Below are positions 1 to 64,000 of a DNA stretch of 64,000 nt, piece by piece. Source of the stretch: Octopus bimaculoides (lineage: Eukaryota); the NCBI RefSeq assembly GCF_001194135.2, contig NC_069005.1, positions 3,963,924 to 4,027,923 on the forward strand, in the 5' to 3' direction. The notes below the pieces were generated by a model. It was given only the letters and a program-made list of their open reading frames with translations, was not told where the DNA came from and ran no database searches. The translations under genes and the position numbers were made by a program. The stretch's first letter is position 1. Every line of letters begins with the position of its first letter.

Positions 1-657
1 TAGAATCTCAATTCAACAGCACTTTGTTTAATGATCCACAATACGTGATGCTTGGGCTTTCATTTATGATAATTCAATAACAATCATCATGTTCATGCAG
101 TGCAGTGCATTTCATATGAATCACAAACCAGCATGTGCATTCGCTCATACACACGCACTCGCGTATAATTTTCTCGTGTTTATTGACGAAGAAATGAAGG
201 AAGTGAGCAAGATAATAAAAAAAAAGAAAGAAAGAGTTAGAGACAGAGTCTTGCATGACTTATCTAATGGATCATTTATTTCAACTAAATTTTTTTTGAA
301 ACAACTGACGTAAACGAATATTTACGAAATATTTAACTGTCTTATGTGTCTTTCTATGTAAAAATATACACATACATTTGAATTCATAAACACACACATG
401 TGTGAACATACATATAGGCAAACACAACCTTACACATGCATACACGCAAAGAATATCTAAGAGGGTAGGCAAGTGTTTTTTTTTTGTTTTTTTTTTTTCA
501 TAAAAATTGTCTGCACACGTATTACAATTATTTTAGTTGAAAATTATGTTTCTCTTTTTCCATCACATTGCAAAAGGCACCAGACTGACGACAGAAAAAT
601 AAATTCAGCTTCATGAGAAAGCATCTCGCTATCTTTCACTCTGAATGTGGTGTGTAT

Positions 658-691
<34 letters not shown>

Positions 692-1259
692 CTTTTTTGA
701 ATCCGGGTAAAATCGAACTAGAAATATCTTTAAATATCGTGTAAATAATTGTACAACGCTTTGGGTGCAAAGAAGCGGATGCTGTCCAGACAATATATGA
801 CTCTTCTAATGATAGCATTTGCACACTTAACTATATATGACCTGGTTCGAGTTTTACGTTCCTAGAAAAATATATTTGTTCTCTTGAAGTTACTAAAATT
901 TCTATTCCTACATCTATAGCTATCTTCATATATCATATCTAATATCGTACGTCTACCCATTTATATACATATATAAACATATATATATACATGCTAATAA
1001 AAAAGAAAGATCGTAGAGATTATTACAACTGTCTGAAAAACATATAGGGTGCATTTTGCGTAGCATTGCTAGTGTCTTGTAGCCATCCGGTATACATATT
1101 CATCAGGTGTGTACGTAAAACACACCTGCTTTTCTTTAGAAATTACTGTAGAACTCACCTAAACTAGTTTACGTGGATGTAAATAAACACCGAATATTAA
1201 GTGGTGGAAATGGAGGGGGGCAAACAAGAATAGACACGCACAAATATACACACTTGCAA

Positions 1260-1411
1260 GACGGGTTTCGCGTTTTCAACCAAATCCTCTTGCAAGGCAT
1301 TGATCGCCCCTCAGACTATAGTACCCTCTACCTGCCGACGATTGAGTGCAGTGTGACCGAATCCGAAACGTTTTAATTGCAGAGGAAGTTTCTTAACAAC
1401 ACACTTATGCC
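1260..1411 (-). mobile_element. Degenerate tRNA-derived SINE, family B (CORE-like)
   Basis: Decayed match to better copies at 31729 and 33128 (accaaatcc...caaggc...cagtgtgaccgaa). Confidence 0.45.
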
Positions 1412-3094
1412 AGTGTGTATATGAGAGATTTGGAGGCACACACCCAGACAGAGTACAGATAAAATTGCAGACAATGTAAAATCTATATAAAGTGCGTAGA
1501 CTAGTTTACCAGTAAAACTCCGACTTCAACGGCGACTAAAACAAATGTGATTTTGCCTCTGCCTAGTAATGAATAACTAAAAATGGTTCATTGTTCTGCA
1601 GTTAGATGCATATTAGAACAGACGTATAAACAAGCAAAATATGTAGTATCGCTTTGTAGCATATTATCTGAGGATATTCCTTAATTCTTCCTCTCTAAAG
1701 ATGAAACAGTGGGCTTTATGCGGTAATATCTGTTCAATGAGATATACACCATATTCACAGCTATTCAAGAAACAGCTATAAGCAATTTAGGCACAACTTA
1801 ATGCCTAATTTAAACTAACAACTCTGAAATTATATTTCAGTTATAAATTCCACGCTAAAAATTAATACGTTTCGCCTATTCATACTTATACATATATAAG
1901 AAATATATTTCAATCCCATTTCTCTTAAAATGAATGTCATCCGTATCACCTCGTCTCCTACTTGACAAACTGTTTTTGTCTAGGTTCAAGCCATCATATA
2001 TTAAATTATAAGTATATTTACATGAAATATAAGCTCGACCGCAGAAACAATAACAAAGGAACAGCATCTGGTTGCCCAATCAGCTACAAAACACTTCGAA
2101 ATGTTGAAATCGAATCCTCTAACACTTAGCGCTAAAAGTAGATAAGTCGGCACAAAATCGTACTACTATTTACTGTAGGAAGTTGTTTTTATCTAACTAC
2201 TTTCAAGCGTGAAAAGATTTTGTATAGTTTTCTTGTTTGAAATATACCTCTCTAGAGCAATGTATCAGACACTTCTAGTAGAGAATAAAAAATCCGCACC
2301 TACAAAAGATACAGAAAACGTAGTCCAGAACCAGAAATTATCAATTGCAAATTTTTGTAGAGGATCGAAACGAGTAAGAGAATGAGCACACAAATTAATT
2401 ACGCGTCAAAGGATGAAATGTTAAGTCATCCACTGGATAATATAAGCGTGGTATACTTAAGAACATGACATGTATATTACCACAATGATTTAGGGCAAAA
2501 AGAATTTGTATAACGTCAACAAGACCAATTATGACTATTATTACAGAAGAAACAACTAAGAAAAACAATAAAATTTATCTTCAAACATAAATGCACTTCA
2601 GCTTGGAAATAAAAGAGCTTCGTTCGTGAATGAATATTTAAAATGATAAAAAATATAATTAAGAAAAAAGTATTTAAATATATAGCGCTTGATGTATATA
2701 TGTGTGTATTCTTTTGGAGACAAGTGTGCATGCTATCGTGCATACTGCTACTATATTTTTTCAATATGTTTTGTTCCATACACTAATTCGCGTACTATAT
2801 ATATTTATATCAAAGTAAGGAAATATATATTATATAAAACTCACATTATGCACACACACATCTATGTACTCTTACACGCACATATGAACAGAAAGTGATT
2901 AGAATTGATGTGGGATGAGTGGAGTTATCATGAAGAGAATTTATTGTTAAAACATTAACCCAGGAACATAAAAATAAAACGATATTATTATGTCCAATGA
3001 CAAACCAATTAATATCTCGACGAATTCTAGACGTATGTTCTATCATGTACAGTCATAAACCTAATAGGATTTTGGCGCCACTTTCATCACTTTA

Positions 3095-3096
<2 letters not shown>

Positions 3097-3138
<42 letters not shown>
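3097..3138. repeat. (TA)n microsatellite (representative; others at 9178-9229, 12342-12409, 19232-19295, 20606-20653, 26462-26506 and elsewhere)
   Basis: Seen directly. Confidence 0.98.
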
Positions 3139-3142
<4 letters not shown>

Positions 3143-3324
3143 TTGTAATATATTAGTGTAATATACACATACACACGCAACCGTGTTTGTATATACACAC
3201 AGACGCAAATGTATATATAGTATACGCATTTATATGACTATTACGTATGTGCATAAACATAATACGTTTTTCACTCTGCTTTGTTGCTTCCAATCAGTGC
3301 CTGCCTTGACAATTTAGCAATATT

Positions 3325-3460
3325 GGTGTTAACGTTTGGCAAAATGGACAGCGATTTTGAAGGAAGTGGATTAAGCCGGTTACATCAACCCAAGGATCTA
3401 CAACTACTAGTCACCAACCTCGAACCGATGGGATTTGAGCTCAAAGCATTGAGATTGATA
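3325..3460 (-). mobile_element. Degenerate SINE, family A
   Basis: Weak similarity to copies at 11641 and 15495 (gattttg...gatt...acatcaaccc...gatttgagctca). This explains ORF 3281-3475. Confidence 0.35.
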
Positions 3461-4572
3461 AAAAAAACCCACTAAGTATTTCCCCATCGAGTTGATAACG
3501 ATTCTGCCAGTTCACCACTTTGCTCCCCTTAACATTGCCCCCTAAACTGTGTAATATTGGTAATGTTAAATTGAGTAACTGATAAATGTAGAAGAGCAGC
3601 TATGCCACTTATGAACACAATTGGTAGCCTTTAGAATGGACGGTTGTACAACTACAACGTACCACGTTAATCTTATCTATCAACTCGTTCAGTACTCATA
3701 TCCTTGAATCTCATTTTTGTCTAACGTTGGAAAATTATTCACTAACCCTTTGTTTTTTCTCATTTTATTCACAAGTTTTTTTCTGTTATTTATGCTACCT
3801 ATCATAATGTAAATTTTAGTAGGTTAACATTGGTCTTCGCACGTCAACTTATGTTTATTTGAACAGAACCCAACGGTCCTAGTCTTACTTTGCCAAACTT
3901 CTAAAATGTTCACCGATTTCTCCACTTATATCACCTATGTATATTCAATTCTCATAGGTAATTTTCTAACACAAATCAAATGAGAGATGGCCAAACCATT
4001 GGAATAAAGCTTCGAATTTCCTCGGGGGAGTAGCCTTTGACAAGTTTGTCAGTTTTCATCACACGCATATTTAATCACGCACGAAAATAATTCCAAATAA
4101 AGGCCAAACAAAAAATAAATAAGAAAGAAGCAAGTAAAAAGTATCTCTACAATCTTCCTGGATAGCTTTGTGAAGAAACTTCCCATTTTTATCTAATTAT
4201 CAGCATTCTGTATATATTTTTTGTTCTTTTATTAATCGTGTGATAAAACAGAATTAGCTTCAAGTTTGCACTACAAATTAAATTTGTCTTTGTTCATGTC
4301 TAAAATAGTGTTGAATCGTGTACTCTCTCACTTCTTGACAATGTTTAAATAAGTACAATATATGTGTATTTGAAATTATCAGCTTTTCGAATCTTCAAAG
4401 CTTCGTAATTCCGTTCTGGTCGGCGTTGTAGTTCTGTAACCTATCTCATTCATTAGCATCTAAAACTTTCAAAAGTTGCACTGCATCTATAACCATACAT
4501 TCGTTTCCTTTGGGATGCTGCATCCCGAACTACATTAATGTCTCCTTTCATTATTTAATATTTAGTGTATGA

Positions 4573-4708
4573 AAGGCGGAGACCTGGCAGAATTGTTGCA
4601 CTGGCCAAAATGCTTAGCGGCATTTTGCCCGTTTTTACGTTATGAGTTCAAATATTGCCTGGTCGAATAGCCCGATCTTGCGGGCCTTATGCCAAAATTT
4701 GAAACTAT
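4573..4708 (+). mobile_element. SINE family A, internally deleted
   Basis: Head aaggcggagacctggcagaatt...aaatgcttagcggcatttt...gagttcaaat (B-box-like) joined to tail gccttatgccaaaatttgaaac. Confidence 0.7.
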
Positions 4709-4930
4709 TTTTCCAAGTAAAAATATTACCGCGCTCATTATACATATAAAATACACGTATGTAGTTCTTATTTCTAGCATATTGTGTGACCTCCCTTCAA
4801 GAAAAAAACTATGTCATCATCCAGATTTCACAAGGTCTGTGTGTGTGATAGAGAAATGGAATTTTGAAAGCAGTAAAAGAGCATTGATTAGGTATTTCAC
4901 CCTTAGAAGTGTGAAAACATTTGCCTGCAG

Positions 4931-5002
4931 GTGGCTACAGAGAGTCGAAACCCGTCCACCTCAGATACCGAATACACGACCTCCGACAATAATTACCAAG
5001 AA
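4931..5002 (+). other. Candidate non-coding 5' UTR exon of the Ly6/uPAR gene
   Basis: 72-nt segment, GC-richer than its flanks, between ttgcctgcAG and a strong donor aa|GTGAGT. It contains no ATG. A plausible acceptor (attttgcAG, 7385) lies downstream. Confidence 0.4.
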
Positions 5003-6530
5003 GTGAGTGAGTGAGTAGCTAATATTATTAGCCCTTCTGTCTGCTTTTGTTAAGAGTGTTATTTTTTCTTATTATTATTGAGTAATCCTTTGTTTTTTTT
5101 CTATCAGCAATTCAGAGGGCAGTAGTTTTCCTCTCAGCAATTGACAGCACTTTTTCTCGCATCTACGTAGTATACTATAAACAGTAGGAGATTACACAAA
5201 ATGTTCATTATGGCGTTCCGTTTACGAGATATTTCTCTTTCGTTCAGAGCTACACTTAACAGATGAGAGTTTAAATATATCTGACTCTAAGCGCATGCTT
5301 ATTTCTCGGTTTAGTTGATCTTGTGGAAACCAGAAACAAGGATATCTCTAGGTTTTGAGCTAGTAAACAGACGGCAAGCTTTGATATCATTATGACCTAC
5401 TTAACATACGTCTTCGACTAGACATTAACTGAGCGAATCAGTAAAGTAGAATAACTAGAAATGCTTCGACTTAAGTCTTTATTCATTGATTTTATGATTT
5501 CACTTCAACTTTCTATGAAAATCTTTAATTTCAAGCGCATCTACAGGATGCAATGTGGGAGTCTTCTCGTCAGAATCTTCGTGGGATCAGCGGAGCTAAA
5601 AAGAAAACTGAAAGCCGAAAATTAAGAGAAACACAAAATGTAAATCTATCGCGCTTTCGGCATTTTATTTAGTGCTTATTTCTTGCTCGATAGAACAGTA
5701 CCCATGTCCGAAGTAACTATTATTGAATATTCTCGGTTCAAGCCGCGAGATGTTTAGAAGAAATACTTGTAGAACAGCAAACATGAAATTGTATTTCTTA
5801 TTGTCTGTGTGTCTCTTTTCAGCATGATTATTTCGTTTTGTATACCAGGGAAAATACTTCTAATTTTGAGATAAGGCGTCAGCAAAGCCGCATATTTATT
5901 CTGCCATATCTTTTCGCCACGAAGGAGGGTTAATGTAATTTCCTTAAGGTTAATAGCAAATACAAGGGAAACATGAGCATTCCCAGATGCATGTTCCAAC
6001 GACGAGTGGGTTTAGCGAATACGAGATTGTAATGAGTAATAAATGACATGCCTGAAAACAGATTTGAGATAAACTAATACTTCACTGCAAAATAAAGACG
6101 ATGTTCCATGTTGTTCTACTAAAGACTACAATAACGACAACAGTTAAGACAAGTATTAAATTTCTTACTTGAATAGAATTATTGGCTTGAGATAGCTTTC
6201 TTGTACGAGTGTTTTGCAACAAGTTATCAAGTACCCATTCATCTATCCATGCAATTAAAACCATCCTAGTATGAGGAGGTAAATAGATAAAGCAGAACAA
6301 ATTTAAAATGCAAATCAACCTGATGGATGATATGAACGTTTTCATTAGATTATGTTTAGGTACAACACATTACGTTCAATTACATACTGTTTCTGAAAAG
6401 TAAAAAAAAAATATATATATATATATTTGAAATAACATTTTTTGAACGATAGCTGTCTGAATGGAAATGTTTAGGGATGTAATAATTTCCACCTCAGCAT
6501 ATACGTAGGAATAACTATTATGCTCCTCCT

Positions 6531-6735
6531 CATGCCGAACCGCTAGGTAATGGGGACGTAAACACAACACTGGTTGTCAAGTGGTGATGAGGGGTACAGT
6601 CACACACACACATTCAGTGTTCGTCTACCAAATCCACTAAATGTTTTGGTTGGCCTAAGGCTATAGAAGACACTTTACTAAGGTGCCGCCCAGTGGGACT
6701 GAACCCGGAACTATGAGGTTGGGAAGCAAGCTGCC
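6531..6735 (-). mobile_element. SINE family B (CORE-like)
   Basis: gccgaaccgctagg...ggttgtcaag...gtctaccaaatccac...gggactgaacccggaac, collinear with copies at 33128 and 56691. Confidence 0.85.
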
Positions 6736-7014
6736 TATAATATTGATATTGGTTTGAAATGTAGGTACAAAGACAGCAATTTTGTACGAATACGCTACGA
6801 TTTTGTAAGAATACGTTAGTCCATTTCATGGAACACAATTTCCTCGTAGGAAATATTACTCAAGACAAAATCTGTTTGCTTTGACAGGATTTCAACTCAA
6901 CGTTGTGAGGTAGAATAAATAACCTAAGATATTTTCTAACTATTCTTTGAACTCAATGCTTTGATTATGAATAAATGGTCTCTACGCTAAGCAAAAATCC
7001 CATCAATATTATAC

Positions 7015-7160
7015 GTAGCTTGCTTCCCAACCTCATAGTTCCGGGTTCAGTCCTACTGTGCAGCACCTTAGTCAAGTGGCTTCTGTAGCCTTAGACCAAT
7101 CAGAACATTATGTGGATTTGGTAGACGAAACTGAAAGTCTGAGTGTGACTGTGTGTGTGA
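7015..7160 (+). mobile_element. SINE family B, inverted relative to 6531-6735
   Basis: agcttgcttcccaacctcatagttccgggttcagtcc...ggatttggtagacgaaactgaaag. Confidence 0.85.
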
Positions 7161-7385
7161 GGCGGAACAAATATCGTAACATTTTCTAATTACTATTCGC
7201 AGTCAAAGCTTTGATTATGTATAAATGATCTCTGCTCTCAGCAAAAGTCCTATTTTGAATATAAACAGTTTGCCGTTAACATAATGCTTCATTGCTATTT
7301 TATCATATCGGCCACAAATGATTCAATGCAAATATTTCGGTAAATCCAGAAACTAAACCGAAACGCACTGCAAATTATTTTGCAG

Positions 7386-7440
7386 ACCTCTGAATATTCT
7401 GCCTGCTCGAAGCCTCGTATAATATATTCCGAACTATCGT
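7386..7440 (+). other. 5' UTR part of the first coding exon of the Ly6/uPAR gene
   Basis: Acceptor caaattattttgcAG| at 7385. An in-frame TAA at 7420-7422 precedes the ATG at 7441, so that ATG is the first possible start. Confidence 0.55.
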
Positions 7441-7480
7441 ATGGATCGTAATTGCATTAAGATACTTCTTCTAAATCTAT
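7441..7480 (+). CDS. Ly6/uPAR (quiver/sleepless-like) protein, coding exon 1: signal peptide start MDRNCIKILLLNL
   Basis: ATG plus 13 codons and 1 nt, then donor |GTAAGC (phase 1). It splices in frame to 7594, completing a hydrophobic signal peptide (ILLLNLFVHA) just before the first Cys pair. Confidence 0.75.
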
Positions 7481-7593
7481 GTAAGCTATAAAAGGGTGAT
7501 GCATCCTCAAGTTATTTCATTAAATGCGATTTTATTTCAATGTCCTTAAATGTGTACTTTAATACTAATAATTTTCTTTACAATCTTTTCCAG

Positions 7594-7743
7594 TTGTTCA
7601 CGCAATGATCTCGTGTTCGAGTTGCGATTCACGGAGAGACAAATATTATGGAGAATGTGAGCAGTCACCTCCGCCTCCAAAACCATGTCCTAAAAGCAGT
7701 AATTCACATTTCTGCTCTATAATAAGGGAGACAGAAATCAGTG
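7594..7743 (+). CDS. Ly6/uPAR protein, coding exon 2 (Cys1-Cys5): (F)VHAMISCSSCDSRRDKYYGECEQSPPPPKPCPKSSNSHFCSIIRETEIS(G)
   Basis: 150-nt open exon between a polypyrimidine acceptor (ttttctttacaatcttttccAG) and donor G|GTAAGT, phase 1 at both ends. CxxC-x10-C-x9-C-x8-C spacing fits the N-terminal half of an LU domain. Confidence 0.9.
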
Positions 7744-8294
7744 GTAAGTAAACCATTATTTCCTATTAGTATTGATTAGTCTATTGTCACTTCTAAGCTA
7801 ACGGTGTTCCAACCATTATAGTCCCTACAATTTAGGATGTGCAAGATTATACGAACTGTATTGACGATAATCAAAACGTAAGAGAAAAACTTTGAAGACT
7901 TTACTCCTGCATATTGAGTGTGAATTAAGGAAAATAACGAGGGATTTTCGTTGTTTCCTTGATTAAGATACAATGTAATTGACGGTAGATTCAGGTAAGA
8001 AACCGAGAGATATAAGCACCGGTTTGAAAAATATACTGAAATATTCTGATTTAGTAATTGATACAAACAATGCAATGACCATGCGCGCACACACATGTGT
8101 ATATTTATGTGCAAATGGCGAACAATGAGAATGATTGCACAACACTGCATTGGTTGATGAATACTGATGCATTAATGTTAAAATTGCTTTCATGTTTAGA
8201 CAATCATTTAGCCAATCACATGGAGAGATTGTTAAGATATTTTAAAATGAAACCAACGTTAGCCTTAAGACAATTTATACATAAATATATATAT

Positions 8295-8445
8295 CTGAGT
8301 ATATGCATATATACGTACATACCTACATCTAATTGTATATATCGATGCATGTCTGGGTACAGGACGTCGCAAGAAAACGCGGACAAATTAATAAACAGAG
8401 TACAGAAAACACACACGCCACATAGAACATTTCCTTCATCAGCTG
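8295..8445 (-). repeat. Dispersed repeat, unclassified (second copy at 59037-59180, +)
   Basis: Shared collinear sequence agctgatgaag...atgttct(ct)atgtggc...tcctgtacccaga(c/t)atgca...gatgt(a/c)ggtatg. Confidence 0.7.
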
Positions 8446-9176
8446 CAACCATTCTAAAACTAAACGTTTCGAAGTGTTAGGGCAGGACGCATTGTTAGAG
8501 TGACTCTTCCCGCGGAAACAAATTAAATTTGTAGTGCCGAGGAATATCGTGGCGAACAGAAAACATGACAGGAAAACGAAACCGTGAAAATAAACAAGAA
8601 GAACTAGTAGGGCCGGACGTGAGAATCGCTGTGATGACGAATAGAGACAAATCAAGCAGTTACATACTAGACAGAAGCTTTCATCGAAAATATAAAAAAG
8701 CGGGGAGTACGTGAATAGAGATACGTGCATATCGGTAGCTACTCAATGGACCACGCTAATCCGAAATTTATAATAGCACCTTAGTGCTGAGACATATCGG
8801 AGCTAAAACAAATTATACGCAAATAAAAGGCTCTACAATCATGCATACTAAAAACGTCACCTTATATAATCAACTAAAGTACTAAACTAAGACATTGAAT
8901 GGTGTAGGTCCTTGCGTCGATTCAGACGATGGGAATTTTTTAAAGTGTTGTCCCAGAATGGGCTGCAGTCCAATGACTGATATAGAGTATATTCCATTGT
9001 GCTTTATAAATGAAATTATTAATTGAAATACTTCCGACTCTTGAGAGAATACTTTGGACATTACAGGGAAAAGTATTGAAAATATTTGAATGTCAGATAA
9101 TTTCTCCAGTGATATTTTAAAAAGGTAGGACTCGTATTCAAGGAATAATTCGAGAAAAATAGGAAAATCAGTACAA

Positions 9177-9233
<57 letters not shown>

Positions 9234-9884
9234 AAGCTCTTACCTTCACGGTAACTTACTATGTAAATGAAGTAAGCTACTGATAAACCCTCTACTTGCT
9301 GAAGAAAACGGTACAGTGCCATTTAGTCAGTTGGTAGAGCAACTTTTACGGAAGATCATATCAAAAAATGCGTTCTGATATCATTCAACGATAAATTATA
9401 ATTTTTTTAAAAATAATATACTCTTCTTCGTGTCATGATACTGGGCTGATTCCTAGTTGGTGGTCCAAGAGGCGTCATCATGCAGAGAGCCGATCATGTT
9501 CACCTGTGCTCTGCATGTGTGTTCAGGTCATGAGGGTGATTCGTACGAATAGAAATTTTGAAGGAGGTGTCCAAACATGGCTGCAGTCTAATGACTGAAA
9601 AAGTAAAGGAACATATTACAATCACCTGCTCTGTTATGCTCTAGGAACAAAGGACTCCGAGCAGTAAATGTTTATTTTATAGAAGCCCCCAACTCTAGTG
9701 TGTGTAACGCTGATGCTTGCTGCAGGATGAAATATCGCGAGAAAAAAATATTCGATTTAAAAACTATTTTAGTGAATTTGCTGTGTGGCATTTATTTCCA
9801 ATACAAACACACGATAGAAAGAATCCATCATGCTAGAAATACCATATAAGAGATTTGTTTCCTTTATCTATAACTATTAAAGCA

Positions 9885-10015
9885 ATAAGGTAAAGAATGT
9901 TCGTTAAGTCGGAAGACGTATGTCATTAGTTTCCACTCTTTATATTCTGAGTTCAAATTCCACCAAGGTAAAAATTCGCCTTTCATAATTATTTTGTCGA
10001 TAAAATGTAACACGT
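9885..10015 (+). mobile_element. SINE family A, degenerate
   Basis: ttctgagttcaaattccaccaagg...cgcctttcat...gtcgataaaat. Confidence 0.6.
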
Positions 10016-11002
10016 GCCATGAGCTAATGTTAACATGTTGTCTGAACTTTCAGCCAAATAGTTTCTGGTTTTGTGCTTAAATTAGAAAAACGTTATGAAT
10101 TGTAGTACGAAGTATTCAACACGCCCAGAATACTAAAATAAATATATGAACGAATATTTTCTAATACTTTCAAATTTCAATATCCTGAAAAGACATTAGG
10201 AATTCAAACAAGTTAAAATGTAAGATATTACAAATTCAATATTTCCGGTTATTATAGAAACATCACCACAACTAAAATATATTTGGAAAAAAAAAAATGA
10301 TTTACCTGTACAGTAGATATTGTAAGCCGAAGTCCTCCGATAATAATTAACATAGTAAGTACTCGTGGCGGTTTGTAATCACGTGACGCGTAGGATGAAT
10401 TTTTGTTTTCGTCTTTTTTTTTTCTGCGTTTCATTATTTACATCAGGATGGTGTACGTTCGAAACTAGCATCATACAAACCCGCTACAGCTGACCAATCA
10501 CATATCAAGTTAATCTGAAATTTCACTTCTTGTTAACATCTAGTCTTTTCACCTGTTGAACACGTAAGATAATAATAACGCCTAGCAGGAATCATTAGGT
10601 TATTTCAGAAAAATTTATCGAAAAATCCTGGAAGCGTAACCTGTATTGTATCTATATTTAAAAATAGTTGCTCATCTGCTAATCATTGAAAGTCGAAAGA
10701 AATTGGAATACGATGGTTATTTCATGTACTTTACATATATTCTTTATATACTTTATGCACAATTTTATAGACTTAATAGACAGCACTCTCTCTCTCTTTC
10801 ACTATTCCTCTTCGACTTTCGTTCAGCTACTCATGTGAAAGCGTTACAGACGAGCTAAGTAACGGAGGAAAAAAACTTAATTAAAAAAAAAATAATAAAA
10901 TATACATTCCACCCCGCCTCTCACTCCTCCTCCTGCTCCCCTCCCTAAACATTGGTTTTAGTAATGCAAGCACAAGGTCAGCAATTTCGTAGGAGGGAGT
11001 AA

Positions 11003-11158
11003 GGCGATTATATCGACCTAAGTATTCAACTTGTACTTAGTTTACAGACTCCGAATTGATGAAAGACGGAGTTTACCGCGGCAGAATTTGAACTCAGTAT
11101 GCACACTCCGATGAAATGCCGCTAAGCATTCTGCCCGGCGCCGTAACGGTTCTGCCAA
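11003..11158 (-). mobile_element. SINE family A
   Basis: gatgaaag...cggcagaatttgaactcag...gaaatgccgctaagcatt...ttctgcc is the reverse complement of the family head and body. Confidence 0.8.
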
Positions 11159-11224
11159 GGAATATTTTGACTGCAATAATTTATATCAAGTTCAATGTTA
11201 TTTCTTATTGAAATTCTTTCTTTT

Positions 11225-11292
11225 GTTCTTTCATTCCTTTGTTTGTTTCAGTCATTTGACTGCGGCCATGCTAGAACACCGCTTTCAAAAGA
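11225..11292 (-). mobile_element. Isolated SINE/LINE 3' tail
   Basis: tttcagtcatttgactgcggccatgctagaacaccgc, same tail as at 45485-45540 and 56705-56750. Confidence 0.7.
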
Positions 11293-11640
11293 TTTCACTT
11301 ATTTGATTGATTTTAATTTTCAAAAAGATAAAACAACTTTGGAACACATTAAACACAGAATGTAACGACGATAGACATTTCTGTTCTTGGGTTTGGCTTA
11401 TGCGCTAAAGAAGCAGTTTTCATAGCAGCTGCTCAGTTGTTTCCATCGACAGTGGCATATTACTTAAAGTCTAAAAGGAATAAATTGACCTCGGAAAGAT
11501 TTGAAACTAGAAGCTAACGAGACGAAGAAACGCTGTAAGTTATTCTCTCCAACACTCAAATAGATCTATCTTAGTTCAATGGAATACTTCAGAATGAAAT
11601 AGAAAAAGAAACTATAATAAAGAAAATATATCTTTTCTAT

Positions 11641-11834
11641 TCTAGACACAAGATCCAATATTTTGGGGGAGGGTACATCGATCCCAGTACGCAATTAGTG
11701 CTTAATTTATAGACCCCGAAAGGATGAAAGGCAAAGTCGACCTCGGCAGAATTTGAAGTCAGAACATAAAGACAGACGAAATACCGCTAACCATTTTGCC
11801 CGGCGTGCTAACGTTTCTGCCAGCTCGTCGCCTT
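11641..11834 (-). mobile_element. SINE family A (central domain resembles the Meta/MESC domain)
   Basis: gaccccgaaaggatgaaaggcaaagtcgacctcggcagaatttga...gctaacgtttctgccagctcgtcgcctt. The domain name is from recollection and was not searched. Confidence 0.9.
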
Positions 11835-11850
11835 GAAAGAAATGTTTACT

Positions 11851-12090
11851 TCTCGAGCCATGCCAGGTTCATAAGGGCCCGTTTTCCAGTTTCAGTGGCG
11901 TATAAATTCCACACCTGGACGGGACGCCAATGCGTTCCAGGGTTACTCATTTTTGCCAGCTGAGTGGATTCGAGCAACATTAAATGAAGTGTTTTGCTAA
12001 AGAATACAACGCATCACCCGGTCCAGGAATCGAAACCACAATCTTAAGATCATGAGTCCAACATCCTAACCACTAAGCCAGGCGACTCAC
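11851..12090 (-). mobile_element. tRNA-derived SINE, family C
   Basis: The reverse strand reads ggcttagtggttagg (A box)...ggtttcgattcc (B box)...agcaaaacacttcattt...ccactcagctggcaaaaatgagta...ggcgtcccgtccagg. Confidence 0.85.
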
Positions 12091-12338
12091 CAGAGCAACT
12101 TATATTGCATTTCTTGTGGTGTGTTGAGTGAAACCGACGTTACATATCCCATTGTAATTATTAAATCAGTTGATAAAAGAATTTCATTAAATCTAATTCA
12201 GTTTCATACATATACATTAAACTCACACACATACATCGTGTTCCTCCTTACAAATGAATTTAATTTATATTTCATATATTTCCGACCATTGAGATACTTT
12301 CAACATTATAGGAAGAGACATCGAAAGCATTTCATATT

Positions 12339-12410
<72 letters not shown>

Positions 12411-12412
<2 letters not shown>

Positions 12413-13038
12413 AAAATTTATTTATGAGGGTATAAATGGATATTAATCAATTTGAACCAGTGGTCTAGCATATTAAAAAAATCCGAAGATTAAAATTATA
12501 TTACATACAAAAATAAGAGGGATGACCATCAAAAGTGGACTCCTATATGCTAGAAATAGATGCCGAATCATCTAGCCACGAAAAAAATATATGTTCTCAG
12601 TAAAAATTCGGTGACATAACAGACTGTAAAAGGGCAAGACAAATGAAAAAAAATACTAAATAAAAACGATTAACCTACGCACCATGGTTTCACCTGTTAC
12701 ATAAGTAAATATCTGCAGGATCGTCAGCGTAGTCTGTCGATTTGCGATGTAATTTCCAGAACTAGACACAGGACTTCTAACCGAAAGGGAGCACGTGTAG
12801 AGTTCTACAAATTACATTCAGTGTATCCTTTTAAATGTCTTCAATCTGGCGCGCTAAGTCCGGAAATAATTCTGCAGTTAATACATTTTTGCAGCTAATT
12901 TACCGGTTTGAGAAACATTATTGTATAAAAATTTATTTATGAGTGTAGAAATGGATATTAATCAATTCGTGGTTAGATGATTCGGCATCTATTTCTAGCA
13001 TATAGGAGTCCACTTTCGCTGATCATCCCTCTTATTTT

Positions 13039-13042
<4 letters not shown>
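12411..13042. mobile_element. Probable Penelope-like retroelement remnant with direct and inverted terminal duplications
   Basis: 42-bp direct repeat (12411-12452 and 12926-12967) plus 77-bp inverted repeat (12506-12582 and 12966-13042), with TA microsatellites on both sides. The family assignment is inferred from the architecture. Confidence 0.5.
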
Positions 13043-13081
<39 letters not shown>

Positions 13082-14454
13082 TTTCGTAATAAAATTGTGG
13101 TACCAATACAGCAATGCAAATGATTCTCCGAGTTGTAGAGTTTAATATTTTTAGTGAAATATTATTTACATTGCCTAAATATATATCATTTATTCTATAT
13201 TCTGTGGCAAATAGCTGCAACGATTGCCCCTCAAATTGTTTACCAGTGACATCTGACTCGAATTTACCCACGGTCTTAAGAAATGTAATATATTTTCCAA
13301 TAAATGATATAATCCACGACTTTTCTCTCTCCGTGTGTCAACGATGGTGGACATCCATACCGAACTCTGAAAATTATTACTGTTTTTTTTCTTTGGAGAG
13401 TTAAATATACAAATGAAGTTTGGCATTTGCCTTCTAACGATTCCCTCTGATAGTGCTGTTCTAGTGCGTATTCAGTCCTACTCTTAAACCACATTATATA
13501 TTGAACTCTTACAGAGAGGGTTAGCTTTTGTTATTTCAGGGTTTTTTACACGCGCTGTTTGGGTTATACAACTTGTCTGCAGTCAGCCTTAATTCAGTTC
13601 TGTATGACATATCCAGAAAACTATTTTATGATATCTATCCAACAACTGATTTTCTTTGTAAGTACAATCTTCGCAGGCCAACGCCAACCATTGGTAATTA
13701 GTGAGCAATATTAACTCTATATTTATCGAAAGTATTGAGTCCTGAATAACATGCATTTAACGTTTTGCCAAGAACCAGGTATCCATCTGCAATAAGCCGA
13801 ATGTTCGTGGCTGGAATACCTTTAAACATACATCTACATAATCTCCGTCGACCTAAAGCTAAATGCATAGTACAATTATTATGTATCATCCGTTTAATGA
13901 ATGCACGAGGAATAATTTATGGTAGCCTTGAAATTGCAACTCAACATCAGAGTGGCATATTTGTGCAGCAATGCTTTTATATACGAGTCATTTACTTTAT
14001 ACAGCATTTCTAAGTGAATATGTATGAACATGTTTACATACAAAGCGCTTTCACGCCACTTACATCTTTGATCGACCTAAAGTTAAGAAAGTCAAATGTG
14101 CACTCTTTAAACATTATTTGCTAATGCCTAGCTTTCCGTTAGTATTACATTTGCAACGTCTTTGATATAAAGTTGTAAATTCTTTGATGGAAAATAGCTA
14201 GTTCTTTTTGATACAAAGTAGTAAACTATTTGATACGAGTAAAACATTGTTTGTTATAAATTAGAAATGTAGTTTCTAAAAATTGTACTAACTTCTTTCA
14301 TGTATAATTATGTGTGTGAATGCATGGGTGTATTTACAGGAGAATGAAACCTTTTGAAGCCATTTAACGTTGTCAATAGCTCTTAGAAATGCAACTGTAA
14401 CATTCCAACTCAATACTAGATTATTCTCTGTCGTGATATTTAGTTAACGTTGTA

Positions 14455-14720
14455 AGGTTTCGTTTGTCCGGAGCTGTGGATAGGTGAACAGCAGAAGGAG
14501 TCTGAGTGGAAGCCCACTCCCCTCATAGAGAATTTTGGGCTCTTTATTTCTTACACTTTAAACAAAGTAGGGCCGCCTCGATGTCATGTCTAATGGATAC
14601 CTCTCTGCTGACACATTCTGTTGAAGTCCTCTCTGTGGCCGGTGAAATAAGTAACAGTTGAACAATCTTCTTAACCCATCCACCTCGTGATTGCTGGCTA
14701 GCCTTGTGTAAACCTTTCAA
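14455..14720 (+). mobile_element. Possible RTE-type LINE 3' remnant
   Basis: GC-richer island. Frameshifted translation fragments RLSG..W..EQQ..WKPT..G(R)PR recall RTE ORF2 C-termini. The match is weak. Confidence 0.3.
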
Positions 14721-14757
14721 ACCAATACTGTATGCATCCTAAGACTAACAAGCTAAT

Positions 14758-14975
14758 AAAGGTGGTAAGCTGGTTGAAATGTTAGCACTCCGAATAAAAT
14801 GCTTAACACCATTTCGTCCGTCTTTACCTTCCGATTTCAAATGCCGAGGGAGATTGACTATTGCCTCATCTATTTGGTGTCGGTAAATAGGTTCTATTTG
14901 TGCACTATGGTAGTTGTAACCGACTTATGCATTCCCCCGAAATTGCTTGCCTTGTGCCAAAATTTGAAAGAAATA
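14758..14975 (+). mobile_element. SINE family A
   Basis: aaaggtggtaagctgg...aaaatgcttaac...ttcaaatgccgagg...ccttgtgccaaaatttgaaag. Confidence 0.8.
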
Positions 14976-15494
14976 TTACCATATTAGCACAGCAATTTTC
15001 TGTTAGATATTTCCTTAAGATAACGACCGAATATATGAAGGGCGTAAATTTTCGATTTTGACTTCTGTATGAAAGTTAGAAAACAATTAAAGCAACCCGT
15101 ATGACGGCTTAATGGAGTGTGCAGTATAGAAATAACCCATTGTCGGTGAACCGAGACAGTAGGATTTCGAATTACCATCGTAATTGAAAATATTTTGGTT
15201 TACGTATTCCATAAGTTTCATGCATATGAACATAACATTATAACTTACTTGCTGAACTAGGATGCATTTGTGTTTAATTTTAGGCGACCAATGGACATTC
15301 TCAGAACAAAATGTCAAAAAAGAGAAGTATAAGTGTGTTCTGTTACTCACTTTCCTACTCAACATGGGATGTATCAGTAAAAAAAGTAATACGTTTACGG
15401 GTAAAATAATCCGGTAAAAGAACAGGGTATAATAACAAGGTATAATAACGGGGTAAAATAAGGTTTTAATGTTTTTCTGAAATAAAGACAAATA

Positions 15495-15714
15495 CTCTTT
15501 TCTACTCTAGGCACAAGGCCCGAAATTCTTGGGGATGTGGGGGTCCTGTCGATTCGATCAACCCCAGTACGCAATTGGTACATAACTTATCGACTCCGGT
15601 AGGATGAAAGGCAAAGTTAACCTGAGCTGAATTTGAACTCAGAACCTAAAGACAGACGAAATACCGCTAAATGTTTCACCTGGCGTGCTAAAGTTACTGC
15701 TAGCTCACCGCCTT
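15495..15714 (-). mobile_element. SINE family A
   Basis: ctaggcacaaggcccgaaatt...ggatgaaaggcaaagtt...aatttgaactcagaac...gctcaccgcctt. Confidence 0.9.
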
Positions 15715-18154
15715 AGGAAGGGAATTTATTGTTAAATAAAAACAAATATTAACAGCTGCTGATGATGGCGTATAAGTAGCAGCAAGAAAGGAATAAGCAG
15801 GCGTCATTTTAACAAGCAGCACTGGTGGATATGAAAAAGGCAATGGCAAATATTTTCTACAGATTTCAAGCGAGTGTGTTTGTGTTCACAACGAGAACGA
15901 AATCAACACGATTTTTTCTCAGCATAGTTTCCGGTCACAAGATTTGGCAAAGGTTATGCCATATCAGTGAGATTTTTAGGCAGGAAAAGCATGCAACGTG
16001 TGCAGAATTAATTTACAACCATTTTGTTATTTGTGAAGAATAAATTGCATTAACTGGAATTAGATAAAAAAGAAGGAAAGCCATGCTTTATTGCGAAAAT
16101 AAATTAAAAGGAACATTATTTCAACGTTAGTGTAACGCATTATTAATTCTCGTTTTGATGCATAAACCAATGATAATTATAATCCTAATGATAATACTAA
16201 CACCAACCATATTGAACTAAAACCTGTATCGCTTGTTTTATTTGTCGATGATATTTTTGTTCCATATAAAATATCGACCATTTATTAAGGTGTAAAGTAA
16301 GGAATGGAGAATTTTATGTGTTTGATATTAATTAGAAAGTATTAAGTCAAATGGGGTAGAATAACGGTTCAGCTTGCAACGCAACCTTGAAGCAACTTCC
16401 TTAGCAAAGCTGTGAAGATATTTAAGTTTTAAACGAGGATGATATCGATAATACATAATCAGTCTGTGGGAGTACATTATTATTCAGAACATGCCTGATC
16501 GATTGATCGAAATTGAATTGACTAAACAGAAACAGGTAATGATTCAAATGAGGAAATAATTATGATGACCCAGATTATCTTTACTTACGTACATGACACA
16601 TGCAATCCTCACGTTCACACGCTAAGTATATTATCATATAAAGAAATTTCCTTATTAAATATCCTGCAATTACTTGAGTAAATCTTTATAGTAAATCGCA
16701 TATTGGTATACATGCCTGCATAATTAAGTTTGCTGCACAACGATTTATAGCAGATGCATAAAGTCATATGTCTTGGGGTGAATGGTATAGACGATCTTAT
16801 TTACGGCTCTCGTTCGTGAATATATAAAAACATAACGGTGACCTGAATGCACTCCGAAACCAGAAAGTAATATCATGTAAACTAAATGCTACAAAATATA
16901 ATGCCCACCGAACTGGCATCTCTGCCTACGCTGCTTTCTGTCTGGTATTTGTTCTAGCTTCATATTCCCTTCCTTTACACCGTTCAAAAGTAGTTTATTT
17001 AATGGATATCAAAACTCCAATGGTCCACTTCTATAGGTTACGTATAGTTACAAGGCCAAGACGAATATTGGTAGATCTTGAAAAAGTAAGGTAACATATG
17101 TTTTTGTCAACATGCCTATAACACGCCACTATTGAACCATGGTTTTTTTTTTTCATAAACCAAGTAGCAACCATCATCCGATCCACATCAAACTTAACAG
17201 ACCGGATAATGCAGACTATTTTTGCATTCTTAAGTAAATTCTTCATCGAAATGTAAGTTATGTTATACGATGGTTCTTATTGAATAGAATTCTTTGGAAG
17301 AACTGCGCACCTATTTGAGAATGTGTTTGAAAACCGGAAAAAAACCCTTCTGAGTGGTGTATAAATTACTGAAGGAAATAGGAGGCCGTACGTTTGATGA
17401 TATTGTAAGCGAAGTAGTACTTTTAAAGACAACGTTTCTCTACGAGTAGTGGAACTTCAGTCACACGTCAATTCTGAGCTAATCTTCAATCGAGTAGCAA
17501 CCTGCTACTTTCTTGGCTTGTAATTGTGGTGGTCGTCGGTAATGTTTTACTTCTTTAACAATCACTCAAGTACTGTTTCTGTGTCTGCTTCATATGACAA
17601 AATTTTCAACTGGGATATTTAATTGTTTCAGGCTGAAACTGGCTACACTTTCGATGGAGGGAAATTTGCAAGTGGTTGTAGTTCTAACGAGTTCGGTGGC
17701 ATTTTTATTGGATATATCTTACAATAATATTCCTTTTCCTCCATTTAGCTATTTATTAATCTGCAAAATAGTTTTTATATCATATTCCCTTCTGCCAATC
17801 CTGTTCTTGTTAGTGTCGGCATCTTAAAGTAGTTACTTTTTTTTTTCTGATGTTAAGATAAAATCATTTTGCATTCGGTTGAATAAACTTGTTTTCTTGG
17901 AAGATGTGCTTAAGTATTTGAAACTATTTAAGCTGCAAGTTCTTTCAGATAGAATTTGCTTAATCTTTTTCTACGCTTGCAGTATCTTCTTAATGTCTTT
18001 TCACACACACACATATATATATATAATTTTATTTCTAAGATACTACTTTTTCTTATGCGTGTTCCATCTCTTCATTATCCAAATCGCTGAGCAAATATAT
18101 GCCTTCCTCATGCTTTTCCCCCAATGCCATATGCACATTATGATCCAATTTGTG

Positions 18155-18380
18155 TTGACTGGCTGAGAAGTTTCTAACTCAATCAGGATCGAATCCAGGT
18201 CTCCCACGTTACTACTAAATATCGATCTTGTCGGATTGGTTACTAAATAATGGTCTACTAAGTTTCGATATATTGATCGGCAGTCCAGGTTGAACACGAA
18301 TGCGACACAATGATTAAGAAGAAATATCGCTTGATATTATTCGAACGCTCTAATGCCTCTTCCAACCCAGCTCCCTATGA
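18155..18380 (+). mobile_element. Possible degenerate mariner-like 5' end
   Basis: gactggctgagaagttt resembles the mariner-type terminus seen at 61762. No transposase is readable. Confidence 0.3.
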
Positions 18381-19231
18381 TCTCGCATAGCAATTGTCAT
18401 GAAAGCTAATAAGGATTCAATGTAAGAAATTTAGGAAATGGTGGAAGAGTAAACTACTAGATATATTGAACTTTATTATACCAACTTCGGAATAATAAAA
18501 TGGTAAAGTCGAAATATTCGGGATATAGTGTTACGCATCTAATTATTTGGGGGAATTTTTATCTTCCCTGTATCAAGTGTTGAGATTTTCAGCTAGCCCT
18601 GAATGAAAGGTAACTGCAAAGTATTCCCAAGCGCCCCATCGCACAACAGCTTCATGCAGTTAATGCTTTGTTTGCAGAGTTGCATGTCAAGCGGGGCAGC
18701 AAAAATGTGTACTGGGATCGATTGTGAGAAATCCTAGATTCCAGAGATGGAGGAAAAGAAATGAGAGCTGTGTTTGTTGTGGAAGTTGCGGGATTCGACG
18801 TTGAACACAAGGGTGATGTGTGTGTGTGTGTGTGTGAGTGAGTGTGAGAGAGGGAGACAGAGAGAGAGAGATGTGATTTGTGAATCTATGCGTGGTGGTA
18901 GCAAGTAACCATCCAGTTCTCAGCAACAGAGATTATTATACAAGCTGAAAATACTGAGAATAATAGCGCAACGTTAGGAAGCATCATTGCAGTAACTATA
19001 ATCATAGAACTGATTGTGTGAAAGTGAGTTACTTTATATCGAGAACGTATCGTAGTGTTTTGTTTCTTTTTATATTAATCAGTCAAGAAACCTTCTTCTG
19101 GGTCCGATATGAGACGTCGGTGCACAACTACGCATAAAGTAAGAGCAGGATTTTAAACAAATACAGAAATACAATTATACAATTATATGCCAGCCATTTA
19201 TTTACGAGTATTGTTAACACTAACAAACTCA

Positions 19232-19301
<70 letters not shown>

Positions 19302-19495
19302 TTATGTGTGTGTGCCTGCGTATAATGCATATATAATTATGTATTTGATAGATATATGCCGGTATATGTGTGTGTCCGTGTGTGTCTTTGTGTGTGTGTT
19401 TGTATGTGTAATTGTAAATATGTATATAAGCATGTATGTACTTATATATATATATATATATGTGTATGTGTATAATCGATATGTATAGATGAGGA

Positions 19496-19728
19496 AAAGC
19501 AGTGAGCTGGCAGAATCGTTAGCATGCCGAGCAAAATATCTAGCGGTATTTCGTAACCCGTAATTTTCTGAGTTCAAATTCCGCCGAGGTAACCTTTGAC
19601 TTTTATCCTTTCCTGTTCGATTAAATAAGTACCGTTTACGTACTGGGGTCGATGTGTTCCACCTAATCCCTTTGTCTGTCATCGCTTGTACCCTCTATGT
19701 TTAGCTCCATGTGGGAAATAAACAAATA
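19496..19728 (+). mobile_element. SINE family A
   Basis: gtgagctggcagaatcgttagcatgccg...ctgagttcaaattccgccgagg...taaataagtacc...actggggtcgatgt. Confidence 0.9.
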
Positions 19729-20600
19729 CATATGTACACATGAGGAAATATCAAATGCGTATATTTATGTACGTATTGCTGTCCTTTCTTCTTCGTGTAT
19801 ATAATCGTCAACAAGCAGATTATGTTTGCATCAACATAGTCACACACCTGTACAGAAGAACACATATATAGTACATGGTAATGAACTTCAAATTCTTGAT
19901 CGCTGTACGTCATACAGTGAATTGCAGTAATTTCTAATGGATGCTTTTATAAAGGAATCGTGTGAAGGTCAATTGAAGGATACATCCGAAAGCAGGGAAA
20001 TATTACACATCATGCTCAACGGAACTCTATGTCTGGAGATTACGTTCTGTTATCTTGTATAACCTTGTTCGCAAACTATTGTTTTGCTTGAAGCCAAAGG
20101 AAAAATAATTATTGGAATAATGAAATTAAAGAAAATGTTAAATAGAAACAAAATGAAAAAGAAGTTACTTATCGCTTCGAATCATACAAGATGAAGCTTC
20201 TGCAGATATTACTATTCGTTCAAAAATAATAATTATTATTAGAATTGTAATGATGATGAAGATGATAAATATAAAAAGTTATAAATAATAATATAATTCT
20301 TTGTATTACTTGTAGTATTGTTATCTATAAATTAATAATGTTTTATTAACGTATTTGTCTTGTGAATATGTCTTTGTCTTCTAAATATGAATAATCATGA
20401 TTTTAACAAACTTTGGTCAACTAGTTGGACTTAAGAACGTCCGCAATATTTTCCACCAATCTACAATATGCCTCTAATAATAATAATTGCAATACGCCAA
20501 TAATAATAATAATAACAATAATAATGATTTCCAAATTTTGCCTCAAGGCAACTTGTACGTATTTTATCGACCCCGATACATACATACATACATACATACA

Positions 20601-20657
<57 letters not shown>

Positions 20658-20715
20658 TTAATGTAAGCAGACTAACATCGATTATTACTTTTTAATACAA
20701 ATAGACTTTATCCCA

Positions 20716-21976
20716 TCCATAACGTTTACAAGTAATCATAATAGTTCTTAAGATTATGTTTATAATACTAATTAATAGTTTATCTTAATAAAATGCCCAT
20801 TAGTTAATTACAATTATTTACTTACTGATATGTAAACACCTATTGCTCATAATGCGATTGATCAAAGTCCAGCTTTCGATATAATTGGACTGTTGAATTT
20901 AAAAACAAAGAGTAGTCTATTAAAACCATTATAGGGGTAGATATAAATAAATAAATAAGTATATAAATAATAAAAATATGGAGAAGTAGTATATGTTTTT
21001 ATGTGGCCCGAAAACCGCTTAGGACTTTATAAATTAATTAAATGATTACAATTTAGTTACTTGCTAATTACGATCATTGATGCAGATGGAAGTGCAATTG
21101 TAGTATGCACCCAAGCAAGGGTTGATATATCGACAATTTTAGTAATAATAATATAATAATATCTATTGATTATGATTAAGCAAACTGTACTATAAGCGTG
21201 CGACTGCAACAATAATTGTAATAGCAAGTAATTAAATGTTAATCCTTTAATTAATTTGGGGATTTGTACTCATAGTTATTTAAAGGACCACTACGCTGAA
21301 TGTAATTAGGTATGTCTAGCCAATTACTGTTTGTTTGTCTAGTAAGACCACTGCTTGGGTACTGTAGTGTTAGTTCATATGTTAGTCTTTGTATTATAAT
21401 TCTGTAAATGTAAGTCCTTGCTCTAGCCATTAACTCCTCTTAACTGTAGACTCCCCTTAACCGTAGTTCTACCTTTATCTCCCTCCCTCTTCCCTTTCCT
21501 TCTAATTAACTTCCGTTCTTTGTCTACTAATTTCTCCAATTTTCTAAAGCATTTGTCCAACTTTTTCCCCGAACCGCCTTAAGTCACATTGGTCCAATCA
21601 GGGACCTCTACAGGTTTTAATGACCCTGCGAATTTTGTTCATTCCTACGCATGGTGCTTGTTTGCACGTTTGTTTTTATTTACAATGTCCTAAGCGGGTT
21701 TTGGGTCACTTTAAACCTATACTGCTTCTCCATACTTTTATTATTTATTTACTAACATCTAACCCTACAACGGCCTTAATAGCTTACTTCTTTGTTTTTA
21801 AATTTAACTGACCAATTATAACGAAAACTGGACTTCCATCAATCCCATTACGAGCAATAGGCGTTTGGTCTCTGCATCATGTCAATAAGTAAGTAATTGT
21901 AATTAATTGATGGGCAATTAGTACTATTAACTTAATTAACTTAAGTACTTTTACGATTACTTCTAAACGTTATGGA
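20716..21976. repeat. Long diverged inverted repeat (arms ~20716-21035 and ~21676-21976)
   Basis: Collinear reverse-complement blocks throughout. Examples: tccataacgtttacaagtaatc / tccataacgtttagaagtaatc; aagtccagctttcgatataattgg / aagtccagttttcgttataattgg; gtggcccgaaaaccgcttaggac / gtgacccaaaacccgcttaggac. Confidence 0.9.
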
Positions 21977-23721
21977 ACTATCGCTCCCTCTTTTTCTAGA
22001 TTTTTTGGCGTATCTCGTTATGGTAAAGTTTGTATTTTACATTATTCTTTATACATCTTGTTACCCCTATATAAAAATCAACCCACCAAATATTATATTT
22101 TAAGTTTAGTCATTTACTCAACGTCCTGAAGCATAGGTAATTATACTGATAGTAAAACGGATATTTTTATCCCTTAGACGGTTATTCCAAACTCTAACTC
22201 AACTAATCTTTATATATATATGCATAAACGCGCACACACACATACACAAACACACACATATATATATTATTTTGGTATACACCAAGTGGTATACTTGGTA
22301 TAATTTTTAAAGCCCTTTCACAGCATTGGGCTACCTGATGGCAGCAACTGTCTGTACAACTTCTCACCCGGAAGGCACTAGTGTATGCTGGTTCGAAACG
22401 TTCGTAGTGGTTCTGAATAAAGAGTCAGCCGTATTGCAATTTCTTTCTCTCGTATTTATGTGTGGGCGTCTGTAAAGAACGACGGAGTGAGAGAGAAAGA
22501 GGGATATAGACAAATGCATATACAGATAGAGATGAATATTTCACACATATGCACTCGTTTATTTGTTGTGTAATCCGTATATATGTATAAGTCATGTGTG
22601 TGTACGTGTACACCTGTGTATCAGTGTACGAATATATGTGTAATGCTATATTCATACAGGTATGGTATTTCCGTAAAAATTTCAATTGATATAATCACAA
22701 CGAAATGCACGCAAACATACACATTACAAATATTCAATACGTGATAGCGTTATGATAACAAATATAAAATTTTTAAAGCGATCTTATTTAATATCATAAA
22801 ACTAATTTCCATGAAAGTAAAATTGTCAAAGGAAAACGAACACATAAATGTTGATCTCACCTTTTCATTCTTACTTTTGTTGTTAATTTCCAGGTAGATT
22901 TCAACCATTTGTACGACTTTATATACGTGATAAGCTTATTGAAATGCAAATTCAAACAGACACGCGGAAATACATTTATGTTCATACCCGTATGAACATA
23001 AACTTACGTATGTGAGAAAGGAATTCTGTTTGTAAATGCATGTTTATATATATGTGTGTTTTTGTGTGTGCCCCTATGTATGTGCATGTCTATTTTTGTG
23101 CCAGGCTGTATGATCCTATGTGTTGATGTTTGTGTTAATATCTGTATGCATAAAACTAAATGTACAAATTTAGGGATCAATCGAAAGCGATATTAAAATT
23201 TCAAAAGTTCCCATTTTAATAAATCTTGATAAAAATATTTTTATTTTTCACTTTCGGTAACATTTTGGGTTAAAGCCAACAGATTTTTACTGCTCATATT
23301 CATCGTGTTATTTTTTATATTTTTGTTATTTATATTTCTCTGTATAAACTTCATGTGTTACTTCTGTGCAGCAGTCTGTCGTACTCTGTGAAGCAATTGT
23401 AATTTTAAATAAATCAAATATATAGTTCTCACCTGATTTGAGCAAATCCATATCTATTCATAAATTAATGACAGTTCCGAACGCGTTATCATCTAGCTTT
23501 TACATGTTTCACTCATTAACTTTGGCCAGACTGGAGTATTACACTGAAGTATTTATTCGAACAACTCGATGTCAAAACATATTTTTAAAAACTTAGTTAC
23601 TCCATAACTTTTACGGAAATCCTAAATTATCGATAGGTATGACATCTACCAGCAGTTGTCATGCGGGGGGAGTGAACAAATACAATTGACAATACGAAGA
23701 CACACATACATATACATACAT

Positions 23722-23753
<32 letters not shown>

Positions 23754-23828
23754 ACGCGCGTGTATATATATATCGAGAGAGAGAGAGAGAGAGACATACA
23801 AACATTGATATAGACAAATAGATACATA

Positions 23829-24182
23829 CAGGGGTTGGACAAAATAATGGAAACGCCTAGCATCATAGCATCGTAATTTTGAAATATCCATAAAACAATC
23901 CGTCAAAATCTTGCTTCTTTTTGTGTTTTTTTATTTATTATTAGTGTTGTGAAATATGTTTTATCTAAAATTGCTGTTTGTTTTCAGATATCATCAGAAA
24001 AAAGTTAATTAAAATACATGAAAATGACAGATCTATAGGACTTTCAAAAGGTCAAATTGTTGGTGCTCGTATGGCAGGCGTTAGCGTAACGAAAAAAACC
24101 AAATGTTTGGTGTATCAAGAACTACTGTCTCAAAACTAACGGCAGCATTTGAGATAGAAGGAAAAACCTCCTCGTCAAAACG
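23829..24182 (+). mobile_element. Tc1-family DNA transposon, 5' end with disrupted transposase N-terminus
   Basis: TA followed by terminus CAGGGGTTGGACAAAATAATGGAAAC. From 24024 it reads MTDL*DFQ/GQIVGARMAGVSVTK/MFGVSRTTVSKLTAAFEIEGKTSS (paired-like HTH), with one stop and two frameshifts. Confidence 0.9.
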
Positions 24183-24254
24183 ATCAAATGATTGGGTAGA
24201 CATAAGCTCATTCCTCAATCAGATATACATTATCTGTACACATGTCAGATGTTC

Positions 24255-24358
24255 AAAGCAACGTGAAATGAAGTGTTTTGCTCAAGAAGCCCAGTCTCGG
24301 AATTGAACCCACGATCTCGCAATCGTGAGTGCCACACTCTAACCACTAAGCCATGCAC
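24255..24358 (-). mobile_element. SINE family C, 5' part
   Basis: The reverse strand reads gcatggcttagtggttagagtgtgg...gggttcaattccg...ttgagcaaaacacttcatttcacgttgc. Confidence 0.85.
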
Positions 24359-24388
24359 CTTATACACACACACATACATAAATATTTG

Positions 24389-24530
24389 GTATGATCAATA
24401 AGTATCCGGACTGTATCCATTTTAACGAAACCAAAGCACACGAAGAGAAGCCACTTGGCACAGATTGACCTTGAACTCTGCATTGCATGTGGACTCGGCT
24501 AAGTTTTAACCTTCTAGCTGACTTCTACTA
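24389..24530 (+). mobile_element. Mariner-like transposon 5' end fragment
   Basis: tgatcaataagtatccggactg...gcacagattgacc matches the terminus of the mariner at 37025-37648. Confidence 0.7.
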
Positions 24531-25675
24531 GCTATACATATTCAGTCACCCCAGCCCCTATTATTTAAACATTTTTGAATTTTTGTTGTCATATTTCTCC
24601 GAAATGTTTTACAAATGTTTGTAGTCACGTGAGTATCTACATGCATTCCGTTGCTTACTGTGATTTTATCAACTATTAATGTGAAAAATCATAACAGTTT
24701 GTTTGTCTCTTACGGTTGAAAGCTGAATCCAGCGTGTAAAGAGCGAGGTTATTTTCGAGAAAAAAAACAGATTTATGTATTTTGCTTTAGAATAAGTGTT
24801 AAAACTAATTTTGTAAAGCTCTGTACTAGTACTTATAACTCACAAATCTATTGGAAAGAAGAAAAAAAAACAATAGCTTGTATGAAACGAGATTTGAAAT
24901 TTAGATGCTATTTTGAGATGCAAATGAAATCTCTTGGACGTCTTTCATCATATTTCTGCTCGAAGTAAATGGATTTTCGGTGAAATACCTAAAACAGAAA
25001 CTAAAGAAAAACAAATTTTGACGTCTCTCTTCACAGGCATGACATGCAAGTAATAGTAGTGTTTTTTTTTTGTTTTTTTTGTTTTTTTTTACTAAAAGTG
25101 CCCTCTCCTTACTTCCAAATAGTGAAAATGAAGTTTAATGTACGTGACAGGCAAATAAATTGCAGCTGCTTTAGACGAGACATGTAGTGCGCATGCACAA
25201 ATCCTGAGTCCATAATGAAATTACCTTTAGTGAACCAGCAAATCTTTGGCAGTCACGAAAGTGGACCAAAGGGGAGTTAACAAGACCCTATCATGACGAC
25301 TTTTAAAATATCTTAGAAGAGTCAAAATGAGGTCACTAGTCTCAAGGTCACACACTGTGGGCTAATGCTGTGTCGTCTGATTTAAAGCACTCAGAAAGGA
25401 TCAGAACAACTAAAGAGATGAAAGTAGCGGTGAAGGCAAGCGTCAAATCAGGTTTCAATGAACTTCCCTGAGTGTAAATAATGACCGATTAAATCACCTC
25501 AGAGTAAAGAAAGATTAAGGTTTTAAGGACTTGTCATTTTTAGAGACATATACATCGAACATAAATGTCAGTGAAAACTACTCTATTGTAAACATTATGA
25601 GAAAAATAGGGGAAGAGTTAGTTGAATCTGTTACTCTATAGACATAACTTACCTCTATGTTTCCTTTCTTTGCAG

Positions 25676-25911
25676 GTACTCCAGTGCGATTCGCCAGGGA
25701 TTGTGCGGATAAATATATAGAGGAAGATTGCGTTGTAAAAAATATCACGGCAGCGAGGAAGACTACCTATTGCATTCGAACCTGCGACACAGACGGATGC
25801 AATGCACAAGGACTAGAAATGCGGGGTGGATCCTCGAAATTGAATATATTTACTTACTTAGTTTTCGGGCTTGCTTTACTACTTAATATTCAACAATTAG
25901 CCTTTGTTTAA
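25676..25911 (+). CDS. Ly6/uPAR protein, terminal exon (Cys6-Cys10 plus GPI-type signal): (G)TPVRFARDCADKYIEEDCVVKNITAARKTTYCIRTCDTDGCNAQGLEMRGGSSKLNIFTYLVFGLALLLNIQQLAFV*
   Basis: Strong acceptor tttcctttctttgcAG, phase 1 matching exon 2. Contains the C-x3-C-x4-CN terminus typical of invertebrate Ly6/quiver proteins, a small-residue spacer and a hydrophobic C-terminus. Stop TAA at 25909-25911. Confidence 0.92.
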
Positions 25912-25929
25912 TATTTTGTTTCTGCGTCT

Positions 25930-26461
25930 NNNNNNNNNNNNNNNNNNNNNNNNNNNNNNNNNNNNNNNNNNNNNNNNNNNNNNNNNNNNNNNNNNNNNNN
26001 NNNNNNNNNNNNNNNNNNNNNNNNNNNNNNNNNNNNNNNNNNNNNNNNNNNNNNNNNNNNNNNNNNNNNNNNNNNNNNNNNNNNNNNNNNNNNNNNNNNN
26101 NNNNNNNNNNNNNNNNNNNNNNNNNNNNNNNNNNNNNNNNNNNNNNNNNNNNNNNNNNNNNNNNNNNNNNNNNNNNNNNNNNNNNNNNNNNNNNNNNNNN
26201 NNNNNNNNNNNNNNNNNNNNNNNNNNNNNNNNNNNNNNNNNNNNNNNNNNNNNNNNNNNNNNNNNNNNNNNNNNNNNNNNNNNNNNNNNNNNNNNNNNNN
26301 NNNNNNNNNNNNNNNNNNNNNNNNNNNNNNNNNNNNNNNNNNNNNNNNNNNNNNNNNNNNNNNNNNNNNNNNNNNNNNNNNNNNNNNNNNNNNNNNNNNN
26401 NNNNNNNNNNNNNNNNNNNNNNNNNNNNNNNNNNNNNNNNNNNNNNNNNNNNNNNNNNNNN
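25930..26461. other. Assembly gap (N run)
   Basis: 532 N, starting 18 nt after the Ly6 stop codon. Confidence 1.
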
Positions 26462-26509
<48 letters not shown>

Positions 26510-26822
26510 TATGTGTACAAGGGGAATGAATTGTGAAATTATGACTTACGCAGTTTATTTACATCGTAAAACTCACCATTTTAATGATGGAATTCTAATG
26601 GATAAGTGAATATTAAGCCCATATAAGTATGGGTATATATATATATAAACAGTATGGATATAAACATACAGTAACAAACTAAAATACATAATCTGGAATG
26701 TGCGAATGCTTATACAATATGTAATTTGCGATACTAGAAACTATTGCTTAGAAAACGCATCCTATTTTAAGGCCCACATACACGCAACATGCAACAAAAT
26801 TATATGTACATACGTACACACT

Positions 26823-26885
<63 letters not shown>

Positions 26886-27654
26886 GTATGTGTATATATA
26901 CGAGCGTATGCAGAAGTGTATGTTTCACACGCATTAATAACTAAAACCGTATAAGTTTTAACGTAATTTACTCTCTTCAGAAATCTACTAGAGAAGTTTC
27001 CATCTATATCTTGTACTTTAAGAATAAATTGTTGACAGAACACATTCTTAGCTGAGAATCACTGCTGGGATCTCAAAATTATAAAAATAACTTTAATATG
27101 TAATTGTAACCAATGTTAGATAAGCTACAAAGAAGATGTTTTTGCAAAATCGTATTTGTCAACGATAATATAGATTATAGAAAGGAGTTTGAAATGTTGC
27201 GTAACACTAAAAAATGCAGTGGAAGAAATAAAAAAAAATGCCTTAAAAATTTCGTTTCGATTTCATGTTTTGAAATTCCTTTTGCTCAGCTTTTGTTTAT
27301 ATAGATACTAACGTACGTAAAATTGAGTCAAAAACATATAAGCCAGTCAAGAATATCACAATATATACGCTCACACAGACACCATCTCCCCACACATATA
27401 GGAATAATATAGCTTTATATATAGTATACATACAAGTGTATATATATACAAACACACACGTATGTTTGTATGTATATATGTACAAATGTATGATGCATGT
27501 ATAATGTAACCTGTATTCAAAATTTTCCTTGCATATACATTCACACACACACACACTTTTAAAATGTCTTTATATATGTGTGTTTGAGTGTGTATGTATG
27601 TATATATATAAGTATCTATGTATCTATGCCTACATATGTATCTATTTATATATA

Positions 27655-27805
27655 NNNNNNNNNNNNNNNNNNNNNNNNNNNNNNNNNNNNNNNNNNNNNN
27701 NNNNNNNNNNNNNNNNNNNNNNNNNNNNNNNNNNNNNNNNNNNNNNNNNNNNNNNNNNNNNNNNNNNNNNNNNNNNNNNNNNNNNNNNNNNNNNNNNNNN
27801 NNNNN
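27655..27805. other. Assembly gap (N run)
   Basis: N run. Confidence 1.
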
Positions 27806-27839
27806 GATATAGATAGATAGATAGATAGATATAGATATC

Positions 27840-27893
<54 letters not shown>

Positions 27894-27909
27894 CAGAAAG
27901 TGAAAGATT

Positions 27910-27951
<42 letters not shown>

Positions 27952-27958
27952 AAGAGAA
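27806..27958. repeat. Compound microsatellite (GATA)n(GT)n(GA)n
   Basis: Seen directly. Confidence 0.95.
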
Positions 27959-28912
27959 CTGTCGTTATGAAGCGTATAGTGGAAGTAATAGTTGTATACG
28001 AAGTGTGATTAACAGAACAAGTCCTAAATGTGTCAGTATGATATCCATAAATTTAGATACAAAACATAATCAGTCTGATTCGATGAATCACTATTGGTTT
28101 ATCATTTATCAAATTCGAAATCGATACTGACTCACTACAGCTTCTTAGGGAGAAAATTATTTGCATATCTTTAAAATGAGGTCTTGATTGTAAACATACA
28201 CCCTTTCCTTCTTTATTTTGTTTAGTGTTTTACTTTTATCGCTTCTATTTTTTGATGCTCTTTGTGCTTACTAAGGATAGCAGCATCACAATTTATTATT
28301 TCACAAACAAATAATCAGTTATAGAATGTTCTATGCTGATAAACATCTCCTTTGAATTCATACATAAGGTGTGTGCGTGTGTGTGTGACACGATGTGTGT
28401 GTGCGCGAGAGAGAGAGAGAGAAACGATGTCTGTGTTAACGTACCTGTTTGTATACTTATATGTGTATGCATATATATAATTAGGTATTTCAGAGACATA
28501 CATATACACGTGTGCGTGTGTTTGTGTTTGTGCGTAGACACGCATATCTGTGTCAATGCGCGTGTGTATTGTGATTCCAACGAACGTTAAATTCTTTTCT
28601 TAGAGTCATCTAAATATTGGTTTGTTTTATATTATTAGCATAACATTCTACTTAGAAGTAATATATTCCCATATTTCTTTTTTCGCGGGCATGGTCAGCT
28701 GTCCGTGATCCAAACATACGGTCAATAAAATCTCCGCATATGTTTTCAAATTACTAGAAAGATAACCAAGACAACAAGTTGTATGTCTTTTGAAGAGCAC
28801 AGACTCAAGCGGATGGAAAATTCAAAAAGATGTTGTATTAGAGTATTCATTAGCGCATGTTCCTGAAATAAGAATGATCGTGGTTCAAGGAAGTTAAATA
28901 TATATATATATA

Positions 28913-29162
28913 NNNNNNNNNNNNNNNNNNNNNNNNNNNNNNNNNNNNNNNNNNNNNNNNNNNNNNNNNNNNNNNNNNNNNNNNNNNNNNNNNNNNNNNN
29001 NNNNNNNNNNNNNNNNNNNNNNNNNNNNNNNNNNNNNNNNNNNNNNNNNNNNNNNNNNNNNNNNNNNNNNNNNNNNNNNNNNNNNNNNNNNNNNNNNNNN
29101 NNNNNNNNNNNNNNNNNNNNNNNNNNNNNNNNNNNNNNNNNNNNNNNNNNNNNNNNNNNNNN
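28913..29162. other. Assembly gap (N run)
   Basis: N run. Confidence 1.
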
Positions 29163-29619
29163 GTACATAGGGATATAAATGTTTATACATGTTATAAGAT
29201 GTATGTATACATATGCATACATGTGTATAATGATACAAATTACAATATATGTATGTCTGCATGTGTATATATATATATATATATATATATTAATTATTTC
29301 TGTATGCCAGTATGGATATGAATCGTTGGTTTAGCGATTTTAATAGCAATCCTGCAGAACATGAAAGTGTTCAAGTTTATGAGATAATACGGTAATGGTT
29401 TTAAGTCAGGTATTGGTGACATACTAGTACCGCTCATTTACCTGGAATTTACATGAAACATATTCAACAATCATTATTCGGAAACGAGAAAGTATCCGAC
29501 TTTAATATTTAGTGTATATGTGCGCATATTTGTATAATTAACATATAAAATTTATGTGTGAAATTTTATAGATAAAAAACATTTTCTTTATTTATTGCAA
29601 CAATATGTATAACAAATGA

Positions 29620-29649
29620 TTATATGATATATATATATATATATATATG

Positions 29650-29680
<31 letters not shown>

Positions 29681-30122
29681 GTATATATTATATAAATATA
29701 TACCTGTGTGTATGTTTATGTACCCATGTATTTATATATGCATGTAAATATACATAGATACGTATATATATATGTAGAAATTTACATATATTGCACATAC
29801 ACAGATAGACAGACATATAAGTATATAGATATGGATATACACACACAAACACATGAAAACACACACATATATACATATATACATAGTACGAATTAAATAT
29901 GTAAACATCCATCCTTCAGAAGAAAAATATATATCGTATATGCGTGAATAACACAGAGGCGTAAGTATCGCATGCAAATACAAAGGCATAATTGCATACA
30001 TAAATATCTTCAGTAGACGAACGCAAAACAGCATATTATATATATATATACATACATATAACTATATATACATATCCATACATATACATATATGTCCATA
30101 TGTATACATACCTACATACACA

Positions 30123-30158
<36 letters not shown>

Positions 30159-30419
30159 TATAGTGTTATATATAATGTATATATGTACATACTTGTATAT
30201 ATATATTGGTAAATTCTGTATACATATATATGCATATATAGAGGAAAACATGAAACTTTATCTGAAGGATGCCTCGATTCAATTAAATAGGTTTCCAGTA
30301 TTGTATATGCAAGGATAATTTTTACAGACCCTCTAGAGTTTCGACTTAGCTGTCGTCATCGGCAACAATATCCGAAACGTTCACGCCATGACAACATCTT
30401 TCCTTGTAAATATATGCAT

Positions 30420-30472
<53 letters not shown>

Positions 30473-30745
30473 ATGTATATATATATACATATGGTGGTTG
30501 TCTACTCCTTAAACAGAGTTTGACCACCTCCTGCACCTACACCTTAGCCCTACACACATAAATATATATTATATATGTATATGTACATATATATTTTATA
30601 CATATTAAATATGTATGTATATATTATATATATATATAGATATACATATGTATATATATATGTGTATATTTACATGTACGTATTTTTAGTTTATATCTAC
30701 TTGCATATATAAATGTATACACATATATAAATATATATACATACA

Positions 30746-30795
<50 letters not shown>

Positions 30796-30800
30796 AGTCA
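29620..30800. repeat. Degenerate (TA)/(CA) low-complexity tract
   Basis: Seen directly. It is the source of many spurious YI/HT/CV ORFs. Confidence 0.9.
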
Positions 30801-31728
30801 TGTACAAAAAGACAGTCGTATGCTGTAAGCCAAAGCATGATTTTTTTTTGTTCTATTTCACGTTGTTACTGAATGACATGGTAGCGCATCAGAGAAACCA
30901 TTGAGCAAAATGCAACTACTATTATCATAATAACGGTAACAGAAACTAAAATGATAATTATAATTTTAATATTAATAATTTATTAATATTATTATCTATT
31001 ATAATAATATTGATGATGATTTTGCTATTTATTACTATTGTAAAGCTATTGCTATTTTGGGTTAAAATAAAAAAAAAATGCGAAATTCTGACTTCTACAA
31101 ATTTCTTGTGCCTTCAATACATTTTTTTGCTTTTTTGTGTTAGATATATGTTTTTGCTTTCATATTTCAGTTATATATTGCAGATGTAGAATATACGCTT
31201 ATTAGAATACTCGGTGTGCTTCCTGGAGTAATTTGGAAATATTAGAGCGGTGTATTTTTATGGTTGCTTACTGAAAGCCAATGCTTTCTTAGCCATGAGT
31301 TCAATAAAGGTTCTGTGAACAAGTATTAATTCTGGTGTTTTCTAGAATTCTGAATTTGGGATCAAAAACAAACTCGTCCACATGGAAACTCATATATACG
31401 AATTAATATATTCATGCATTGAGGAACATATGCGCACGCACTCACACACACACACACATACACACACACACACACACAAATATATACAAATGTAGTAGTA
31501 ATTAGGTATGTACACAAACTTATTTGTAGATACGTACATGTATGTATATATGTATATATTTGCATTATGTGCGTATATATAATTATATACACGTTTATAT
31601 TCATATGTATAAACATATCAACACATATGTACTTTTACAAGACGCACATATATTTAATTATACACACACACACACACACACTATATATATATATGTATAT
31701 AGATAGATAGATAGATATAGATATATAT

Positions 31729-31882
31729 GCAACGGGCTTCTTTCAGTCTCCGTCTACCAAATCCACTCACAAGACTTCGTTCAGCCCGAGGCTTTAGGAG
31801 AAAACACTTACACAAGGTGCAATGCATAGGGACTGAACACAGAACCATATGGTCGGTAAGCAGGCTACACAGCCACTCCTGC

Positions 31883-31883
<1 letters not shown>
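31729..31883 (-). mobile_element. SINE family B, 5' half
   Basis: cgggcttctttcagtctccgtctaccaaatccactcacaag...gggactgaac...cacagccactcctgc. Confidence 0.9.
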
Positions 31884-31914
<31 letters not shown>

Positions 31915-33127
31915 ATATATATATACATGCATATATGTATGTATGCATGTAAGTATATGTGTGTCTGTTTGCGTTGTACTCTATCATGGCTTTAGCATTT
32001 ATATTCAAAATTTCACACTAATATATTGCAAAACCTTCTGTATTGAAACTTGCGTGCATTTAAAAGATATCTCTTTGGACATTGTAGACGGTTTCGAGCG
32101 AAATTGCAAAATGTTTATTCTGCTTCTTGAAATATCAATGCGCTCAAAATGTCAGAATATTACCTGTATATTTAGGGTACACGTAAATTTGCACTTCTGT
32201 AATTCATTTAAGAAGTAGATTTCTATTAGAGTTCTTTTTTTTTTCTATTTTACCATGTATTGAGTGCGATTGCTTATAATGAAAGACAGAAGAAAATTAA
32301 ACAAAAATTCAAGTCTTGAATCTTCCAGTGAATATTCAATGATTAATGCAAATATTCCAAATAGAAATTGAAAGTGAACATTACAACTGCCAGAGAAAAT
32401 AATAGAAAATTCAGAACATATTTAGAAAAACCGACATAACAGATTTATTAAAAAAAGAAAACATGACTTAAAAACACTAAGCTACTCAGAACTATTACCT
32501 CTAACATATTTACTATTTCAATAAGTATTCAGATTTAATCACCTTATTTTACAATTTTCAATATTTCTAGTGTCTAACTATATATCAACCAGTTCCAAAT
32601 ACCTAATACACCTGAATAAAATATATTTTTATGTTTAACTGAGTGAACTGCCATAATTCGTGTTGCTACACTTGCAAGATGCAGAGAGATTAATTTGAAA
32701 TATTTTTTTCCTTAAAATGTTCTTTTATAAATAACTATTAGTATTCATAGAATTCTTAAGCATATAACGTGTAACATACTTTTGTTTAAGTGCTGCGAAT
32801 ATACTGGTTTCTGAATTAAGCAAAATATCAGATGTTTTGAGAGGATTTTAGTTGATATCGTCCTCCCGTTTAGTAGTCTGGTACTTAATCTTATGTAAGC
32901 TGTGTTGATGAGAAGCAACGCTGTCGTCAGTGGCGGGTGGTTAAAAACGTTTAAAACTGTGACAATAATACAAAATATTTTAACGGCGCTCCATCTAATC
33001 TTCACTTAACTCGACTGGCGTAATGATAAAAAAATCCAAATGAAAACATTCATCAATATTCTGAGTTACGAAATACGAAAGTCGAGTCTTTCTCCTACAG
33101 ATAACTACTAATGCCATTTAAAACAGC

Positions 33128-33468
33128 TTTTATTCTTTTATTTGTTTCTGTCACTTGACTGCCGCCATGCCGGAACGCTGCCTTTAGTAGAGCAGATCAG
33201 CGTCGGTTGTCAAGTGATGTTAGGGGGACAAACACAGAAACACAAATATATACATACATATATATAAACATATGCATGCATATAAACATATACACACATA
33301 TATATATACTATGGTCTTCTTTCAGTTTCCGTCTGCCAAATGCACTCACAAGGTATCGGTCGGCCGGAGGCGACATTAGAAGACACTTGCAGAAGTTGCC
33401 ACGCAGTGGGACTGAACCCGGATACGTGTGGTTGGTAAGCAAGCTACTTACCACGCGGCCGCTCCTGT
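33128..33468 (-). mobile_element. SINE family B, near full length with internal deletion
   Basis: Tail gtcacttgactgccgccatgccggaacgc, internal AC/AT microsatellite, CORE-like gaagacacttgc...cagtgggactgaacccgg, head aagcaagctacttaccac. Confidence 0.9.
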
Positions 33469-33502
33469 AGATATATTTGGAGTCATACTTATAATATGGA
33501 TT

Positions 33503-33564
33503 AAGGTGGTGTGCTGCCAGAATCGTTAGCACGCCCGGCAAAGACATTTACTTCTGCCTTTATT
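33503..33564 (+). mobile_element. SINE family A head, runs into gap
   Basis: aaggtggtgtgctgccagaatcgttagcacgcccggc. Confidence 0.75.
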
Positions 33565-33630
33565 NNNNNNNNNNNNNNNNNNNNNNNNNNNNNNNNNNNN
33601 NNNNNNNNNNNNNNNNNNNNNNNNNNNNNN
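33565..33630. other. Assembly gap (N run)
   Basis: N run. Confidence 1.
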
Positions 33631-35974
33631 CGATTATTATACTACGGAGGTAGTTGCATTGTCGTTTTGGTACAGGACAATGTCCTTAACGGTATTTGCT
33701 ACTGGTTTTACTTCATACTTTCAGGGTGGATAATATAATTAGCGATTAGGGACTAGGTTCAGTGTATGTAATTTCTACTTCGTAACACAATTACTGGCCT
33801 TGTGCCAAATATACAAAAATGATTATTAGAAAAATTAGTATTTTTAGTCATTAGTTGAGAGAGTCGGGTGAAAATAGTCTGGATCCTAAATGAAAGTCAA
33901 ATGTTAATGGCTTTATTTAAAAATGCTTTTGTAAAAAATACAATGTCATTACTTTTCAGAATCATCCATTCGAAGTTACGTTCAAGCAGTAATTTATGTA
34001 AATTTTAAGAACGAAAAACGTTCGCAAAATTATTTACTCTTCAATTTATTTCTGGGATGTTACGTTCTTTAATATTAAATGTCTCAAAAATTATAGCTTT
34101 AATTCTGATAAGAAATTTTAGCAATTTCCATTAAGGAAATGAGCACAGAAAATGTAAGTTATTATTTCTGCGTATATACATTTTGGCTTCCATGTTTAAA
34201 ACAAATGATGCTTCCCAACAATTTTTCACAATATGGCTGTTACTCCTCACACAACTGTGCGAATTACTTTCAATCTTGTAAATGTGCGTCTGTGTTCCTG
34301 TGTGTGTTTGCTTTTATTTGTTGAGCTAGAAGACTTTAAGGATATGAATAATTGTGATTAACCATTGAGTTAAAAGAAGATCAAAAGAAAAAAAAATAGC
34401 GAAGGCATTTTCTACTCAAAGGCCTTTTCAACTTAATATTTACTATTCGTAGATTTATGTTTTCTCTTCCAGTTGTTGCATCGCTCGCGCGCGTGTATGC
34501 AAGTTAGTTATATTTGTCTAGGATTATTAACGTCGTAAATTCGGTCAATTTCAACGGCCAAAACACAGTTGGAATTATCAAGAAGATATTGTAAGAGATT
34601 GTACACTATTTGGCGTATATAAGGAAGAATCGATTAGAGAATAGTTCCGCTTTAAAAGACATTTTTCTTTGCCTTAGACACAAAGAAATATTTGTACCTG
34701 ATTCGATTAATTGTCAGGAAATTGGTTTTAACTGGCCGTTAGGAGTATTCTCAAGCATAATTGGAGGGGTCCAAGCTCTATCTATGGTAAATTAATCAGT
34801 ACGTTGTAATTCTTCTTTAAGGTAAATTTATTTCGTTACTAAACTTCTTTGATACAATATTATTTAACTTCAGTTAATTATTAAATTCAATGATTTCTTG
34901 CTGAACTAGATGAGAATTTCCGTAACATAAGATGCTGATATATCCATGGACGAATACGTAATGTGGCACCAATTATTAATTGCCTTGGGAACATCAGCTC
35001 CAATTACTTCTAATTAGTATAATTTATCTAAATGATTCACTACAGTATTTTAAAAAAGTACAAAAATGTATTTATCGCAATTTATTCATCAAATGTTAAT
35101 TTAATTCAATAACTATAGAATGCAGAGGTGACTTTGGTCCTCATCCGTGATGTCACTTAAGATCACTTTCAGTTTGATCAGATGATAACTACAGGTTTAA
35201 ACAAAGTGTCGCTGCCTAAGGATACTAGCGAAATATATCGAGCATTTTTATGAATAAATAATGACTGGATTTATCAATTAGAACAATGATCGCGAAAATT
35301 TATTCAAGGTCGATCGCTGCGAGTATACATAATAGGAAAATGATTATTGATATAGTCTATGTCGTAGTCAAATGATGTTAAATCGTTAAAAATTCTGCTT
35401 TAGTAAAGCGGATAACAGATTTATTAATGACAAATTCGAACCAAAATACCTGGGTTGATATTAGTAAAGAAATGCATTGTGGTCAGCGGTTTCGGGTGTT
35501 AAAAGCAGCCATCTTACAAGTCTATAATGATTCGGTTTTGTTGAAATTCTAATGGGAAATATGTATTTTATGTCTTTTCTTTCTTTTAGTTGATTCGGTC
35601 ATTAGACGACGACCATACTGGAGCACCCTATTGAAGTATTTTAGTCGAACTGATCGACTCCAAGTTCATGTTTATACCAGTAATTATTGATGCATTGGGA
35701 TACGTAACACACTGCCTAAATAATAATGAGAAATTACGCTTCTCAAAACTAGAAAGGAGAAAGCTAACTGGAAGACTGAAGATCGAATTCATCACTGGGA
35801 GTGTAAAAATCTGTAAAACTTTCCAGAAGTTTAACATTTAAATAAATATGAGCTTGTCTAGATATGTAGCTATATGCATGAGAATACATACATGAAACAG
35901 TCAAATCTGCAAATACCTACCTACCTACCTGCATACATACATACATATATATATACATACATACATACAAAAAT

Positions 35975-36080
35975 ACACTGTTGATGTTGAAATTCCAATG
36001 AAGAAACCTGGGATCTAGGTTAGAAACCGGTTCTTTCTCTCTTAGCAAGCAATCTTGAAATAAACTGAATAATGACATAC
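35975..36080 (+). mobile_element. Short repeat with a decayed hammerhead-like motif (Penelope-type terminus, inferred)
   Basis: ccaatgaa-gaaacct-gggatct-aggtta-gaaac-cg-gtt, followed by gaaataaactgaataatgac and a (TACA)n tail. Confidence 0.45.
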
Positions 36081-36926
36081 ATATATACATACATACATAC
36101 TTATATGGTGGCCTTTTGCAGTTTCTTTCTCGCGCACCGAGGTTATAGTAGAAAATGAAATGTAGTGGGACCGAACACTTGAAAACATGGTTCAGAATTA
36201 AGTTTCTTTACCCCATAGTGCAATATCCGACCATAAACTATGCCTGCGCTAACTAGTCAAAGACTTATGATGTAATTCTGAAATATTGTTTCGTGGGGAA
36301 GGCATCCGTACAGATTATATTCGATTGGGGTATATTTGTAAGAAAGTAAATTCTCACGACTTTTCCTTTGTAATGTGGCACATTTACTAAAAGAGATGTT
36401 TATTCATCACTTTATCGTCAGGTAGAGATAAATCTATACAAAACTAAAGAAGAAAGAGATAGAGACTACATTCAGTCTTGAGTAGACTCCTGCTTAATTA
36501 TTTTTCATTAGCTTTGTGGTGTTAGTTGCATTAAGTGTATTAACACTATCTTAACTATTGATTTTATTGAAAGAAAAGCTAATGAACAATGTAATAATTA
36601 ATAAAAGACAACTATTCAACTAGCGGCCCAGTTAATGAGCAACCAGTCTCTGTACGGCAATGTAAATATAATAATGCAAACTTAAGTATTGATTTTTAGA
36701 AAATGTTCTGTACTCTATCATAATTAACGATGAATACTTCTATTCAAATAATAATCCAATTGGACATCCAAATATTTACATTGTCATAGAGGAAAATATG
36801 TGTGTGTGTGTGTGTTTGTATGTATATAGATGTATAAATATATGTATATGTATGTATATAAGTTATAATTAAGCATGCATATATTCATATATATATATAT
36901 ATATATTTATTTATATTTATATATAT

Positions 36927-36960
36927 AGTCGCAGGAGTAGCTATGTGGTAAGTAGCTTGT
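36927..36960 (+). mobile_element. SINE family B head only
   Basis: gcaggagtagctatgtggtaagtagcttg, truncated at the mariner fragment. Confidence 0.75.
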
Positions 36961-36961
36961 T

Positions 36962-37024
36962 GTGCAGATAATCTTCATTACATTTTGCCAAAAGTTTTGC
37001 GATATCTCCTCAGAGGTCTATGCA
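36962..37024 (+). mobile_element. Mariner transposase N-terminal fragment
   Basis: Translates VQIIFITFCQKFCDISSEVYA, resembling the IKFC.KLG...SE.YA start of mariner transposases. Confidence 0.65.
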
Positions 37025-37648
37025 ATGTTTTCAAAAGGTTTTCATCATTCTCGACACAATCAAGGAGATCTTGTGCAACTGAAACCCGAGTGTCTCTTTG
37101 GTCAGCTGAAAGGAATTTTTTGCCCCTACTTCGGAAATACGCATCTCATACACAAGTCTTCAATTATAATGGACTGAACTGAACCATAAATAATCTGCAC
37201 ATCCTCTGATAACTCACAGTTGGTGATGGTGATTCCCCTCATAGTTTCACGCATAACTACAATATTTTTCTCAGTTCTGCTGGTTGCGGGTCTCCTAGAA
37301 AGTTCGTTACTAACAACATTTTTTCGGTAATCGTGGAAACGACTGAATCATTTGTACACATGTGTGCGACTCATGCACTACTCTTCATACACTTTCTGCA
37401 ACTTTGCTTAGGCCTCTGAGCCGGTATTGTCATGACAACGTTTTCCTGCCTTGTTCAATGTCACGATCACACGTTACACACGCTATTTTCCAGCACTGCT
37501 GTAAACGGGAAATGACATAGAACGTTAAAACTGTGTGTGTTCTCAGAACAGAGGTTCAGGTTAATCTGTACAAAGCGGCTTCACACAGTGTGTACTTCAT
37601 ATTCGTTACTATGGCAACAGTCCGTATACTTATTGATCAGACCTCGTA
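37025..37648 (-). mobile_element. Mariner (Mos1/Hsmar-like) transposon, 5' half with disrupted transposase
   Basis: Terminus TA-CGAGGTCTGATCAATAAGTAT at 37648. The reverse translation LQKVYEE*CMSRTHVYK*F..F...SRRPATSRTEKNI...ELSEDVQIIYGSVQSIIIEDL.MR...SADQRDTRVSVAQDLLDCVENDENLLKTL matches the mariner HTH and linker. Confidence 0.92.
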
Positions 37649-39038
37649 TATGTATTTATATATGTATACATCATACATGCCTATATAATATATATATATT
37701 ATATATATATTATATATATATTATATATATATATATTATATCGAAATATTATATATACATAAATAAATGCATGCATCCATACATTTTTACTTAGTGTGTA
37801 GGAATAAGTTAATGCATTCGTGTGTGAAAGATATGAATGGGATCTGGTCGTTCTCTGCGACGAATTTTAATGTTCGTGCTTGTTCCTCATGGATTCCATT
37901 TACATTTCACCGAATATGTTACACTTGACTTACCAATTAATTAACTCATTTCATTAAAGTAAAAATTAATTTAATTAATCACGTGTTCAATTTTGAAAGT
38001 TTGTATTGCAAGAAATTTTTATTAAAAATTTCGATAAGCCTCAGACTATATCTTTAGTCAATTTCAAGCTCGCAACATAAATAGATAAATAGATTGATAA
38101 AATACAGCAGTTTCACAAACGAAGATAAATCAACTTATCATTTATCTTCCATGCATCTCTCTAATTCGAATCAATTGATCTATAAAGAAATAAATATATA
38201 ACATTATTGCTTATGTGGCTAATGGCAGATAAGCACCCACGTTGGTCTGCCACTAGTATTTAAAATGCCATAAATTCATTTTTTTTTCTATTCCTCCGTT
38301 TAAATTTAATACATCGTACCTTGCATAAGCAATACCGACTTGGCGAAGTTTTTCTTCCTTTTCCGCTGTACATACGAATTTGAACGTCGGCCAACATCGT
38401 TTTATTTCAGTTTTTCTCATGCTACATGTGCGTGTATGTTCACAGATACATACAAACATACATGCATATGAACGCACGCAGACACACACACATACATGTT
38501 AGCTATTATCGATAGAAGCAGCTCTGTAACGAATATTAATTAACTCACCCAATCTAATATGGATGTGTTGTTTATAGAGCAGTAAATGTTCCAAAGCCAC
38601 ATTTTCTATAGGTTGACAAACGCTGAAATTCCTTCCTAATCAGTTTGATTGATTTTTATTCTGGCATTGTTGCTTGGTTTCCTACTGTCGATGTGCCGCA
38701 ATACGGTGGAATCATGTCACACAGTAGTGCCATCCACCGTTGCTGACGAAATTTACTCAACCGATGTAGAATTTCGATGCTTTTTAGCATTCGTCGACTA
38801 TACAAAATTATTGTTCGGCGCATTTATTTCCGACGATGTTCATATTCTTATAAGACCATACACCCATCTCCCATATTGATCTACAGCTGATGAAACACTT
38901 ACAGCTGAGAAAAGGCCAACGAGGCAGCATCTACATATTTTTCTCGACATGTTAGATATAGCACCGAAATACTATCTATAATTGCACACTGGTCTATTTC
39001 AAAAGAAATTACATATTCGGCAATATTTATAGATGTTT

Positions 39039-39252
39039 AAAGGGTCGAGCTATCAGAATTTTTAGCAGCCATGTAATATGCTTAGCGGCATTTTGTCAGT
39101 CTTCACTTTTTGAGTTCAAATTCCGCCGAGATCGACATTGGCGTTCATAGTTTCGGAGTCGATAGAATAAGTTCTAGATGAATACTGGGGTTGATGTAAT
39201 CGATTTACCCACATTCTGATATTGCTGGCCCCCGTGCCTAAATTTGAAATCA
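39039..39252 (+). mobile_element. SINE family A
   Basis: atgcttagcggcattttgtc...gagttcaaattccgccgagatcgac...gagtcgatagaataag...actggggttgatgtaatcga. Confidence 0.85.
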
Positions 39253-39600
39253 AGTCTTATAGATTCATAAAATAGCAGTATGATCACGGTTGTAGATTTT
39301 TAAAAAAAATGATAATAAGGGCTCTCGTAGAATATTCTCCTTGACGCTGACTTAGTGGGAAACTTCAGAAAGAGTTGCCTGCTTAGCTAATAGCGAGATG
39401 ATAGGGAAGAAGGAAAAATAATTTAGTCTGGTGGTAACCAATAATGTTTCCGTTCACTTCGCTCTAAGAACAAGCAATATGCAAGTAGTTCTCAACCTTT
39501 TTTTAACCTATGCACAACATTACTGTATGTCAGGATTCCATTCACCATGATACCAAGATTATCTCTCAAAAATTATTTTCCATATATATATTTGTGTGTG

Positions 39601-39647
<47 letters not shown>

Positions 39648-40411
39648 ATGGATGGATTGTTTTTATATTCTATGGTGTTGATTGTATACTTAGAGTGGTT
39701 CAGAGTTGATGCCTTAGCTTCAAATGATTTATTTGAAATTCATGCATTGTGTATCTGTTGCACTAGATTTATATTCAATCTCGTTTATTTATTTCAATGT
39801 CCTCAAAATGTATTCCCAAACAGGGAATAATAAACAACATTTGGAACAATTCTCACTCAAGAATTCCACTAAAATCATACCTAGACCAACAATGATATGT
39901 ATAAAACATCTATTTTTTAAGAGAACGAAAGCATCATAAACAGTAGATGTCAGAAAGCCTATTTCTATTTTTCAAAACAAACAGAAGAACAACCTAGCTG
40001 AAAGGAGAAATATTTGGCACTGGAACTCGTAAATGTATGCCACAAAATGTAAAAGTGAAGTGGTAGGAATTGGAAGGATACACATTCCCAGGCCTCTTTT
40101 ATGCAGATTTCAAATCCATTGGAGACATTTGTTGAATCTGCATACACTCTGATAAACTATAAATCTACAACTAACAGATGAGTGTGCATGGACCAATCTG
40201 ATGTGAAATCAGATAACAAACACTTTCTAATACAGTGAAGCCAATACATATTAACATGTAAAAAGAAAGGAGATGAACATATCAGAGAGAAACCTATAAA
40301 AATAATATAACAGCGATGCCTATACTAGTCGAAAATTATCACGTAAAATTAAGTAGTGGTCTTTATATATTCATCTCTATACTAAGGACATTTTAGGTTC
40401 GAAACATTATA

Positions 40412-40455
<44 letters not shown>

Positions 40456-40787
40456 CACGGCGGTGCCCTAGCATGCCCACAGCTGTGTGTGTATGTGTGT
40501 GTATAGCCCTGGCTGGGCTATTAAAGGTCTTGATATTTTTCGTTTTGCTTTGGAATTAGTTTAGATTGCAAACAATTTGTAGAATCTGTATTGGATTTGT
40601 ACGAACTTTGTATTAAAGAACGTCTACGTCTATATTTTCTTCCTTATTATGTATATATACTCCAGCATACATACCGACACATACATTCTTATATGCATAT
40701 GTGTACATATGTGTGTGCATATTGTTCTGTCCTGCAAGTTAAAAAAAAATTATTTTCTTTACTTTATATTTTATCGGATTTTGTCAT

Positions 40788-40853
40788 TCTGCGCATTCGC
40801 AGGACGATTTGTTAAAGGCACGCCTTTAACAAATCGTCCTGCGAATGCGCAGA
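40788..40853. repeat. Perfect 32-bp inverted repeat with 2-nt spacer
   Basis: tctgcgcattcgcaggacgatttgttaaaggc-ac-gcctttaacaaatcgtcctgcgaatgcgcaga. Confidence 0.98.
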
Positions 40854-43800
40854 TTTTCGTTTTGATTTCTTGACCAGGTCATGTGTTGTGATCGCGTGCC
40901 AAACACCTCGGTACACGTTAAGTCCACTCAGGTGGCAAAAATTATTAATCTCGCGACTATGTGGGTTACATATACGACATGGAATCCCTAAAACCCAGTT
41001 TATGACCCGGGAAAGAATTGTTTTGTCTCTTTCTAGTACCTTCCACTCTTGATATACACCCACTAATACTTTTCCGATTTTGAAAATTCTCCTCGAATCG
41101 CTTTTAGTTTTATTCGCATTTGCTGTATAGAATTTTAAGTAACGTCCTCTATTTTCAAATTTGAGTAATAGGATCATGCGAACGTGACTTACACCTCGCC
41201 TTTGAAGAAAAAATAACAATGAAAGAAACGGACGGATAATTAGTGACAACAACACAGATCCGTTATTGTTGTGCAACTTCCGTGTTTTGTTCGATTATAC
41301 TTCAGGCTTGTTTTTATGTATTAGCCCTCTGAAATATCACGTAAATTTTTGATTCATCTTCTGAGAATTTAAAACAAATAAAGGATTAACACCAACCTTC
41401 TAAACTTTCGAACTTTGGAAAGTATTTCAGTACTGTTTTATTTGCTCAAGATTGGCGTATTTTCTTCAGCGAATTCAAAGAGTGTCAGGTGATCGTCTTT
41501 AGGGTTATAAACACACATTTTCAAAGTTGGTTTTCGTAACAGATCTATTGCATTTCGGATTAGCTTTATAGGAATTGCAGAATTGAAAAGTTGTTGCCAA
41601 AAAAACTATGATGCATGCACACACAGACACACACACACTATTAGAAAAAATCTACTTAAAATCTAGTTCGAATTAAAAGCCCAATTTCACAAAAAATACC
41701 CCTTGCCCTTCCAATTGTTTTATTCTTCACATTGCAAAAAAAATCACCAAAGGTAGCTAATCACACATACATTTTAACATGTACACAGGCATTTACGGAT
41801 TAGGCTTGCTATTAGAGTGATGCACAAGTTAAACCATACACATCCTGCCATTCCCGAATATGCTCAGCTGTTTCATAGAGACGCTATTTTAAAAGCCTCA
41901 TACCACAACTAGTATTTCACTTAAATCCTGTTCGACATTGTCGTAAAGAATCGTCACGTTAGACAATGTAGTGATTATTGACATAATGTCGGTTACAGCC
42001 AAATTATGTTAATTCATTAAATATTCAATTTAAAAAAAGCAAGCAATTATTTTATTAATGATGAATTAGGCGCAAAAATGACAAGTTTGATAACATGGCA
42101 ATATAATATCATGAGAATAATTAATTAATTAATTAAGAAATGTGATTGGGCATGTGATTCTAGCTCTTAAAATCATGTTGGTAATTTTATTGGTGTTTAG
42201 ATCGAATTGGAGTTATTAGATGAGACTTAATTGAGATTTTACTTTAGATATTAAAATAACTACATATGTTTGTAAGTTGTTCAGTTACATTTGAAAATAT
42301 CAGAGATACAAATAAGAATGTTTTCTTCGCGGTTAGAACACATTCTCTCCTAGGTCCTCAGAATCAGCTCTTTACAAATGACAACAAACACATATTAATA
42401 AAATAATAACGAGCGAGAACACGAAATATTTTTCGATGATAACAGAGATTTTTACCTGTCACTTTCCATTGAACGTTATGATATAATCCGTAGAGAGAGT
42501 GCAGTAACGTTATAAAGCCGTAGTTTCGAATGAATGAATAAATTGTAATAAATGTTCGCAGCGTTTTTCCAATCTCGTTTTTACATCCAACCTCGTATAT
42601 TCTGTTTGAAAGCATTCAAGAAGTATTGGCAAACAGGGAATAATAATGATTTTGTTTTTGGAAGAATAATCAGTAAAGAATTGAACAAAATCCACACCGA
42701 TACCTACCAATTATTATATAAACATACATACGAATGCATAGACACCCACACACCCTTTCAAACGTACAGACACTGGTCCATCTAAACATGTATATGTGTT
42801 TTGTGTGCGTGTATTTATAAACACACACACGTGTGTGTGTATATATATATGTATATATAAAATGTGTATCTATGTATATTGTGTGAAGAGAATAAAAACG
42901 TCATATACATCACATGGCTGAGAATCTATTTCTACCTTAAAAATGTAACAAAACCATAAACCAAACGATTGGAAGAAAAGACATTTTGGTTAGAGTATTC
43001 ATAAATATCGAATGCTAAACTTGCTGGATTTACAAAATATATATTCAAATTCTAAAACCTCTTCAATGCATATACGAAATCCATTAGAGACTTTTCCAAC
43101 ATCTATTTATTCGCTGAGAAATCTATGAACTTATATGAAACAGAATAAACGCTGATATGAAGATCCGTTGGGGACTCCTTCCACGTCAATATTTCCGTTG
43201 AAAACTATAAAACTATAGAAAACAGAATAAAGTACCTACACGAAACTGATGTCCAATCATATAGCAAACATAGTGAAATATGCACATCCCCAGGCATATT
43301 GAAACATGACGAAAGAGTAACATAGACAAGCGGATTGGTTAGACATATGAGCAGAAGATTTAGTCATGCGTATACGTTTTATCACCGGGAAGAGCTATGC
43401 AGAAACCTTCATAACAAGTTCTTAACGTTCAATAATAAAATCTAGAATATGTATACTGGTTGCAGAGAGTGAACATGTCCTGAGCCCTATCGCTTTAAAT
43501 ATTTAATACTTCAAACAAAAAACTATTCTAATAAAAGCAGCAATAGCTTTATAATGAAGTGATTTAACAATCGCAGCGAACATTACGTTCGAACCAAAGA
43601 CAGTACGTTTCCATTAATTTCGTAATTTTGTTTCCTTGCTCATGCTATATGTGGTTCTTAAGTGTTTATAGTAATATAAATATTATTATCCACCTTTATG
43701 CTGACAGAGTGCGGGATCCAAGCTCCGAATTCAGTGCGTGTTATAAGTTCCACGCTCGGGGAATTCCAATAATCCAGTGTTCTGAAGGTACACATTACTT

Positions 43801-44888
43801 ATCAGCCCCCAAATATACGGAAGGAAAATATTGGAGCTACTTTCAAAGTGATCTAACGAAACTGCCAATTATAACATTATAAGTAACATAAAAACTGTGC
43901 AAAAGATCAAGAGATAGACATATTCAGTGTAATCAAGATCAATTGCAGCGAAAAAATTTTACGTATAGAGAATAAATTATACATTATACGCAAACTAATG
44001 TGATCTCAACCATGGTATCTCCAAACATGATTTGGAAAATATATTATGCACCAGTTATTGCCCTTCAAATATACCAGTGACTGTTCAATACACATAATGT
44101 TAAGGTTAACTGTACTTACTTTGATAGCCTTACTTCCAGTACTAAACGCCGCAACTTGGATATACACATGCCTTAGATCAACCCCTCACACCCATCGACC
44201 CATTAGATAAATTCTCTTACTTGCTTAAATGATTTTCGCTGTCCAAATCTGTGACATGTATTGCAAATCATGCACCACTGGATGGAAATTACTTTCAACA
44301 CTATAAGCCAATGGCATTTCCAGAATCTACATTCACAATATTGAACACGGTAAAACGCACAATCTTCGCCTTCTGAATTTTCATGTCTAGAGGAGGACAT
44401 ATTTTCACATCCCAATTCATTTTTGTTGCCCTTGCCTACAATTCTTGATTATATAATTGTCGGTTCTTCCCCTCCGAGAAATTTGATAAAACTAAAGCAA
44501 ACCTCGATATCACAAAACATAGAATACAAGGCGTTAAGTATTTCCTGTCACGAAGAAGCTTGTTTTTTTATGTCAGCTCCTGTCAAGAATGTCAAAAAGT
44601 GCGTCAACACCGAAATCATCGTACATGCTAATTGCGCTTCATAACCTAACAGTAATATAACAAATTTTGTACTGTAGTCTCTAACAATTGCCTTCTGTGC
44701 GAAAGTCAATGCTACGTGAGTCTAAACTTTCTACTGGCCTATAAGGTACCTCGTTTCTAGGATATTTAATTTAAGAGGAAGAATACATTTACGAAGGATT
44801 AGATGTTTCTCCTTCCGTGCTTTGCAAAGGTCTATAGCGGTGGTCTTTGCGAACATCAAGTACATATCTAACACTATAAACACATCAA

Positions 44889-45125
44889 AAAGGCGGCGAG
44901 CTGCCAGAAACGTTAACACGCAGGGTGAAATGCTTGGCGGTATTTCGTCTGCCGTTACGTTCTGGGTTCAAATTCCACTAAGGTCGACTTTGCCGTTCAT
45001 CCTTTCGGGGTCGATTAAATAAGTATCAGTTACGGACTGGGGTCGTTGTAATCAACTTAATCACTTTGTCTGTCCTTATTTTTCCTCTCTATGTTTAGCT
45101 CCCTGCGGGTAATAAATAAATAATT
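44889..45125 (+). mobile_element. SINE family A, near full length
   Basis: aaggcggcgagctgccagaaacgttaacacgc...gggttcaaattcc...ggtcgactttgccgttcatcctttcggggtcgattaaataagta. Confidence 0.92.
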
Positions 45126-45182
45126 ATAAACATGCCAAAGTCGTTTTGTGATTTCATACTTTGTTTGTATTGCACGTTTGTA

Positions 45183-45540
45183 GTAAGAAACTTGCATTTC
45201 AACCACATGATTCCGGGTTCAGTCCTACTGCCTGACCCCTTGCGTAAGTGTCTTCTATTGTAGCCTCACGAGGACCAGTACCTTGCGAGTGGATTTGGTA
45301 GATGGAAACTAAAAGAAACTGACCGTAAATATAAATATATATATATCAATGTATATGCGCCTCTGTATCTTTGTTTGTTCATCATCACTGCTTGACAACC
45401 GGAGTTGGTATGTTTACTTCCATGGACCTAGCAGTTCGGCAAAAATAGATTGTGTCGATTTGGTCGACGGAATCCCTTCAAGGAGGTGTCCCAGCATGGC
45501 CGCAGTCAAGCGATTGAAACTAGTAATAGAATAAAAAGTA
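45183..45540 (+). mobile_element. SINE family B, near full length
   Basis: caaccacatgattccgggttcagtcc...aagtgtcttcta...gagtggatttggtaga...gcttgacaaccg...ggtgtcccagcatggccgcagtc. Confidence 0.9.
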
Positions 45541-45553
45541 AAATATAAAGTTG

Positions 45554-45670
45554 CACACACACGTATACGTGAATGCATAAACACACTCGTACACTTACAC
45601 ACGCTAACACACACACGTATACGTGAATGCATAAACACACTCGTACACTTACACACGCTAACACACACAC
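45554..45670. repeat. Exact 54-bp tandem duplication within a CA-rich tract
   Basis: acacacgtatacgtgaatgcataaacacactcgtacacttacacacgcta occurs twice with period 54. Confidence 0.9.
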
Positions 45671-46706
45671 GCGCACATACTCACAAACACAAAACACACA
45701 TGTACGCACGCAGGCGTACGCACAGCGAAACAGACCAAAAAACACGCATGCATACACAACACACAGAGAAACAAACACGCACACACACAGACACAGAATT
45801 GCATACACATTCGTACACACACACACACAAACAGACACATACACACATGAATACGGGCCAGTAGTAGCTGTGTACCGGTACATCATCCAATGAGTAGTTT
45901 GTATATCCTTACTGCATCACGTTTCGTTTCCCAAACGTTTTGTACAGCTTCCGGTCCAGTTTTATTCACCCGTGTTTTTATTTTCTCTGTCGCACACCTA
46001 TATACACACACACATATAAACATATATTCACACACACGCACATATATACCTATTTTTGCGTGATACATAGACAAAAAGGTTTATCGCACCAAAAGTCAAA
46101 TACCACAAATGATTAGACGAAATCAAATAAATGCCAACTTTTCCCCGAAACTCAAAGCAGGAGGCGGAACCACATACTATGAGATTACGAACAATCCAAC
46201 ACCTGAATATAAGTCCAGCAAACAATATTCTATCCTCTTCGTTCGGTAGTTAAGTGTCTATAAAAGGCACTTAACCATCGAGTCAATATAGTAACCGTAA
46301 ATTATAATTAGATTAACTGTATTGGGCTCACAGCAAACACATTCAACAGGAAATACATTCAGCATACCTGATCGATAAATGAAAGAATTTTCCTCTCACT
46401 TTTCCAAAAGGTTTCTAGCCTGAATAACATCAGAATCAATAATACCACAATAATATCATCTCTAATGGAAACTATATAAGCGAAAAATCAACAGGATTAT
46501 GGGTAGTCGTTGAGTTTGTTCCATATAATACATATTTTTAGAAGTTGGTTTAATACTTTGAGTAATATATATTTTGGTAGAGTAAGTCTCAAAAGACAAA
46601 GAGAAGAGTTACTTATATTGTTGTGTTACAAATATTGTCTTATCGTCAACTAGTGGTATCTATGGGCAGAAAATTCTACATCTCCAAACACACGATGATA
46701 AATTTC

Positions 46707-46736
46707 GGGTTAGGGTTAGGGTTAGGGTTAGAGTTA
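46707..46736 (+). repeat. Short interstitial (TTAGGG)n tract
   Basis: gggttagggttagggttagggttagagtta. Confidence 0.9.
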
Positions 46737-47169
46737 ACAGACTGCCATGGATTATGTTAAAATGTAGTCACTTGAACAAATGAACGAATTTTTCTCCATA
46801 AATTTGATCCAAATGTATACGAATAATACACTTCAAAAAGGTGAAATTGGCGGCGTCAGCTTTATGCTGTAAAATCTGGTTACACAATAAAGGACTAAAA
46901 GGGAGGAAATCAGACTGCTTTGAAACATAGATCCAAACCATTTTCAGTTTTCCTCTTTCATTAAAACCCAATGGACACTGTAAGAATACTGACGTACATC
47001 CAGTGACAATTATAACATAACTCTGGATGACATCAGGTTGCCTAAAAGTTGAAATCGGCATGCTACTAACTATATTCCCAAGGTCTTAATAATTGCTTAC
47101 ATTATATATATTAGGGAGAATTCACAAAAAAAAACAAAAACAAAGACAGGTCGTATAGACGGCAAACAG

Positions 47170-47312
47170 ATGTATTAGTTAGTTTAACGCTCGGGTAAAT
47201 AAAAAGTCTTTAACGTTTCGAGCCTATCGTCTTCCACAGAAAGCAACAAAGGAAGGAGCAAGGCGAGAAAATAAAGAGAGAAAATAAAGAATGTGTAGTG
47301 TCTAGCGATCTA
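47170..47312 (-). mobile_element. Short repeat with a decayed hammerhead-like motif (Penelope-type terminus, inferred)
   Basis: The reverse strand reads cttt-ctgtggaa-gacgataggctc-gaaac-gtt-aaag, next to a TA microsatellite. Confidence 0.45.
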
Positions 47313-47319
47313 CCATGGC

Positions 47320-47364
<45 letters not shown>

Positions 47365-48951
47365 AATAGATATACAGCCATGGTTATATGCATATACATA
47401 TATATATATATATACATACATATAATTTACAATTTTATATTCATCACTTATGGACAGACAATTGAAAATTACAAGCAGCAAATAGCATAGACGAAATGTC
47501 AAATTCTTTTGAGTGGCACTTCGTGCGTATATGTGCATTTGCGTGTGTGTGTGTAATATCTATAAATGTATTATGAATACATGTAACTATATATATATAT
47601 AGCTAGCTAGCTAGCTATATAGATAAATAGATAGATGTATATACGCATATTTACGTTTCCCCCCAACCTGACAGATGACCGCGCTATCGTCGTATCATCT
47701 GAGGTCAATATGTGTGGGTGTTTGTGAGTGTGGGTGTATTTCTACATATATACACATACATTTAGTAGTATTTGAAATGAGTCTCTATTACCGAGGTGTC
47801 TGTATTTTTCAGCTAGGCGTTGAGCACATCAAAATAAATTTCCACATTAATTTCCTGTCGTCGATCTTATCATTGGTTTACTTCTAACCAGGAATCACTG
47901 ACGTATGTGATATAAGTAACATTTAAATATATATATATATATATATCACATTAAATAACACGAAAATGATATTAGTGAAAAGTTATTACAGACGTTTTGC
48001 TTTAAAATTCGGACCTTCTACCGGTCCTCTTGACCTACTAGAAATAGCAATTAATTCATTTCAAATCCCTCCTTACCGTCTCAAGTAACGGCTCGATACA
48101 CGGTTCTTTATAAATTAGTTCTCATGCGCAATACTTGTCTACAGACAGAAAGATTTTAATCATAATACTTCTCACTCAAAACTACGGAGAGTGAATCTAC
48201 ATCATCACCAGGTTCTGCAAACGATGCCCCGTTAATCTGCATCATGGGATTTAGACGAATTCATTTGCAATATTTATTTACTCGACTGGCGTTCTAATTT
48301 CACATGCAATCGGAGGCAGCTTCGCCTGTGATATTTCTGCAACAGCTGGTATATTTTACTGCATAATGGATTCACAGAGCTTTTGAACAGAAAAAGAAAA
48401 GGAATCCAAAATACTTTACTTGCAAATGAATATCGGAAAATTTCGTTTTCCTACAAACTAGAAATGGACATTTCCTCCCCTGCTAACGGAACAAAGGTAA
48501 TGCGCAATATAAAAATTTCAACACGACTATGATGAAACGAGGGATTCTCAACATGGAAATCTATCAGATACGAAGCGGTTAAGGCGACATAGTGGGAGTA
48601 TTGTAATGTTTCTCCGACACTTTGTGTCGAATTTCAAATTGTTTCGGTCCGTCCAGGAATGGAATGCTTCATACAACGGTCAGTTTAATACCGCAAAACT
48701 GTGGCTAGATTTTTGGCTTAGGCGAGATTTTTTTTTCTTGCTTAGCAGAACCATAAGTGTTTATATCGATCACAAACCAACAGTAAATATTTCACCGTAG
48801 TACTAACAGTAGTACGTATCTTTGTGCAGAAATAATTATCCAGTCCGCATAAGCAAGAACTGCTGAGTTATATTTCATCAAAAGTTATGTGAGACTCATA
48901 TGAACTCAACACACTTCTCGCTTTTGGCATGCGTGTACGTTTGAGTGTGTG

Positions 48952-49000
<49 letters not shown>

Positions 49001-50029
49001 ATATATATGCATAAAGGAAGTGGGATGGTGAAAGGTCAACGGTGAAACAAGCATCAAGCGGCGCTTCAACTCTGTAAGTATGTGTGTGCGTATAAAAGGA
49101 ATGTTAAAGTCTATGTAGGTGCATGTTAGTGTAAAATATATTTGTATATTTGAGTGAGTGTAAAAGTGTTTCTGTATGTTTGTTTAGAAAGATACATAGA
49201 AAATAAAATTACAGACACACGCACATTTACACATGCGTATAGATATGTATATAAAAAGACACACTTTAAAAAAAAAAGGAAGCGGGCTGTGACAAAGTAT
49301 ATAAAACCGCGTTCGCTATAGACTCAGCTACTCATACATATAAATGTATACATATGCATGCACGCACACACACAGAGTTGAAGCACTGCTTGATTCTGTT
49401 TTCACATATTGTAAGCTTTTTTATATATAATATACTACAAATAGCTGCCATTTTTGACGGCACGGCACCAGCTAATTGCACATATTAAATAACCTAGTTC
49501 CCACTAAATTTTAAGATGAATATAAGCAGATTTTTTTTTGTTTGAGAGAAACATATTCCCGGCACCAATATGCATAGAAATATATCTAATAAGCCCACAA
49601 GAAAAATGATATCATAATGGTCCCTTAATATATGTTTATACGTGTAGAATCGGAATAAAAAGGTCTGTAAAAATACGAAAAAAAAAACTTTTTTCTTTCA
49701 TGCACACATTTTACAAGCTATATCATAGCGACAGTTAAAGAAACGACACTTGAGAAAGCATAATACATTGCCGTGTTGGTTTATGTAATTTTCGGTATTT
49801 GCGAATAACTGGATATATTACCTGCACAGATAATTATCACACCTTTATTGCGCCTTGTTTCTTTCTAAATGTGTGTACTCATGCGAAACTTGAAACAACA
49901 CAAGCACATTTGCTAAAGCATCTTGCTTTTGTCACCTTGATAAATGGCGAAATAAATTACTACCTTCGCCAGGCGTCGCTCAGTACAATTATTTTTGAAG
50001 ACTTTTAGTGGATTCGTAATATAATATAA

Positions 50030-50150
50030 TATATACATATATATTCGTGTGTGTGTATATATGTATGTATATATATATATGTTCGTATATGTACATGTAT
50101 GTTTATAGATATGAATACATATATATATTTGTGTGTTTGTGCATATGTAC

Positions 50151-50184
<34 letters not shown>

Positions 50185-50187
50185 ACA

Positions 50188-50221
<34 letters not shown>

Positions 50222-51119
50222 TATATATGTATGTTTGTGTATGTGTATATGTGTGTGTGCGTGTGTATGCGTGTGTTTGGTAAAAACAAAAAAAAAATGA
50301 ATTTCGAAGGTTCTCCACCGCTATTTTTATAGATGAACTGATCGAATACGTCGATTACATAATGAAACATATTAGCTTTCATCAGGTGAGTTTAAAGCAA
50401 CGTAGAAGAATCGGAGTTACTCGCTTTGTTACACATCGATGTTTAACAAAGCGAGTCGCTCTCAAACTTCTGCTGCCTCACATTTTTACTCACCTGATGG
50501 AAGTAGATTTTGTTTCATGTTGGAATCGATGTAATCGATCTATTCAGCCATATAAAAAAATGCTGCTCAAACAGCTCTTGTGAACCTTTGCAATCCACTT
50601 TTTTATCTTATTTTTATACAAACGCTGTACCTAGAACGATTTAGGATCTATAATTTGCATTGGATCATGTTACTATGTATGTATCTATGCGCACATACAT
50701 ATATAAAAATATGTGTGTACTTGTGTGCGTGGTTCGTGTATATGCGTTTGTGTGTTCGTACGTATTCGCATCTATTGTGTTGTATATATTTACTAAATGT
50801 TGAGCTCAGCCCTTTCACAGCGCTCTAAATATTAAAATACCTACATTCAAACAAATCCTACGATTGATTAATTTGATACACATACACACATACACGCATA
50901 TATTCATACACACCTGAGTGTGTTTTTGTTTGTATGTACGTATCTGGATATGTAACTATCTGCATATTCATATTATATATATACATATATACGTATATAC
51001 ATCTATATATATATACACGTATGTATGCGTATATATATATATGTGTATATGTATACTTATATATATATATGCATATATATACACGTATGTATGCGTATAT
51101 ATATATGTGTATATGTATA

Positions 51120-51152
<33 letters not shown>

Positions 51153-51500
51153 GTATATGTATATATTCATACATATACATTGTGTGTCTGAGTTTCTGCA
51201 TGCATGTATTCTCTGCTTTCATCATCTCACAAGAAAATGTACAACAATGTATGCAGAATATCATCTATTTTACTGTAGATCTATATATGGATTTGAAGTC
51301 ATATGAGTATGTGCATCTCTCCACATATATCTGCATGCATACAAGTTAACTTTACATCGAGTGGCTTATTATATCTCTACCTCACATTTACCATTTACAT
51401 ATTGAAATATATTTGCACTATATACAATATATGCGCGAGTGTTTGCGTGCGCGCGCGTGTGTGTGCACATACATTCTATATACTACGTTATTGCATGTTA
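50030..51500. repeat. Two degenerate (TA)/(TG) tracts (50030-50275, 50880-51500) flanking a foldback element
   Basis: Seen directly. Includes a ~65-bp tandem duplication near 51005-51135. Confidence 0.85.
50322..50560. repeat. Imperfect ~240-bp foldback (MITE-like) with a 38-bp palindromic centre
   Basis: Centre actcgctttgtta-c-acatcgatgt-t-taacaaagcgagt (50419-50456). catcaggtgagt (50380-50391) pairs with actcacctgatg (50488-50499). Outer blocks cgattacat, atgaaaca and gaata are also mirrored. Confidence 0.8.
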
Positions 51501-51659
51501 TATTGTATATTTACATTAATATAAATTTTACGTGACGTCAATCCTGCATTCAACAAAGTTGTCTAATATAATTTTCCCACATCCTGCTGTCTGCAACATT
51601 CTCCTCAGATTTATAACTGTTATTAGGTATTACATGTACCGCTGTTAATGTAGTTTTGT

Positions 51660-51802
<143 letters not shown>

Positions 51803-52221
51803 TCAATTTTATTTATGTTATTAATACTACTATTATTAATTTTATTGCTGAGTTTCCTTCTGTTCATTTTTTTTCCTCTTTATATATATACTTTATTGTC
51901 GTGGCATGATGAAGTGTGCATCATGCGATTAAATTGGTTTTCCTCTATTTTTGACAGTCCGTATGGTAAATCGACAAAATTATACTGGAAATACATGTAG
52001 GAAATCCCGACATGGGCAACAATAAGCAGAACAACAACAAAAAAAGAAAAAAAAGATTTAACTAGTAAAATAATAAATTGCAGATATGACAATACGATGA
52101 ACTAAAGCTGCAATTGTAGCATAATATATCCTACAGCAATTCCATTATAATTAATACAAAACCGTTATAAATCACACACAGTAAATACAAGAGCATTATT
52201 ATTTATATTATTGTTGTTGAT

Positions 52222-52430
52222 ATGGCGGCGAGCTGTCAGAATTGTTAGTACTCTGAGCAAAATATTTAGCGGCATTTTGTCCGCCTTCGCGCTCTCAGTT
52301 CAAAATCTGCCGAGGTCGACTTTGCCTTTCATCCAATTGGAGTCGATAAGATATGTGCTTGTTGAAAACAGGGATCGATAAAATTGATTTACTCCCCCAT
52401 TTGAAAACAATATTATTGTTCTATATTTCA
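52222..52430 (+). mobile_element. SINE family A
   Basis: atggcggcgagctgtcagaattgttag...tcagttcaaaatctgccgaggtcgactttgcctttcatcc. Confidence 0.88.
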
Positions 52431-52450
52431 GAGATAAGGAATTATGTACT

Positions 52451-52641
52451 TTATTTATATTATTTATATTTGACGGATATTTGTCCTAATATTGTTTTGT
52501 TGTTAACACAACATTTCGGTTGATATACCCTCCGGCCTTCAAGACAACTGATGAAGGCTGGAGGGTGTATCAGCCGAAACGTTGTGCTAACAACAAACAA
52601 GATGTGGAAAATTATCCGTCAAATGTAAATAATGTAAATAA
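52451..52641. repeat. ~90-bp-arm hairpin made of two inverted copies of a hammerhead-containing repeat tail
   Basis: Left arm ttatttatattatttatatttgacggata...gatataccctccggccttca. Right arm tgaaggctggagggtgtatc...tatccgtcaaatgtaaataatgtaaataa. 10-nt loop. Confidence 0.92.
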
Positions 52642-52743
52642 TATACATATAGATATCTGTATATTTCTATATGTATATGTGTGTGTGTGCGCGCGTATCC
52701 GTGTGTGCGTGTGAGTGTATGTGTGTATGTTTTGTGTACAGAG

Positions 52744-52744
52744 T

Positions 52745-52797
<53 letters not shown>

Positions 52798-52835
52798 GCA
52801 GAGAGAGAGAGAGAGTTTCAGAGAGAGAGAGAGTC
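52744..52835. repeat. (GA)n microsatellite
   Basis: Seen directly. Confidence 0.95.
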
Positions 52836-55800
52836 GGAAAGAGGAGACAGTAAATTGTTTGAAATGAAAATAGGTAGGTCAAGAAATATAAGCTAAATTC
52901 AGAAATGAGACGATAGTTTCAAATTCAGAAGTATTAGATTAATTCTCTAAGCAGAAAACGTCGGTTATAACGTATATATTTCTTCTTTCAAATATGAATG
53001 TAAAGTGGCAATGGAGTATGAAAATATGAGGAAAATTGAAGAAGACGCTATCATGAAAGGACACCTTACGAGTGTTTCGTCATTAAGTGCATATCTGTAT
53101 GTGTGTGTGCATAGGTGTGTGCATGCGTGTATATATGTCTGTGTGCGCGGGTGAGTGGGTTTGAGAGGGTGTGACTGTGTGTATGTGTCTGTGTTCACAC
53201 GTGTGTGCTTTGCAACTGAATAACCAGAGGTACCGCACTAGACCTACTAAGGTTCAATTACAGGGCAGCAAATAAGGGTGTGGAGGATTTTGTGTTTGTG
53301 TGTATTAGTTTATGGATGTGTCTGTATGTGAGAATAGTCTAATATGTGTATTTTGGTGTTGCTTGTGTGTGTTTTGGTGTGTGCTATGTCTGAGAGAGCG
53401 TGTTTGTTTTTATGTGTGTTTGAGAGTGTGTTTTTATAAAAAGAAACGTAAGTTATATACGCAAACATGATATAATATCACAATGAAATATGATTTAATA
53501 AACTGTGCATACCGATTTTAGTTACTGACTAAAAGTATGAAACTTTAGTAGACTCACTTACAAAATTTATGTTTTCGATTAAGCTAAAACAGTAATTGTC
53601 TTGCACAAATTATTCGATCGCAAAACGCGTATCTAGAATTCTTCTTTGCAATATGTATAAATCAACCTTATGCACGTGAGAGGCATCTGCTGTTAAAAAG
53701 AGTTTCCTAATGAATGAATGAATGAATGAATGACACTAATACAAAAAGACTTATGCTCTATTCACTCTTATAATTTATGATTAATCTTTTGGCTTAAGTT
53801 CCACAAAACTTATGAATAACTATTTATTCCTAAACAATATATTTCTCAATAATCCCTAATGCAAACGTTATCAAAGACAGCTACAGCTGTCCCTTTGTAT
53901 ACGATTGTGTAAACTGTTATATCTAAATGTGTGAACATGCTACATTCCCTTTTTCTATGCATATTTCAAAATTCCTAGCTGCGTTCCTGTCGGTGTATTC
54001 TTGTAACACACTATTAGCTAACTTCTTCCTTTTAGGCTTGATTGAAAAGGAAACGCTAAGTAGGGATGATTCAAAATCTACTCCAAAAAGATTGTTGAAA
54101 TGCATGAATAAATTCATACATTGAGAAATGTGACTTATCAGTACTCTTCCTTCACTAAATACCTCCGGAGATTTGACGGTAATAGTATTTGTATTAGATT
54201 TTTATGTTATAGAACATGCACTCTCTTGCATTAAGATAGCCATATGTTGTGATTTAGATTCTTTGGGGATATATTACAATTTGCTGCAGAAATTTACGCT
54301 GTTGGAAAAAGAAATAAAACAGGTGAATTCATGCAGTCAATTCCGCTGTTGTATATTAAGAAGTTTCTAGCCTATTTCAGAATAGAGTACGTAATTTGAA
54401 ATATAATGGATATACTGCTGTTTGACATATAGAAATATATTTTTAAATTGACACTAAACAAAAGATAGTAATATGAAATACTGCCATATTTACATTGCTG
54501 ATAGTAACGCTCCTAATACTCCTTTGAGTTTCAGTGAGTGTGGTATTAGCTTTTATATACTTTTCCTTCTAGCATCTCACTGTCATTTATCTTAAGCAAA
54601 TAATCATGATTTCTTATGAAGTCAAATGCAATTTTTCCTCAGGATCAACGATCCTATATTACGTTCTAAAAACATAGCCGCTTCATGTCCTTAGTGGTGC
54701 TATACATACTATATTGAAAACATCAAGATTTGTTTCCGCATGTACATAAATAAACATTTTATATTTCCGTAGCTTGCAATTTAAAATGAAGAATCAACAG
54801 AGAAGTTATTAACGGTATTCCACTGGTGAATTAAATCACAATGAAATAATTACTAATCATATACTGATATATTTGCGAAAATATATGGTTATATATTTAA
54901 GCGAAAACTCTCAACATCAAGTATGTTTGTAAGCTGCAAGCAATAATCGGCTGTTTCAGAGGAAGCAAAATAATTAGATACTATACGAAAAGATAAAAAT
55001 GATAATGTATTGGCATAGCGAATGAATTTCACAAAGTCATGAAGAAATTTTGGGGTTCTACTATTTGCCACTCCGCTCAATGGTTTGCGTACATTCCACA
55101 TATATTTTGTTTGTTTTGTGATTTTTTATCACCGCTTTCCATTCAACATTGTTTGTGGCTGACTAAAATTCCTCGGTGCCAAAGTAAATTTCATTAATGT
55201 AATCGGAACTTGGTGAATAGACATGCTGTGTAGAACTCATTGTATAACAATTGCAACACGGGCTTCGGTTAGTTAAAAATACATTTCTACCCCACACTGT
55301 CCTGTTCCCTTCGAAGAATTTGAATAATATACACATATATACATACGTATATATATGTTGATTTGAGTTACATCCAAATGCGTGGCACTGGAAATATGAT
55401 CACTTTTCTAGTATAAATAGTCTTTATGAAATTAAATATACACTATCACACCTTCATCAAAATTTGACGGATATGTAGTTGAAAAATCCTTATTTAATTT
55501 TATTTTTTGCAATTTTATAAGGCCCAACAATGCTACATATTTTAAACCGCTGAAATACAAAGAGAGTATATGTCTGTCCTGTAAATCTCATGGACAATTT
55601 TCCGCTACGAAAAATCTATATGCATGGAAATTCGACGTTCAGAATCAAAGGACAATTTGCAAATTCAGCTTTATTAAATATTTCATAGACGAAATATTTA
55701 TTCATATCATAAAATTGACATAGGACCCTACTGAATAAATTTATTTACGTATTTGATTTTTCACATAGAATGAATATATTTGAATTATTTCTAAATTTCA

Positions 55801-55947
55801 TCTCGATTCTATATAAAAGGATATTTAAAAAATTCTATATAGATTGCGTTCTATAAATTTATATGCGGAAGGAAACTCTGTGTTTAATTTACGTACACTT
55901 CGCTTCCAGGAAACTGGATAACCGAGTATATGGAAGAGGCATATATA

Positions 55948-55979
<32 letters not shown>

Positions 55980-56690
55980 CGTATGTATACATAAACGTAT
56001 ATATATATATATATGAGTGTATGTAGAGTATGTATATCTAGATAGATAGGTAGAGATAGATAGATAGATAGAGAGGGAGAGAGAGAGAGAGAAAATGCGA
56101 AAGAGGGGGGAGAGGGAGGAGAGAAAACAGTTAACGAAAGATATATATTGAATGCATATGAATACATACTACTTAAACTACTTCGAAACGTGTAGCTGTG
56201 AGTATGTATGTACGTGTGTGTATATATGCAGATATTACTATGAAAATATTTTGGAATTATCAATGTGATACATAAAAGTATGTACGGCTACAAATATCGA
56301 TTTTGTTAATAAAATTTTCAGCATTTTTTCTAATGTTTCTTCTATACTATTAGAAATGGCAAGTTGAAGGAAAACGATGGTGTATTGCCGTTTTCGACAC
56401 AGAAGTACTTTTGGAAAACGCTGCAACAAATAAATGTTTGTTTATTTATTTCTTTTCTTGCAGATTTATATATATTTTATTATTATTTTTATAGTTCACA
56501 TTTCATATTTCGTTTAGCATCGTTACACGGTAAGTTCACGATTGCGGTTAACATTCTAAAGCATGTGCCACTCTTATTTGTAGATTCATATCAATCACAG
56601 TTACGATTTATGATATATTATTGCGTAAAATTGCATATGCATGGGTCTGTGCACACACACGCACGCACATGTGTGTATATATATATATAT

Positions 56691-56940
56691 ACTCTTTTAC
56701 TGTTTTACTTGTTTCAGTCTTTTGACTGTGGCCATGCTGGAGCACCGCCTTTAGTCGAGCAAATCGACCCCAGGACTTATTCTTTGGAAGCCTAGTACTT
56801 ATTCTTTCGGACTCTTTTGCCGAACCGCTAAGTTACGGGGGACATAAACACACCAGCATCAGTTGTCAAGCGATGTTGGGGGGACAAACACAGACATACA
56901 AACACATACACACATACGTATATATATACATATATACGAC
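56691..56940 (-). mobile_element. SINE family B, 3' half, apparently young copy, runs into gap
   Basis: tgtttcagtcttttgactgtggccatgctggagcaccgcctttagtcgagcaaatcgacccc...gccgaaccgctaagttacggg...ggttgtcaagcgatg. Confidence 0.92.
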
Positions 56941-57787
56941 NNNNNNNNNNNNNNNNNNNNNNNNNNNNNNNNNNNNNNNNNNNNNNNNNNNNNNNNNNNN
57001 NNNNNNNNNNNNNNNNNNNNNNNNNNNNNNNNNNNNNNNNNNNNNNNNNNNNNNNNNNNNNNNNNNNNNNNNNNNNNNNNNNNNNNNNNNNNNNNNNNNN
57101 NNNNNNNNNNNNNNNNNNNNNNNNNNNNNNNNNNNNNNNNNNNNNNNNNNNNNNNNNNNNNNNNNNNNNNNNNNNNNNNNNNNNNNNNNNNNNNNNNNNN
57201 NNNNNNNNNNNNNNNNNNNNNNNNNNNNNNNNNNNNNNNNNNNNNNNNNNNNNNNNNNNNNNNNNNNNNNNNNNNNNNNNNNNNNNNNNNNNNNNNNNNN
57301 NNNNNNNNNNNNNNNNNNNNNNNNNNNNNNNNNNNNNNNNNNNNNNNNNNNNNNNNNNNNNNNNNNNNNNNNNNNNNNNNNNNNNNNNNNNNNNNNNNNN
57401 NNNNNNNNNNNNNNNNNNNNNNNNNNNNNNNNNNNNNNNNNNNNNNNNNNNNNNNNNNNNNNNNNNNNNNNNNNNNNNNNNNNNNNNNNNNNNNNNNNNN
57501 NNNNNNNNNNNNNNNNNNNNNNNNNNNNNNNNNNNNNNNNNNNNNNNNNNNNNNNNNNNNNNNNNNNNNNNNNNNNNNNNNNNNNNNNNNNNNNNNNNNN
57601 NNNNNNNNNNNNNNNNNNNNNNNNNNNNNNNNNNNNNNNNNNNNNNNNNNNNNNNNNNNNNNNNNNNNNNNNNNNNNNNNNNNNNNNNNNNNNNNNNNNN
57701 NNNNNNNNNNNNNNNNNNNNNNNNNNNNNNNNNNNNNNNNNNNNNNNNNNNNNNNNNNNNNNNNNNNNNNNNNNNNNNNNNNNNNNN
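56941..57787. other. Assembly gap (N run)
   Basis: N run. Confidence 1.
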
Positions 57788-58423
57788 AAATAACTCTACA
57801 GCCACTGACCTTAGCCAGAACGGACACAAGTATCCACTACTAGATTTCTTCCCCCACACCTATGCACGTCAAGTCTATCACAGACACCCACTACTCACTT
57901 TAAATTCCTTACATTTTGCTCTATTCTTTCACCGTACTTTCCTCTACCGCCTCATCCCCTCTCTGATCTTCTCAGCCACCCCAAACCCAATTCTTAGACA
58001 CCATACACCTTACTTTATCTTAAAGACAATCCTTAAATACACCCCTCACTCTTTCTACCTCTATTTCTTTTCTTTTCTTTTACCACTTAATAACCACCTC
58101 CGCTAACATTCAGTCTTTGAGCGTTGATATATTCGCATCTTTTTTCTTTGGATATTTACTATATCGAGACTTTAACCCACAATGGATCTACGCAGGATTG
58201 CACCTAACGACTTATGCTCTCCTTTCTATAAAGTCGGAAAGTTGAACTATGAACTCTTATGCTTCTTTTTCCTTCGTTCTCTCCATTTCCTTATTCTTTT
58301 ACTCCCTTCCTTTTTGTCTTCAAATCATTATTATTCACAATACACTATATATCTTGAGGTGTTTGCCTTGCTTTATTGTTTGTTGAGAATGTTTTTTATT
58401 AAGAATTATATATATATATATAT

Positions 58424-59036
58424 NNNNNNNNNNNNNNNNNNNNNNNNNNNNNNNNNNNNNNNNNNNNNNNNNNNNNNNNNNNNNNNNNNNNNNNNNNNNN
58501 NNNNNNNNNNNNNNNNNNNNNNNNNNNNNNNNNNNNNNNNNNNNNNNNNNNNNNNNNNNNNNNNNNNNNNNNNNNNNNNNNNNNNNNNNNNNNNNNNNNN
58601 NNNNNNNNNNNNNNNNNNNNNNNNNNNNNNNNNNNNNNNNNNNNNNNNNNNNNNNNNNNNNNNNNNNNNNNNNNNNNNNNNNNNNNNNNNNNNNNNNNNN
58701 NNNNNNNNNNNNNNNNNNNNNNNNNNNNNNNNNNNNNNNNNNNNNNNNNNNNNNNNNNNNNNNNNNNNNNNNNNNNNNNNNNNNNNNNNNNNNNNNNNNN
58801 NNNNNNNNNNNNNNNNNNNNNNNNNNNNNNNNNNNNNNNNNNNNNNNNNNNNNNNNNNNNNNNNNNNNNNNNNNNNNNNNNNNNNNNNNNNNNNNNNNNN
58901 NNNNNNNNNNNNNNNNNNNNNNNNNNNNNNNNNNNNNNNNNNNNNNNNNNNNNNNNNNNNNNNNNNNNNNNNNNNNNNNNNNNNNNNNNNNNNNNNNNNN
59001 NNNNNNNNNNNNNNNNNNNNNNNNNNNNNNNNNNNN
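58424..59036. other. Assembly gap (N run)
   Basis: N run. Confidence 1.
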
Positions 59037-59180
59037 AGCTGATGAAGTAGAATGTTCTCTATGTGGCTCGTGTGTTCTCGTCTACGTTTGTTTGCAATGT
59101 CCTGTACCCAGATATGCACCTATACATACAGGTGGATGTCGGTATGCACATACCTGTACGTATAGATGCATATACTCATT
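59037..59180 (+). repeat. Dispersed repeat, second copy of 8295-8445
   Basis: See the 8295-8445 entry. The translated ORFs share VLYPDMH.YIQ.DVGM. Confidence 0.7.
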
Positions 59181-59192
59181 TACTTTTGTTTT

Positions 59193-59251
<59 letters not shown>

Positions 59252-60195
59252 TTCAGCTGCATAAGGCCGCTATGAAACGACTGAAATGAATACTGATATA
59301 AAAGAATAAATGAATAAATATGAATATCTATCTATATATGAATGTGTGTATGTGTGTGAAATCTATCACTTGAATGCGTTAAGCATTCAAAAAACAAGAA
59401 TTCAACATCACAGTTCATCTGGATTAAAAATAATCACTTGCCGGTAGGCTTATTTAAATATGAATTCATGCAGTCTTTTTATGAATACCAATACCTAAAT
59501 GTACCCTCTGTGTGAATGAAACTCGACTGCACAAATTACGATGATCGATGATTTTGTCCATGAGGTGGTATTTAAGTTAGTGTGTTCAACGCCGAGATAT
59601 CTTCAAGCGCCATATTGAATGACGTACAGAGGCTATATTATTTCATATTTGTAATATGAGAGTTATTAGTGTGAACCCGGCCACCTTAAAATTTAAAAAT
59701 CAAGTGCATCAACAATGATTGTAGCTATGAATATTTCATCATCTCCCTACACTATGCAATTATATCTGTCGCCAAAAGATTACAAGGAAAAACAGTGAAC
59801 TGACCTACGGCCTACAGCATATTACATCGCATTCTTCTCCCGGTTATTCACGTTACATGAAAACCCAATCTGTAATTTATGGTATATTTCTATAGCTCTT
59901 TATTCCTTTTAATCGAAGCTTGTTTATATTATTTTGTTATATAATATGTCGGGGTCTCTTTGAAGAATATGTCTCTTCATCGCATAATATGCTTCCAATA
60001 GAGACAGTGGTGCGAATATCTTTGTCCTCTCTGTTTGCATTCAATAATTTCATGGCGCCAAACAGAAGAAGAAAAAAAGTACTTGTATAACGTGGGCTAC
60101 CGACTCGTTAACTATCCGATAGGGGCCACCAGTTCGAATGCATGAAGTTCCGTTTAATATATACCTGCATGCATAAATACATACATCCATGCATC

Positions 60196-60229
<34 letters not shown>

Positions 60230-61255
60230 CACACACAAAGTTATATATAAACATATACATATATTCATTTATATAAACATATGTATATATATTTATATAT
60301 ATATACATATATACCTATGTTTATATAAATAAATATATGTATACGTGTATATATACGTGTGAATAAATAGATAAACATATATACGTATATGTATATATAT
60401 ATATATATATGGAATATGTAAGAGAAAAACCAAAAAGAAACAGCGAATGCTTGATTCGAGAGCAATAAAGCTATCTAGTCACTGTTTAATGAATAAGAAT
60501 TTACAAGTTCAGTTGGCCGTTGCTTAGCAACGGGCCTTTTATCTGTTTTGTACCTTGGTGTTATGTTATAAAGAGGATAACAATGAAAAACAGCCATACA
60601 TATTGCAAGTTCCAAACTGATGGGAGGTTCTCAGAGCGAAGCTAGAATATTCAAAGCTGAAAAATCAATATATTCATGTGTGACTCCTCGGGGTTTCAAA
60701 CGATCATGATTTCTCACTCATCAATCAAATGGAAAATTGCAGTAACTTTATTACATTCAACTGTGTTATTAACAAGCTAATGCTACTAGTGATTTCTGAG
60801 AAGGAATTGAGGAATATTCATTATAAACACATCACCAACATCTTTAAGAATTTGGTTTCCTATAACCGAAACATAAGAGTAGTCCCGGTAATAATTAATG
60901 TCATATATGAAATTCAATGTTTCTGCGTATTTGCATATTGAACTTACACATTTACGTAAGTACCTGTGCGTACACTCTCTCTCCGAATATGTATATATAT
61001 ACACGATATTAAGTACATAAATGTGAAACAAGGTGGGAAACAACAGTACTCGATTACCGGAGATAGAGTAATGTACTTTATTATTAAAGCTGCAGAAACA
61101 TCACAATGATTTCACAAAAAATGCTACTCAGTATTTCTCGTTCCCGTCAGTCAGACACTTTTGATTTAGAACCAATCAAAACTGTCCGACGAAGAGGACC
61201 TTGAATCACAGTTTTTTATGTTGTTTTTGTGATGTTTTTGAAGCGTTCATGAAAA

Positions 61256-61311
<56 letters not shown>

Positions 61312-61335
61312 TAAAGAGATACATATGTGTGTATG

Positions 61336-61393
<58 letters not shown>

Positions 61394-61761
61394 TATATAC
61401 ACAAATGTACACATATATATGTATACACTAGCAAATGCACCCGTAATTTGGTCGGTTTAAGTTGCTTTGGTGGTATTTTTTCACCAAAAGATTGAACTAC
61501 CGAGGTTTATGAGTTGCACGACAATCTATGTTTCTGCCGTCACGTAGTCGATCATGGAATTGCACTTTTGGCAAGTCAGCCCTCACGAATTGAAAAGACG
61601 TTCTTACGAAATATGCATGTCACTACCTCTCTTCTTATATAGTTCATGTATATAGTTCATGTATACATGTATATATTTGTACGTATGTAAATATGCGTAT
61701 ATATCTGTACCTATGTGAGTACACATATATGTAAATATGTGCATATATATCTGTATGAATA

Positions 61762-61968
61762 TACGAGGATGTACTGAAATATTCTTGGATTTAGATTTTT
61801 TAAAAAGCAGTCAATTATGATTTTGTACAGCATTTTGTACCCTCACACACTTTTCGTAGCGGTTTCTCATTTTTTTCTAAGCTCTGTAAAAAGAACTTGG
61901 AAGGTTGTGCCACTAACCAGGTCTTTCGCGATACCTTAAAGCCAGGAGCTTTTCATCACACCTCCCAA
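61762..61968. mobile_element. Mariner-derived MITE (~205 bp) with both terminal inverted repeats
   Basis: Left tacgaggatgtactgaaatattcttggattt. The right end, reverse-complemented, reads ggaggtgtgatgaaaagctcctggcttt. Confidence 0.7.
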
Positions 61969-62222
61969 TATGTTTCTATGCATGTATACTGTGAGCATGG
62001 CTTCTTTGCAGATAAATATGGTTTATCGCAATGCAAGAAAACACTGTTAACTAAATGACATGATATAAAAGTATATGAACATTTTGAAAAATCTTATCAT
62101 AAACAAAGTTTTGTTGCTGATATTTGGTGCTGGCGTATAACAGTTAATGTCGAATTCGATGGCAGAGATAATAATACATTGAGAATGATAGAGTAGTAGA
62201 GAGATAAAGGGATGGGTATATA

Positions 62223-62603
62223 AGTGATGTAGAAGCTGTAGATATAGAGAAATCAAGAGATCTGTATAACCGAGTAAGTGTCGCTTAACCACAGTAATGA
62301 AATGCGTGTAACGAGATCAATACCTAAATATTTAAGTAGATAACTGCCTTGTACTATTTCTGATATGTTAGTGGTAGCTTATCAAATTCCTATAGTGGAG
62401 TTATTGTGGCCCTTCAATGTATTATATGGCTATTTATTCGTAAGTATGTAGATCAGCCCTGTGTTGAATACTGATGATAGAACAGATGCAGCGTCCTTCT
62501 TTATTATAAAAACATTAGGGCTTTAATTGTACTTTTTCCATATTCACCCTAAATATCTTGCGCAACACGTAATGTAAATGTTTTCCTTCGCACACACACG
62601 TAC

Positions 62604-62643
<40 letters not shown>

Positions 62644-63075
62644 TACGTATGTATATATATTAATGTATTTATATGCAATTATTGATAATAAAGAGTATAG
62701 AGGATTGTTCATCCACAAAATTTATTCTCTATATCTATAAAATTCTATATATATAAAATTAATCTCCTCCCTACGAAGTAACTTTGCATCTGTAGACAAC
62801 GTTTTTAGTTAGACATCTTGAGACCGAAGGGCATACAGTATTTCTGGCATAGTTGCATAGACCTGTTTCTATACTTCTACAATTTATTGTGTTGTTGAAT
62901 CCACTTGAAGTCTCTCGTAGAATAACCCATGGGAAGAATTCACGGACTAGCAACAAATAGTTACAGAAATTAAATAGTGATGTAGAAGCTGTAGATATAG
63001 AGAAATCAAAAGATCTGTATAATCGAGTAAGCGTCGCTTAATCACACTAATGAAATGCGTGTAACGAGATCAATA
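62223..63075. repeat. 100-bp direct repeat (62223-62322 and 62976-63075)
   Basis: agtgatgtagaagctgtagatatagagaaatcaa...tgaaatgcgtgtaacgagatcaata. I count five mismatches by eye. Confidence 0.92.
62700..62960 (-). mobile_element. Penelope-like element remnant, start of GIY-YIG endonuclease region
   Basis: The reverse translation LLVREFFP...LCNYARNTVCPSVSRCLTKNVVYRCKVTS resembles the Penelope C.C....CP..G.CL.KNVVY.C.V motif preceding GIY-YIG. Confidence 0.6.
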
Positions 63076-63927
63076 GTTAACTCAGAGCCAATACAGTAAC
63101 CGCTCGGATAACATATCCCTCCAAACTTATGTGTATATATATATATACATATATACATAAAACACTATAGAGTTTTACTTATTCAACTGGTCAAATTTAC
63201 CGCATTTATGAATCAGTTTAACTCAATCAACTGATATTAAATGGAAGGGTGTACATATGTTTGGAAGTAATATCTTACGTATAATAACTTATTTCATTGC
63301 TCCGGGTGTGCCAAAGTAACGGAGAAGGAAATACAGATTTTCTGAAATAGTACTTTAATGGTTCAAGAAAGAATCTCAAATATGGGCGACAGAAGAAGAC
63401 AGAAGAGAGAATATATCAGAAGGAAGAAGTTTATAAATGTTTCGTAGTAAGTGGAATCGGAAATATGTTCGAGTATATAGAGGGGAACGAGAGCTTAATT
63501 TGTGGATGTTGTGAGCTGTAGAATATATAAAACAAAGAAAGTAACGAGTAGTGTTTAGAGAGGAACACAGAGATCTCAGTGGATCTGTCAGCGATCGATA
63601 AGTATTTACGAGTCTTGCTTATACGTACGTCATGTTTTAGTCTATTTGAAACGGTAAAATTAATTTAAAATTTGGAATGGCCAATTCAATTTGTAGTTAG
63701 GAGTTAGAATAAGACAGAGGTTGTTATACTTAATTAAATGTGTCAGATAAATCGTTGGACATTAATGGAGTTAAATAAATGTAAATCTATTCTGATTACT
63801 TGTATTAAGGACCAAGCGTATTTACGTTCGCTATAACGAGTAGGTGTGATTTGGCTACAAATTTGTGTCTCAATGTTGAAGTTGTATGTATAACTACTCA
63901 CACATGCATGTGTTTGTGTATGTATGC

Positions 63928-63964
<37 letters not shown>

Positions 63965-64000
63965 TATATAAATATATATACATATATATATATAAATATA

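What the first reader, a model, noticed from the sequence alone, without database searches (positions are those of the whole stretch)
7441..25911. Hidden spliced gene: 141-aa GPI-anchored Ly6/three-finger protein split by an 18-kb intron
Seen: three GT-AG exons (40, 150 and 236 nt), joined in phase 1, give MDRNCIKILLLNLFVHA-MISCSSCDSRRDKYYGECEQSPPPPKPCPKSSNSHFCSIIRETEISGTPVRFARDCADKYIEEDCVVKNITAARKTTYCIRTCDTDGCN-AQGLEMRGGSSKLNIFTYLVFGLALLLNIQQLAFV. It has 10 mature-domain Cys, one N-glycosylation sequon (NIT) and a hydrophobic tail. Established: a signal exon, a Cys1-5 exon and a Cys6-10+GPI exon is the usual Ly6/three-finger layout, and the C-x3-C-x4-CN end is typical of the quiver/sleepless-like group. 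Inference: this is an intact gene that small-ORF annotation would easily miss. The ORF track shows only its last exon.
Basis: partly seen in the sequence, partly recalled or inferred. Interest (0 to 1): 0.7.

Follow-up and report, generated by a model that had tools for sequence, protein, structure and literature searches.

The report
Annotated octopus quiver/Ly6 gene, wrong first exon

Summary
The sequence features are all present as described. The three GT-AG segments splice in phase 1 to exactly the quoted 141-aa protein, with 10 mature-domain Cys, one NIT sequon and a hydrophobic tail.

Exons 2 (7594-7743) and 3 (25676-25911), and the 17.9-kb phase-1 intron between them, are correct. They match RefSeq XP_052832696.1 (LOC106875693, Octopus bimaculoides, 152 aa) at 100%. 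An older 124-aa RefSeq model already joined these two exons, so the gene is not hidden.

The proposed exon 1 (7441-7480) is not supported:
- RefSeq, the O. vulgaris orthologue, the paralogue, Argonauta, and intron-less contigs that look like transcripts from unidentified relatives all share a different, conserved N-terminal exon (MISLLGNNIGFLC...).
- That exon is absent from the window. The gene spans about 237 kb.
- Look-alike first exons occur about 1.5 times per 7.6 kb per strand in this window.

Family assignment is well supported:
- Pfam QVR matches over its full length, narrowly below the cut-off.
- hhalign against PF17064-annotated proteins gives 97% probability.
- The AlphaFold2 model has pLDDT 84.7, and all top Foldseek PDB hits are LU or three-finger domains.
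- Both intron positions and phases are shared with a zebra-mussel homologue.

Verdict: an ordinary, already annotated gene, and low interest.

The parts
1..7593 (+). 3' end of the very large intron 1. The real first coding exon lies upstream of the window.
   Evidence: No match to the conserved exon-1 peptide MISLLGNNIGFLCTAVFGLLTTIH anywhere in the window (tblastn at E<=100; profile scan). The gene range is 236.8 kb in GCA_001194135.2.
7441..7480 (+). It is most likely a chance ORF inside intron 1, and at best an unproven alternative first exon.
   Evidence: Look-alikes occur about 1.5 times per 7.6 kb per strand. It is not homologous to the N-terminus of any relative. The resulting 141-aa protein is absent from the protein collection.
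7594..7743 (+). Coding exon 2 (150 nt, entered and left in phase 1). It encodes the last residues of the signal peptide (VHA) and Cys1-5 of the LU domain. Met at 7605 is the start of the older 124-aa RefSeq model.
   Evidence: 100% identical to XP_052832696.1. Strong acceptor and GTAAGT donor. The independent QVR profile hits it. The intron-1 position and phase are shared with the Dreissena homologue.
7744..25675 (+). Intron 2 (17,932 nt, phase 1, GT...AG). It is full of microsatellites and SINE-like repeats.
   Evidence: The split Gly codon (G|GT) sits at the tip of the hairpin between strands 36-44 and 49-57 of the model, which is loop 2. The Dreissena homologue has the same column and phase.
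25676..25911 (+). Coding exon 3 (236 nt including the TAA stop). It encodes Cys6-10, the NIT sequon, the C-x3-C-x4-CN end, a GGSS candidate omega site and the hydrophobic tail of the GPI signal.
   Evidence: 100% identical to XP_052832696.1. It is the best hit of the independent QVR profile (E 1.9e-4).
25930..26461 (.). Assembly gap (532 N) starting 19 nt after the stop codon. It hides the 3' UTR.

Best explanation
Window 7594-7743 and 25676-25911 are coding exons 2 and 3 of the already annotated Octopus bimaculoides gene LOC106875693. The gene encodes a 152-aa precursor of a single-domain Ly6/uPAR (LU, three-finger) protein of the quiver/QVR family.

Shown here:
- The two exons, their phase-1 splice sites and the 17.9-kb intron between them.
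- Identity to the RefSeq protein.
- Homology to QVR-family proteins.
- A confident three-finger model.
- Intron positions conserved with a bivalve homologue.

Inferred:
- The precursor enters the ER through the signal peptide MISLLGNNIGFLCTAVFGLLTTIHVVHA. Most of it is encoded on a first exon about 0.2 Mb upstream, outside the window.
- It is cleaved after VHA and forms five disulfides.
- It is N-glycosylated at NIT.
- Its C-terminal hydrophobic tail is exchanged for a GPI anchor near RGGSS.

Inferred by analogy with Drosophila QVR/SSS and mammalian Lynx/Ly6 proteins: on the outer membrane leaflet it binds a membrane partner through its loops, loop 2 above all. The partner would most likely be an ion channel or nicotinic receptor, or alternatively a junctional complex as for boudin, crooked and coiled. 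Binding would tune the partner's surface level or gating.

For: -: the exons, splice sites and translation are as described.
- there is 100% identity to XP_052832696.1 over exons 2 and 3. The RefSeq N-terminus is not in the window.
- the older 124-aa RefSeq model covers the same two exons. The O. vulgaris orthologue is 94% identical, with 0 of 9 differences in the exon-1 part and all Cys kept.
- gene ranges are 104-254 kb in four octopod genes.
- homologues sit uninterrupted on 1-2.5 kb contigs from 21 sequencing runs. This looks like mRNA, and they have the same N-terminal exon type.
- the chance rate of pseudo first exons is about 1.5 per 7.6 kb per strand.
- Pfam QVR matches positions 1-86 of 86 at E 4e-5, and 29 of 33 aligned relatives hit QVR.
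- 96 homologues, mostly carrying PF17064.
- hhalign of the cephalopod clade against PF17064-annotated proteins gives probability 97% and E 1.2e-10.
- an independent profile picks exactly the two exons. The spliced protein scores 38.5 bits.
- the AF2 model has pLDDT 84.7 and pTM 0.75. All top PDB matches are LU or three-finger domains (C4.4A, LYPD6 at TM 0.62/0.60, uPAR, Lynx1, GPIHBP1).
- the Dreissena homologue has both phase-1 introns at the same alignment columns.
- PMC6600238 gives the canonical three-exon, phase-1 LU gene layout with the intron at the tip of loop 2. PMC4735452 gives the QVR/SSS mechanism through loop 2.
Against: - The single sequence scores 24.7-25.1 bits against Pfam QVR, just under the 27.3-bit gathering cut-off.
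- No O. bimaculoides RNA reads could be examined, so none of this gene's junctions is shown by transcript data here.
- The position of exon 1 is inferred from the catalogued gene range, not read from DNA.
- Signal-peptide cleavage and GPI anchoring rest on rule-of-thumb inspection only.
- The partner and physiological role are pure analogy. QVR-family members have diverse roles.
Confidence: 0.9

Rival explanations
1. Exon 7441-7480 would be a genuine first exon, possibly an alternative promoter, giving a 141-aa isoform with the short signal peptide MDRNCIKILLLNLFVHA.
For: It is the only one of 71 phase-compatible candidates in the 7.6 kb upstream of exon 2 that combines a GTRAG donor with a hydrophobic stretch. 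The peptide has a charged n-region, a hydrophobic stretch of about 8 residues, and the same VHA cleavage motif, which is supplied by exon 2. No O. bimaculoides transcript data could be checked.
Against: Such candidates arise by chance at about 1.5 per 7.6 kb per strand in this AT-rich window. The peptide has no similarity to the N-terminus conserved in orthologue, paralogue, Argonauta and the unidentified intron-less homologues. The exact 141-aa protein is in no catalogue. Neither RefSeq model uses this exon. The uninterrupted hydrophobic run is only 4 residues, against 15 in the RefSeq signal peptide.
Confidence: 0.06
2. The locus is a decaying or non-functional copy (pseudogene) of the QVR family, and its open frame is a coincidence.
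For: No transcript evidence for this species was available here. The gene is embedded in repeat-rich DNA with huge introns.
Against: The reading frame is intact across both exons and the splice sites are consensus. The O. vulgaris orthologue is 94% identical with every Cys, the sequon, the CN end and the tail retained. All ten Cys and R82 lie in columns that are invariant or nearly invariant (at least 90% conserved) across 33 relatives.
Confidence: 0.02
3. The protein is a real LU-domain protein that is secreted or held by a transmembrane segment, rather than GPI-anchored.
For: No dedicated GPI predictor was available. The tail (IFTYLVFGLALLLNIQQLAFV) contains polar N and QQ residues.
Against: The hydrophobic stretch ends at the very C-terminus with no cytoplasmic residues. 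It is preceded by small residues (GGSS) and a short polar spacer, which is the standard GPI-signal layout. The tail is a feature of nearly all aligned relatives, some of which are named as GPI-anchored boudin-like proteins. In canonical LU genes the GPI signal sits in exon 3 (PMC6600238).
Confidence: 0.05

Closest known systems
RefSeq gene LOC106875693 of Octopus bimaculoides (XP_052832696.1, 152 aa; earlier model XP_014779428.1, 124 aa)
   Same: It is the same gene. Exons 2 and 3 of the window are 100% identical to residues 26-152 of the 152-aa protein.
   Different: NCBI names it only 'uncharacterized protein'.
Octopus vulgaris CAI9740544.1 (UniRef 'Protein sleepless'), and the paralogue LOC106882999 / CAI9723963.1 (UniRef 'Protein quiver')
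   Same: The orthologue is 94% identical, the same length, with an identical signal-exon peptide and a similar gene span (244.5 kb). The paralogue is 60% identical with the same architecture and a 254-kb span.
   Different: The orthologue has nine substitutions, none at a Cys. The paralogue has a shorter tail and lies on a different chromosome-scale contig.
Drosophila QUIVER/SLEEPLESS and the Pfam QVR family PF17064 (also boudin, crooked, coiled, Bero)
   Same: It has a single LU domain with 10 Cys, a C..TC..DGCN end, a signal peptide plus GPI-type tail, and a size of about 140-150 aa. The profile match covers the full length.
   Different: Identity to non-cephalopod members is only 22-36%. 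No orthology to a particular insect member can be assigned. The cephalopod clade has its own SRCDSRRD.YYGECEQSPP.P.PCP motif in loop 1. Function is untested.
Vertebrate GPI-anchored LU proteins (Lynx1, LYPD6, CD59, uPAR domains, C4.4A)
   Same: Same three-finger fold (Foldseek probability 1.00, TM about 0.6). Same three-exon, phase-1 gene layout with the intron at the tip of loop 2 (PMC6600238).
   Different: Sequence identity is 13-20%. No PDB hit was found by sequence alone. The first intron is far larger.
Dreissena polymorpha homologue P0043 (CM035916.1)
   Same: Both phase-1 introns are at the same alignment columns. Exon sizes are 67/153/200 nt, against 73 (inferred)/150/236 nt in the octopus gene.
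   Different: The whole gene spans 1.8 kb with introns of 1076 and 339 nt, against about 237 kb in octopus.

Membership tests
Ly6/uPAR (LU) three-finger superfamily | Plesiotypic 10-cysteine pattern ending in C-x3-C-x4-C-N | tested here: met
   The Cys lie at mature positions 4, 7, 18, 28, 37, 56, 65, 79, 83 and 88, followed by N89. Across 33 relatives the Cys columns and the terminal Asn are invariant or nearly invariant, at 90% or more.
Ly6/uPAR (LU) three-finger superfamily | Three-finger beta-sheet fold | tested here: met
   The AF2 model of the mature domain has pLDDT 84.7 and pTM 0.75, with four long strands in two hairpins. The top 50 Foldseek PDB matches are all LU, three-finger-toxin or TGF-beta-receptor ectodomain structures, with probability 1.00 for the best and TM up to 0.67.
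Ly6/uPAR (LU) three-finger superfamily | Gene layout of a signal exon plus two LU exons, with phase-1 introns and the second intron at the tip of loop 2 (PMC6600238) | tested here: met
   Exon 2 is entered and left in phase 1. The split Gly codon is at residue 47 of the model, between strands 36-44 and 49-57. The Dreissena homologue has the same positions and phases. The signal exon itself is outside the window and was not read.
Ly6/uPAR (LU) three-finger superfamily | Consensus disulfide connectivity (1-5, 2-3, 4-6, 7-8, 9-10) | not testable with these tools
   Model coordinates are not returned. This needs inspection of the model or mass spectrometry of the protein.
Pfam QVR (PF17064, quiver family) | Score at or above the family's curated gathering threshold | tested here: inconclusive
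The match covers positions 1-86 of 86 at E 4-5e-5.
Pfam QVR (PF17064, quiver family) | Demonstrable homology to accepted family members | tested here: met
   29 of 33 aligned relatives hit QVR, best E 2.5e-10. A profile search returns 96 proteins, most with precomputed PF17064. hhalign of the cephalopod clade against 16 PF17064-annotated proteins gives probability 97% and E 1.2e-10. The independent profile scores the protein at 38.5 bits.
Pfam QVR (PF17064, quiver family) | N-terminal signal peptide | tested here: inconclusive
   The RefSeq N-terminus has a 15-residue uncharged hydrophobic run followed by V-H-A. That exon is not in the window and no SignalP-type predictor was available.
Pfam QVR (PF17064, quiver family) | C-terminal GPI-attachment signal | tested here: inconclusive
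   The layout fits: small residues GGSS, a spacer, then a 15-residue hydrophobic stretch (mean KD 2.25) running to the C-terminus, and the feature is shared by relatives. This is heuristic only. No GPI predictor or biochemical test was used.
QUIVER/SLEEPLESS functional class (modulators of Shaker K+ channels and nAChRs) | Binding to and regulation of Shaker-type channels or nAChRs through loop 2 (PMC4735452) | not testable with these tools
   This needs co-expression, co-immunoprecipitation or electrophysiology. Sequence orthology to Drosophila qvr specifically was not established.

The most novel reading that the evidence does not exclude
The proximal 40-nt segment (7441-7480) is a real, lineage-specific alternative first exon. 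In that case LOC106875693 would use two promoters about 0.2 Mb apart to attach different signal peptides to the same QVR domain.
Probability: 0.05. Interest if true: 0.2.

Novelty: already known. Interest (0 to 1): 0.1.

Why it matters
It matters little as a discovery. The gene has been in RefSeq since the first Octopus bimaculoides annotation, and automatic pipelines already call its O. vulgaris orthologue sleepless/quiver.

The check has two uses:
- It is a calibration case. A reader working from raw sequence recovered two real small exons 18 kb apart and named the family correctly. It then completed the gene with a nearby chance ORF, because the true signal exon is about 0.2 Mb away.
- It documents a side point. 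This octopod QVR clade keeps the ancestral LU-gene intron positions while spreading about 150 codons over 100-250 kb. A bivalve homologue fits them into 1.8 kb.

No member of this cephalopod clade has been studied functionally as far as the literature search showed. A role in tuning neuronal excitability remains an open, ordinary hypothesis.

Tried and rejected
- Sequence search of the PDB with the 141-aa protein found nothing at E<=10. The fold comparison was needed instead.
- The first AlphaFold2 run used the full precursor and a 6-sequence alignment. It gave a poor model (pLDDT 56.4) and was not used. The second run used the mature domain with 87 sequences.
- DNA for the O. bimaculoides, O. 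vulgaris (orthologue and paralogue) and Argonauta loci could not be fetched, because each gene range exceeds 100 kb. The distal exon 1 could therefore not be read.
- I first treated P0002 as the orthologue. The cluster listing showed it is the paralogue LOC106882999, and P0003 is the orthologue.
- I looked for a second LU-domain gene or pseudo-exons in the window, since such genes often cluster. Six-frame profile scans found none.
- I looked for anything else coding or structured in the window and found nothing. There were no Rfam families and no tRNAs. The ten longest non-repetitive ORFs had no Pfam hit.
- Two literature searches for cephalopod Ly6/quiver work found no paper on cephalopod members.


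Full report
**1. The observation**

The three segments are in the sequence exactly as described. They are 7441-7480 (40 nt), 7594-7743 (150 nt) and 25676-25911 (236 nt, ending in TAA). Their donors are TAT|GTAAGC and GTG|GTAAGT. Their acceptors follow polypyrimidine tracts (…TCTTTTCCAG| and …CTTTCTTTGCAG|). Joined, they give 426 nt that translate to the quoted 141-aa protein.

The mature part has ten Cys, five in each of the two large exons. It also has one NIT sequon, a C-x3-C-x4-C-N end and a hydrophobic C-terminal tail. The mechanical ORF list shows only the last exon (25657-25911). The window is 33% GC, rich in TA and CA microsatellites, and has six N gaps. One gap begins 19 nt after the stop codon.

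**2. The gene is already annotated, with a different first exon**

A protein search returned 'uncharacterized protein LOC106875693 [Octopus bimaculoides]' (XP_052832696.1, 152 aa). It is 100% identical over the part encoded by exons 2 and 3, but it begins MISLLGNNIGFLCTAVFGLLTTIHV- instead of MDRNCIKILLLNLF-.

The cluster listing added three facts:
- An older RefSeq model of the same gene (XP_014779428.1, 124 aa) starts at the Met inside exon 2 (window 7605). It already joins the two exons across the 18-kb intron.
- The true O. vulgaris orthologue is CAI9740544.1 (152 aa, UniRef 'Protein sleepless').

The orthologue differs at 9 of 152 residues. None of the differences is in the exon-1 part and none is at a Cys. 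A paralogue (LOC106882999, 60% identity), an Argonauta hians protein and three proteins from unidentified relatives all share the same N-terminal exon type, M..(L/F)G.N.G(F/Y)LC…. One of those unidentified homologues is encoded without interruption on 2.1-2.5 kb contigs from 21 sequencing runs. That is what spliced mRNA looks like.

The conserved exon is not in the window. tblastn at E<=100 and a profile scan of all six frames find only exons 2 and 3. The catalogued gene range is 236.8 kb in O. bimaculoides, 244.5 kb for the O. vulgaris orthologue, 253.9 kb for the paralogue and 103.9 kb in Argonauta. The window holds only 7.6 kb upstream of exon 2. The real signal-peptide exon must therefore lie roughly 0.2 Mb upstream. 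This is an inference from the gene range, because the DNA could not be fetched.

**3.

No. I listed every ATG-initiated open segment of 25-130 nt that ends at a GT in phase 1, which is what exon 2 requires.
- In the 7.6 kb upstream of exon 2 there are 71 such segments, and 36 have a hydrophobic 8-residue window. AT-rich DNA encodes I/L/F-rich peptides cheaply.
- Over the whole window, both strands, 25 segments meet all the criteria. That is about 1.5 per 7.6 kb per strand.

One such segment upstream of exon 2 is therefore expected by chance. Its peptide is not homologous to any relative's N-terminus. An alternative first exon cannot be excluded without O. bimaculoides transcript reads. I put it at about 5%.

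**4. What the gene encodes**

- *Pfam.* QVR (PF17064, 'Quiver family u-PAR/Ly-6-like domain') matches over its full length (positions 1-86 of 86) at E 4-5e-5. The score is 24.7-25.1 bits, just under the 27.3-bit curated cut-off.
- *Homology searches.* An exhaustive profile search found 44 representatives at E<=1e-3. In an alignment of 33 of these relatives, the Cys columns, the Arg of RDC and the terminal Asn are invariant or nearly invariant, at 90% or more. Almost all members have a signal peptide and a hydrophobic tail. 29 of the 33 hit QVR.
- *Wider profile search.* It returned 96 proteins from molluscs, rotifers, annelids, flatworms and chelicerates. Most carry PF17064 and many are named sleepless, quiver or boudin-like.
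- *Profile-profile comparison.* The cephalopod clade against 16 non-cephalopod PF17064-annotated proteins gives 97% probability and E 1.2e-10.
- *Independent test of the exons.* An HMM built only from those 16 proteins ranks exons 3 and 2 first and second among 2046 six-frame segments of the window, on the right halves of the profile. It scores the spliced protein at 38.5 bits.
- *Structure.* A PDB sequence search found nothing. An AlphaFold2 model of the mature domain with an 87-sequence alignment is confident (pLDDT 84.7, pTM 0.75). Its best Foldseek matches in the PDB are all LU or three-finger structures: C4.4A, LYPD6 (TM 0.62/0.60, rmsd 3.4 Å), uPAR, Lynx1, GPIHBP1, three-finger toxins and TGF-β-receptor ectodomains.

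**5. Gene structure**

The literature describes the canonical LU gene as a signal exon plus two LU exons flanked by phase-1 introns. The internal intron lies at the tip of loop 2 and the GPI signal is in exon 3 (PMC6600238).

Here exon 2 is entered and left in phase 1. The split Gly codon (G|GT) is residue 47 of the model, in the turn between strands 36-44 and 49-57.

The Dreissena polymorpha homologue P0043 could be read as DNA. It has exons of 67, 153 and 200 nt. Both of its introns are in phase 1 and at the same alignment columns as in the octopus gene. They are only 1076 and 339 nt long, and the gene spans 1.8 kb. The acceptor at 7593/7594 and the junction 7743/25676 are therefore supported by conservation of intron position as well as by the RefSeq model.

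**6. How it most likely works**

Shown here: an intact, conserved QVR-family LU domain.

Inferred from the sequence layout:
- ER entry through the distal-exon signal peptide.
- Cleavage after VHA.
- Five disulfides.
- N-glycosylation at NIT.
- Replacement of the tail by a GPI anchor near RGGSS. This motif is conserved in the paralogue. It is followed by a short spacer and a 15-residue hydrophobic stretch that runs to the C-terminus.

Inferred by analogy only: on the outer leaflet the domain binds a membrane partner through its loops. In Drosophila QVR/SSS, loop 2 alone is needed to bind Shaker channels and nAChRs and to lower surface nAChR levels (PMC4735452). Other family members act in septate-junction assembly, so the partner here is open. 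I put GPI-anchored three-finger protein at about 0.9, and an ion-channel or nAChR modulator role at perhaps 0.3-0.4.

**7. Comparison, novelty and verdict**

It got two things wrong. The gene is not hidden, since RefSeq has two successive models and UniRef gives family names to the orthologues. The first exon, and so the 141-aa product, is very probably not real.

Nothing else of note is in the window. There is no second LU exon. There is no Rfam family or tRNA. The ten longest non-repetitive ORFs have no Pfam hit.

Novelty: already known. Interest: low. The one mildly notable side observation is that a gene of about 150 codons has expanded roughly 130-fold in octopods while keeping its ancestral intron positions.

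**8. Limits**

- No O. bimaculoides RNA data, no SignalP or GPI predictor, and no orthologous octopus DNA were available.
- The junctions, the processing steps, dN/dS and the exact place of exon 1 therefore remain inferred.

Noticed in passing
outside the window; loci of P0001, P0003, P0002, P0008; L007 2001-3835: Octopod members of this QVR clade spread 147-152 codons over 104-254 kb. The Dreissena polymorpha homologue has the same two phase-1 introns at the same columns but spans only 1.8 kb.
   Followed up: partly
window 25930-26461 (also 27655-27805, 28913-29162, 33565-33630, 56941-57787, 58424-59036): There are six runs of N, which are assembly gaps. The first starts 19 nt after the stop codon, so the 3' UTR and polyadenylation signal cannot be read in this window.
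   Followed up: no
window 11674-11834, 15557-15714, 19495-19742, 44888-45134, 52224-52334: A dispersed repeat family of about 150-250 bp at 74-82% identity, in both orientations. It looks SINE-like. Three copies lie inside intron 2. ARAGORN and Rfam found no tRNA or RNA family in them.
   Followed up: partly
They are related to copies at 33317-33454 and 45180-45317. So the DNA just upstream of the proposed first exon is repeat-derived.
   Followed up: no
window 20794-21037 and 21675-21916: An inverted repeat pair of about 250 bp at 77% identity, inside intron 2.
   Followed up: no
window 62223-62322 and 62976-63075: A direct repeat of 100 bp at 95% identity, 750 bp apart.
   Followed up: no
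window 45554-45671; 51666-51742; 30558-30793; 50970-51177: Four tandem arrays: a perfect 54-bp tandem repeat (2.2 copies), a perfect (TAT)25 array next to long poly-A/T-type tracts, and two degenerate (AT)n arrays of about 200 bp. TA and CA microsatellites produce the many 'YIYIYI' and 'CVCVCV' pseudo-ORFs in the ORF list.
   Followed up: no
P0011 (367 aa) and P0014 (1940 aa): Two long catalogue proteins contain 2 and 9 QVR-like stretches. They are either genuine multi-LU proteins or fused gene models of tandem arrays in some other genome.
   Followed up: no
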